In this document: piece after piece, positions 1-36,728 of the stretch
Numbering within the stretch: position 1 is the stretch's first letter
How the letters are laid out: each line of letters begins with the position of its first letter
NCBI GenBank assembly: GCA_027625315.1
Contig: JAQBWE010000003.1
Location: 1 to 36,728 of the forward strand
From: Planctomycetota bacterium
Lineage (GTDB): Bacteria; Planctomycetota; PLA2; JAEUHO01
Direction of reading: 5' to 3'
Length of the DNA stretch: 36,728 nucleotides
Notes under the pieces: model-generated
The model's input: the letters and a program-made list of their open reading frames with translations, nothing else
Database searches by the model: none
What the model was told of the DNA's origin: nothing
Translations under genes and position numbers: made by a program

Positions 1-1
1 T

Positions 2-1147
2 TTGCGGCGCGCGGCCACCGAAGCTCGAGGGGTGGACCTCGAGCGGGCCCGCGACTTCGCAGCCGCGGAAGCGGCGCGGCACCACCTCTTCTACGGCTGT
101 GCCAACATCACGCAGTACGGACGCTTGGTTGGCTTTGACGGTCGCCGAGCGCGTGAGTACGCCGCTGCGGGTCGTGTGATCGAGCGCCATAGTCCGGCCG
201 CACAGGCCCTGCTCAGCGGAGTCATCGGTATCGAGGCCCTGGCGGCGCTGGAGCCGTTGTTCACGCAAGCGGATCTGCGTCTGCTGGATGAAGAGGGCAA
301 GCAGCTCGACGACGCGGCGACCCTTGCCTGGGCGGCCGTGCGCCCTGAGCGCGAGATCCGCGATGCGGTCATGCGACGCAAGGAAGAGGTCCGCGCGCAG
401 GCTGTGATTGTGAGCCGCACGCTGCATTTGACGCGCCAGGGCGCGCGCGACTTGGAGCGTACGCGCGTGCTGGTCTCACGGAGCGAACGGCGGCCGCTAT
501 CGATGAGCGAGGCCGCGGCATGCGCGTTTCGTGAGTTTGTCGCGCGCCATGACTCGTTGGAGCGTAGTGCCGGATCGAGGCGTTTGCCGGCGATGCCACG
601 ACGTGCGGATGGACAGCGTCACCCGCGGGCCATACCCGCCGAGGTGAAGCGCCAGTTGATGCGGACGTACGGCGACGTCTGTGCGATCGAAGGCTGCGAC
701 CACGACATCTGGCTCGAGAACGCTCACCATGTTCCTCATGCCCTGGGCGGAGGCAACGAGCTCGAAGACCAGCAGCGCATCTGCGCCGTCCATCACCGCA
801 TGAAAGACCACGGCGAGCTCAGGTGGGTTCCCCTCGGTGGCCCGGATACCTCGCAGGGTCACTACCTGACGCCAGAGGGGCGGATCGTGCGGCTGAGGCC
901 CGCTGATGGGGTCAGGGAGCGCGCGCCGCCGCTGGCGGTCTCGCGGGCTCGACGGCGAAGGCCGAAACCCAGACAGAGGCTCCAGGTACGGCCTGCTGGA
1001 TACGGGATCCTTCGCGTCGCTCGACGCGCTCGTAGGCTGGACGATCCGCACCATGCAGACCCCGACACAGGGCTGGATCCGCTTGGCCCTGGTGGCGCTG
1101 CCGATCACCGCGGTCTTGGTCGCGTGCGGCCAGCCCACTACAGATGA
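2..1147 (+). CDS. HNH endonuclease domain protein (DUF222-like architecture), 5'-truncated by the window edge
   Basis: C-terminal Zn/HNH signature CAIEGC...AHHVPHALGGGNELEDQQRICAVHH preceded by 'RAIPAEVKRQL'. The last ~70 codons are low-complexity and the final 95 nt overlap the next gene, so the functional end is uncertain. Confidence 0.75.
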   Translation: MRRAATEARGVDLERARDFAAAEAARHHLFYGCANITQYGRLVGFDGRRAREYAAAGRVIERHSPAAQALLSGVIGIEALAALEPLFTQADLRLLDEEGKQLDDAATLAWAAVRPEREIRDAVMRRKEEVRAQAVIVSRTLHLTRQGARDLERTRVLVSRSERRPLSMSEAAACAFREFVARHDSLERSAGSRRLPAMPRRADGQRHPRAIPAEVKRQLMRTYGDVCAIEGCDHDIWLENAHHVPHALGGGNELEDQQRICAVHHRMKDHGELRWVPLGGPDTSQGHYLTPEGRIVRLRPADGVRERAPPLAVSRARRRRPKPRQRLQVRPAGYGILRVARRARRLDDPHHADPDTGLDPLGPGGAADHRGLGRVRPAHYR

Positions 1148-3407
1148 TCCGGTCGCGGTCAGAGCGGCCGCCTTGGAGTATCAACACGCGGTTCCAGCGG
1201 TGCTTGAGCGCTATTGTCTTGAGTGCCATGGAGCCGAGGATCCTGAGGGTGGATTCAGCCTCGGGGCGTATCTGCCCGCGTTAGTCCCACCGGCCGCGGC
1301 GCAGATCCGTTCGTCTACGGCGGTCCTAGAGCGGCTCTCACATCACGTGAGCGGCGGCCTGATGCCGCCTGAGGGCAGTCCTCCCGTCCCTGAGGCGGAG
1401 CGGGAGCGCTTGACTGCTTGGATCGCAACTGCGATCGACCGTGCCTGGGTTGAGGCGGGACCCGATCCGGGTCGCGTGACCATGCGGCGTCTGAGCCGCT
1501 ATGAATACCGCAACACGGTGCGCGACCTGACGGGAGTGGACTATGACCCGAATGTCCGCTTCCCGGCAGACGACGTGGGCTACGGATTCGACCACATCGG
1601 TGACGTGCTGACGTTGCCCCCGGTACTCCTCGAGAAGTACATGGAGGCGGCCGAAGAGATCACGGCGCAGGCTCTCGTGGTTGTGCACGCTGACACGCCC
1701 GATGTGCGCGTGCGCAGGGTCGAGGCGGAGGCCGCTTCGCGAAGCGACGGTGCTGCCCTGGCCGCGGACGGGGTCTCGCTCAACTCAGTGAGCGATGTCT
1801 CAGCAATCCTGGCATTTCCAAGGGCGGGGTACTATCTGCTTCGCGCGCGCGTTCGGCCGACGCAGGCAGGGCCCGATGCTGTGCGGGTGCAGTTCGCGGT
1901 CGAGGACCGGGTCGTCGCCGACTTGCAGGTCGCGGAGCTGACCGGGACAATCGTTGATCGCTCTGTGCGGGTCCGCATGGGACGCGGCCAGCGCCGAATC
2001 TCAGTTCGCTTCCCGAACGATTACTACCAGCCTAATCACCCGGATCGCTCCCAGCGGGATCGGAACCTGTTCGTGGACTGGTTCGAAATCGAGGGTCCGG
2101 AGGAAGTCGAGCAGGGCGTCGAGCTCGACTCATTCCTCCCATGCGAGCCCAAGCCAGGGCGGGAGTCGGAGTGCGCCGAGGCGTACCTTGGGCCCTTGCT
2201 CGCACGCGCATTCCGACGGCCTGCAACGCCAGATGAGTTGCAGCGCTACGTGAGCTTGATGCTTGAGACCGTTGCGGCGGGAGAGTCGTTCGAAGGAGCC
2301 GCTCAGGTTGCGCTGCAGGCAGTACTCGTAGCACCGCAGTTCTTGTTTCGCATTGAGATGGACGCGCCGGGAGCTGACCGCAGCCGACCGCTCAACGATC
2401 ACGAGTTGGCCTCCCGGTTGAGCTACTTCCTTTGGAGCTCGTGCCCAGACGAGGACCTCGCAGCGGCTGCAGACTTGGGGATGCTCCGAGTAACGTTGCA
2501 TGAGCAGGTGGCTCGCATGCTCGCGGATGCGCGCTCACAGTCACTGGTCGAGAACTTCGCCGTTCAGTGGTTGGAGCTTCGCCGACTTGATACGGCCGCG
2601 CCAGATGCGCGACGCTTCAAGGCCTTTGATGAGGCATTGCGGGCCTCCATGCGACGAGAGACCGAGCTCTTTGTCGAGGCGATCATCACTGAGGATCGCA
2701 GCATCCTGGACCTCATCGACGCACCCTTCACGTATCTAAATGAGGCTCTCGCGGCGCACTATGGAATCGGCGGCGTTCAAGGAGACGAGTTCCGGAGGGT
2801 GGACCTGCCTGACGCGCGCCGCGGCGGCCTCCTGGGTCAGGCCTCGATCCTCACACTTACGAGCTTCCCGCACCGCACGTCACCCGTCCTGAGGGGGAAG
2901 TGGGTGCTCGAGGAGATCCTAGGTCAGCCTCCTCCGCCTCCGCCTCCGGGCGTGGGCACGCTAGAAGCCCAACCAACGGAGTTCCTGAAACTCTCGCTGC
3001 GGGAGCGTCTCGCGCGGCACCGGGCGGACCCTGGTTGCGCCGGCTGCCACGACACCATGGACAACCTGGGCTACGGGCTGGAGAACTTCAACGCGATCGG
3101 TGGCTGGCGGACGCGTGATGGCGCGACCACCCTGGACACGCGAGGTCAACTCCCCGATGGCCGTACATTCGAGGGCCCGGCGGAGCTGCGTCGTATCCTG
3201 CGCGCGGACCCGGGCTTCCCTCACTGCTTCGCAGAGAAGCTGCTGACCTACGCGCTGGGGCGTGGCCTGGAGCCCTTCGACCGGCCCGCACTCAAGCAGA
3301 TCACACGCGAAGCCCGGAGAGGTCAACTGCGCTTCTCGGCGTTCGTGCACGCTGTGGTGGCAACCGACGCGTTTACGATGCGTCGTACTCATGGAGAATC
3401 CCGATGA
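1053..3407 (+). CDS. DUF1592/DUF1588/DUF1587/DUF1585/DUF1595 (PSD) family protein with cytochrome c motifs, probable lipoprotein
   Basis: ATG 1053 gives a signal peptide with lipobox-like VLVAC. Heme motifs CLECH and CAGCH; family motifs RRLSRYEYRNTVRDL, ELASRLSYFLWSSCPD, RTSPVLRGKWVLE, EKLLTYALGRGL; an inserted CBM-like segment (FPNDYY...DRNLFVDWFEIEGP). Confidence 0.92.
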   Translation: MQTPTQGWIRLALVALPITAVLVACGQPTTDDPVAVRAAALEYQHAVPAVLERYCLECHGAEDPEGGFSLGAYLPALVPPAAAQIRSSTAVLERLSHHVSGGLMPPEGSPPVPEAERERLTAWIATAIDRAWVEAGPDPGRVTMRRLSRYEYRNTVRDLTGVDYDPNVRFPADDVGYGFDHIGDVLTLPPVLLEKYMEAAEEITAQALVVVHADTPDVRVRRVEAEAASRSDGAALAADGVSLNSVSDVSAILAFPRAGYYLLRARVRPTQAGPDAVRVQFAVEDRVVADLQVAELTGTIVDRSVRVRMGRGQRRISVRFPNDYYQPNHPDRSQRDRNLFVDWFEIEGPEEVEQGVELDSFLPCEPKPGRESECAEAYLGPLLARAFRRPATPDELQRYVSLMLETVAAGESFEGAAQVALQAVLVAPQFLFRIEMDAPGADRSRPLNDHELASRLSYFLWSSCPDEDLAAAADLGMLRVTLHEQVARMLADARSQSLVENFAVQWLELRRLDTAAPDARRFKAFDEALRASMRRETELFVEAIITEDRSILDLIDAPFTYLNEALAAHYGIGGVQGDEFRRVDLPDARRGGLLGQASILTLTSFPHRTSPVLRGKWVLEEILGQPPPPPPPGVGTLEAQPTEFLKLSLRERLARHRADPGCAGCHDTMDNLGYGLENFNAIGGWRTRDGATTLDTRGQLPDGRTFEGPAELRRILRADPGFPHCFAEKLLTYALGRGLEPFDRPALKQITREARRGQLRFSAFVHAVVATDAFTMRRTHGESR

Positions 3408-4792
3408 GCTCGCCCCGGCCGTTTGCCCGGAACCCCCTGAGCCGCCGAACGGTCCTTCGCGGCGTGGGTGCCGCCTTGGCCCTGCCGTGGCTCGAGGGCA
3501 TGAGCGGTGCCATGCGCGCCCTAGCCAGGGCTGAGGATGCACCTGCCCACCCCCGCAGGCTCGCATTCCTGTTCATGCCGAACGGCGCGCACATGGCGGA
3601 TTGGACACCGGCGTTGGAGGGTCGTGCGTTCGCGCTGCCGTGGATCTTGGAGCCGCTCGCGGCGCATCGAGACGACCTCCTTGTGCTGTCCGGACTTGCG
3701 CAGGATCAGGCTCGTGCGCATGGTGACGGGCCCGGCGACCATGCCCGCAGCGCCGCAGTGTTCCTCACAGGCGCGCATCCAGTGAAGACGGGCGGCGCCA
3801 ACCTGAGGGTCGGCGTGTCGGTCGATCAGGTGGCCGCTAGGGTGGTCGGAGCCGAGACTCGGTTCGCTTCGTTGGAGCTCGGCGTTGAGGGCGGCCGCTC
3901 CAATGGCGAGTGTGACTCTGGGTACAGCTGCGCCTACTCGAACAACATCAGCTGGCGCGGCCCTTCAACGCCCAGCTCCAAGGACGTCGATCCGCGAGTT
4001 GTGTTCGAGCGCCTGTTCTTGAATGGGAAGCCCGGGGAGACTGATGCGGCTCGCGAACGCCGCATTCGGCGGCGCAAGAGCATTTTGGATTTCGTGGGCG
4101 AGGACGCGCGTGCACTGAGAGATCGGCTAGGTGTGGCCGATCGGGCTAAGCTCGACGAGTACCTAGCCGGTGTCCGTGAGCTCGAGGCCCGCATCGAGAA
4201 GACGGAGCGGCTCCGCGTTGACCCCACTGGTGCCGCCGCATCGTTTCCAGCCCCTACGATGACACGCGATGCTCTGCGGGAGGATCGGCGCGAACACATT
4301 CGGATCCTCTGCGAGCTCCTCGTCTTGGCCTTTCAGACGGACACGACGCGCGTTGCTACGTTCATGCTCGGGAATGGCGGGAGCAACCTGGCCTATCCCC
4401 AGGCCGATGTTCGGGAAGGGCACCACGGTCTGTCGCATCACGGAAATGACCCAGACAAGATCGAGAAGATTCGGCGGATCAACCGATTCCACATCGAGCA
4501 GTACGCCTACCTCCTCTCGCGGCTCCGCGAGGTTCGGGAGGGAGACGGCACGCTCCTAGACAACTCCCTGATCATGATCGGGAGCGGAATCGGCGACGGG
4601 AATCGGCACAATCACGACGATCTACCCATCCTGCTCGCAGGACGGGGGGGCGGGACTGTGCGGCCGGGGCGCCATGTCGCCTACGCGCGCTCAACGCCGC
4701 TCAACAACTTGTACCTCTCGATGCTCGACATAGCGGGGGCTCCGACGAAGAGCCTCGGGGACGGCACAGGAGCCCTGCCCGGCCTGGGCTAG
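3404..4792 (+). CDS. DUF1552 (HXXSHH) family protein, Tat-like leader
   Basis: LSRRTVLRGVGAALALPWLE leader; CDSGYSCAY and GHHGLSHH motifs; ATGA overlap with the DUF1592 gene, its usual partner. Confidence 0.93.
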   Translation: MSSPRPFARNPLSRRTVLRGVGAALALPWLEGMSGAMRALARAEDAPAHPRRLAFLFMPNGAHMADWTPALEGRAFALPWILEPLAAHRDDLLVLSGLAQDQARAHGDGPGDHARSAAVFLTGAHPVKTGGANLRVGVSVDQVAARVVGAETRFASLELGVEGGRSNGECDSGYSCAYSNNISWRGPSTPSSKDVDPRVVFERLFLNGKPGETDAARERRIRRRKSILDFVGEDARALRDRLGVADRAKLDEYLAGVRELEARIEKTERLRVDPTGAAASFPAPTMTRDALREDRREHIRILCELLVLAFQTDTTRVATFMLGNGGSNLAYPQADVREGHHGLSHHGNDPDKIEKIRRINRFHIEQYAYLLSRLREVREGDGTLLDNSLIMIGSGIGDGNRHNHDDLPILLAGRGGGTVRPGRHVAYARSTPLNNLYLSMLDIAGAPTKSLGDGTGALPGLG

Positions 4793-4866
4793 TGCGGTCT
4801 CGTCGCCAGCACAGGGCGGCGCACCTGCTTGTGCAACTACCGAAGGCCGTCCGGTAGTCTGGGAGT

Positions 4867-6984
4867 ATGCGGTTCCGAGCTCTCGTACTCCTGGGGCTGC
4901 CACTTCTTTGCTGCGCGGTTCTACGAGAGCCGGCGGCTTCGGACCCGCTCCCGGCGCGCGTGGCGGGCGAAATTGTGCTTCGTGGCGACCCCGATGGACT
5001 CGCCGCCGTCCGCTTCGTCCCCGCGTTTCCCCAGCTGCGTTTCCAACGTCCGCTCTGGGTTGGCAGTCCTCCGGGTAGGACCAACGAACTCTGGGTGCTT
5101 GAGCAGGACGGACGGATCTGGGCATTCGAGAACCGGTTGGAGGTGACGGAGCGTCGGCTCGTCCTCGACATCTCCGAGAAGGTCTACCGCCGGCACAACG
5201 AGGAAGGGCTGCTGGGCCTCGCGTTCCATCCTGGCTTCGCCCGCAACGGCCGCGTGTACATCCACTACTCCGCAGACGGCCCTCGCCGCGGCGTCGTGGC
5301 CCGCCTCCAACTGTCCGCCGATCGAACGCGGCTTGACCCGACGAGTGAGTCGCTGGTCCTAGAGCAGGCTCAGCCGTGGGGGAACCACAACGGTGGCGGA
5401 CTCGAATTCGGTCCGGACGGCTATCTCTACGTGTCGTTCGGCGATGGAGGAGCCGCGAACGACCCACTCGGCAGCGGCCAGGATGTGTCTACGTGGCTTG
5501 GGGCCATGCTGCGGATCGATGTGGATGCGGGCGAGCGCTACGCAGTGCCGACCGACAACCCGTTCATTCATCGTGCAGGAGCTCGTCCTGAGATCTGGGC
5601 CTACGGCCTGCGCAACGTGTGGCGATTCTCCTTCGATCGCGTGACAGGCGCGCTTTGGGCGGGTGACGTCGGCCAGAATGCATGGGAGGAGATCGACATC
5701 CTTACGGCTGGAGGCAACTACGGCTGGAACGCACGCGAGGGACACGAGGCATTCCGGCGCGGCGTGAAGCAGAAGGACATGATCGATCCGGTGGTCTCGC
5801 ACCCCGTCCAGGAGGCGCGGTCCATCACGGGCGGCTATGTGTATCGGGGCTCAGCGGTACCAAGCCTGCAAGGTGCGTACGTGTACGCGGACTACGCCAC
5901 GGGCTGGATGTGGGCGCTGCGCTGGAGTGGATCGGCGGTGACGCAGCAGATGCGGCTTGGGCGCGGTGGGCCGGTATCAAGCTTCGGAGAGGATGGGAAG
6001 GGCGAGCTCCTGTTCGCGAGCTTTGACGGTCGGCTCTACGGCTTTGCGCCGGTGGGCGCGGAGTCGGAAGGCGTGTTTCCGCGACGGTTGTCGGCCACCG
6101 GCTTGTTTCTCGACACGCAGGCGATGGTGCCCAATCCAGCGCTCATCCCGTATTCGGTCAACGTACCCCTGTGGGCGGATGGGGCGGAGAAGAGCCGCTA
6201 TGTGATGCTTCCGCGCATGGAGCGCATCCGCGTGGATCGCGATGGCTCGTATCGCTATCCAATCGGCACCATCTTCGTGAAGACGTTCCTGGCGGGCGAG
6301 TTCCGACTTGAGACGCGGCTACTTGTCCTCCGCGAGAATGGCTGGGCAGGGTTCACGTACGCCTGGGACGACGCCCAGGAAGATGCAGTCCTTCTGGATG
6401 CGCGCGTGAACCGACCGCTATCGGATGCCCTTGCGGGACAGCTCGCGTCCAAAGTCTGGACCTATCCTGGCCGTGCAGATTGCACGAGCTGCCATACGGC
6501 TCAAGCGGGCTTCATCCTTGGATTTCGAAGCGAGCAGCTAGATCGACCGCGTGCTGTAGGAGCGGGGAAGCAGGAGAACCAGCTCCAGGCATTCGCACAC
6601 ATCGGTCTGTTCGACGGCGAGCCGCGAAGTGATCCCGCCTGGCCGGATTGGACCGAGACACGAACCGATCCCACGGCACAGGTTCGCGCGTACCTCGATG
6701 CCAACTGTGCCTACTGCCACCAGCCGGGCGGCACCGGGAACGCGCGCATCGATCTGCGCTATGGCACGCCGCTCGGCGAAGCTCGACTTGTCAACGAGGC
6801 GCCGGGCCAGGGCGATCTCGGCGTACTCGGCGCGCGAGTTGTCGTGCCGGGGCAGCCCAAGGCGAGCCTGCTGTATCTGCGTATGCTCCGAACCGATGCG
6901 GCCGGCATGCCCAATCTTGCTCACAATGCGGTTGACCCAACTGCCGCTGCGCGCGTGCGTACGTGGATTGAGTCGCTGCGCTAG
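4867..6984 (+). CDS. PQQ-dependent sugar dehydrogenase (GSDH-like beta-propeller) fused to a di-heme cytochrome c domain
   Basis: Signal peptide; EEGLLGLAFHP, NHNGG, FGPDGYLY, EIWAYGLRNVWRFSFD, DVGQNAWEEID; C-terminal CTSCH and CAYCH heme motifs. Confidence 0.9.
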   Translation: MRFRALVLLGLPLLCCAVLREPAASDPLPARVAGEIVLRGDPDGLAAVRFVPAFPQLRFQRPLWVGSPPGRTNELWVLEQDGRIWAFENRLEVTERRLVLDISEKVYRRHNEEGLLGLAFHPGFARNGRVYIHYSADGPRRGVVARLQLSADRTRLDPTSESLVLEQAQPWGNHNGGGLEFGPDGYLYVSFGDGGAANDPLGSGQDVSTWLGAMLRIDVDAGERYAVPTDNPFIHRAGARPEIWAYGLRNVWRFSFDRVTGALWAGDVGQNAWEEIDILTAGGNYGWNAREGHEAFRRGVKQKDMIDPVVSHPVQEARSITGGYVYRGSAVPSLQGAYVYADYATGWMWALRWSGSAVTQQMRLGRGGPVSSFGEDGKGELLFASFDGRLYGFAPVGAESEGVFPRRLSATGLFLDTQAMVPNPALIPYSVNVPLWADGAEKSRYVMLPRMERIRVDRDGSYRYPIGTIFVKTFLAGEFRLETRLLVLRENGWAGFTYAWDDAQEDAVLLDARVNRPLSDALAGQLASKVWTYPGRADCTSCHTAQAGFILGFRSEQLDRPRAVGAGKQENQLQAFAHIGLFDGEPRSDPAWPDWTETRTDPTAQVRAYLDANCAYCHQPGGTGNARIDLRYGTPLGEARLVNEAPGQGDLGVLGARVVVPGQPKASLLYLRMLRTDAAGMPNLAHNAVDPTAAARVRTWIESLR

Positions 6985-6993
6985 CGCGGTGAG

Positions 6994-7563
6994 TTAGGAC
7001 CCGGAGAGGACCGTGCCCGTGCGGTGGATGCGTTCGAGGGCGGCGGTGCGATCACGGTCGGTGGGCAAGAGCCAGCGGTCAAACCCCCGTCGCCAGACGC
7101 GACCCGCCGGGGGCCGAGCCCAGCCGTGGTACTCCGTGCCCCGTAGGTACGCCTTGGTTGTGGTGAACTTGAGCCACCTGATGATGACGCGTAGATGCTC
7201 GGGATCATCAAGTGCGGCTTGGGAGGAGGAGAAGAAGCGGACAATGCCGAGGACACCTCTCGGACCGATGGCGAACGGCTCCAAGCGCACATGCAGGTAC
7301 CGCTGGGGGAGCTGATACCAGTAGTGGCGAACTGCGAGGCCAAAGCCCGACAAGGTTCCGAAAGCACCACCCCCGTCGGCCCCCGCGTCGGCCTCGGTGG
7401 CGGAATCGGTGGCGGAATCGGTGGTGGAGCCGCCGCCGGCGCTGTCTGGCGCGTGCGCAAGCAGCCCAGTTACGTGAGGCTCAATCGTGAGCCCTAGCAG
7501 ATACCGCTGCGGAGACGCATGGGCGAACCCGGTGGTCGCAGAACGAGGAGGACCCAAGATCAT
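6994..7563 (-). CDS. Degenerate REP-associated tyrosine transposase (RAYT/Y1 HUH)-like protein lacking catalytic residues
   Basis: Follows the RAYT pattern along its whole length (LSGFGLAVRHYWYQLPQRYLHVRLEPFAIGPRGVLGIV; IIRWLKFTTTKAYLRG...HGW...GRVWRRGF), but PNHxH reads PRGVL and the YIxxNP Tyr region reads RIHRTG. By-eye alignment only. Confidence 0.65.
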   Translation of the reverse strand: MILGPPRSATTGFAHASPQRYLLGLTIEPHVTGLLAHAPDSAGGGSTTDSATDSATEADAGADGGGAFGTLSGFGLAVRHYWYQLPQRYLHVRLEPFAIGPRGVLGIVRFFSSSQAALDDPEHLRVIIRWLKFTTTKAYLRGTEYHGWARPPAGRVWRRGFDRWLLPTDRDRTAALERIHRTGTVLSGS

Positions 7564-7587
7564 GCCAAGCCCTCGCGGCTCGGCATG
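7561..7587 (-). terminator. Stem-loop after the selenoprotein stop, possible terminator or attenuator
   Basis: Minus strand CATGCCGAGCC-GCGAG-GGCTTGGCATG forms an 11-bp stem with one G-U pair, 16 nt after the TAG at 7604. The U-tract is weak (ATCTT), and the 3' arm contains the ATG of the RAYT-like gene. Confidence 0.4.
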
Positions 7588-7603
7588 CGGGGGTCACACT
7601 TGG

Positions 7604-8599
7604 CTACTCAGCAGCTTCGAGCTCCGCGATCAGCGCGGCCGCGGCCTTGCCCGCCCGTGTATCGCGGTAGGACTTCCCCGTCATCGGGGCGAGGGCCTTC
7701 AGGGTCTTCTTGCTGGACATGCCGCGAATCTCCGCGCGGATCTTGGCGAAACGGTCCCCTGCTTTGATCTCGTCCTTCTTCTCGCCATCGGAGAGCAACT
7801 CCGCGGCCAGGCTCGCAGCCCGCTTGCCAATCGCGCTGCCCTTGTAGCCCTTGGAGATGTCCTCGTAGGCGACCCACGCCTCGTAGAAGTCGCCCGCCTC
7901 AGCGGACTTGCCGGCCTCTGTGACGGTCGACTCCGCGTACCACGTGAGCCAGGTGTCAATCTTTGTGGCGACGGCCGCATCGGCTTCTTCGAGCTTGCCG
8001 CCCTCGATCGCCTTGAGTACCGCCGTCTGCGCGTCGGCGAACTTCTCCTTGTCGAACTGCTTGCGCGCACTCGCAAGAGCCTTGGGGAACTCCGGCAGGA
8101 TCTGCGCTTGCTGGAGGGCTTCCTCGATGACGCTGTCTTGGAGGTTGCCGGGGTGACCGGTCCAGAGAATGCGTCCGTCGGGCCCAATGAGGAACGACGA
8201 CGGGTAACTGTTGCACCCGTAGTTGCTCATGCTGTCCGAACTCTCGAGAACGATCGGATGCTTGGCGCCGGTCTCCTCGACGAACTTGTCGACTGCCGCG
8301 CGGTCCTGCTTCGTGATCGCGAGGATCGAGAGACCCTTGTCGGACATCTCCGCGTGCAGCTTGTCCAGGTGAACCACCTGGGTCTTGCAGGGGCCTCACC
8401 CGGTGCTGAAGAGCTCGATGAACACGATTCGGCCGCGCAGCGACTTGAGATCGACCGGCTCCGAGTTGACGAACTCCTTGCCCTCAAAGTCGGCGGCGCG
8501 ATCACCCACGCCGAGGACCACGCCCGCGTGAACGGGGGTGGCAACGGTTAGCGCCAATCCGGCACCGAGCAGCAATCCGAGTGTTCGCAGCGTGCGCAT
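7604..8599 (-). CDS. Exported thioredoxin-fold redoxin (TlpA/AhpC-TSA-like) selenoprotein, U68-G-P-C71 active site, 331 aa
   Basis: ORFs 8396..8599 and 7604..8377 are in one frame: ...RGRIVFIELFSTG-TGA-GPCKTQVVHLDKL. The TGA (8398-8396) sits at the first Cys of CxxC; cis-Pro motif SYPSSFLIGPDGRI; signal peptide ending VHA; GGAGG RBS before ATG 8599. Confidence 0.92.
8365..8381 (-). promoter_or_regulatory. Putative bacterial SECIS hairpin
   Basis: CCAGGTG-GTT-CACCTGG is a perfect 7-bp stem starting 15 nt after the UGA. The apical loop begins G-U at +22, matching the bacterial SECIS consensus. Confidence 0.8.
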
Positions 8600-8663
8600 A
8601 CGTAGGCCTCCGTCGAGAGAGCCCCAGTGTATGCGACGGGCCCCGCCAAGCCTCGCAGACGGT

Positions 8664-9800
8664 TCAGGGCCTCAGAAGGACCAGGGCCCCAGCTTGGCCC
8701 AGCAGGCCAGCGGAGAGCACGAGGGCACCGGATCCGGGCTCAAGGCTGGCCAGCGCGAGGGCGGCCTCGACGGCGTCGGCCGCCAGGCCGCAATGCCCCA
8801 GCTGGTCCTTGTACGCGCTCCGGCCTACGCCACAGGTCGCGGGCAGCCCATCCAGAGTCCGCTCGAGGTCAGACTGGCCTGCCCCGGGAACGACCACCAC
8901 CGCCAGGTCCTCAGCGACGGCTCCAGCCTCCGCGAGCGCGGCCTCCGCGGCCGAACACAGAGCCAGGGTGGACGGCGCTAGGGAACCGCCCCGCGGCGCA
9001 ACCGTCCGCCCCGCAGAGCCAACCACCACACCGCGGATCAGCGCCCCGCGGGCGAGGGCCTCTGCGCGCCGTTCGAGCACGAATGCCGCGGCACCATCAC
9101 CGGGCGCGAAGGTAAGCCCATGAGCCTGGAGCTCCGCGCGGGCCACTCCCGACGTGGGGCGGGCGGCGCCGAGCACGACCGCGGCGTCAAGTCGCCGCGA
9201 CCGAACGCTACGTACCGCCATGTCGAAACAGGTCCATGTGGGTCCTGCGTAGCCTGCGACGGAGGTGTTCGCACCGCGCAGGCCGTATCCGGTAGCTAGG
9301 AAACTGAACGCATTGTTCTTCAGGCTCTCGAGCATGAAGAACGGCTTGACGTGTCGCGCGGCGGCGCGGTTCAAAACCTGCGCATCGATGTCGGCGTCGA
9401 GATCCTCGGTGGCCGCGCGGAACGCGTTGTGGAACTCAGGGCAACTCCAGTCGTAGCTATCCATCTGGGCTAGGTACAGGCCGCGGCGCGCATCCGGATA
9501 GGGGCTGGCGAGCAAGTTCGACGCTGCCACCGCCTCGGCACAGGCGTCGGCGGCAAGCCGACCCGCGCCGTTGAGGAACTTGATTTGCGGCTCGAGCTCC
9601 TCTGGGACCTTTGAGCGCAAGAGGGGTTCCGCGATGACGGCCGCGCGCGCCATCCCTGACCTAGGCGAGGCGTCGCCCTGCGCCGTAACCGCGCTGCGGC
9701 CCGTCAAGATCGCCGCGTGGCTGCTGGCTAGATCATGGCCAAGCGCCGTCACGCAACCCACGCCGGTGATCACGACGTCGTCGTCTCCGAGCGTTCTCAT
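8664..9800 (-). CDS. Non-catalytic ketosynthase-like protein (chain-length-factor-like)
   Basis: KS fold (VVITGVGCVTALG, GLRGANTS, PGDGAAAFVLE, KDQLGH), but the catalytic Cys position reads VAGYAG and the first His reads VVPGAG. Confidence 0.85.
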   Translation of the reverse strand: MRTLGDDDVVITGVGCVTALGHDLASSHAAILTGRSAVTAQGDASPRSGMARAAVIAEPLLRSKVPEELEPQIKFLNGAGRLAADACAEAVAASNLLASPYPDARRGLYLAQMDSYDWSCPEFHNAFRAATEDLDADIDAQVLNRAAARHVKPFFMLESLKNNAFSFLATGYGLRGANTSVAGYAGPTWTCFDMAVRSVRSRRLDAAVVLGAARPTSGVARAELQAHGLTFAPGDGAAAFVLERRAEALARGALIRGVVVGSAGRTVAPRGGSLAPSTLALCSAAEAALAEAGAVAEDLAVVVVPGAGQSDLERTLDGLPATCGVGRSAYKDQLGHCGLAADAVEAALALASLEPGSGALVLSAGLLGQAGALVLLRP

Positions 9801-10246
9801 GCGCTCGCCCCGCGCAGGACGGCAAAGGCCGCGCGTGCGCGCGCACCGGATTCGAGGCCTTCCAGGGGAATCACGCGCGCTTCAAACTCAATAGCGGCCC
9901 CGCGCTGACCATCCTGGCTGGTTTCGGCGCGGTAGGCGCGTCGCTCTGGGTCGTCGAGCGGCAGGCGCTCGAGGCGAATGTCCACACGATCCCCGGGGAT
10001 GGCGAACTTGTAGTAGCGAGCGCTGCGCACGTGATCGAGCAGCACCCAGTGTGCGAAGTCTGAAGACGCCGCCTCGAGCCAGCCGGCCAGCTGCGCGCAC
10101 GCCTCAAGGATCAACATGCCAGGCAGAATGGGGCGCTCGGGAAAATGCCACTCGAGGTAGTCCTCGCTCATGGCCACAGTCTTGAAGCCCTCGATACTCG
10201 TGTCGGGCGTCAGCGCCACGATGCGGTCAACGAGCAGAAATCTCAC
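9797..10246 (-). CDS. FabZ/FabA-like 3-hydroxyacyl-ACP dehydratase
   Basis: MRFLLVDRI; HFPERPILPGMLILEACAQ with catalytic His and Glu. Confidence 0.9.
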   Translation of the reverse strand: MRFLLVDRIVALTPDTSIEGFKTVAMSEDYLEWHFPERPILPGMLILEACAQLAGWLEAASSDFAHWVLLDHVRSARYYKFAIPGDRVDIRLERLPLDDPERRAYRAETSQDGQRGAAIEFEARVIPLEGLESGARARAAFAVLRGASA

Positions 10247-10650
10247 GATGCCTCCTTCGTGACCATGATGACCGACGCCAGCGCGTGGTCTCCATCGTGG
10301 GTGAGCGAAACTGTGGAGTCGGCGACTCCTAGCCGCTGGGCGTGCTCCGCGGGCTTGCCGTGCAGGGTTAGATGGGGGGCCGTCCCGCGGCGCACAACTT
10401 CGATGTCTTTCAGCTTGGGATCCACACCAGTAGGGGAGATCCCCAGGCCGAGCGCTTTTAGTGCGGCCTCCTTGGCGGCGAACCGCGCGGCGTAGTGCGG
10501 GACAGGGTTCGGAAGCCGATCGCAGTAAGCACGCTCAGCATCCGTAAACAGGCGCGCGGTGAGCTCGGGCTGGCGCGCGAGCAGGTCCGCGAACTTAGGC
10601 ACGTAGACCAAGTCGATTCCGTGGCGGAGGCGGGTGTGTGTCGTACTCAT
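10243..10650 (-). CDS. acpS: Holo-ACP synthase (4'-phosphopantetheinyl transferase)
   Basis: GIDLV, LFTDAERAYC, AARFAAKEAALKALG, VSLTHD. Confidence 0.95.
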   Translation of the reverse strand: MSTTHTRLRHGIDLVYVPKFADLLARQPELTARLFTDAERAYCDRLPNPVPHYAARFAAKEAALKALGLGISPTGVDPKLKDIEVVRRGTAPHLTLHGKPAEHAQRLGVADSTVSLTHDGDHALASVIMVTKEAS

Positions 10651-11402
10651 GCGATCGACAGTCCGCCGTCCACGACCAAGGCTTGGCCTGTGATGTACGC
10701 CGCCGCTTCAGATGCGAGGAAGGCGACGAGGCACGCCACGTCCTCGGGCTGCCCAAACCGTGCCTGGGGGATCTGCGCAAGCACTGTGTCGCCCGCGCGC
10801 CGCTGGATCACCTGGGTCATGTCCGTCTCGATAAAGCCGGGGAGGACGGCGTTCACGCGCACGCCCCGATCCGCGACCTCCAAGGCCGCAGCGCGGGTAA
10901 GTCCGAGCACGCCCGCCTTCGCCGCCGCGTAGTTGGCCTGACCGCGTCCACCGCGTAGGGCCTGGATTGACGCCAGATTCACGATGCTGCCCTTGCGGGC
11001 GCGCATCATGCTCCGGAGTGCCAAGCGCGTCGTGCGCATGAGTCCAGTGAGGTTGACGTCGATCACACGCTGCCAGTCGGCGTCGCGCATCGTGACAAGC
11101 AGCCCGTCCTTCACGACGCCCGCGTTGTTGATCAGAATGTCCAGATCGCCGTGCTGCTTGAGCACACCAGCGAAGAGCGCCTCTGTGCTCTCGGCGTCAC
11201 CGATGTCGCCCTGGACGGCCACCGCGTGACCTCCGGCGTCGAGGATCGACTTCGTTACGGCGTGCGCCTCTGCTTCGGAGGATCGGTAGTTCACGATGAC
11301 GTGCGCACCGCTCGCGCCGAGGCGACGCGCGATGGCCGCGCCGATACCGCGACCCGCACCCGTGACGAGGGCGACCTTGCCGCCTAGATCTACGCGAATC
11401 AT
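10647..11402 (-). CDS. fabG: 3-oxoacyl-ACP reductase (SDR)
   Basis: TGAGRGIG, NNAG, GQANYAAAKAG (YxxxK), PGFIETDMT. Confidence 0.92.
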   Translation of the reverse strand: MIRVDLGGKVALVTGAGRGIGAAIARRLGASGAHVIVNYRSSEAEAHAVTKSILDAGGHAVAVQGDIGDAESTEALFAGVLKQHGDLDILINNAGVVKDGLLVTMRDADWQRVIDVNLTGLMRTTRLALRSMMRARKGSIVNLASIQALRGGRGQANYAAAKAGVLGLTRAAALEVADRGVRVNAVLPGFIETDMTQVIQRRAGDTVLAQIPQARFGQPEDVACLVAFLASEAAAYITGQALVVDGGLSIA

Positions 11403-12694
11403 GCGTCCTCCTCTGCGGTGTACTTCTTCACCACGATGCAGGCGTTCTGACCGCCGAATGCGAAACTGTTGTTGAGGGCCGCGCGCACGGGCAACGCGCG
11501 ACCGCGGCCCGGGACCAAGTCGACATCGCAGCCCCGGTCGGGATGCTCGAGATTGGCCGTCGGCGGTACGGCATCCTCCTGGACAGCCTTCACACAGCAG
11601 CAGAACGCGACGCCAGCCGCGGCCGAGAGTAGATGCCCGAAGGCGCCCTTGCTGCTCGACACGGCGACGGTCGCGGCGTGCTCACCCAGCACGGCCTTGA
11701 TGGCCGTGATCTCGGCCGGGTCGTTGCGCTTCGTGCCGGTGCCGTGAGCGTTCACGAAGGCGACGTCGGCGGGGGAGACGGCGCCGTCCTCTAGGGCGTA
11801 CCGCATGGCCTCCTCTGCGCCGCGTCCGTCCGGCGGCGGGGCCGTCGTGCGAAAGGCATCCAGAGAGGCGCCGTAGCCCGCGACTTCCGCCAGGATGGTC
11901 GCCCCGCGAGCGCGCGCATGGTCGAGGGACTCCAAGACGACGACACCCGCTCCCTCGCCCATCACGAGGCCGGAACGCCGGCGATCAAACGGCCGGCAGG
12001 CCGAAGCGGGATCGTCATCGTCCACCTGCGCGGAAGCGCCCAGGAGAACGAAGAAGACCATTCCGAGCGGGTTGATCTGTGAATCGGAGCCGCCCGCCAG
12101 CACCCAATCGGTCTCGCCCGATCGCACGCTCCGCCACGCCATACCAAGCGCTTGGTTCGAGGCAGAGCAAGCCGTGGTGACCGCGTGGACGGGACCGCCG
12201 ATGCCGTAACGCGACGCGACGCAGGCGGCGGGCTGCTCCGCGGGCGCCCGCAGGATCGACTCCTGCTCAAGGTCCTTCAGCTGCCCGGCGAAGCGCACGG
12301 CGTCGAAGCGGCCGTCGGCATCCAGACAGCGCGCCACATCCTCAATCCGACTCGCCCCAGGTCCAGCACCGAGCATCACGCCGGCCCGAGGATGGTTCCC
12401 GGCCTCGAGTCCGGCGTGGGCGAGCGCTCGCCTTGAGGCCGCCAGCGCGAAGAGCGTGCGGGGGTCGACGAGGCGGGCCGCGTCGGGGCCCGCGCCCTCC
12501 GCTGCTTCCGCCCGCAGTGCGGCCACGACCTCGGGGGCGATCTCTCCGACGGCGCGGGTGGGCGGCCCATGCGGACCGAGCCGCTGCGGCGCAGCGACGC
12601 CGCGCTCGCCGGCCAACAAACGCTTCCACGCGGCGTCGATGTCACACCCCAAGGGCGTCACAATCCCCAGACCCGTGACCACGACGCGGCGCAT
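11399..12694 (-). CDS. Beta-ketoacyl-ACP synthase (FabF-like), catalytically intact
   Basis: Start ATG 12694 (MRRVVVTGLG) overlaps the upstream TGA. Cys-His-His triad: TACSAS, NAHGTGT, GHLLSAA; NSFAFGGQN. Confidence 0.93.
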   Translation of the reverse strand: MRRVVVTGLGIVTPLGCDIDAAWKRLLAGERGVAAPQRLGPHGPPTRAVGEIAPEVVAALRAEAAEGAGPDAARLVDPRTLFALAASRRALAHAGLEAGNHPRAGVMLGAGPGASRIEDVARCLDADGRFDAVRFAGQLKDLEQESILRAPAEQPAACVASRYGIGGPVHAVTTACSASNQALGMAWRSVRSGETDWVLAGGSDSQINPLGMVFFVLLGASAQVDDDDPASACRPFDRRRSGLVMGEGAGVVVLESLDHARARGATILAEVAGYGASLDAFRTTAPPPDGRGAEEAMRYALEDGAVSPADVAFVNAHGTGTKRNDPAEITAIKAVLGEHAATVAVSSSKGAFGHLLSAAAGVAFCCCVKAVQEDAVPPTANLEHPDRGCDVDLVPGRGRALPVRAALNNSFAFGGQNACIVVKKYTAEEDA

Positions 12695-13131
12695 CACGGC
12701 GTGCCGCCGTAGTACCGGAAGCGCTCGCGCATGACGTCGGGCTCTGGCGCGGGCACATGGGCGTACAGGATCCGCCCCGCGCTCGCCACGCGCACGCCGT
12801 CTACCTCGCAGTACGCACTGGCCATGGAGCCCTTCGGATTGGTTCCCCGCAGCTCGCCGACGATCTTCAGGGTTGTCCCCGGAGCCAAGTCCGCGGGCAG
12901 GGCAACATCTTCCAAGACGGAGAGTACGAGCGACACACCGTAGTTGTGACCGGCAATGGCCGTCCACGCGGTGAGCTGCAGCATGCTCTCAAGGACGAGC
13001 GAAGCGGGGTAGAGCGCCCGGCGCGGGAAGTGCTCCTTGAGCGCCTCGTCGGCCAGGGTGATGCACTTCACGCCCTCGATGCGACGCCCGGGCTCGAAGT
13101 GTGTGACGCGGTCGAAGAGCAGGAATCTCAT
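12694..13131 (-). CDS. Second FabZ-like dehydratase
   Basis: MRFLLFDRV; EHFPRRALYPASLVLESMLQ hot-dog motif. Confidence 0.85.
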   Translation of the reverse strand: MRFLLFDRVTHFEPGRRIEGVKCITLADEALKEHFPRRALYPASLVLESMLQLTAWTAIAGHNYGVSLVLSVLEDVALPADLAPGTTLKIVGELRGTNPKGSMASAYCEVDGVRVASAGRILYAHVPAPEPDVMRERFRYYGGTP

Positions 13132-14219
13132 GCGACCTCCACCAGCAAGGCCGCGGTGCCACCGCGCGAGCCACTTGCGAGAATGAGCGCGCAGCCGGGC
13201 TCGGCACGCAGCGCTACCTGCGCAAGTGCGAGATCGATCGCCGGCGCGGCCGTGCCGGCGTGCCCCAGGTGGCGCTTGGTGTGCACGGCGCGCGCGCCCG
13301 CGAGCCCCTGCGCGGCGACCGCGGCAAGCTCCTCGTCGTCATCGGCTCCGTGATGGAAGACGAACCGACACGACGACGCGCTGCGCTGACCCTCCGCGAG
13401 CGCCGCGATCATGGCGCGGCTCATGGCCGCGGCGTCGGGGCCTTGGCCGGAACGCGGGCCGAACGCACTGCCGCCTCCAAGGATGCGCAGCGTGCCGACG
13501 ACATCCGACTCGTGACGGACGAGCGCGCAGGCCCCAGCGCCTTCGGCGGGGGCCACACCTAGCAGTTGGCCCTCCAGCGCGAGTCGAGCCAGGGTGGCGG
13601 GCGTGATGCGACCCGAGGCGCCCCCCGCGAGGGCCGCATCGCAGTCACCCCGCGCCACACTCCGCGCGGCCTCAAGTAGCGCGCGCAGTCCTGCATCCGC
13701 GTCGGCGGACAGTACGAGGTTGTCGCCGCGAATATCGAGATCGATGGCGACCTGGCCGACGGCCACATTGCCGAGCATCGAGAGGGGCCAGAGCGGGTGC
13801 ACGGAACGGTAGCCCCCCGCGAAGAACGCGGAGAGCGAGAAGGCTCCGGTGGCGTCGCGCGAAGCCTGCGCGGCAGCTGCGAGATCGTGGACGGCGGCAT
13901 CGACCATGCCCATACCGACAAACAGCCCGACGCGCTCGCGCGGCACGGTCGCCAAACCGCCTGCGCTGTGCGCGGCGCGGCTGACGGCCTCGAACAAACG
14001 ACCGTGCGGGCCTAGGATGCGCAGCGCCGGGTCGTCCTCCGCATCCTCAGGCTCGTGCCACACCTGCGCCGCGCTGGGCGCTCCGAACCCGGAGGCATCG
14101 AAGCCCTCGATCGGGGCGAGGGCGGTGGCACCCGAGACGACGCGCTGCCAAACTTCGCGGGGATCGTCCCCGAGCGCTGTGCGCAGTGCAGTGGCGGTGA
14201 CGGCAACGTCCAGGGCCAC
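13128..14219 (-). CDS. Second non-catalytic ketosynthase-like protein (CLF-like)
   Basis: KS fold (HPLWPLSMLGN, IRGDNL, PAEGAGA, KRHLGHAG), but the Cys site reads LSADADAG. Confidence 0.85.
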   Translation of the reverse strand: MALDVAVTATALRTALGDDPREVWQRVVSGATALAPIEGFDASGFGAPSAAQVWHEPEDAEDDPALRILGPHGRLFEAVSRAAHSAGGLATVPRERVGLFVGMGMVDAAVHDLAAAAQASRDATGAFSLSAFFAGGYRSVHPLWPLSMLGNVAVGQVAIDLDIRGDNLVLSADADAGLRALLEAARSVARGDCDAALAGGASGRITPATLARLALEGQLLGVAPAEGAGACALVRHESDVVGTLRILGGGSAFGPRSGQGPDAAAMSRAMIAALAEGQRSASSCRFVFHHGADDDEELAAVAAQGLAGARAVHTKRHLGHAGTAAPAIDLALAQVALRAEPGCALILASGSRGGTAALLVEVA

Positions 14220-14318
14220 GCTAGCCGACTCGCTTCAGGCTGGGGCCGACGTATCGGCTGTGAAGTCCCACAAGGCGTCGGACCGCGGGTTCCTGCCGGC
14301 GCCTCGGAGCCATGGGGG

Positions 14319-15605
14319 CTACTTCCCTCCGGCAAGGGCGCGGGCGGCGGAGCCCAAGCAAACGCACGCGTTCTGGCCGCCGAAGCCGAAGGAGTTGGAG
14401 AGCGCGACATGGTGCTCGCGAGCGCGCGCCGCGTTGGGAACGTAGTCCAAATCGCAGCGCCGATCGGGCGCCTCCTGATTGATCGTCGGCAGCAACATGC
14501 CCGCCTGCATTCCCTTGAGCGTCAAGATGGCTTCAATCGCGCCCGCGGCACCGATGGTGTGGCCGATCATGGACTTGTTCGATGAAATGGGCACCTCGGC
14601 CGCGCGGTCACCGAACACGCGCTTGCACGCCATGGTCTCGGTCGGATCGTTGATGGGGGTGGACGTGCCGTGGGCGTTGACGTACTCGACGTCGGCCGGC
14701 GTCAGCCCGGCGTCGTCAATCGCGGCGCGCATGGCTCGTACGGCGCCGTCGGCCTCCGGGTGCATATCCGTGATGCGGTAGCCGTCGGCCGAGTCACCGT
14801 ACCCAAGGATCTCACCGAGGATCGGGCGTCCGCGAGCGAGCGCATGCTCGCGCGTCTCAAGCACGAGGATCCCGGCTCCTTCCCCGATCACGAAGCCGTT
14901 GCGACGGCGATCAAATGGCCGCGAGGCCTGCTCGGGCGAGGGATAGCGGCGCGAGAGGGCTCCGAGAATGGCGAAGCCGAGGTAGTAGGAGAACGACAGA
15001 AGCGGCTCTCCGCCGCCGGCGATGACGACATCGGCGCGACCCTCGCGCAGCAAGCGCAAACCCTCGCCCATTGCTTGCGAGCCCGCCGCGCACGCCGAGA
15101 CGATCGGAAACACAGGGCCCTGTGCGTCCAACAGATGAGCGAGCAGAGTCGGCGCGGTCTCGGGTGAGCGCGTGGTGAACTCGGAGGCGTCAAAGCGCGG
15201 ATCCGCACGGAGCGCGTCGACGTTCACTTGCCCATCTTCGCGCGCGTGGCGAGTCATGAGTTGAATCACGTCGCGATCCGGCACGCGCCCGTGGCCGCCA
15301 ATGGCGACGGCGATACGCTCGCGATCGGTGACCTCGTCCAATGCGGCCGTTCGCAAGGCCTCAGCCGCTGCGTGGCGGAGCAGGCGCAACTCCGTACCCC
15401 CGACCGCGTCAGAGGGATGCGCGGGAATCAGCCGGTCGACATCGATCTGAGCGCCGATGTCACAGGGCAGCCCTGTTGCGTCGAACCGCGTGAGGTGACG
15501 GACGCCCGAGCGTCCAGCCCGCATCGCCTCGAACGTCTCGTCGACGCTCGCTCCGAGGGCTGTGATCATCCCCCAACCGGTTACGACGACGCGGCGATCA
15601 GGCAT
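14319..15605 (-). CDS. Beta-ketoacyl-ACP synthase (FabF-like), catalytically intact
   Basis: MPDRRVVVTGWG; SACAAG, NAHGTST, GHTIGAAG, SNSFGFGGQN; ATG 15605 overlaps the end of the ACP gene. Confidence 0.94.
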   Translation of the reverse strand: MPDRRVVVTGWGMITALGASVDETFEAMRAGRSGVRHLTRFDATGLPCDIGAQIDVDRLIPAHPSDAVGGTELRLLRHAAAEALRTAALDEVTDRERIAVAIGGHGRVPDRDVIQLMTRHAREDGQVNVDALRADPRFDASEFTTRSPETAPTLLAHLLDAQGPVFPIVSACAAGSQAMGEGLRLLREGRADVVIAGGGEPLLSFSYYLGFAILGALSRRYPSPEQASRPFDRRRNGFVIGEGAGILVLETREHALARGRPILGEILGYGDSADGYRITDMHPEADGAVRAMRAAIDDAGLTPADVEYVNAHGTSTPINDPTETMACKRVFGDRAAEVPISSNKSMIGHTIGAAGAIEAILTLKGMQAGMLLPTINQEAPDRRCDLDYVPNAARAREHHVALSNSFGFGGQNACVCLGSAARALAGGK

Positions 15606-16167
15606 TGGCAAAGAGCTGCTTCTCGCGCTGCATATCGTGGATCCAGCGCTTGGTCAGCTCGTCGCCGTCGGGGTACTCCGCGTCCTTGCCACACCCCCCG
15701 CAGGCGACCTTGGTGCTGTCGTCGCTCTTCCACGAGGCGGCGCTGCACGCCGGACAGGCGTCGGGAAGATGGGCGATGATCTTCTCGACGGCGGTCGCGA
15801 TGGAACCTGGCGTGACGACGGCCGGCACCTCATCGGCGTATATGCCGGCCTTGATGCTCTCAGCCTCCGGGAACTGCTCGCGCAGCAGAGCGGCGGCGCC
15901 GGCGGTGATCTTGTTGTCACGGTCGATGGCGGTGCCCTCGCCGAGTTCCTCCTCAACGTGATCCAGCAGGAGCTGGCTTGCGAGGCGGATGCCGAAGACC
16001 TGCTCGAGCCGGAAATTGATGTCGAGGAAGTCGATCGAGGTGGCGCCCAGGTCGTTGATGATCGACTGCTCCATGCCGATGCCGTTCGCATCGATCCGCA
16101 GCGTCGTCGCCAGGGCAGCGCGGACCTCCTGGTCGATACGCTCGCGCGTCACAAGGGAATTGGCCAT
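15598..16167 (-). CDS. Extended acyl carrier protein with C-terminal CxxC-x14-CxxC putative zinc ribbon
   Basis: DLGATSIDFLDINFRLEQVFGI (Ser44 phosphopantetheine site); 189 aa; CPAC (138-141) and CGGC (156-159); GGAGG RBS. Confidence 0.88.
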   Translation of the reverse strand: MANSLVTRERIDQEVRAALATTLRIDANGIGMEQSIINDLGATSIDFLDINFRLEQVFGIRLASQLLLDHVEEELGEGTAIDRDNKITAGAAALLREQFPEAESIKAGIYADEVPAVVTPGSIATAVEKIIAHLPDACPACSAASWKSDDSTKVACGGCGKDAEYPDGDELTKRWIHDMQREKQLFANA

Positions 16168-16196
16168 CTCGTGTTCGCCTCCGGTTTGTAGGGTTC

Positions 16197-16225
16197 GGTG
16201 TACCCCGTTGTGCGCCCATTCGCAA
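16197..16225 (-). promoter_or_regulatory. Possible internal sigma70-type promoter for the ACP-KS operon
   Basis: TTGCGA-N17-TACACC on the minus strand in the gap upstream of the ACP gene; the -10 element is imperfect. Confidence 0.35.
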
Positions 16226-16301
16226 AATCGGGGTCGGGGGATTCTCCCCGCTGGCCGGGTCGCGGCTGCACCCGCGTACGCACGGCCACGGGATCACAGG
16301 C

Positions 16302-17066
16302 TCACGGGGATCGCAGGATCCTGTTGGAGAGACCGCGGTCGACGATGAGCGTCTGCCCCCCGATGGCGCGCGCTTCGTCCGAGCACAGGAAGGCGGTCAC
16401 GTCGGCGACCTCCTCCGGCGTGACGTAGGCCTCTTCTGGCAGCGCGGCCAGCTCGGGCCACAGTCGCCGCAGGGTCTTGTAGCTGTCGGTCTTGACGAGG
16501 CCGGCGCAGACCGCGTTGGCCTCGATTCCCTGAGGCCGCAGCTCTTCAGACCACTGGCGCACCATGGCCTCCATCGCGGCCTTGATGGGTCCGAGCGGGT
16601 ACTGCGCGTTCATGTAGCGCGAGCCGAGGCTGGAGATGAACACGATGCGGCCCCCGCCGCGTTCAAGCAGGGGCAGGGCCTTCTGCACACAGAACAAATG
16701 GCCCAGCAAGTTGGTATCGACCAGGAGTCGCAGATCGCGCTCTAGCAGCCGCGTGGTGTCCTTGAACGGCGCCCGAGCCGCGTTCAGGATCAAGAAATCA
16801 AGGCCTCCGAGACCGGCCTCGATCTGCTCAACGGCCGCCGCGACCTCGTCCTTGCGGGCGATGTCGGCCGCGACGCAGACGGCACGCCGACCGAGTCCTC
16901 GGATCTCATCGGCGAGTTCCTCGGCCAAGCGCCGCGACGGTCCGTCGGCCGAACGACCGTGCAGGGCTAGGTCGGCCCCGTCGCGAGCGAGGCGCAGGGC
17001 GATGGCCCGACCGATGCCGCGCGTGCTACCCGTGACCCAGGCGATCTTCCCGTCGAAGCGTTGCAT
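16302..17066 (-). CDS. SDR oxidoreductase, FabL-like enoyl-ACP reductase
   Basis: Start MQRFDGKIAWVTGSTRGIG (ATG 17066). NAA motif and ISSLGSRY...YPLGPIKAAMEAMVR resemble FabL (ISSLGSIRY...YTTVGVSKAALEALTR) more than FabG. Confidence 0.78.
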   Translation of the reverse strand: MQRFDGKIAWVTGSTRGIGRAIALRLARDGADLALHGRSADGPSRRLAEELADEIRGLGRRAVCVAADIARKDEVAAAVEQIEAGLGGLDFLILNAARAPFKDTTRLLERDLRLLVDTNLLGHLFCVQKALPLLERGGGRIVFISSLGSRYMNAQYPLGPIKAAMEAMVRQWSEELRPQGIEANAVCAGLVKTDSYKTLRRLWPELAALPEEAYVTPEEVADVTAFLCSDEARAIGGQTLIVDRGLSNRILRSP

Positions 17067-17157
17067 GGCGGAAGGATAGCGCACGGTTCGAATATGGAGG
17101 TCGCTCGTCCTACCCCTCCCTACCATCCGGGGCTCGCAGTCTCGGGAGCCGCACGGC

Positions 17158-18300
17158 ATGGATACGGAGCAGGTCACGCGTCGGGTCACATCCGGCCGCA
17201 AGCTGGACATCCTGCTGGGCGCCATCGAGGAAGGCCGGGAGCCCAAGCCGGACTGGATTGATCTCGAGGGCAAGTGCGATCCCGCGAGTCTCTCGGACGC
17301 GGATCTGCGGGCCGTGGTGAGCCGGATGCACGGGTGCGTCCTGCGCGGCTTTCGTGCCAACGAGGTACGGGTCAAGGGCCGCCGCAGGCTCCTTGCCTAC
17401 TGGAAGGCGCTCGCGCAGTCGGGGTTCCACGACTTCGGTGAGGATCGCTGGATGAAGCAGTACGACTCCCCGTTCATCGAGAGCTACGACTATATCTCGG
17501 CGTACCAGGAGGGTGGCATCGACGCCCTCGATCCCTACATGGTGTACTCGTCGGTGCTGGGCACTTGGGAGTACTCGGTTGAGGACTTCATCAGCACGCG
17601 GCTGGGGGAGAGCATCGGCACGATCGTTGAACCGCTCGCGGGCACGGCCGAGTTCTCCTACGCCGGGCACTTTCGTCACCCCGAGCTGAAGTACGTGATG
17701 TTTGACCTTGACCACGAGGCAAAGCAGCACGTCGAGGGCAAGCCGTGGCTGGCGGGGACGGAGCGTGCGTTTCTCATTGGCGACGCGCTCGTCGAGTCGA
17801 CCTGGGAGTCCGTACGCGCAGCCAGCGTCGGGCGCTCGCTCGCCTACATCGGCAAGCAGAGCCAGAACTTCTTCAAGGCCAAGGAGCTGCTTCAGGTCCT
17901 CGAGTGGGGAACGAGGCACGTGGACTACCTCATGCTGGAGGTGTCTGAGCCGTACCTGCTCGACGAAGAGCCGTCCATCGACGACCTCACGCGACCCGAG
18001 CAAAAGGCTGCGGGCTTCCACGTCGCGCTGGATGACGTCGACGACATCATCCCGAACCCGCTTACCAATCGATTGGACTTCTACCTGATCGCGTGGGACG
18101 AAGAGCGGCGGCGCAACCTGTTCTCCTATTGCGACTGGGTCGGCTGGCAGGCGCCCACCTTGACGGCCCTCGCCCGACTGCTCGACCTCGACGTGCGCTA
18201 CTATCACGATGCGAAGCTCGACTTCCTGCCGGTGGAGCTGGATGTCGAGACGTCTGAGGTCCGCTGCAACAACACGTTCATGCTGTTCAGCCGGCGGTAG
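17158..18300 (+). CDS. Hypothetical protein, probable class I SAM-dependent methyltransferase fold
   Basis: Strong coding bias; motif-I-like IVEPLAGTAEF, acidic beta2 end YVMFDLD, and IGDAL. Divergent from the FAS/PKS cluster. Confidence 0.6.
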   Translation: MDTEQVTRRVTSGRKLDILLGAIEEGREPKPDWIDLEGKCDPASLSDADLRAVVSRMHGCVLRGFRANEVRVKGRRRLLAYWKALAQSGFHDFGEDRWMKQYDSPFIESYDYISAYQEGGIDALDPYMVYSSVLGTWEYSVEDFISTRLGESIGTIVEPLAGTAEFSYAGHFRHPELKYVMFDLDHEAKQHVEGKPWLAGTERAFLIGDALVESTWESVRAASVGRSLAYIGKQSQNFFKAKELLQVLEWGTRHVDYLMLEVSEPYLLDEEPSIDDLTRPEQKAAGFHVALDDVDDIIPNPLTNRLDFYLIAWDEERRRNLFSYCDWVGWQAPTLTALARLLDLDVRYYHDAKLDFLPVELDVETSEVRCNNTFMLFSRR

Positions 18301-18421
18301 CGCTCTCAGCCCCGCGTGGAGCCTCGGGCTGGCGGCTCGGGCGACAGCAGGGGCAGGCGTGAATTGGTCGATAGGGCCGTAGCCGCCCCGCCCTGCGGTC
18401 GGGGAGGACTGTGAGCCGCCC

Positions 18422-19288
18422 ATGAACCACGACCCCACCCGTCACACCGCGCGCGTGCCGTTCTCGGCCCGGGCTGTCGTGCGCGGTGCCATGGCGGCCT
18501 ATGACGCCGCCGCGGAGGACATCAGTCGCACGGGCATCCGGCTGGCGGTGCTGCGCGATGTGCTGGGCCTCGCGCCGAACGCGGACCTCGCCGCCGCCGC
18601 CGCGCTTGTTCAGACGCGCATCGGCTCCCGCTTTCAGCTTGATCTCGGGCTGTCCGCTGCCGGCCATGGCCGTGTGCGCAAGGTCGTCGAACTCGTTCGT
18701 CTCGTGCTGGACGGTCCAGGGTCTGATTGGATCGGGCTCGGTTGCACGTTCGTAGAGCCGCTGACCGCTTCGGAGGCGAGTTCCCTGAACCTGCAGCTGC
18801 CCGACGACGACGAGGCCGCCGTGCGCCAGACGGGTCGCTTCGCGGATGGTGGGCGTGCCAGCCTCGATCCGCGGCTTGGTGCGGAGAAGGTGGACCGGCT
18901 GTTCGACGTGCCGGCTGCGACGGCCACGAGTGACCGGACGCCGGACCGAGAGCTCGGTGCCCTACTGCGTCCCAGCGGCGGCGCTTCCGGCGAACCACTC
19001 GTAGGTCAGGTGGCTGACCTGACGGAAGCCAGTGTGCGTCTGGCTGTTCCGGATGCGCTCCGCGAGGCGTGGGGGGGCGGCGGCGGCTGCGTCCCTGATG
19101 TGGCGACGCAATTGCACGCGCGCTTTGGGGACTGGCCCGAACTTGAGCTGTTGGACGCTCGGCAGCGGCTCTGGCATGGCCCTGTGCGCCTAGCGGGCTT
19201 GGAGTTAGGGCCCGACGGGAGCCTCATGCTCAGGTTCGTATTCTCGCGGCGGTTGCCGCCAGTCCTGCTCGAGCGCCTCTGCGCGTAG
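18422..19288 (+). CDS. PilZ domain protein (one canonical and one degenerate PilZ)
   Basis: RHTAR (RxxxR) and DISRTG (DxSxxG); second domain DLTEAS is degenerate; GGAGG upstream. Confidence 0.75.
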   Translation: MNHDPTRHTARVPFSARAVVRGAMAAYDAAAEDISRTGIRLAVLRDVLGLAPNADLAAAAALVQTRIGSRFQLDLGLSAAGHGRVRKVVELVRLVLDGPGSDWIGLGCTFVEPLTASEASSLNLQLPDDDEAAVRQTGRFADGGRASLDPRLGAEKVDRLFDVPAATATSDRTPDRELGALLRPSGGASGEPLVGQVADLTEASVRLAVPDALREAWGGGGGCVPDVATQLHARFGDWPELELLDARQRLWHGPVRLAGLELGPDGSLMLRFVFSRRLPPVLLERLCA

Positions 19289-19326
19289 GCGTCCGGAAGC
19301 ACGCCCAGCCTGCCGCGATCCTGAGG

Positions 19327-20094
19327 CTACTTCTTGCGGGCGGCGGCTTTCTTCTTGGGAGCCGCCTTCTTCTTCGTTGCGGCCTTCTTCGTTGCGGCCT
19401 TCTTCTTGGTCGCAGCGTTCTTCTTCGGGGCCTTGCTCTTCCCCGTCTTGCCGCTGGCGGCCTCGGATACTGCCTCTACCTCCGCGACGGCAGCCTTCTT
19501 GGGCTTCTTCTTGGGAGGGCTCGCCTTCGGCTGGAACTGGTTGCGCAGTTGCTTGTTGCGGCGCCGGGTCGCGTCACGCAGAGCCTTATCGCTGGCCTCA
19601 GCGGCGGCGAGCGCCTCCGCAGAGGGCTGCGTGGCCGCCTCCTTGGGCATGGGCATGGTGTCCCCGTGGTCCAGCGCTGTGATGGCGCGCCCAAGGCGCT
19701 CATCCCAGCCCGCGATCTCAGTAGCGCGCGCATGGGGCCAGGACCGCTCCCGAAGCTGCCGGGAGAGCATCTCAAGGACGGTCAGCTGGTGGCGCAGGGT
19801 CATCCCCGGGATGGTGGCGGCCGGAATGTCAGGCCAGATGCCTGGGTTGCGGGCGGGCGGGACGTCGGGCGGGTAGGGGTCCCCGTAGCCCGGCAGCATG
19901 GGCATGCAGAACGCGTTGTAGGCGGCTTGGCAGCGCCGACACCACTCCTCGCGCTCACTGCCTGAGTGGAACCCCAGCTGGCGCATCTCGCGGCAGATCC
20001 AGACGAGGTAGTCCAAAACGGACCGGATCGTCCGGTCCGGTCGGGCCGTTGAAGTCATTTCGGGCCAAGGTTGCGTGCGCATCGCGGCGTCCAT
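19327..20094 (-). CDS. Hypothetical protein with Lys/Ala-rich histone H1-like C-terminal tail
   Basis: Globular N-terminus followed by KKAAT/KKAAP repeats. Start could be ATG 20094 or 20082. Confidence 0.8.
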   Translation of the reverse strand: MDAAMRTQPWPEMTSTARPDRTIRSVLDYLVWICREMRQLGFHSGSEREEWCRRCQAAYNAFCMPMLPGYGDPYPPDVPPARNPGIWPDIPAATIPGMTLRHQLTVLEMLSRQLRERSWPHARATEIAGWDERLGRAITALDHGDTMPMPKEAATQPSAEALAAAEASDKALRDATRRRNKQLRNQFQPKASPPKKKPKKAAVAEVEAVSEAASGKTGKSKAPKKNAATKKKAATKKAATKKKAAPKKKAAARKK

Positions 20095-20320
20095 TTCCTC
20101 CCGGGGCGGCAGGATGTGCAATCGCGGGGCGAATTGCAAGGTCTGGATTGCCGTCGCCCAGCGAGCCCAAGCCCTTGGGGGGTGGGGGGTTGCGTCGCCG
20201 GGGCGGATGGGCAGGCCGGGGGGTGGCCGCGAAGTGGGCGCGAGGAGTCTGCGGGGCTATGGTGCCGTGGTCCCCCGGGGTCCGCGTTACCGGCCCCATC
20301 CTCCTTAGGTGTCGAGTGTC

Positions 20321-21004
20321 ATGAGCCAGCTTCCTTTTACGGGCCCTAGTGGGTCCGTCAGCCCGGCCGAGAACGAGGTGCCCCTGTTGGAGGGCGTCCC
20401 CGGACGGGGCGCACTCGGAGAGCCGGCCAGCGAGCCCGTCCAGCCCGACGCGGGCTCGGCCCCGGAGGCCTCCGTGCGAGTGCACCTGGCCGTGGGCGGC
20501 GTGGGGTTGCGCTTCGCGGGGCGTCGCACGTTCTTCGACCGCCATGTGGGTCCGCTGATCGAAGCGGCTTACCGGCGCGCCGGCGGTCTCCCGACCGACG
20601 CGGAGCAGTGCCCGGCGGCCGACCCTCTGCAGGCAGCGGCCTCGCCCGCGGGGCTCGGATCGGTAGTGCCTTCACCGGTGGTGCCCGAGCTGCCGACGTT
20701 CAAGCCCAGCGCCCCGGCTCGTTTCCAGCAGTACGCCGGGCAGGTGGGCGCCAACGCCGGGACCGTCGACCAGCGCATCATGGCGTTCGCGTTCTATCTG
20801 TGGAACTACGAGCGCGAGGACACGTTCGATTCGGACGCGATCGTCGCGTTCTTCCGGACCGTGCACGAGGAGCCGCCCGAGAACTTGCCGGAGCTCCTGC
20901 AGGGGCTGTGTGACAGCAAGCGCTGGCTGGAGCCCGCCGGTGCCGCCTGGCGCATGACGACCAAGGGCGTCAACTACGTCAAGAATCGCCTACTGGGCGA
21001 GTGA
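20321..21004 (+). CDS. Hypothetical protein, possible C-terminal winged-helix domain
   Basis: Coding-like ORF with a Pro/Ala linker; the C-terminus (...WLEPAGAAWRMTTKGVNYV) resembles wHTH wing endings. Confidence 0.65.
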   Translation: MSQLPFTGPSGSVSPAENEVPLLEGVPGRGALGEPASEPVQPDAGSAPEASVRVHLAVGGVGLRFAGRRTFFDRHVGPLIEAAYRRAGGLPTDAEQCPAADPLQAAASPAGLGSVVPSPVVPELPTFKPSAPARFQQYAGQVGANAGTVDQRIMAFAFYLWNYEREDTFDSDAIVAFFRTVHEEPPENLPELLQGLCDSKRWLEPAGAAWRMTTKGVNYVKNRLLGE

Positions 21005-21029
21005 TGCGCTCCCGCCCTTGGCGGTGGCT

Positions 21030-21110
21030 GCCCGCCCTGGGCGGCAAGTCAAGTAGAGTCAGCCCGCCCTGGGCGGCAAGTCAAGTAGAGTCAGCCCGCC
21101 CTGGGCGGCA
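21030..21110. repeat. 32-bp direct tandem repeat (2.5 copies) with palindromic core CCGCCC-T-GGGCGG
   Basis: GCCCGCCCTGGGCGGCAAGTCAAGTAGAGTCA at 21030-21061 and 21062-21093, partial copy 21094-21110, degenerate core at 21011-21024; lies between convergent genes. Confidence 0.95.
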
Positions 21111-21123
21111 GGCAGATATCGCG

Positions 21124-21783
21124 TCAGCTCTTCTTGGCCTTCTTCTTGGCCTCGCGGATCAGCACCAGGCCGCCGTTCGGGCCGGGCATGGCACCCTTGA
21201 CGTAGAGCAAGCCGCGCTCCGCGTCGACGCGCAAGATCTTGAGGTTCTGGACCGTTGTGCGCGTGTTGCCGTGCTGGCCACCCATGCGCGTGCCAGGCAG
21301 CGTGTGCTGCGGCTTGCGCGAGCCGATCGAGCCGGCGTGGCGATAGAAGAAGTGCGCGCCGTGCGACTCCTTGAGCGTCTTGAACTTGTGGCGCTTGATG
21401 ACGCCCGTGAACCCGCGACCCTTCATGGTGGCGATCACGTCAACGAAATCGCCCTCAGCAAAGATGTCGCACGTGATCTTGTCACCAACGGCCGGGGTGT
21501 CGTCGCCGGCCTCGTAGAGCCGGATCTCGCGCACGTGGCGGAAGTTGGTGCCGCCCGACTTCTTGAAGTGACCCTGCATCGGCTGCGTGACGAGTTTCTC
21601 ACGCTTCTCTTCGTAGCCGATCTGGATGGCGTCGTAGCCCTCATCCGCAGCCGTCTTGCGCTGCAGGACGGTGCAGGGGCCAGCCTCGACCACGGTGCAG
21701 GCGACGGCGTCGCCGTCTTCCTGGAACACGCGGGTCATCCCGACCTTCTTGCCGAGGATGCCGCGCTTGACGATTGCCGCCAT
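21124..21783 (-). CDS. rplC: 50S ribosomal protein L3, stand-alone and divergent
   Basis: GILGKKVGMTRVF, GYDAIQIG, KGRGFTGVIKRH, SHG...GSIG, TVQNL, VKGAMPG; GGAGA RBS before ATG 21783. Confidence 0.97.
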   Translation of the reverse strand: MAAIVKRGILGKKVGMTRVFQEDGDAVACTVVEAGPCTVLQRKTAADEGYDAIQIGYEEKREKLVTQPMQGHFKKSGGTNFRHVREIRLYEAGDDTPAVGDKITCDIFAEGDFVDVIATMKGRGFTGVIKRHKFKTLKESHGAHFFYRHAGSIGSRKPQHTLPGTRMGGQHGNTRTTVQNLKILRVDAERGLLYVKGAMPGPNGGLVLIREAKKKAKKS

Positions 21784-21858
21784 GGGAGTCTCCAAATGGA
21801 TGGGACGTCGCGTGCCGTAGGGCCGGAGTGGTCCCGAGAAATTGTGGCGAAGGGGCGA

Positions 21859-21886
21859 ACAATAGGGCCCCGCCGGCCAGGGTCAA
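21859..21886 (-). promoter_or_regulatory. Sigma70-type promoter of rplC
   Basis: TTGACC (21886-21881)-N16-TATTGT (21864-21859) on the minus strand. Confidence 0.65.
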
Positions 21887-21931
21887 GCCCGGCGCAGGCC
21901 CCCTGGAACCGTCTGGAGCGCCCAGCGGGGC

Positions 21932-21957
21932 GGAACAACCAGCCCCCTGCGAGCGTA
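21932..21957 (+). promoter_or_regulatory. ECF sigma factor-type promoter
   Basis: GGAAC-N17-CGTA ending 9 nt before the GTG at 21967; matches common ECF consensus (AAC in -35, CGT in -10). Confidence 0.6.
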
Positions 21958-21966
21958 GTTCCGGCA

Positions 21967-22461
21967 GTGAGCACACACCCCAACCGGCCTGAGTCCGCCC
22001 GCAGACACACGCATGCTCGTGGCGCAGCCGCGAATGGTCAACCGGCCGACTTACAGGCCTCCGAGCAGGGCGTGGCGGCTTGGTTCGGGCGGCTAGAGCG
22101 CGTGCAAGCCCCCACGGGCCTGCGGGCTCGTGTCCTTGCTCAAGGCCCGCTCGCAGGGGCCGAGCAGGCCTCAGGGTCGCGTCTTGGCAGCAGGCTCCGT
22201 CTGCTGAGCGACAGGGTGCCCTTTGGCGCCTGGGGGCTGGCCAGTGCGGCTGCGCTCCTGCTCGCCTTGGGCGCTGCCGTGACCCTGGAACTCACGGAGA
22301 CACCCGGGAGCGCGTCGGCACCGATCAGCGCTGATTTGCGGCCCCTGGCCGGTGACTACTCAATCACCGAGGATGCCACCTTGGCGCTGTACCACGGCGT
22401 CGAGACCTTCGATGAGGTCGGGCTCGCGCCCGGTGAGCTGATCGCGGACTGGGGTCGCTAG
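21967..22461 (+). CDS. Single-pass membrane protein, putative anti-sigma factor (RseA/MucA-like)
   Basis: APTGLRARVLA motif followed by a TM segment (WGLASAAALLLALGAAV), typical of anti-sigma factors; directly upstream of an RseB-like gene. Start GTG is inferred. Confidence 0.55.
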   Translation: MSTHPNRPESARRHTHARGAAANGQPADLQASEQGVAAWFGRLERVQAPTGLRARVLAQGPLAGAEQASGSRLGSRLRLLSDRVPFGAWGLASAAALLLALGAAVTLELTETPGSASAPISADLRPLAGDYSITEDATLALYHGVETFDEVGLAPGELIADWGR

Positions 22462-22591
22462 CCCGCGCGTAGCCTCCGTCCGTCCGAAGGACGAGAACTC
22501 CGCCCAAGCCGCGCACCTCGGGGCTACCCTCGCAGTGGGACGCATGGCGCCCTGCCGCGCGTTTCCCACTCCGATTGAGGATCTCCGCCCC

Positions 22592-23857
22592 ATGAACCGC
22601 TCCTGTTCGCAGGGTCGCCATCGCCCGCCGGTCCGCGTAGGCTCTGCGGCCTCTGGACAGGCTGCTGGTGCGATCCTGTTCGCCTGCGTGCTCGCGGCGA
22701 TCGCCGTGGGGGGCTGGCTCTGGCTGACCGACCGTGAGGCACGGCTGGAAGCCGGGGCGGTACACGGCGCGACACCGCAGCCCGGCCGCGCCGACAAGTG
22801 GACAAGTCAGCTTGGCCGGTTCCTGGAGCAGGGCCCGGAGCCGGGCAGCTGGCAGACGCGCTCGTTGTCGTGCCTCTACACGCACTACCTCGCACCGCAT
22901 CCGCGCAAGCCGGACGTCGTGTTGATCGCCCAGGTCGGGCCGGAGGGCAGCGCACCGCCGCGCGCGGTCTCGCGCTGGCTGGTGCCGCGCTTCTTCTTCC
23001 GGGCACCCGCGCACCTGTTCTTCAGCAACTACGTGCGCACCGAGGGGCCGATCTCAGAAGAGATCGACGACGGCACGCGCTGCTGGCGTGTGCACTGGGG
23101 GCCGCGGGATCAAGTGGAGGGTCTGACGGAGCGCATCGTCTGGTTCGCCCAGGTGGGTGGCGAAGTCGTCCAGGTCGAGGACCGAGCCCGCAACGGCCAA
23201 GTGATTCGTAGCGTGCGTCGCCTGGCGCGCGACACGGGTTCCTGGGACCCGGCTGAGTTCGATCCAGCCACGCTGGAGCACATCGAGAGCGAGCCGCCGG
23301 ATCCGAGCGTCGACCCGGAGCGCACGCTGGCTGACCTGGCGACGAAGGCCTCGTTTGACGTGTACGCCCCGCGCTATCTCCCGCCCGGCTTCGTGCTCGT
23401 ACGCTCGACCTTCGACGTTCGCGATGCCGCGACGATGCCCGCCAGCGCCAACCCGGCTTCGCCCGAGCGCGCGACGGCACCGGTCCAGTTGCTCTCGCAG
23501 CTCTATAGCGACGGGCTGGGGCTCATCTCGGTCGGTGTGGCGCTCACGCGCGACATGGATGCGATCGAGAGCCTCACGGATGGCATGACCGAACTCAATA
23601 GCCCTACGCCTTGTCCCGGCCTGCCGGCGGAGCCGCGGGACGTGCGTCACGAAGGCGCCACAGTGCGCATGCGGACTGACAGCTGTCGGACCGTCCTGCG
23701 GCGCGACGACCTCACCGGCGTTAGCGTGACGATCATCGGGCGCAACGAGATTGGCCCGGATGAGTACCTGCGCATGATGGCCAGCCTCCAGCGCTTGGCT
23801 CGCGGGGACGGCGGCGCGCGAAAATCCGGTGGTGACCGGAAGGGAACGGACCGATGA
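22592..23857 (+). CDS. MucB/RseB-like periplasmic regulator
   Basis: N-terminal membrane anchor; C-terminal PRYLPPGF...QLYSDGLGLISV matches the RseB/MucB C-domain motif (WLPxGF...YSDGL..xSV). Confidence 0.7.
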   Translation: MNRSCSQGRHRPPVRVGSAASGQAAGAILFACVLAAIAVGGWLWLTDREARLEAGAVHGATPQPGRADKWTSQLGRFLEQGPEPGSWQTRSLSCLYTHYLAPHPRKPDVVLIAQVGPEGSAPPRAVSRWLVPRFFFRAPAHLFFSNYVRTEGPISEEIDDGTRCWRVHWGPRDQVEGLTERIVWFAQVGGEVVQVEDRARNGQVIRSVRRLARDTGSWDPAEFDPATLEHIESEPPDPSVDPERTLADLATKASFDVYAPRYLPPGFVLVRSTFDVRDAATMPASANPASPERATAPVQLLSQLYSDGLGLISVGVALTRDMDAIESLTDGMTELNSPTPCPGLPAEPRDVRHEGATVRMRTDSCRTVLRRDDLTGVSVTIIGRNEIGPDEYLRMMASLQRLARGDGGARKSGGDRKGTDR

Positions 23858-23959
23858 CCCTTCGAGGGTAGAGAATGCTGTCGTGGTGCAACGTGTGCGG
23901 TGATCCGCCTGCGGCGCACAGCCCGCCGACCTGCCCAATCAGAACCCCGGAAGCCAGAC

Positions 23960-25405
23960 GTGTACCGCCTGTTTCTCGCCCTCCGCTATCTGCGCAGCCG
24001 CCTGGTGAATCTGATCTCCGTGGGCGGGGTCATGGCCGGCGTGGCCGTTTTGATCATCGTCATGTGCATCATGGACGGCTTCCAGGCGCGGGTACGCAAG
24101 CACGTCCGGGGCAGCCTCAGCCACATCATCTTGACGCCGACGACGGGCCAGCAAGCGCCGCCGACCTTTGCCCGCCTCGAGCAGGCGCTGAAGGCGGGGG
24201 AGAGCCACGTGGTCGCCGCGGCGCCGCAGATCCGCTACCCGATCTTCTACGAGTACCAGACGCAGCGGCAGGTCGCGTACGGCGGTGACGGCTTCACTTG
24301 GTGGCAGATGGAGGCGGTCGGGGTCGACTGGGAGGCTGAGCGACGCGTCTCGGAGCTCGCCGATGGCCTGCTGGCCTGTCGCGACCCTGAGCGACCGTTC
24401 TTCGTGAGCCGCGAGGCCGAGGCGCGCGGCAAGACGACCCTGCTTGTGAGCCGGACGTTTGTCGAGCGGTTTGCGCTGACGCCATACGACGACAACGGCG
24501 CAGCGCGCTATCCGTATGGCGCGATGCGGGACGACCGAACCGGGGCCCGGCTGGAAGACGACGCGACCATTCGCGAACGAGCTGAGACGCTCATCGGCCA
24601 GGAACTGCAGCTGCTCTACGGGACGGCCCTCAAGGATGAAGCCGGCAATCCGCGCTTTGATCCGAGCACGCCCATTGCCTTGATCGCCGGCGTCTACGAC
24701 AGCGGGGACTCCCTGGAGGACCTCAAGACGGTGTTCATGGACATCGAGCAGGTGCGCGGGATGTTGCCGCACCGCCTCGACCATTCGACGAATCCGCCCG
24801 GACGGCACCCCCCGGCTGAGTACCTTCAGGTGAACGTCCGGCTTGATGACTTCGAGCATGCGGATCTCGTAAGAGGACGGCTCGAAGAACGTCTTGGCCA
24901 CGCCTTCATCGTCGAGACGTGGGAGGACCAGAAGGCGGACTTCCTCCGCGCGGTCGAGCAGGAGAAGGTTCTGCTCGTGATCGTGCTCTCGTTCATCGTC
25001 ATGCTGAGCGGCTTCATCATTCTTGCGACCCTGACGCTCACGGTGGTCGAGAAGACGCGCGACATCGGCATCGTGGCTGCGCTGGGTGCAAGCCGAACGG
25101 GTATCCTGTCGATCTTCCTGTTCAACGGGTTGCTGATCGGGATTCTTGGATCGCTGCTGGGCCTGGGGCTCGGTGCGTGGTTCACGGCGAACGTGGACGT
25201 CGTGAAGGACTTTCTGCACGACTGGTTCGGCATCGACATCTTCCCGCCCAACATCTACCACTTCCGCTCGATCCCCACGGTGTGGCATTGGCCGTCCGTG
25301 CTCAAGGTCATGGGAGGCAGCGTGCTCATGTCGTTCGTCGCAGGGCTGCTGCCGGCGATGCGCGCGGCGCGACTCGACCCCATTAAGTCGTTGCGCTATG
25401 AGTGA
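23960..25405 (+). CDS. Lipoprotein-releasing ABC transporter permease (LolC/E family)
   Basis: YRLFLALRYL, GVAVLIIVMCIMDGF, VVEKTRDIGIVAALGA, PAMRAARLDPIKSLRYE; GTG start at 23960. Confidence 0.92.
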   Translation: MYRLFLALRYLRSRLVNLISVGGVMAGVAVLIIVMCIMDGFQARVRKHVRGSLSHIILTPTTGQQAPPTFARLEQALKAGESHVVAAAPQIRYPIFYEYQTQRQVAYGGDGFTWWQMEAVGVDWEAERRVSELADGLLACRDPERPFFVSREAEARGKTTLLVSRTFVERFALTPYDDNGAARYPYGAMRDDRTGARLEDDATIRERAETLIGQELQLLYGTALKDEAGNPRFDPSTPIALIAGVYDSGDSLEDLKTVFMDIEQVRGMLPHRLDHSTNPPGRHPPAEYLQVNVRLDDFEHADLVRGRLEERLGHAFIVETWEDQKADFLRAVEQEKVLLVIVLSFIVMLSGFIILATLTLTVVEKTRDIGIVAALGASRTGILSIFLFNGLLIGILGSLLGLGLGAWFTANVDVVKDFLHDWFGIDIFPPNIYHFRSIPTVWHWPSVLKVMGGSVLMSFVAGLLPAMRAARLDPIKSLRYE

Positions 25406-26201
25406 CGCCGAACTGCCCGTCGAGTCGTTGCCTATCCAGCCAGAGCCCCCGGAGTCGAGCTCCCTTGAGCTCGAGCCTCCGATGCTGGAGGGCCGCGGGC
25501 TGGCGAAGTCCTACCGCGTCGGTGGACAGCGACTCGACGTGCTGCGGGGCGTAGACATCGCCGTCCGCGAGGGCGAGATTCTGGCGATCCTGGGCAAGAG
25601 CGGCTGCGGCAAGAGCACGCTGCTGCACGTGCTCGGCTGGCTCGACAGTCCGGATGAGGGCCAGATCCTGTACCGCGGCCGCGACCGCGCCACGGTGGGC
25701 GCCACCGAACGCGCCCAGCTACGCAACACCGCCTTGGGCTTCGTGTTTCAGTTCTACCACCTCCTGCCGGAGCTCACGGCGCTCGAGAACGTCTTGATGC
25801 CTTCGATGATCACCCACGGGGCTCTCACGTGGGGCGCCAACCGCCGAGTGGCACGAGAGCGCGCGGCCGAGCTGGTCGAGCTGGTCGGCCTCACTACGCG
25901 TGCCAAACATCGCCCGCGGCAGCTCTCGGGCGGGGAGCGTCAGCGCGTGGCGATCGCACGGGCTTTGCAGAATCGTCCCGAGTTCCTGTTCTGCGACGAG
26001 CCGACAGGCAACCTCGATGGCCAGACCGCGGAGGACGTGCGCGCCCTGCTTTGGGGCCTGAACGAAACCCAGGGCCAGACGATGGTGATCGTGACGCACG
26101 ACGCCAAGTTGGCCTCGCAGGCGCACCGCATCGTGCACCTGGTCGACGGCCGCATCGTCACCGACCGCGAGCCTGAGCTCGTTGAGCAGGTGGAGCTGTA
26201 G
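25398..26201 (+). CDS. lolD: Lipoprotein-releasing ABC transporter ATPase
   Basis: GKSGCGKST, GFVFQFYHLLPELTALENV (LolD motif), LSGGERQRVAIARAL, DEPTGNLD. Confidence 0.9.
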   Translation: MSDAELPVESLPIQPEPPESSSLELEPPMLEGRGLAKSYRVGGQRLDVLRGVDIAVREGEILAILGKSGCGKSTLLHVLGWLDSPDEGQILYRGRDRATVGATERAQLRNTALGFVFQFYHLLPELTALENVLMPSMITHGALTWGANRRVARERAAELVELVGLTTRAKHRPRQLSGGERQRVAIARALQNRPEFLFCDEPTGNLDGQTAEDVRALLWGLNETQGQTMVIVTHDAKLASQAHRIVHLVDGRIVTDREPELVEQVEL

Positions 26202-26252
26202 CGCGATCGCCGCCGCCCGTCTGAAGGGCCGCGGAACCTGACGGTCGTCACA

Positions 26253-27917
26253 CTAGCGGATCACGCCGTAGGTCGTGAGGGTGCCGAGCGACGCGCTGCC
26301 GGAGCCGAAGTAGAAGTTGGCGGCATCCAGGGTGCCGCTGACCTGGACGAACATGTCCGGACGACCTAGGGCGTTGGGGAACAGGACCACGTTGCCCAGG
26401 GTCCGCCCCGGGACTGCCGCAAACTGCGTGGAGCCCGCCGCGAAGTTGGGCGTAAAGAGCGAGCCTGTGACGAGGTTGCTAGGCAAGCCGAGCAAGTACA
26501 GCTGACCTGGGATCGCCGGGCTCTGGAACAAGTCCCCGAACCCGGTTACGGCCAGCGTGCGTCCATCGGGTGAGAGGGCCACACCCGTAAGGTTGCCTCC
26601 CGGACCACCAGACTGCGCCGCGGCGACGCCGATGCCGTTCAGCGGTCCGCGCAGCACGCCCAACTTCGTGGCGTCGATCGGATCGCTCTGGAGCCCGTCC
26701 AGCCGCAGCAGGTAGATCTCGCCAGTGACGCTCGACGGATAGAACCCGACGAGGTGATTGACGCCATCCCGGCCGATCGCCGGACGGATGCCAGCGAGGC
26801 CGCCGAGCCCGAGGTCGAAACGTCCGAGGTAGGCGCCGTCTGCGGCGCCGTACACCTCGACGTTGCTGACGGTGACCGGCACGAGGTTGAAATTCGAGTC
26901 GTAGCCGGTCGTGCCGGCGCAGGTCACGAGTACGCGATCGCGTGGCAAGCCGCCGGGGACGACCGGCGGCACCGGCAGGACGTGCAGGGCCACGGGGTTG
27001 TAGGCTCGGGTCTGCAGAACCAGCGGGCTGCCCAGGCCACCTCCCGCGAAGCTCATCGGCAACGCGCTGCCGAGTGCAACGTCGAGTACCTGCACCGTCC
27101 CGGGCAGCTTGGTCGCGCCATAGGACGGCGCGCCAAACACGAGATTGCTCATGGCGATGAACAACCGACCGAAGCCCGACGTGGTGTGCGAGAAGGCGAG
27201 GCCCTCTGCGCCGGACTGCATGAACTGGCCACCAAGCACGGGCACGCCGAGAGAGTCAAAGAGCGGCTGCGTGCCGAGATAGGTCGTGGCGAGATTGAGC
27301 ACCTGGAGAATGGCGCCGGTGGTGGGGTCAAACGCCACGACGTTCGAGAGAGTCGGCGCGGTGTCTGAGCCGCCCGCGTTCACGACGGCGAAGCCCAGTC
27401 GGGCCGTCACGATGTGAATGTCGTTGACGAAGAAGCCGAACCCCACGGGGGCGTTCGCGTCGCCGGGCTGGCCGGCGCTGTCGCGGAGGTCACTCGCACG
27501 AATCGTGACCGTGGAGTAGATCACTGAGGGGGTCGGAGCCGCACCGGAGACATCGAACGGGAGAATCCGGGCGCCGATCCCCTCGACCGCGTCAGCGTCC
27601 GTGGCGAAGAGCGTGTCGCCAAAACGCACGAGGTCACTCGGGAAGGACCCGAAGAGCGCCGTGCGCCCGTAGACCACGGCATCCGGTCTCCACACCGGGG
27701 CCACAGGCGCGGTGGGGGGCGGCGTGGTGGTGCCGCCGCCGCCGGACGGCGGAGTGGGCAGTGGGAAGGTTTCGTCGAAGGGCGCGGACTCGGGGGCTGA
27801 GCCGCCGCAGGCGCCAAGGAAGCACGCGACCAGGGCGAGCATGAGGGCGGCGGGCCACGCAGGGCGCCACGACCGCACGACGCCGCGCAGGGGCGCGGCG
27901 GGCAGAAGCTTGAACAT
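26253..27917 (-). CDS. Uncharacterised lipoprotein (beta-rich, probable propeller) under cobalamin riboswitch control
   Basis: ATG 27917 with GGAGAG RBS; lipobox FLGA-C; Pro/Gly/Thr linker; strand-rich repeats (GVALSPDGRTLAV). Confidence 0.8.
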   Translation of the reverse strand: MFKLLPAAPLRGVVRSWRPAWPAALMLALVACFLGACGGSAPESAPFDETFPLPTPPSGGGGTTTPPPTAPVAPVWRPDAVVYGRTALFGSFPSDLVRFGDTLFATDADAVEGIGARILPFDVSGAAPTPSVIYSTVTIRASDLRDSAGQPGDANAPVGFGFFVNDIHIVTARLGFAVVNAGGSDTAPTLSNVVAFDPTTGAILQVLNLATTYLGTQPLFDSLGVPVLGGQFMQSGAEGLAFSHTTSGFGRLFIAMSNLVFGAPSYGATKLPGTVQVLDVALGSALPMSFAGGGLGSPLVLQTRAYNPVALHVLPVPPVVPGGLPRDRVLVTCAGTTGYDSNFNLVPVTVSNVEVYGAADGAYLGRFDLGLGGLAGIRPAIGRDGVNHLVGFYPSSVTGEIYLLRLDGLQSDPIDATKLGVLRGPLNGIGVAAAQSGGPGGNLTGVALSPDGRTLAVTGFGDLFQSPAIPGQLYLLGLPSNLVTGSLFTPNFAAGSTQFAAVPGRTLGNVVLFPNALGRPDMFVQVSGTLDAANFYFGSGSASLGTLTTYGVIR

Positions 27918-28020
27918 CAGGGGTCTCTCCACCGGCGGAGACGCGTTGCGACCAGGGCTCGCACGCCGCGCCACTCGATCCGGAGTGGTTGCGGATCTCC
28001 CACGGGAGATCCAAGCCGCG

Positions 28021-28250
28021 ACCCCGGAGCCGGTCTTCTGGCTTCCGGATCAACCTCCCGTCGCGCCTTCCCACATCCCGCACCCGTCAGGGTTTGGTAC
28101 GCAGTGGCATGGCTCGCAGCGCATGAGCGCGCAGCGGCACGGTGCGACGATTGTCCCCGGTCACAGCGGCGGTCCCGCGGGGGTTTCTCACCCCTCTTCC
28201 TTCCGTTGCCGCCGCGCACAAGCGCGACGGATCCGGACGTGACTCCCGGG
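28021..28250 (-). ncRNA. Cobalamin (B12) riboswitch
   Basis: Minus strand shows the conserved blocks in order: AAGGAAGAGGGGTGAGAAACCCC, CCGCCGCTGTGA, GCCACTG, GGGAAGG and the B12 box CCGGAAGCCAGAAGACCGGC. A P1-like pairing CCCGGGAGTC/GGCTCCGGG closes it; boundaries are approximate. Confidence 0.9.
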
Positions 28251-28283
28251 TCGTGTGGTGGGGATAAAGAGCAAACCAAAGCG

Positions 28284-28359
28284 TGGTGGAGCTGAGGGGA
28301 GTCGAACCCCTTACCTCCTGAATGCCATTCAGGCGCTCTACCAGGTGAGCTACAGCCCC
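28284..28359 (-). tRNA. tRNA-Ala (anticodon GGC)
   Basis: GGGGCTGTAGCTCACCTGGTAGAGCGCCTGAATGGCATTCAGGAGGTAAGGGGTTCGACTCCCCTCAGCTCCACCA: 76 nt, G3:U70 pair, encoded CCA. Confidence 0.98.
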
Positions 28360-28377
28360 GCGCTTCGGTCGGCGCGG

Positions 28378-28406
28378 ATTGTGGCCGATATGCGGCACGC
28401 GACCAA
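28378..28406 (-). promoter_or_regulatory. Sigma70-type promoter of tRNA-Ala
   Basis: TTGGTC-N17-CACAAT followed by a GC-rich discriminator, 18 nt upstream of the mature tRNA. Confidence 0.6.
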
Positions 28407-28590
28407 GCACGGGCGCGAGGGAAATCGCGGACCGAACCGACGGCAGTCGCTGGCGACCATGTGCGCCTGAGTGCGGTCGTTGAGGGGAAAACCCCCAAGA
28501 TGTAGGGGCCCTCCGCGGTACACTGAGCGCAGCAGGGACGGTCGTGCCCTGCCCGTAGAGTGGTTCACGGACCACAGGAGCAGGAACATC

Positions 28591-29421
28591 ATGGTCGGCA
28601 GCGCCGGGGAGTCGAGGCCCCCCGAACCCACAAGTCGCTTCGACGCGCCGGTCGACGCTGAGCGCGTCGCCGAGTCGCGCTTTGGCGACCGCATTGCTGT
28701 TCGCGGAGAGGCCAGCCGCGGAGAGGCCAGCCGCGGAGAAGCTCTGCGCACTGGTGACGCCATGCCGCGCGAGTTGGGCGAGCGCATCCAGGGCGGCTTC
28801 CAGGATATGTCGCGCCTCCTCGGCGCCATCAAGGAGACGCTGCAGGGCCGCGACGGCCAAGTGCAGCAGACACTGCAACACCTGCCGAGCTTCCTGCAGC
28901 AGGTGCCCCGGATTCACCGCGCCGAGATCGAGTGCCTCGCGCAGATCAGCAAGCAACTTGAGCACATGGGCAGCGGCACGCGCGACGTGGTCGCTCGGCT
29001 GGAAGGCTTGCCGGATCTCATCCGCACCCTCGCCGTCGGGCAAGCCGAGCAGGCCCAGTTCCTCGACACGCTGCAGGGCCGCTTGGCCGACTCACTTGAA
29101 ACCCAGTCGACCGCCATCCGCCAAGGGCTCGAGCAGTCGCGCAAGGCGGGTGAAGCGCAGCTCAAGATGATCCAGGGGCTGGCCTCGACCCAGGAAGACA
29201 TCTTCTCGACGTTCCAGAACACGCAGAACCGCGCGCTCAACGTGTTTCACCGCGCGCAGCAGCAGACGAATGCTCAGCACCGCGACACGCAGTCGATCAT
29301 GAACAAGCAGATCGAGATGCTTGTGGACCGCGTGCACTCAGCGCAGTCGAAGGTGTTCTGGCTCTCCATCGGCTTCGCCGCCATCGCGGCTGCGGGGCTG
29401 ATCACGATGCTGTTTATCTAG
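28591..29421 (+). CDS. Gln-rich coiled-coil protein with a single C-terminal transmembrane anchor
   Basis: AGGAG RBS; heptad-like Q/L-rich body; terminal VFWLSIGFAAIAAAGLITMLFI. Confidence 0.8.
   Translation: MVGSAGESRPPEPTSRFDAPVDAERVAESRFGDRIAVRGEASRGEASRGEALRTGDAMPRELGERIQGGFQDMSRLLGAIKETLQGRDGQVQQTLQHLPSFLQQVPRIHRAEIECLAQISKQLEHMGSGTRDVVARLEGLPDLIRTLAVGQAEQAQFLDTLQGRLADSLETQSTAIRQGLEQSRKAGEAQLKMIQGLASTQEDIFSTFQNTQNRALNVFHRAQQQTNAQHRDTQSIMNKQIEMLVDRVHSAQSKVFWLSIGFAAIAAAGLITMLFI
28702..28739 (+). repeat. In-frame 15-bp tandem repeat (RGEAS x2.5)
   Basis: CGCGGAGAGGCCAGC twice plus CGCGGAGA. Confidence 0.9.
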
Positions 29422-29447
29422 CCTGCTGTTTATCTAGCCTGCTGTTT
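29408..29447 (+). repeat. 16-bp tandem repeat (2.5 copies) spanning a stop codon
   Basis: TGCTGTTTATCTAGCC at 29408-29423 and 29424-29439 plus TGCTGTTT. Confidence 0.92.
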
Positions 29448-29531
29448 GCCCAAGCGGTTGTTCAACTAGGCGGGCACTGCCCAGTGCTAGGCGCCGCCCA
29501 GCCGAGTCGCACCGGAACGCGGTGATCACGC

Positions 29532-31028
29532 CTACGGGGCTGGCGGGAACGAGCCGTAGTTGGCGCCGACGACCAGCGGCACGACGGCGATCGGCACGCC
29601 CTGAATCCCCGGCGTGCCGAGATCAAGATCCAGCTGCGCGAAGTTGCCACCGTTGTCGTACGCCCAGGTCGTCATCATCGGGCCAGAGGCCGTAGCGAGG
29701 AACACGAGCATCCGATCGCCAACGGCGAGAAACGAGATGCCATACACATCCGTGGCGCCCTGCGCGATGCCGCCGATGTCGTCAGAGACGGCCACGGCAG
29801 TCGTACTCGTGAAGCCGTCACTGCGCGCCCGTCGCTGCAGGGCGTCGAGGCCCGCGAAGCCGGTCAGGGCGTGCAGCACGATGGCTCCGTCCGGAGCGCG
29901 TACGAGGGCCGCCGTGCTACCCACGACCGTGCCCACCGACGTCGCGGCGGGACCGTTGCCTTGGGCGATCGCCGCGTCGGTGTTGCCCGGATCGGCGACG
30001 ACGGAGATGTTGTTGGCCACGGTCGTCGGGCCGCCACCGGCCGGGAGCGGAATGCCCTGCACACCGGCGGTCAGCGCATCGTGGTCAATTTCTACAAACG
30101 TGCGCGGATCGAGCGCAGCCAGCATGCCAGTGGCGCCATCCGCAGCGCTCACGACCAGCTGCGGCGGGATGCGCTGCTCGCCAATGCCGAGCCCTGTGGG
30201 CATCGTGGCCGCATCAGCTGGCACGGACTCCAACTCCAGCACGGCCGTCTCGGTCGCAGTCACGGTATCGATGGAGTAAACGCGCACGCGGCCGGAGGCG
30301 TCATCGCGGTAGGCCACATAGACCGCGCCACCCAGCGGATCCACGCTGATCGTCGAGCTTGTCGCTAGCAGGTCGCCGCCGGACGTGGTCAGGGCGATGG
30401 GCGTCATCACCCCGTCGCCAGGCTCGAAGTAAGCGAGGGCCTCACCCGTCCCGCCGCCGTCCTCCAATTGCACCCAGATGCGCCGGACACCATCGACAGT
30501 CGTGGCGAGGACGCCCACGGGCCGACGAGCGGCCGGGGTCGGCACGGTCTGGACGGCGAGCCCCGTCGTGGTCCTCAGGAGCGACACCGTTGCGAGCCCG
30601 GCCACGGGTAGGGGTGGCTCCCTCCCAGTGTTGAAGCCGGTGATGTACTTCCCTGAGGCGTAGTGTCGATCCTGGTTGATCGCCAGCCCCTGGATCACCG
30701 TGATGCTCATCTCCGCATTCTCAGGGAAGGCCGTGCGGGCCACGGGGAACACGTAGATGTTGTTCGCCTCATCCGGATGCTGGAGCACCGTCACCGCGAT
30801 GAAGCCGCCGTTGACGGTGACCAGTACGTCGTTCGGGTTCAGGACCGTCACGGGCTCGTTGTAGGTGACGCGTATGAACGGCAGGGGACCGTCGGTCGTC
30901 TCCCATGTCGTCGGCCAGGTCGAAACCACGAACGGTCGATTCTGATCGCTGAGGCCGCAGCCGGCGGTAAGTCCCGCGAGGAACAGAGCGGCGAGAGCAG
31001 CGAGCACGCGGGGGGGAAGAAGGCACAT
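29532..31028 (-). CDS. Lipoprotein with N-terminal bacterial Ig-like domain and a beta-rich C-terminal region
   Basis: Lipobox LTAG-C; PFVVSTWP...IRVTYNEPV...FNTG resembles Big_5/SbsA Ig domains. Confidence 0.75.
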   Translation of the reverse strand: MCLLPPRVLAALAALFLAGLTAGCGLSDQNRPFVVSTWPTTWETTDGPLPFIRVTYNEPVTVLNPNDVLVTVNGGFIAVTVLQHPDEANNIYVFPVARTAFPENAEMSITVIQGLAINQDRHYASGKYITGFNTGREPPLPVAGLATVSLLRTTTGLAVQTVPTPAARRPVGVLATTVDGVRRIWVQLEDGGGTGEALAYFEPGDGVMTPIALTTSGGDLLATSSTISVDPLGGAVYVAYRDDASGRVRVYSIDTVTATETAVLELESVPADAATMPTGLGIGEQRIPPQLVVSAADGATGMLAALDPRTFVEIDHDALTAGVQGIPLPAGGGPTTVANNISVVADPGNTDAAIAQGNGPAATSVGTVVGSTAALVRAPDGAIVLHALTGFAGLDALQRRARSDGFTSTTAVAVSDDIGGIAQGATDVYGISFLAVGDRMLVFLATASGPMMTTWAYDNGGNFAQLDLDLGTPGIQGVPIAVVPLVVGANYGSFPPAP

Positions 31029-31160
31029 GCGCGCACGATACCCACCCGCGGGGGCCTCTCCAAAGCGGGCGCTCGGGTCGATCCGGCTGACCGTCCGCGG
31101 GTGCTACCGGATGGCGCCGAGCCCTGCGATGATGCGCGCCGCGCTCCGGGAGAACACCGC

Positions 31161-32360
31161 ATGCCCGCTACAGGCAACTCCGCCACCTCGCTGCCCTCCA
31201 CCCGAATCGCGGCCCGCTGCCGCCGGATGGGGACCGAAGCGGCGTTTCGGGTGTTTGCCCGCGCGAAGACCCTGGAGGCCGCGGGCCGCGACATCATCCA
31301 CTTGGAGATGGGGGAGCCCGACTTTCCGACCCCGAGCTTCATTCGTGCGGCCTGTGAAGCGGCGCTGGCGGCCGGACACACAGGCTACGCTCCGGCAGCG
31401 GGGCTGCCGGCGCTGCGGACCGCTGTGGCGAGCTACGTCGCCCGGACGCGCGGCATCCACGTCGAACCCGCGCAGGTCGTGATCACGCCCGGGGCGAAGG
31501 CCGTCATCTTCTTCACCTACATGGCACTGCTGGAGCCGGGGGACGAGGTGATCGTGCCCGATCCCGGGTTCCCGATCTTCGAGTCCATGGCGGATGCGCT
31601 CGGCGCGGTGCGGGTGCCTTGGCACCCGGGCTCGGGCACGCAGACGCGACCCGACCTCGACCGCCTGGATTCGCTCATGGGGCCCAAGACGAAGCTGCTT
31701 GTCTTGAACAGTCCGGGCAATCCGACGGGCATCGTGTACACGCTGCCCGAGATCGCGCGGATTGCCGAGCTGTGCGTCAAGCACGATGTGCTCGTTCTCT
31801 CCGATGAGATCTACTCGCGCATCCTGTTCGGCGGCACGCATCACAGCATTGCGGCGCAGCCTGGCATGGCGGAGCGCACGGTGCTGCTCGACGGGTTCTC
31901 GAAGTCTTGGAGCATGACGGGCTGGCGACTCGGTTATGCCGTGGCGCCGCTGGACATCGCAGCGGCCTTCGAGAAGTTGATGACCAATAGCGCGTCGTGT
32001 GCCGTGCACTTCGTCCAGCACGCAGCGCTCGCCGCTCTGGCCGGGCCCGCGGATGAGGTGGAGCGCATGGTGGCGGCGTTTACGCTGCGACGCGACGCAC
32101 TCGTGGACGGGCTCGCCGCCCTGCCTGGGGTCCGCTGCGACCGCCCGGCTGGCTCGTTCTTCGCCTTCGCCGACATTCGCGAGACGGGATTCGATGCCCG
32201 CTCGCTGGCGGATCGCCTGCTCGAGGAGGCTGGCGTCGCCTGCGTGGAGGGGCCCGCGTTCGGCGCGGGCGGGGCCGGGCATATCCGCTTCTCGTTCGCG
32301 GCCGATGTCGCCCGTATTCGGGCCGCTACAGTGCGCATGGGGGCTCTCCTTCGCAGTTGA
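31161..32360 (+). CDS. PLP-dependent aminotransferase class I/II (aspartate aminotransferase-like)
   Basis: GEPDF, NSPGNPTG, SDEIY, GFSKSWSMTGWRLGY; GGAGA RBS before ATG 31161. Confidence 0.95.
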   Translation: MPATGNSATSLPSTRIAARCRRMGTEAAFRVFARAKTLEAAGRDIIHLEMGEPDFPTPSFIRAACEAALAAGHTGYAPAAGLPALRTAVASYVARTRGIHVEPAQVVITPGAKAVIFFTYMALLEPGDEVIVPDPGFPIFESMADALGAVRVPWHPGSGTQTRPDLDRLDSLMGPKTKLLVLNSPGNPTGIVYTLPEIARIAELCVKHDVLVLSDEIYSRILFGGTHHSIAAQPGMAERTVLLDGFSKSWSMTGWRLGYAVAPLDIAAAFEKLMTNSASCAVHFVQHAALAALAGPADEVERMVAAFTLRRDALVDGLAALPGVRCDRPAGSFFAFADIRETGFDARSLADRLLEEAGVACVEGPAFGAGGAGHIRFSFAADVARIRAATVRMGALLRS

Positions 32361-32499
32361 GCCCCGCGGAAGAGGCCAGCCCCTGCCAGGGATGCTATCC
32401 CTGGATGGCGCCAGAGCCCGCAACCGACCGGGGTCTGGCAGGTATGGGGGAGACCGGCCACGTGCCGGCCGTGTCCTCCGCGAGCCCTCAGGAGATTCC

Positions 32500-34659
32500 A
32501 TGCATCACCCCGTACGCCGTCCGCTTCGCCACGTGGCCCGCCTGAGCGCCTTGGCGCTCCTGGCCGCGCTTCTCTTCGCTCTCCCGAAGGGCTACAGCGA
32601 GCCGCGCAACGGCTGGCGCCTCGAAGCGCGCGTTCCGGCCACCACGCTGGGCCTCGTGACGCTCGAGGACGTCGGAGGCATGAGCGCGCGTATGCAGAAC
32701 ACTGCACTCGGCGGCTTGTTCCAGGAGCCGGAGATGAAGGCGTTCATGGCGCCCATCGAAGCGGCCGGCCAGGACATGCTCGACGCCGGCGAGGAAGGCC
32801 CGTTTGGCGAGGCGGGCCCGATGCTCGTTCGCGTGCTAAAGCAACTCGAAGGACTGCGCGGGCAGATCGCCGTCGCCGTCGTCGACATGGACATGGAGAG
32901 CGAGAAGCCCCGCCTCGTGGCGAGCCTCGACTTCGGCCCGCACATCAAGGACTTCGTCACCTTCGTTCAGACGCTGCGCGCGGAGCTCGACCCGGAGGGT
33001 GAAAACATCCAGGAGTTCGAGCGCGACGGCCGTCTGTACTGGTCGGTCGACGAGGGCATGCCCGTCATCGCCACGACGGCCGACACCGCGTTCGTCCTGG
33101 CCACGGATGAGGGCCTGCTCGCGAGCGTGCTCGCCGGCACCGTCGAGAAGCCCCTCTCTACGAGCGACGGCTTCCGGGCCGTACGCACCAAGTCCGGGGG
33201 CGAGGATCTCGCGTTCTTTGCCTTCGCGAACATGCCCGCGATTGCCGCGCGCCTTGTCGAGGTCATGGACGACGAGGGCATGCGGATGGCCCGTCATCTG
33301 GGGCTGGACACCATCCATGGCATCGGCTACGGCATGGCGTTCGTCGGCGACGGCTTCATGGACAGTTTCGTTGTCCATGCGCCGGGGGCGGAGCACGGCC
33401 TCGTGCCGCTGGTTTCCATGCCCGCCTTCAAGTCGCAGGCCCTCAAGTTCGTCCCCGAGAAGGCGTTCTACTACGAGGAGGGCTCGGCCGATCTCACCGC
33501 GCTCCTTCCCCGCATGCGCACGCTGATCGAGGGCATCGAGCCCGGCATGTCAGAGCAGTTGGACGAGGGCCTCGCCCACGTGAACGAGGCGATCGGCGTG
33601 GATCTCGAGAAGGAGATCCTGGCAGGTCTCGCCGGGCCGAGTGCTTGGTACATGACCATGCCGGAGAGCGGCGGCTTGTATCCCGAGCTCGCGCTGTTCC
33701 TCAAAGCGAAGGATCCGGCGGCGTACGAGCGTGTGCTCGAGCGTGCGATGGCCGGGCTCGCTGGGATGTTGACGGAGGAGGGCGAGGTCATCGCCAGCAC
33801 GCGCGTCTTGGAGTACCGAGGCCAGCGGCTGCATCTCCTGGATCTCCAAGCCGCGCAGGGCGACGACGTGATTCCGTTCACGCCGACCTGGACTCTGCTC
33901 GACGGCTGGTGGGTGATCACACTCGTCCCGCACGCGATGAAGGAAGTCGTGCTGCGACACGGCAGTCAGACCGGGGGTGGGCTCGCGGCCCAGGAGGACT
34001 TCCAGGCGCTGATGCGCGTCATGCCGGAGACGGCCGGCGCGATGAGCTACCTCGACCTCTAGGCGATCATGAGCCTGATCTACGACACAGCGGTGCCGCT
34101 GCTGCAGACCGCGGTCAAGCCCAACATGCTGCAGGAGCAGATGCCGTTCGCGCTGGACTGGGCGCAGCTGCCCGCCGCGCGGACCGCCCGACCCTACTTC
34201 CGCAGCATGGCCGGCTTCACGACGTGGAACCAGGACGGCATCGCGATCCGTGTGCACGGTCCGCTGCCCTTGCTCGGGGCGATGGCCATCGGCGTCGGCG
34301 TGGGCGCCGCCTACTTCGTCATGGCGGGCTCGCGGGATCCCTTCGACGGCATGGAGATCGAGATGCTCGAGCCCATGGACATGCCGATGGAAGAGGAAGA
34401 CGGCGCCACCCGATTGGCTCGTCTCCAGGCGGAGCAGGTCGGCAGCTACGTCCGCGTGTTCGTGCTGAACAAGAAGCGCATGCCGGTCGATCTGAACGAG
34501 CTGGTCTCAGAGGACATCGCCGCCAGCGTGCCGCGTGACCCTTGGGGTGCGTCGTTCCGACTGCACGTGCTCGACGAGAAGACGCGCGAGTTCCTGATCA
34601 TCTCAGCCGGTCCGGATGGTGAGTTCAACACCGAGGATGACATCGTCAGTGGCGAGTGA
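32500..34659 (+). pseudogene. Large exported protein (DUF3352-like body, TM helix, GspG/pseudopilin-like C-terminal domain) interrupted by one in-frame TAG at 34060-34062
   Basis: AGGAGA RBS and signal peptide at 32500. ORFs ending 34062 and starting 34069 share a frame (SYLDL-TAG-AIMSLIYDT). Tail DPWG...[16 protein letters not shown] is the GspG-like C-terminal motif. Nonsense allele, sequencing error or readthrough cannot be distinguished here. Confidence 0.65.
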
Positions 34660-35707
34660 CTCGAGCTCAGTGGCGGGTGATTCGACGCCGGCGGACTTCC
34701 GTAGCGACACGGTGACGCGGCCGACCGCGGCCATGCGCCGGGCGATGGCTGAGGCCATCGTGGGCGACGACGTGCTGGGGGATGATCCCACTGTCGTACA
34801 GCTCGAGAACGAGGTAGCTGAGCTGCTCGGCAAAGAGGCCGCGTTGTTCGTGCCTTCCGGCTCGCAGGGCAACCAGATCGCCGTGCGGCTGCACACAGGC
34901 CCCGGCGAGGAAGTCGCCGTGGGAGACACGAGCCACACGTACGACTGGGAGATGGCGGGGCTCGCCGGCATTTCCGGCGTACAGGCCCGCCCGCTGCCCG
35001 CACCCGGCGGGCGCGTCGATCCGGAGGCGGCGCGCGTGGCACTCCGCCCCGCCGGGGGGCATCGGCCCGCCTGTCGGCTGCTCACGACAGAGAACACGCA
35101 TAACTTCCACGGCGGCGCCATCGTGCCGCTCGAGCACCTGCGTGCGCTGCGGGGCGTAGCCGACGAGCGCGGCGCCTCAGTGCACCTAGACGGTGCGCGC
35201 CTGTGGAACGCCACGGCCGCCACGGGCGTGCCGCTCGCCAGCTGGGCTGCCACGGCGCACTCGGTGATGGTCTGCCTGTCGAAGGGCCTGGGTGCCCCGA
35301 TCGGCAGCGTGCTGGCCGGCGACGAGTCCTTCATCGCGCGCGCTCGCGACGTGCGCAAGATGCTCGGCGGCGGCATGCGGCAAGTCGGCGTGCTCGCCGC
35401 CCCAGCTCTGATCGCGCTGCGAACCGGGCGTGAGCGACTGGTCGAGGACCATGCGCGTGCCGCGCGGCTGGCCGAGGGCTTTTTGGCCACAGGTGCTGCG
35501 GAGCTGCCCTTCGGCCCGCCCCAGACGAACATCCTGTTTGTTCGTCTACCGGGCCGGGATGCGGCCAAGGTGCAAGCCGCGCTCGCGGAGGCGAACGTCC
35601 TCACCTTCGCCACGGGGCCGGAGGTCCTACGGTTCGTCACACACTACGACGTGGACGACCAGGGCGTGGAACGCGCCATCGCCGCCTTGGCCCGGGCGGT
35701 GCGGTAG
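34649..35707 (+). CDS. ltaE: Low-specificity L-threonine aldolase
   Basis: [55 protein letters not shown]. Start is GTG 34649 or 34670. Confidence 0.95.
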
Positions 35708-35742
35708 ACGCGCGCGCGGGTCCCGCGCGTACCCTGGACCGT

Positions 35743-36728
35743 GTGAGTGGCACCGTCCTTCGCATCATCACCCGCCTGAACCGCGGCGGTCCCCTGCGCC
35801 AACTCTGCGCCCTGGTTCCCGAACTCGCCCGGCTGGGCTGGACGGGGCCCGTCATCACAGGCCAGGTGGGGCGGCAGGAACCGGACGGTACGCGCGAGCT
35901 GGAGGCCCACGGCGCCGAGGTGATCGTGGTGCGCGCACTACGTCCCGGCATCGATCCATCGGCCGACCCACGCGCGATGAAGGCGATCGCGGCGCTGGTC
36001 CGGCACCACCGGCCCGACGTTGTCCACTCGCACACAGCGAAGGCCGGGATGTTCGCGCGTGTTGCCGCGCACCTGGCGGGCGTGCCTGCGGTACACACCT
36101 TTCACGGGCACCACTTCGAGGCTCCCTGGCCGGGCGGCATGCTTGCTCGGCTTGGCGAGCGGATGCTCAGTCGCTACACCGATGCTGCGATCGCGCTGAC
36201 GGAGCGGCAGCGGCGCGACATCGTGGTCGTGCACCGGGTGCTACCCGCGGCCAAGGTGCACGTGGTGGGGCCGGGACTCGACGCCGCGGGCTTTCGCGCG
36301 CGCGCCCAGGCGGGCCCGCCGCCGTGGCCACCCAGCGACTGTCCTCGGTTCTTGTGGACGGGCCGATTCGTCGCCGTCAAGGAGCCGGGTCTCCTGGTCG
36401 AGGCCGTCGCGCGGGCCAAGGCCAAGTTCCACGTGACCATGCTGGGGCGTGGACCGCTGCTCGCCTCCGTGCGGGCGCACATTCAGCGCGCCGGCCTTGA
36501 GGATCGCATCGCGTGCCCCGGTTCGGTTGCGGACGTCGCGCCCTGGGTCGCGGCCGCGGACGCTGTCGTGCTGTGCTCACGGAGCGAAGGCACGCCGCTC
36601 TCGTTGCTAGAGGCCCTGGCGGTCGGCACACCGGTGATTGCGCCCACGGTCGGCGGCATCCCGGATGTCATCCGGCACGAGGGCGAGGGCCTGTGGGTGC
36701 CGCCGGGCGACGCGGGTGCCCTGGCGGC
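35743..36728 (+). CDS. Glycosyltransferase family 4 (GT-B), 3'-truncated by the window edge; absent from the ORF track
   Basis: Manual translation from GTG 35743: VLRIITRLNRGGP...RPDVVHSHTAKAG...HTFHGH...GRFVAVK...SRSEGTPLSLLEALAVGTPVIA..VGGIPDVI (E-x7-E motif). Confidence 0.92.
   Translation, partial: MSGTVLRIITRLNRGGPLRQLCALVPELARLGWTGPVITGQVGRQEPDGTRELEAHGAEVIVVRALRPGIDPSADPRAMKAIAALVRHHRPDVVHSHTAKAGMFARVAAHLAGVPAVHTFHGHHFEAPWPGGMLARLGERMLSRYTDAAIALTERQRRDIVVVHRVLPAAKVHVVGPGLDAAGFRARAQAGPPPWPPSDCPRFLWTGRFVAVKEPGLLVEAVARAKAKFHVTMLGRGPLLASVRAHIQRAGLEDRIACPGSVADVAPWVAAADAVVLCSRSEGTPLSLLEALAVGTPVIAPTVGGIPDVIRHEGEGLWVPPGDAGALA

Follow-up and report, generated by a model that had tools for sequence, protein, structure and literature searches.

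Does the minus-strand frame at positions 8599..7604 of the stretch analysed here (the window, 36,728 nucleotides of planctomycete DNA) hold two short genes, as standard ORF calling would have it, or a single gene in which an in-frame TGA is read as selenocysteine (Sec)? Standard calling returns a 67-aa ORF (8396..8599) and a 257-aa ORF (7604..8377). When TGA is translated as Sec (U), the same frame runs through 331 codons with a single in-frame TGA, and the peptide around that codon reads ...FIELFSTG-U-GPC-KTQVVHLD.... A first-pass annotation, made from the sequence alone, had placed the TGA at the attacking Cys of a CxxC motif, followed by GPC, and had proposed that ORF calling split the gene; the position of the codon and the two called ORFs agree with both statements. 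The locus is very probably one gene for an exported, Sec-decoding selenoprotein, most likely a periplasmic selenol/thiol-disulfide reductase. We regard the selenoprotein itself as genuine and its gene as split in two by standard callers at the Sec codon. It is a further UxxC "Prx-like/Trx-like" selenoprotein, a well-known bacterial class, and as such is unsurprising to the specialist. The features of the locus are collected in Table 1.

Table 1. Coordinates of the features of the selenoprotein gene within the window.
Feature	Position	Strand	Basis
Whole selenoprotein gene: 331 codons, one Sec-UGA, TAG stop	7604..8599	-	Frame and TGA column common to 28 of 32 homologues
Shine-Dalgarno-like GGAGG, 7-nt spacer to ATG	8607..8611	-	Sequence reading; function putative
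Start codon ATG	8599..8597	-	Sequence reading
UGA for Sec at codon 68, opening the U-G-P-C redox motif	8396..8398	-	TGA in 28, TGC/TGT in 4, of 32 fetched homologues
bSECIS-type hairpin CCAGGUG-GUU-CACCUGG, 7 perfect pairs	8365..8381	-	-9.7 kcal/mol; fits bSECIS constraints
Stop codon TAG	7606..7604	-	331 residues given TGA read-through
Signal-peptide-like N-terminus, residues 1-25 (...TPVHA/GV)	8525..8599	-	Judged visually: basic residues first, then a hydrophobic core, ending in VHA
Thioredoxin-fold redoxin domain, residues 31-161	8117..8509	-	Pfam AhpC-TSA and Redoxin; Foldseek ResA, DsbE, DipZ-C
C-terminal all-helical TPR-like domain, residues 166-331	7607..8104	-	AF2, pLDDT 97, eight helices

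The UGA Codon Across Homologues

Judged from aligned sequences, the comparative TGA/Cys column is the decisive evidence, and the hairpin alone would be weak. Homologues were fetched from related genomes, and in the alignment column of the Sec codon 28 of the 32 carry TGA (drawn from 20 genomes, that of the window included) while four carry Cys. An alignment with Cys-containing homologues had been suggested as a check in the first-pass annotation, and it places these four forms in the very column of the TGA: one is CGPC (L036) and three are CPHC (L047, L048, L049). A further Cys homologue lies at G040:C269, and two full-length Cys homologues of like architecture are found in public protein sets, P0012 (333 aa, 42% identity, CGPC) and P0014. 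Invariant protein columns are found on either side of the TGA (G32, G56, U/C68, C71, L78, G89, P133, and G142). The Gly that was noted in place of the usual Trp before the motif is indeed present in this protein (STG-U) but is not a trait of the family, as orthologues have STG-U, RTW-U, STT-U, ATW-U, SVT-U, or GTG-U.

TGA otherwise serves as a common stop in this genome, where it ends 506 of 1274 long ORFs (40%). It is the stop of seven of the 11 neighbouring genes checked and, among the 28 Sec-form family genes themselves, of five. Within the window, stop and start codons overlap as ATGA or GTGA at 9797-9800, 10243-10246, 10647-10650, and 11399-11402, in keeping with the earlier description of TGA as a normal stop elsewhere in the window. 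Taken with the TGA kept in 28 of 32 homologues and replaced by Cys in the other four, this pattern supports the site-specific Sec recoding that had been proposed, here placed at codon 68.

The codon itself was also checked against contigs of sequencing runs. A TGC/TGT variant at 8396-8398 was seen neither in those of run X1, the probable source, nor in those of run X3, from another study; the X3 contigs span 8320-8470 and leave the TGA unchanged. In run X9, a single RNA-library contig extends over 8401-8606 with five differences and ends 3 nt short of the TGA; it comes from a related organism, and nothing is drawn from it. Runs X2 to X18 hold small shares only of the stretch, and no conclusion on habitat is drawn.

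A bSECIS-Type Hairpin Downstream of the UGA

The first-pass annotation had pointed to a perfect hairpin with a GU-starting loop after the TGA. The hairpin has 7 bp and starts 14 nt downstream of the UGA, with its GUU loop (8374..8372) 21 nt past that codon. The bSECIS model has a loop of 3-9 nt, a stem of 4-16 bp, G in the first two loop positions, a spacing of 16-37 nt, and an energy of at most -7.5 kcal/mol (PMC13188914), and the window hairpin lies within all of these limits (GUU, 7 bp, 21 nt, -9.7 kcal/mol). Across 28 sequences the helix columns are 81.6% paired, compared with 18-40% in slid controls, and the closing pair is U-A in nine, C-G in five, and unpaired in 14. In a paralogue clade of eight sequences with a 14-aa insertion, the hairpin is shifted by 4 nt and is 82.1% paired against 27-48% in slid controls; one of its pairs is formed in all eight members, as C-G in five, G-C in two, and U-A in one. 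The shifted helix was rejected as a family-wide element, since over the 28 sequences only 45.4% of its cells pair, a share not above that of slid controls, and it holds only in the eight-member clade.

The hairpins of the four Cys forms are weak (-1.5 to -3.9 kcal/mol). In a simple scan that allows no bulges, 16 of the 28 Sec forms reach -7.5 kcal/mol, L046 and L050 have no hairpin, and L045 has one of -1.2 kcal/mol. By the same kind of scan, 926 of 7927 other codon positions (11.7%) in the 28 family genes also precede a hairpin that passes the constraints. Most stem positions double as coding sequence for the conserved peptide Q-V-x-H-L, written in the codons that a genome of 69% GC favours; coding thus accounts for part of the stem conservation, and covariation is limited. 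Folding of an 81-nt stretch gives as its minimum-energy structure another hairpin, one that takes in the UGA itself (z-score -1.0), and it was rejected as a functional element on the grounds that its 5' arm, by eye, is not conserved among orthologues. An Rfam scan of the window reported a tRNA and a cobalamin riboswitch and no SECIS family; this null is not counted against the finding because SECIS hairpins of bacteria vary too much and are too short for it to carry weight.

Selenocysteine Machinery and Genomic Context

A gene of this kind was expected to be accompanied by selA, selB, selC, and selD, and the genome search proposed in the first-pass annotation recovered part of this set. A tRNA-Sec lies at G000:C282:9173-9267 (Rfam 68.8 bits, cut-off 47; ARAGORN tRNA-SeC, anticodon TCA). 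SelB is split over two contig ends: its gene at C67:20-1036 (296.4 bits, cut-off 242) breaks off at one, and at the other, in C243:2731-3594, lies a C-terminal piece that matches model positions 528-581. In the same assembly of 342 contigs (3.2 Mb, 92% complete, coverage of about 8x), selA (PF03841) had no match, nor was selD found, the best match to the selD model being thiL at 49.7 bits (cut-off 125). Each of the two genes is found in 36 of 40 relatives, where they are adjacent (as in the same-genus relative G004, at C57:29656-31772), so that a single assembly gap would explain both losses. The closest relative, G005, has selA cut at a contig end and likewise no selD found. Two relatives lack both selA and selD (G036 and G040), and their homologues are of the Cys type only. 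An absence of Sec machinery from a complete genome had been named as evidence against recoding; this does not arise here, because the assembly is fragmented and 92% complete.

More missed selenoproteins had been expected in this genome, and four further TGA-containing redox genes were found. One, on C108, has the same architecture as the window gene with a GVG-U-GRC motif; the others are a peroxiredoxin (C54, FV-U-ATE), a BCP-like gene (C322, TPG-U-T), and a SelW-like gene (C130, CAV-U). The window gene is thus a fifth selenoprotein for this genome. Genes for a ketoacyl-synthase and a FabA-like protein lie upstream and adjoin the orthologue in only three (L020, L025, and L030) of the 11 loci from relatives for which flanking sequence exists; no functional link to the redoxin gene is claimed. 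No link to cytochrome c maturation genes was seen in the gene neighbourhood. A search of genome contigs for related loci gave one distant Actinomycetota match at 23% identity, which is uninformative on taxonomy or synteny.

Protein Architecture and Relation to Known Redoxins

The expectation of a thioredoxin-type redoxin with a signal peptide and a helical C-terminal extension of ~150 aa is well matched by the protein. Its Pfam matches are AhpC-TSA (PF00578; 4.9e-17, 62.5 bits, above the cut-off of 26) and Redoxin (9.6e-15), and a weak GSHPx match of 23.3 bits falls under the cut-off of 27. The AF2 model has an overall pLDDT of 92.2, with low values at residues 1-25, and its thioredoxin fold spans the TGA at pLDDT >90. 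In the PDB, Foldseek matches it best to the DipZ C-terminal domain, DsbE, and ResA (E ~1e-8, target-normalised TM ~0.8). The redox motif sits at the start of helix 1 of the predicted fold. By eye, all aligned homologues have a similar signal-peptide-like segment at the N-terminus.

The C-terminal domain, in which the model places the eight helices of the extension, is less familiar. It matches no Pfam family at E<=1 in this protein, and nothing significant was found in any of 31 members. The best Foldseek match has an E of 0.26, and the best VIA-align match (Z 7.0 over 47 residues) corresponds to generic TPR-like helix pairs. A profile of the domain nonetheless matches 2132 cluster representatives at E<=0.001. 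In the ESM Atlas the domain falls into unnamed or partly TPR-labelled clusters only, with Planctomycetota as the commonest taxon; these are leads only.

Like ResA, TlpA, CcmG (DsbE), and the C-terminal domain of DipZ, the window protein combines this fold with a putative N-terminal export signal, a redox motif ending in xxC, and a conserved Pro, and the genome has a gene for a DsbD-type protein. It differs from them in having Sec for the attacking Cys and an extra helical domain, and it scores below the cut-offs of the curated NCBIfam families (73.4 against a cut-off of 170 for the ResA subfamily, 33.2 against 123 for dsbE, and 31.9 against 230 for TlpA). On the strength of the model, it would be expected to work like ResA/DsbE/TlpA while standing outside those curated families. 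A curated family of Sec redoxins of ~350 residues, NF041054 ("ResA-like WAxxUGC motif-containing protein"), also holds ResA-like selenoproteins. Membership in it was rejected on both score and motif, with a score of 37.5 bits (cut-off 300), the thioredoxin domain alone aligning, and U-G-C there in place of STG-U-GPC here.

Thioredoxin-TPR fusions of the CnoX/YbbN type likewise place a TPR-like helical domain after a thioredoxin fold; they are cytoplasmic and use Cys or have no active Cys. Neither was matched among the fold-search results for the whole model or for the C-terminal domain. The closest published counterparts are selenoproteins termed "Prx-like thiol:disulfide oxidoreductase," "Prx-like 1," or "Prx-like 3," with PF00578 or PF08534 and a UxxC motif (PMC13188914; PMC2398784). 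The likeness to Prx-like 1/3 lies in shared Pfam families and a UxxC with Sec first, a comparison of defining labels (PF00578, UxxC) only, and in the grounds for prediction, which in both cases are Sec/Cys homologue pairs and a bSECIS hairpin. The accessible portions of those descriptions make no mention of a C-terminal 166-residue TPR-like domain such as that of the window gene.

Proposed Decoding and Function

The known bacterial mechanism of Sec insertion is inferred to apply at this locus. SelB, with GTP and Sec-tRNA(Sec), would bind the small hairpin downstream of the UGA and hand over Sec once the ribosome arrives at codon 68. From sequence and model, the product, of about 33 kDa (30 kDa when mature), would consist of a cleavable signal peptide, a ResA/TlpA/DsbE-like domain, and an eight-helix TPR-like domain, with Sec68 as the attacking residue, Cys71 as the resolving residue, and the conserved P133 in place. 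That the protein is exported and acts as a reductase is inferred from these features, as are its electron donor and what the helical domain does. The most likely role is that of a periplasmic selenol/thiol-disulfide reductase, which would be kept reduced by a membrane protein of the DsbD/CcdA type whose gene is found elsewhere in the genome; a DsbD_TM gene at G000:C160 (166.9 bits) is the likely, presumptive donor. The helical domain may hold a substrate or partner protein.

Alternative Explanations

Several other readings of the UGA were weighed. The 257-aa piece that gene callers report as a protein (P0002-P0011) would be accounted for by an error of sequencing or assembly, or by a pair of distinct genes, of 67 and 257 aa. 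This reading has a negligible probability and is already contradicted by the TGA column, with the same TGA in 28 homologues from 20 genomes, and by the thioredoxin fold that runs across the TGA; moreover, the 257-aa piece has neither signal peptide nor attacking residue, and contigs of another study are unchanged at the codon. It is most improbable that the UGA is read by other means, such as a suppressor tRNA, near-cognate insertion of Cys or Trp, or a changed code. Nothing favours this directly, and the open frame on either side of the TGA fits any read-through mechanism, but TGA is a frequent stop in the genome and among the neighbours, it falls exactly at the redox Cys of the homologues, tRNA-Sec and SelB are present, and genomes without selA and selD carry Cys forms only. 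A relic gene is slightly less improbable, though still very unlikely: if selA and selD had been lost, the UGA would terminate and a decaying pseudogene would yield only a 67-residue peptide. That neither gene was found in the assembly is in line with such a loss. Against it stand the retained tRNA-Sec and open SelB frame, the five TGA-containing redox genes, all open on both sides of the TGA, the adjacency of selA and selD in relatives, by which a single gap removes both, the similar state of both genes in the closest relative, and the small size of the 342-contig assembly (3.2 Mb compared with 3.8-5.1 Mb in genomes of the same genus).

An alternative possibility concerns function alone, namely that the protein is a selenoprotein yet acts as a peroxiredoxin-like peroxidase on periplasmic peroxides rather than as a protein-disulfide reductase. 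The best Pfam family is AhpC-TSA, GSHPx is weakly matched, two true Sec peroxiredoxins occur in the same genome, and published lists name such proteins "Prx-like." The UxxC motif lies in the thioredoxin position, however, and ResA, DsbE, and DipZ-C are structurally closest, with peroxiredoxin-type chains lower at TM ~0.62. The peroxidatic motif of peroxiredoxins is T/S-x-x-C(U). This motif is not conserved in the redoxin family, in which orthologues have S, R, A, or G three positions ahead of Sec. A peroxidase is thus unlikely, if less so than the readings without Sec, and the reductase role is preferred.

Annotation and Significance

Public protein sets hold the Sec form only as truncated pieces of ~257 aa (P0002-P0011). 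The window gene appears there as a 257-aa "hypothetical protein," and at least 10 close relatives are stored likewise. The stored piece lacks the signal peptide and the catalytic residue; callers cut the gene at the Sec codon. When the best 150 of the 2132 cluster representatives of the C-terminal domain are taken, 101 fall short of 300 aa, and in 28 of these 101 the sequence begins directly after the Sec codon, a pattern which suggests that many members of this family are probably mis-called.

Knowledge of Sec decoding is unchanged by this gene, and its value is mainly for annotation. What is added is a domain architecture and a set of Sec, Cys, and single-Cys variants that could serve to study why this position favours Sec. 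Given the export predicted from sequence, the lineage may use selenium not only in the cytoplasm but also in the cell envelope. A broader reading is offered tentatively and is, on present evidence, rather doubtful: the gene may belong to a large, uncurated family of periplasmic Sec redoxins that are ResA/TlpA-like and carry a private TPR-like domain without a Pfam model. Sec forms would then be the majority in nature and be stored almost always as ~257-aa pieces, forms with Cys, with Sec, or with a single Cys (xxxC) would have changed into one another many times, and the helical domain would recruit a periplasmic client. If this large-family reading is true, the cell envelope of these bacteria would house a reducing pathway that depends on selenium.

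Gene Structure and Conservation of the Recoded Codon

The redoxin gene lies on the minus strand as one frame read through a single internal TGA, in the context FIELFSTG-U-GPC-KTQVVHLD. Ordinary ORF listing splits it into a 67-aa ORF (8396..8599) and a 257-aa ORF (7604..8377), and a search of 7300..8900 gave neither a sigma-70-like promoter nor an intrinsic terminator. Near this gene TGA serves as an ordinary stop, as the first-pass annotation had stated: four ATGA/GTGA gene overlaps occur in the window (9797-9800, 10243-10246, 10647-10650, and 11399-11402), and 7 of the 11 neighbouring genes checked end in TGA. Across the genome, 506 of the 1274 ORFs with 300 codons or more (greedy non-overlapping choice) terminate in TGA.

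Features discussed in the text (window positions unless a contig, C, is named)
Feature	Coordinates	Strand	Remarks
Start codon ATG	8599..8597	-	GGAGG 7 nt before
In-frame TGA, codon 68	8398..8396	-	sole internal TGA of frame
Hairpin CCAGGUG-GUU-CACCUGG	8381..8365	-	7 bp perfect, -9.7 kcal/mol; loop starts 21 nt past UGA
Stop codon TAG	7606..7604	-	end of redoxin frame
Type II fatty-acid or polyketide-like run of overlapping genes	8664..15611	-	upstream of redoxin, same strand
DUF1592/DUF1588/PSCyt-type protein paired with DUF1552 protein, then GSDH-like protein	906-4792 and 4867-6984	+	other side of redoxin
tRNA-Sec	C282:9173-9267		Rfam 68.8 bits (cut-off 47); ARAGORN tRNA-SeC, anticodon TCA
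Split SelB gene	C67:2-1309 + C243:2731-3594	-	frames read as consecutive parts, ~630-aa protein
Second redoxin, GVG-U-GRC	C108:2676-3509	+	same architecture: signal peptide, helical C-terminus; 27% identical to window protein
Peroxiredoxin, FV-U-ATE	C54:3349-3744	-	TGA-containing
BCP-like protein, TPG-U-T	C322:11410-11793	-	TGA-containing
SelW-like protein, CAV-U	C130:5655-5873	+	TGA-containing
selA, selD pair (example, relative G004)	G004:C57:29656-30576 and 30663-31772		

When the read-through protein was searched against 40 related genomes, many full-length matches with exactly one TGA were recovered, and 31 fetched loci together with the window gene form a set of 32 homologues. At the first redox position (U-x-x-C), 28 of these carry TGA, from 20 genomes including the window's own, and the other four carry Cys (CGPC in L036; CPHC in L047, L048, and L049). 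The first-pass interpretation of the gene as an exported Sec redoxin is supported. Conservation extends to both sides of the TGA, with G32, G56, U/C68, C71, L78, G89, P133, and G142 invariant, and every alignment row begins with a hydrophobic, signal-peptide-like segment. Five of the 28 Sec forms also terminate in TGA, and the codon therefore carries two meanings inside a single gene.

A sequence error at this codon is untenable because of the conservation across 20 genomes. The read variants on which the first-pass annotation had let its claim depend did not appear: contigs of one sequencing run (X1, the probable source) cover the whole stretch with zero differences, and a 151-nt contig from a different study (X3) spans 8320-8470 with 8396-8398 unchanged, both being low-depth contigs and weak evidence.

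In public protein sets, every Sec form is stored as a truncated piece of 256-258 aa that has no name or is labelled "hypothetical protein," and full-length Cys homologues are present as P0012 (333 aa, 42% identity, CGPC) and P0014. The two relatives that lack both selA and selD (G036 and G040) carry Cys-type homologues only; the one apparent TGA match in G040 proved to be the ordinary termination codon of a short CPPC redoxin and was rejected as a Sec codon.

Redoxin Fold and C-Terminal Domain

In Pfam, the read-through protein matches AhpC-TSA (4.9e-17, residues 31-145) and Redoxin (9.6e-15, residues 31-161). The top NCBIfam model, the ResA subfamily, scores below its cut-off (73.4 vs. 170), as does the curated Sec family WAxxUGC_long (37.5 vs. 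300). An AlphaFold2 model built from a 33-row alignment (mean pLDDT 92.2) places a thioredoxin fold at residues 30-165 and an all-helical part at residues 173-330, with residues 1-25 at low confidence, as expected of a signal peptide. The top Foldseek matches in the PDB are the DipZ C-terminal domain, DsbE, and ResA (E ~1e-8, target-normalised TM ~0.8), and peroxiredoxin-type chains rank lower (TM ~0.62).

Folded alone from an alignment of 31 rows, the C-terminal domain forms eight helices (pLDDT 97.1). Pfam yielded no family for this domain in the window protein and nothing significant in the 31 members, and structure searches gave no clear solved relative (Foldseek best E 0.26; VIA-align best Z 7.0 over 47 residues). 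The structures listed are generic TPR-like proteins (among them BamD, YbgF, IpgC, and NrfG), and the ESM Atlas neighbours are unnamed or partly TPR-labelled clusters.

At E<=0.001, a profile of the domain matches 2132 cluster representatives, and 575 remain at 1e-10. Of the best 150 of the 2132, 44 measure 300-370 aa, 101 fall below 300 aa, and 5 are longer. CxxC is present in the expected region of 23 of these 44 and missing from 21, most of which, by eye, retain a single Cys at the second redox position; the family thus includes Sec, Cys, and single-Cys forms. P0054, P0055, P0065, P0073, and P0079 are examples of the 21, and motifs such as SAEC and SKPC, also read by eye, exemplify the retention of the second Cys alone. 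Within the same best 150, 28 of the 101 short representatives begin at ..HL(N/D) directly past the Sec codon, which is the signature of truncation at that codon; the remaining 73 begin further downstream and may be fragments.

The Hairpin Downstream of UGA

The bSECIS model of PMC13188914 (figure 2 legend) calls for a stem of 4-16 bp capped by an apical loop of 3-9 nt, G within the first two loop positions, a UGA-to-loop distance of 16-37 nt, and a folding free energy no higher than -7.5 kcal/mol. The window hairpin agrees with all four of these published requirements. Across the 28 Sec forms, its helix columns are 81.6% paired, and the figure drops to 18-40% once the 3' partners are slid; the closing pair forms as U-A in 9 sequences and as C-G in 5, with the other 14 unpaired there. 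In 6 of the 8 members of a paralogue clade (L037-L044), which is defined by a 14-residue insertion independently of the hairpin, the hairpin sits 4 nt further upstream in the form GNCCA-GGU-UGGNC. Over the 8 clade sequences this shifted helix is 82.1% paired, vs. 27-48% in slid controls, and one of its pairs is kept in all 8 (C-G 5, G-C 2, U-A 1); tested over all 28 Sec forms, it does no better than slid controls.

Only 16 of the 28 Sec forms reached the -7.5 kcal/mol threshold in a simple scan that allowed no bulges, which gave no hairpin for L046 or L050 and -1.2 kcal/mol for L045. Elsewhere in these genes, 926 of 7927 codon positions (11.7%) also pass the hairpin constraints, the stem overlaps a conserved peptide (Q-V-x-H-L) in codons favoured at 69% GC, and the 81-nt stretch takes another structure as its minimum-energy fold (z-score -1.0). 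The four Cys forms have only weak hairpins at the corresponding place (-1.5 to -3.9 kcal/mol). Taken together, these observations lend modest support to the hairpin, which could well be a SECIS; the main evidence for Sec lies elsewhere.

Sec Machinery and Further Selenoproteins

The assembly that holds the window (3.2 Mb, 342 contigs) is 92% complete. The Sec machinery implied by the first-pass annotation was recovered in part: tRNA-Sec and a split SelB are present, and selA and selD were not found. The first 324 model positions of SelB end at the start of one contig (296 bits, cut-off 242), and its C-terminal winged-helix part is a frame at the end of another. Searches of this assembly gave no match for selA, and the best match to the selD model was thiL. 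Among the relatives, each gene was found in 36 of 40 genomes; since the two are mutually adjacent there, a single assembly gap would account for both absences. In the closest relative (G005), a contig end cuts selA and selD was not found.

One in-frame TGA lies in 34 of 37 above-cut-off selD matches from the relatives, so SelD itself would be a selenoprotein in most of the lineage. In the nearly closed relative G019 (7 contigs), the selD match (G019:C1:654443-655201) holds five TGA and one TAA, either because the gene is broken or through indel errors of long-read assembly, and this genome retains two TGA-containing redoxin genes (L030 and L044). The expectation of more missed selenoproteins was borne out by four additional TGA-containing redox genes in the window's genome (table), whose frames are open on either side of the TGA.

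Proposed Mechanism and Relation to Known Selenoproteins

The analysis shows the gene structure, the position of the recoded codon, the hairpin, tRNA-Sec and SelB, and the fold. Going by the well-established route of Sec decoding in bacteria, SelB would bind the hairpin loop together with GTP and Sec-tRNA(Sec) and decode the UGA. After export, on the model of the ResA/TlpA/DsbE family, the U-G-P-C centre would reduce a periplasmic client disulfide via a mixed selenylsulfide, Cys71 would resolve it, and a DsbD/CcdA-type protein would re-reduce the centre; one such protein is encoded on contig C160 of the same genome (166.9 bits). The helical domain might be a client-binding module, a guess from its TPR-like shape.

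The selenoprotein redoxin is real and belongs to an already known kind. The GOS study counts 225 "Prx-like 1" (pfam00578, UxxC) and 68 "Prx-like 3" (pfam08534, UxxC) selenoproteins (PMC2398784), and the window redoxin fits the labels of this Prx-like UxxC kind. Literature searches, in the text they covered, returned no paper naming a fusion of a thioredoxin-fold redoxin with a helical domain. In look-ups of the searchable text, "signal peptide" was absent from both PMC13188914 and PMC2398784, "periplasm" and "ResA" were absent from the former, and "TPR" was absent from the latter. The practical value lies in annotation and in sizing the selenoproteome of the lineage.

Genomic Neighbourhood

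The redoxin gene starts 64 nt past the last gene of the fatty-acid or polyketide-like run, which comprises two ketoacyl-synthase/partner pairs, a short-chain ketoreductase, a 4'-phosphopantetheinyl transferase, and a FabA-like dehydratase. The synthase and dehydratase adjoin the redoxin in only 3 of 11 relatives' loci, and no functional link with this cluster is claimed. The DUF1592/DUF1552 pair is followed by a glucose/sorbosone-dehydrogenase (GSDH)-like protein of 705 aa, whose C-terminal part contains CxxCH motifs. Elsewhere in the window, the minus strand carries a cobalamin riboswitch aptamer (28033-28200, 50.2 bits) and a tRNA gene (28287-28359, 63.4 bits).

Follow-up and report, generated by a model that had tools for sequence, protein, structure and literature searches.

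The stretch of DNA analysed here (the window) comprises 36,728 nucleotides of contig JAQBWE010000003.1 from the Planctomycetota assembly GCA_027625315.1. Ten open reading frames, all on the minus strand and none interrupted by internal stops, span positions 8664-17066 and encode, in the order ER-ACP-KS1-KS0-1-DH1-KS2-KR-AcpS-DH2-KS0-2, the components of a type II fatty acid synthase (FAS)-like system. Each of the ten gene assignments was confirmed by Pfam and NCBIfam profiles, and the genes are listed below in operon order.

16302-17066, minus strand: ER, SDR enoyl-ACP reductase, FabL-like, 254 aa, operon gene 1 (PF13561, 174 bits)
15598-16167, minus strand: oversized ACP, 189 aa (PF00550 match, residues 13-70 only)
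14319-15605, minus strand: KS1, ketosynthase with Cys-His-Lys-His (TIGR03150 fabF, 402.8 bits)
13128-14219, minus strand: KS0-1 (CLF1), Cys-less ketosynthase-like protein (PF00109, N-terminal part only, 64 bits)
12694-13131, minus strand: DH1, FabZ-like dehydratase (PF07977, 38 bits)
11399-12694, minus strand: KS2, second ketosynthase with Cys-His-Lys-His (TIGR03150, 390.3 bits)
10647-11402, minus strand: KR, FabG-type 3-oxoacyl-ACP reductase (TIGR01830, 297.9 bits)
10243-10650, minus strand: AcpS-type phosphopantetheinyl transferase (PF01648, 58 bits; TIGR00516, 61.2 bits)
9797-10246, minus strand: DH2, FabZ-like dehydratase (PF07977, 56 bits)
8664-9800, minus strand: KS0-2 (CLF2), Cys-less ketosynthase-like protein (PF00109, 35 bits)

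This is the gene order given in a preliminary description of the locus, and the mostly coupled arrangement reported there is borne out: seven of the nine junctions overlap by 1-8 nt, the exceptions being a 134-nt gap between the ER and ACP genes and a 99-nt gap between those of KS1 and KS0-1. Judging from the encoded families, the gene set provides for all reactions of a complete reductive elongation cycle. A profile search of the window found no FabD, FabH, ligase, thioesterase, acyltransferase, or radical SAM gene in or beside the cluster, in agreement with the earlier account, and the operon is flanked by a gene for a 380-aa protein without a name and by a thioredoxin-fold ORF. No RNA run containing the stretch was found.

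The genome also encodes a housekeeping FAS II. Contig C195 carries plsX-fabD-fabG-acpP-fabF, with a FabF of 587.8 bits that exceeds the TIGR03150 cut-off, and fabH and lpxC-fabZ are located on contigs C13 and C40, respectively. The operon itself was considered as the primary FAS II and rejected, given this set and the scores of KS1 and KS2, which lie below the FabF cut-off. The preliminary description had left room for this being the only FAS II locus of the genome, a circumstance incompatible with its reading; because a separate, normal primary FAS II is present, that is not the case, and the self-contained system that it proposed stands as a second one next to the normal FAS II.

Among 401 Planctomycetota genomes searched, the full-length ACP is present in all 16 other genomes of the host's family, and the gene order, with ER first, is the same in nine of nine family loci examined, one of which lacks AcpS. 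An operon of the same order, again beginning with ER, occurs in at least six other phyla (Nitrospirota, Thermodesulfobacteriota, Acidobacteriota, Binatota, NC10, and Nitrospinota). Seven Nitrospirota loci contain ER-ACP-KS1 only, and Nocardia has an altered operon with a radical SAM gene and without the acyltransferase discussed below; the Nocardia strains with this variant that bear no MAG label are apparently cultured. The one locus with a Kuenenia label (L099) is almost the same as loci of Pirellulales and may have been binned wrongly. Our comparisons found no close synteny to any characterised cluster, in keeping with the preliminary description, and our literature search found no published description of the operon.

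Both KS1 and KS2 keep the Cys/His/Lys/His residues, which are invariant in all 22 KS1 rows of the alignment and kept in all KS2 rows. At the Cys position both KS0 proteins have Ala (local sequence SADADAG in KS0-1), so the original count of two ketosynthases with Cys-His-His and two homologues without the Cys is correct. In the KS0 proteins of relatives the replacement is Ala, Gly, or Ser and never Gln, and in the host's family KS0-2 lacks the first His as well as the Cys. None of the four proteins belongs to the FabF equivalog TIGR03150, whose cut-off is 493.75 bits (KS1, 402.8; KS2, 390.3; KS0-1, 66.1; KS0-2, 57.4). The top PDB match of KS1 is FabF 1j3n (312 bits); it scores 274 bits on 9s5h_B ('3-oxoacyl-ACP synthase'), which we take to be an anammox protein, 213.5 on the actinorhodin KS 1tqy_A, 207.8 on 6kxd ('Ketosynthase', presumably the ishigamide KS), and 204.9 on 6smo_B (presumably an aryl-polyene KS). 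PDB matches do not exceed 39 bits for KS0-1 and 32 bits for KS0-2, the PDB sequence search returned no specific match to solved CLFs for either, and the Gln typical of aromatic CLFs is found in neither. In a tree of the KS family the four proteins form separate clades (support 99% for KS1, 95% for KS0-1, 98% for KS2, and 99% for KS0-2), each spanning the other phyla that carry the operon. For the two KS/CLF-like pairs proposed earlier, the pairing of neighbours is insecure, because in reduced versions of the operon KS1 and the last KS0 are the only KS-family genes left.

The catalytic His and Glu are retained in both dehydratases, in DH1 within HFPRRALYPASLVLE and in DH2 within a canonical HFPxxPxxPGxLxxE motif. 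FabZ membership (TIGR01750, at least 155 bits) was rejected for DH1 (48.9 bits) and DH2 (75.6 bits); FabZ models score 49-57 bits on DH1, below their cut-offs, and the top PDB match of DH2 is FabZ 4zw0 (58 bits). ER does not qualify as a FabL equivalog (NF005975, 190.3 bits against a cut-off of 328). FabL is nevertheless its top NCBIfam match, best by 50 bits, and its top PDB match is 3oic, enoyl-ACP reductase [NADPH], with 126 bits versus 111 for FabG, so that the label 'FabL-like' describes its closest relatives rather than a score above threshold. KR passes the FabG model TIGR01830 (297.9 bits against 297.75). AcpS passes both TIGR00516 (61.2 against 59.8 bits) and PF01648 (58 against 25 bits), and because it is the sole PF01648 match found in this 92%-complete assembly, it may be the general AcpS of the genome; the operon does contain an AcpS gene, as first noted, but perhaps not one of its own in the sense of a dedicated enzyme.

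A highly reducing type II PKS would have a comparable set of genes, producing a polyene or partly unsaturated chain by using ER in some cycles only, in the manner of aryl-polyene or ishigamide synthases, with an acyltransferase anchoring the chain to a lipid. The resemblance to these systems, including the Ape gene set, extends to ketosynthases with Cys-less homologues as putative KS/CLF-type pairs, one further KS, two dehydratases, and a single KR, each encoded as a separate protein, and the flexirubin reductase model NF053542 (cut-off 340) gives 247.9 bits for KR. However, ER is conserved as gene 1 in all versions from diderm phyla, and the ketosynthases are nearer to FabF, on which KS1 scores 312 bits versus 205-214 on 1tqy_A, 6kxd, and 6smo_B. 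Neither KS0 specifically matches a known CLF or has the aromatic-CLF Gln, and the scanned flanks hold no ammonia lyase or adenylating enzyme that might supply a starter unit, no thioesterase, no LolA-like protein, and no MMPL exporter. Taken together, these features make a polyene-type synthase unlikely.

In the ACP, a carrier-protein core bearing Ser44 is combined with about 50 inserted residues, a C-terminal zinc ribbon of four Cys with the conserved pattern CxxC...CxxC, and a helix. The core contains DLGATSIDFLDI, a motif of the DLG.xS.DFLDI type that had been reported. Among 34 homologues, S44, C138, C141, and C156 do not vary, and conservation of C159 is at least 90%. The AF2 model is a single compact fold (pLDDT 93.2, pTM 0.88), for which Foldseek retrieved ACPs only, with TM-scores on the query of at most 0.35. 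The specialised ACP RPA2022 of R. palustris, which is AcpXL, ranks first among PDB matches by sequence and also gives the overlap of greatest length in structure; in PDB scores AcpXL has a small edge over ordinary ACPs (29 versus 28 bits). Membership in the AcpXL-type specialised ACPs was rejected: the nearest NCBIfam ACP model, NF005079, which we take to be the AcpXL model, gives 35.4 bits against a cut-off of 83 and covers no more than residues 15-73, and the length of 189 aa compares with about 90-100 in that type. An ordinary ACP has about 90 aa, and the different build of this one was absent from the first description. If the reading developed below holds, the zinc-ribbon ACP would be a new class of carrier protein of double length with a metal site in its fold.

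It is very improbable that the operon represents a redundant or condition-specific copy of an ordinary FAS, or a synthase for cofactor precursors such as octanoyl- or pimeloyl-ACP, without a special product. KR does reach the FabG cut-off and no second AcpS was found in the assembly, but KS1, KS2, the two dehydratases, ER, and ACP all fall below the cut-offs of housekeeping models, two catalytically dead KS homologues and the 189-aa ACP have been kept across phyla, and two relatives (G148 and G279) possess a second, stand-alone AcpS.

In all 16 complete loci outside the host's family, a gene of the LpxL family (PF03279) directly follows the last KS0. Within the family, this gene lies 1-7 kb from the ACP gene in six of 16 genomes, in two arrangements, and on another contig in ten; in the present genome it is on contig C88. 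The C88 protein groups with the operon-linked copies of the family in a clade of 100% support, and the two other paralogues of the genome fall outside it. The statement that there is no acyltransferase consequently applies to the window and not to the genome, in which C88 encodes an orthologue of the relatives' operon-linked gene. The acyltransferases of the family and of the other phyla share 24-31% identity, and because the tree does not group them to the exclusion of the genome's other paralogues, the explanation may be two separate recruitments of the gene or an unreliable tree.

As the operon of relatives ends with a lipid A-type acyltransferase, its product is probably a special envelope fatty acid. 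We accordingly give roughly even credence to a reading, drawn from sequence, in which a dedicated, self-priming type II synthase would use a separate carrier to assemble a special acyl chain and an LpxL-like enzyme would move the chain to lipid A or another envelope glycolipid. A special fatty acid destined for some other lipid (for example a phospholipid or a lipid of the ornithine or hopanoid-linked kind), with the acyltransferase serving an acceptor other than lipid A or not being the exit step, appears rather unlikely; it differs from the preferred reading in the acceptor only. PF03279 is not confined to enzymes acting on lipid A and also includes PIM and lysophospholipid acyltransferases, and none of the operon-linked copies reaches a curated cut-off, one of them scoring best on the PIM acyltransferase model NF005919. 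After the acyltransferase gene, a stand-alone condensation-domain gene is found in three loci, a methyltransferase gene in one, and a squalene-hopene cyclase gene in one, and the Nocardia variant must serve a different acceptor; Nocardia is not known to make lipid A. Against this, the acyltransferase-ending operons are all carried by diderm phyla, and several neighbours point to LPS: LptD directly upstream of the operon in two loci, and DUF374 and PAP2 genes downstream in one, with DUF374 also adjoining the C88 gene. The genome encodes LpxC and WaaA.

Comparison with known systems places the operon near, but outside, several of them. The rhizobial acpXL-fabZXL-fabF2XL-fabF1XL-adhA2XL-lpxXL cluster is described in the relevant passage of PMC11901934 as making the very-long-chain fatty acid of lipid A, and an AcpXL structure is credited to Ramelot 2012 in a citation in PMC9234698. 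Both systems have a dedicated ACP whose helix II is of the DSLDFLDI type, their own dehydratase, more than one KS-family gene, a normal FAS II beside them, and, in relatives of the present operon, an LpxL-family acyltransferase at the operon end. Among solved structures, AcpXL is the best sequence match to the operon ACP core. In contrast to the rhizobial cluster, the operon encodes four KS-family proteins (two of them dead) and two dehydratases, includes KR, ER, and AcpS genes, and lacks an Adh gene; its ACP has 189 aa with an insert and zinc ribbon versus about 100 aa in AcpXL; the acyltransferase is unlinked in this genome; and the hosts are Planctomycetota and other environmental phyla. 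Membership in the rhizobial cluster was rejected, as the window has no LpxXL-type acyltransferase, a feature that relatives do show (all 16 complete loci from beyond the family, and six of the 16 genomes within it). The rhizobial product is an (omega-1)-hydroxy C26-C34 acid carried by lipid A. By analogy, the operon would work like the AcpXL/LpxXL pathway without being a member of it.

Anammox Cluster I, as listed in the part of PMC10139942 that deals with it, is amxACP-amxFabZ-amxFabF2-amxFabFmut-PDH-B12 radical SAM, and bioRxiv 10.64898/2026.05.19.726425 reports that FabF2/FabFmut forms a KS/CLF-like heterodimer that decarboxylates malonyl-ACP, with self-priming shown. So far as these accounts go, the two share a planctomycete host, a dedicated ACP, a FabZ variant, and an active FabF homologue accompanied by a dead one, whereas the operon has KR, ER, and AcpS, a different ACP architecture, and no phytoene-dehydrogenase-like or radical SAM gene. 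Assignment to the ladderane Cluster I was rejected, the B12-radical SAM and phytoene-dehydrogenase-like genes both being absent from the window.

Between the two analogies offered at the outset, the AcpXL-like, envelope-lipid side is favoured and the polyene side less so, because ER comes first in nearly all versions, the ketosynthases are nearer to FabF, and the relatives' operon ends with an LpxL-family acyltransferase; scores below the family thresholds of both systems agree with the earlier view that the operon matches neither fully. A further parallel is the mycobacterial meromycolate FAS-II (KasA/KasB, HadAB/HadBC, MabA, InhA, and AcpM), an elongation system that, like the operon, combines two ketosynthases with a dedicated KR and ER and with an ACP extended at the C-terminus; its dehydratases are heteromeric, as those of the operon may be. 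It has no dead KS partner and no zinc ribbon in the extension; AcpM matches the operon ACP with E values of 0.2-0.4 only.

In the envelope-lipid pathway that we prefer, the KS and KS0 proteins would form heterodimers like KS/CLF pairs and would prime themselves by decarboxylating malonyl-ACP. FabH would not be needed, because KS/CLF-like pairs can self-prime from malonyl-ACP, and malonyl groups would be supplied by the housekeeping FabD. KS1 and the last KS0 may make up the core pair, with KS0-1 and KS2 as a putative second pair taking over at another chain length; the two-stage elongation proposed earlier is likewise hypothetical. DH1 and DH2 may work as a heterodimer. The product would be held on the special ACP until the LpxL-family acyltransferase, here encoded on C88, loads it onto lipid A or another envelope glycolipid.

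A broader interpretation, which we advance tentatively and hold to be possible though doubtful, is that the zinc-ribbon ACP operon represents an undescribed pathway spanning phyla (Planctomycetota, Nitrospirota, Thermodesulfobacteriota, Acidobacteriota, Binatota, NC10, and Nitrospinota, with an offshoot in Nocardia), which would build a non-standard chain, perhaps very long or membrane-spanning, on a new carrier class. The two KS/dead-KS pairs would act as successive chain-length gates and the LpxL-like enzyme would install the chain on lipid A, so that many environmental diderms not yet in culture would have an outer membrane reinforced as in rhizobia, made by proteins whose genes are not orthologues of the rhizobial ones. 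Should the preferred reading hold, it would explain outer-membrane tailoring in hard-to-culture nitrite oxidisers, syntrophs, NC10 methanotrophs, and planctomycetes, and would provide a natural system in which dead ketosynthase partners set chain length in a fully reducing synthase; the lipid made by the operon could also be used as a biomarker.

The window is the whole of the 36.7-kb contig C136, which belongs to a 3.2-Mb, 92% complete MAG, and its nearest homologues lie in MAGs carrying a Planctomycetota label. Its ten-gene fatty-acyl synthase operon (8664-17066, minus strand) runs ER-ACP-KS1-KS0-1-DH1-KS2-KR-AcpS-DH2-KS0-2, where ER and KR are enoyl and ketoacyl reductases, KS1 and KS2 active ketosynthases, KS0-1 and KS0-2 Cys-less KS homologues, and DH1 and DH2 FabZ-like dehydratases. 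This order is exactly the one given in the preliminary description, whose account of mostly coupled genes and of two intact and two Cys-less ketosynthases also proved accurate: genes overlap by 1-8 nt at seven of the nine junctions, with gaps of 134 and 99 nt at the remaining two, and KS1 and KS2 retain Cys/His/Lys/His, the Cys position being Ala in both KS0 proteins. The FabZ His and Glu are retained in DH1 and DH2, KR is of the FabG type, and ER is an SDR enoyl reductase. As judged from these predicted functions, the gene set is shown to cover a reductive elongation cycle in all its steps, together with a carrier and carrier activation. A promoter and terminator scan, which returned no promoter-like and two terminator-like sites, was uninformative because shuffled sequence yielded more; the runs listed as containing the stretch were DNA runs only, one of them possibly from the source sample, with no RNA run among them. 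The features of the window discussed here are as follows.

906-4792, plus strand: planctomycete-type PSCyt/PSD (DUF1592/1588/1587/1585/1595) and DUF1552 pair, typical
906-6984, plus strand: the same pair with the following glucose/sorbosone dehydrogenase, whose C-terminal cytochrome c match is weak (19.9 bits, cut-off 27)
7604-8544, minus strand: thioredoxin/AhpC-TSA-fold ORF downstream of the operon
8664-17066, minus strand: ten-gene operon, including AcpS at 10243-10650
17158-18300, plus strand: gene for a 380-aa protein, divergent from the operon
30663-32360, plus strand: PLP enzyme, an aminotransferase
34616-35707, plus strand: PLP enzyme, an aldolase

The two PLP enzymes, about 2 kb apart, have guanitoxin-pathway families as their best NCBIfam models; the aldolase scores 391.7 bits, above the GntG-family cut-off of 230, and the aminotransferase 299, below the GntC cut-off of 415. 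The pair probably belongs to ordinary amino-acid metabolism, and the aminotransferase was rejected as a serine-palmitoyltransferase-like lipid enzyme, being a general aspartate-family aminotransferase.

At 189 residues, the operon ACP is unlike an ordinary ACP, and both its size and its zinc ribbon had been overlooked in the preliminary description. The Pfam match to the PP-binding domain is confined to residues 13-70. Helix II is separated from the final ACP helix by an insert of about 50 residues, and the protein ends with a CxxC-x14-CxxC zinc ribbon and, after it, one more helix. Searched against 5.8 billion proteins, the ACP gave 160 clusters, nearly all 187-191 aa long. In an alignment of 34 homologues, four residues (Ser44, Cys138, Cys141, and Cys156) never vary and conservation of Cys159 is at least 90%; the AlphaFold2 model obtained with this alignment is a single compact fold (pLDDT 93.2, pTM 0.88). 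Foldseek against the PDB matched this model to ACPs only, covering about one third of it with a TM-score on the query of at most 0.35. Among solved structures, the top match of the ACP core is the specialised ACP RPA2022 (AcpXL) of R. palustris, by a small margin, and the best NCBIfam model for the core is NF005079, whose curated cut-off is not reached. Among 1.84 billion representatives, a profile search retrieved 315 proteins at E ≤1e-10, which fall into two groups: full-length proteins of about 180-210 aa, and shorter ones, about 130 aa long, with the insert and no ribbon.

The possibility that the operon is the primary FAS II locus of the genome, which would have undermined its reading as a dedicated pathway, is ruled out by a separate housekeeping set: contig C195 carries plsX-fabD-fabG-acpP-fabF, with a FabF that scores 587.8 bits, above the curated cut-off, while C13 has a FabH-like gene and C40 has lpxC and, after it, fabZ. 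Against the same fabF model, KS1 (402 bits) and KS2 (390 bits) are both under the cut-off of 493.75. The description of the operon as having its own AcpS stands as far as the presence of the gene goes; the exclusiveness implied by it is less certain, because this is the sole PF01648 gene found in the assembly, so that it may also be the general AcpS and may serve the housekeeping AcpP. In two relatives (G148 and G279), a second, stand-alone AcpS is present.

A maximum-likelihood tree of 99 KS-family proteins resolved the four operon proteins into separate clades (KS1 99%, KS2 98%, KS0-1 95%, and KS0-2 99% support), each spanning the planctomycete family of the source genome, other phyla, and Nocardia, from which it follows that the four genes are an old set that moves as a unit. 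Housekeeping FabF and the ketosynthases of simpler planctomycete clusters lie outside these clades. Across 23 loci, KS1 and KS2 invariably have Cys/His/Lys/His, and the Cys site of KS0-1 is Ala or Gly, followed by Asp. In KS0-2 this site is Ser in most other phyla, where both His residues are kept; in the planctomycete family the first His is also lost. Against solved structures, KS1 matches FabF (1j3n) with 312 bits and type II PKS and polyene ketosynthases with 205-214 bits, and KS0-1 and KS0-2 reach at most 39 bits.

Within a sample of 401 Planctomycetota genomes, the full-length ACP occurs in the source genome and in all 16 other genomes of its family, and matches outside the family are only partial (residues ~5-105 or 5-130). 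All nine family loci on long contigs keep the ten-gene order, with AcpS absent from one. The 380-aa neighbour and the thioredoxin-fold ORF adjoin the operon in only four of these nine, those of the closest relatives, which marks the ten genes as the conserved unit; neither was found flanking the operon in loci of other phyla, and both were rejected as parts of the system.

The 380-aa protein has no Pfam or NCBIfam match and at least 327 homologue clusters, with about 50% identity even to a homologue in a MAG labelled Deltaproteobacteria. In its AF2 model (pLDDT 88.4), an extra N-terminal domain precedes a class I SAM-methyltransferase fold that takes up the C-terminal two thirds and that Foldseek matched to CypM and others (E 3e-10). 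On the other side of the operon, an ORF at 7487-8551 (plus strand) was discarded as the neighbour gene, since its translation looks off-frame and the minus-strand thioredoxin-fold ORF at 7604-8377 is probably the real gene. The 257-aa frame of the latter holds only the C-terminal half of the domain, and an overlapping 105-aa frame (8227-8544) may supply the rest, which points to a possible frameshift or wrong start.

Many planctomycetes outside the family, such as all 20 genomes of family f5, possess a simpler DH-ACP-DH-KS(-KS) cluster (loci L023-L033 and L081-L117), in which the ACP is about 130 aa long and has the insert without the zinc ribbon. A MAG with the label Candidatus Kuenenia stuttgartiensis also has, on one contig, a DH-ACP-DH-KS locus (L099); the ketosynthase of this locus is nearly identical to the one in a Pirellulales MAG (L101; tree branch lengths 0.008 and 0.013), and a tblastn map showed the same gene layout in L100, which together suggests that the contig is mis-binned. 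A direct link to the anammox amxACP was not established, given the near-identity of this Kuenenia-labelled locus to Pirellulales MAG loci.

To follow the system beyond the family, the ACP alignment was scanned against one genome per species, which yielded 593 relatives; 80 loci were retained. Full-length zinc-ribbon ACPs were present in MAGs labelled Nitrospirota (Thermodesulfovibrionia, Nitrospiraceae), Syntrophobacteraceae and other 'delta proteobacteria', Binatia, Acidobacteriota (Acidiferrales), NC10, Nitrospinota, and one gammaproteobacterium, and mapping by tblastn and ORFs showed the same gene order in these non-family loci. Three loci carry a reduced operon with only KS1, DH1, (KR, AcpS,) DH2, the last KS0, and an acyltransferase, and seven Nitrospirota MAG loci (L042, L044, L045, L047, L051, L055, and L077) have the ER-ACP-KS1 trio alone. 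In L045 the trio is followed, about 3 kb further on, by a B12-binding radical SAM gene, and in L077 an MlaCDEF set lies near the trio on the opposite strand. A further variant occurs in Nocardia (L070-L074), in records without a MAG label: its zinc-ribbon-type ACP is 27-29% identical and accompanied by four KS-family genes, two DHs, KR, ER, and AcpS. The Nocardia cluster also encloses a radical SAM gene, and upstream of the cluster lie FAD-monooxygenase, methyltransferase, and class-III aminotransferase genes. No LpxL-like acyltransferase was found in the Nocardia loci. The ACP-KS core can thus have other uses, as the variants in Nocardia and Nitrospiraceae show.

Of the other non-family loci, 16 are complete as far as the last KS0, and all 16 have an LpxL-family (PF03279) acyltransferase gene directly after it (three further loci end earlier); Pfam gave 136-141 bits for the three of these 16 proteins scanned. 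Downstream of the acyltransferase gene lie a stand-alone condensation-domain gene (three loci), DUF374, Rce1-like, EEP, and PAP2 genes (one locus), a methyltransferase (one locus), or a squalene-hopene cyclase (one locus), and LptD is directly upstream of the ER gene in Binatia and Acidiferrales loci. Within the planctomycete family the linkage is looser. A Pfam scan of the flanks of five more distant family loci placed a PF03279 gene directly after the last KS0 in one, and tblastn found such a gene in five of nine family loci: in three it lies downstream in the orientation of the operon, and in the other two it is divergent and upstream. An extra family locus (L041, genome G025) lacks it. The best homologue in the source genome is unlinked to the operon, on contig C88 (40% identity), beside a DUF374 gene and near BacA; in a tree it groups, at 100% support, with the operon-linked copies of the family, and the genome's two other paralogues are placed outside this clade. 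The C88 protein has its best match 1-7 kb from the ACP gene in six of the 16 other family genomes and on another contig in ten. This acyltransferase type co-occurs with the operon in all 16 (at least 197 bits, against 141.6 for the best match outside the family), to which we give little weight because kin share genes anyway. Acyltransferases of the family and of other phyla share only 24-31% identity, and the two may have been recruited separately.

Among the papers searched, none describing the operon or a zinc-ribbon ACP was found. The nearest system in logic is the rhizobial acpXL...lpxXL cluster (PMC11901934); the operon would work alike but is not a member, since its architecture differs in many respects and its ACP reaches no curated cut-off. 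It shares the idea of a ketosynthase paired with a dead homologue with anammox Cluster I, yet lacks the radical SAM and desaturase-like genes of that cluster (PMC10139942). Gene types are likewise common to aryl-polyene systems, whereas the operon has an ER and FabF-like ketosynthases; the earlier view that it fully matches neither AcpXL nor polyene systems is borne out at the level of family thresholds. A type II PKS catalogue recognizes an unexplored, mainly non-actinobacterial CLF clade including Nitrospirae and Planctomycetes, which may include such genes (PMC10132072).

In anammox bacteria, a FabF homologue and a dead homologue form a KS/CLF-like heterodimer, which initiates synthesis by decarboxylating malonyl-ACP, as shown in a preprint (bioRxiv 10.64898/2026.05.19.726425). 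By analogy, the KS/KS0 pairs of the operon would prime themselves, which would explain the missing FabH, and the housekeeping FabD would have to supply the malonyl groups. Both KS1 and the last KS0 are kept in the reduced operons, which suggests that these two form the core pair and KS0-1 and KS2 an added pair, in place of the pairing of neighbours assumed in the preliminary description; because DH1 and DH2 always occur together, they may be partners in a heterodimer. Conservation of the enoyl reductase favours a chain that is largely saturated. PF03279 membership is not specific for lipid A; the source genome has LpxC and WaaA and therefore makes lipid A, and the LpxL-family enzyme at the end of the operon favours a role for the acyl-ACP as donor in acylating lipid A or another envelope glycolipid.
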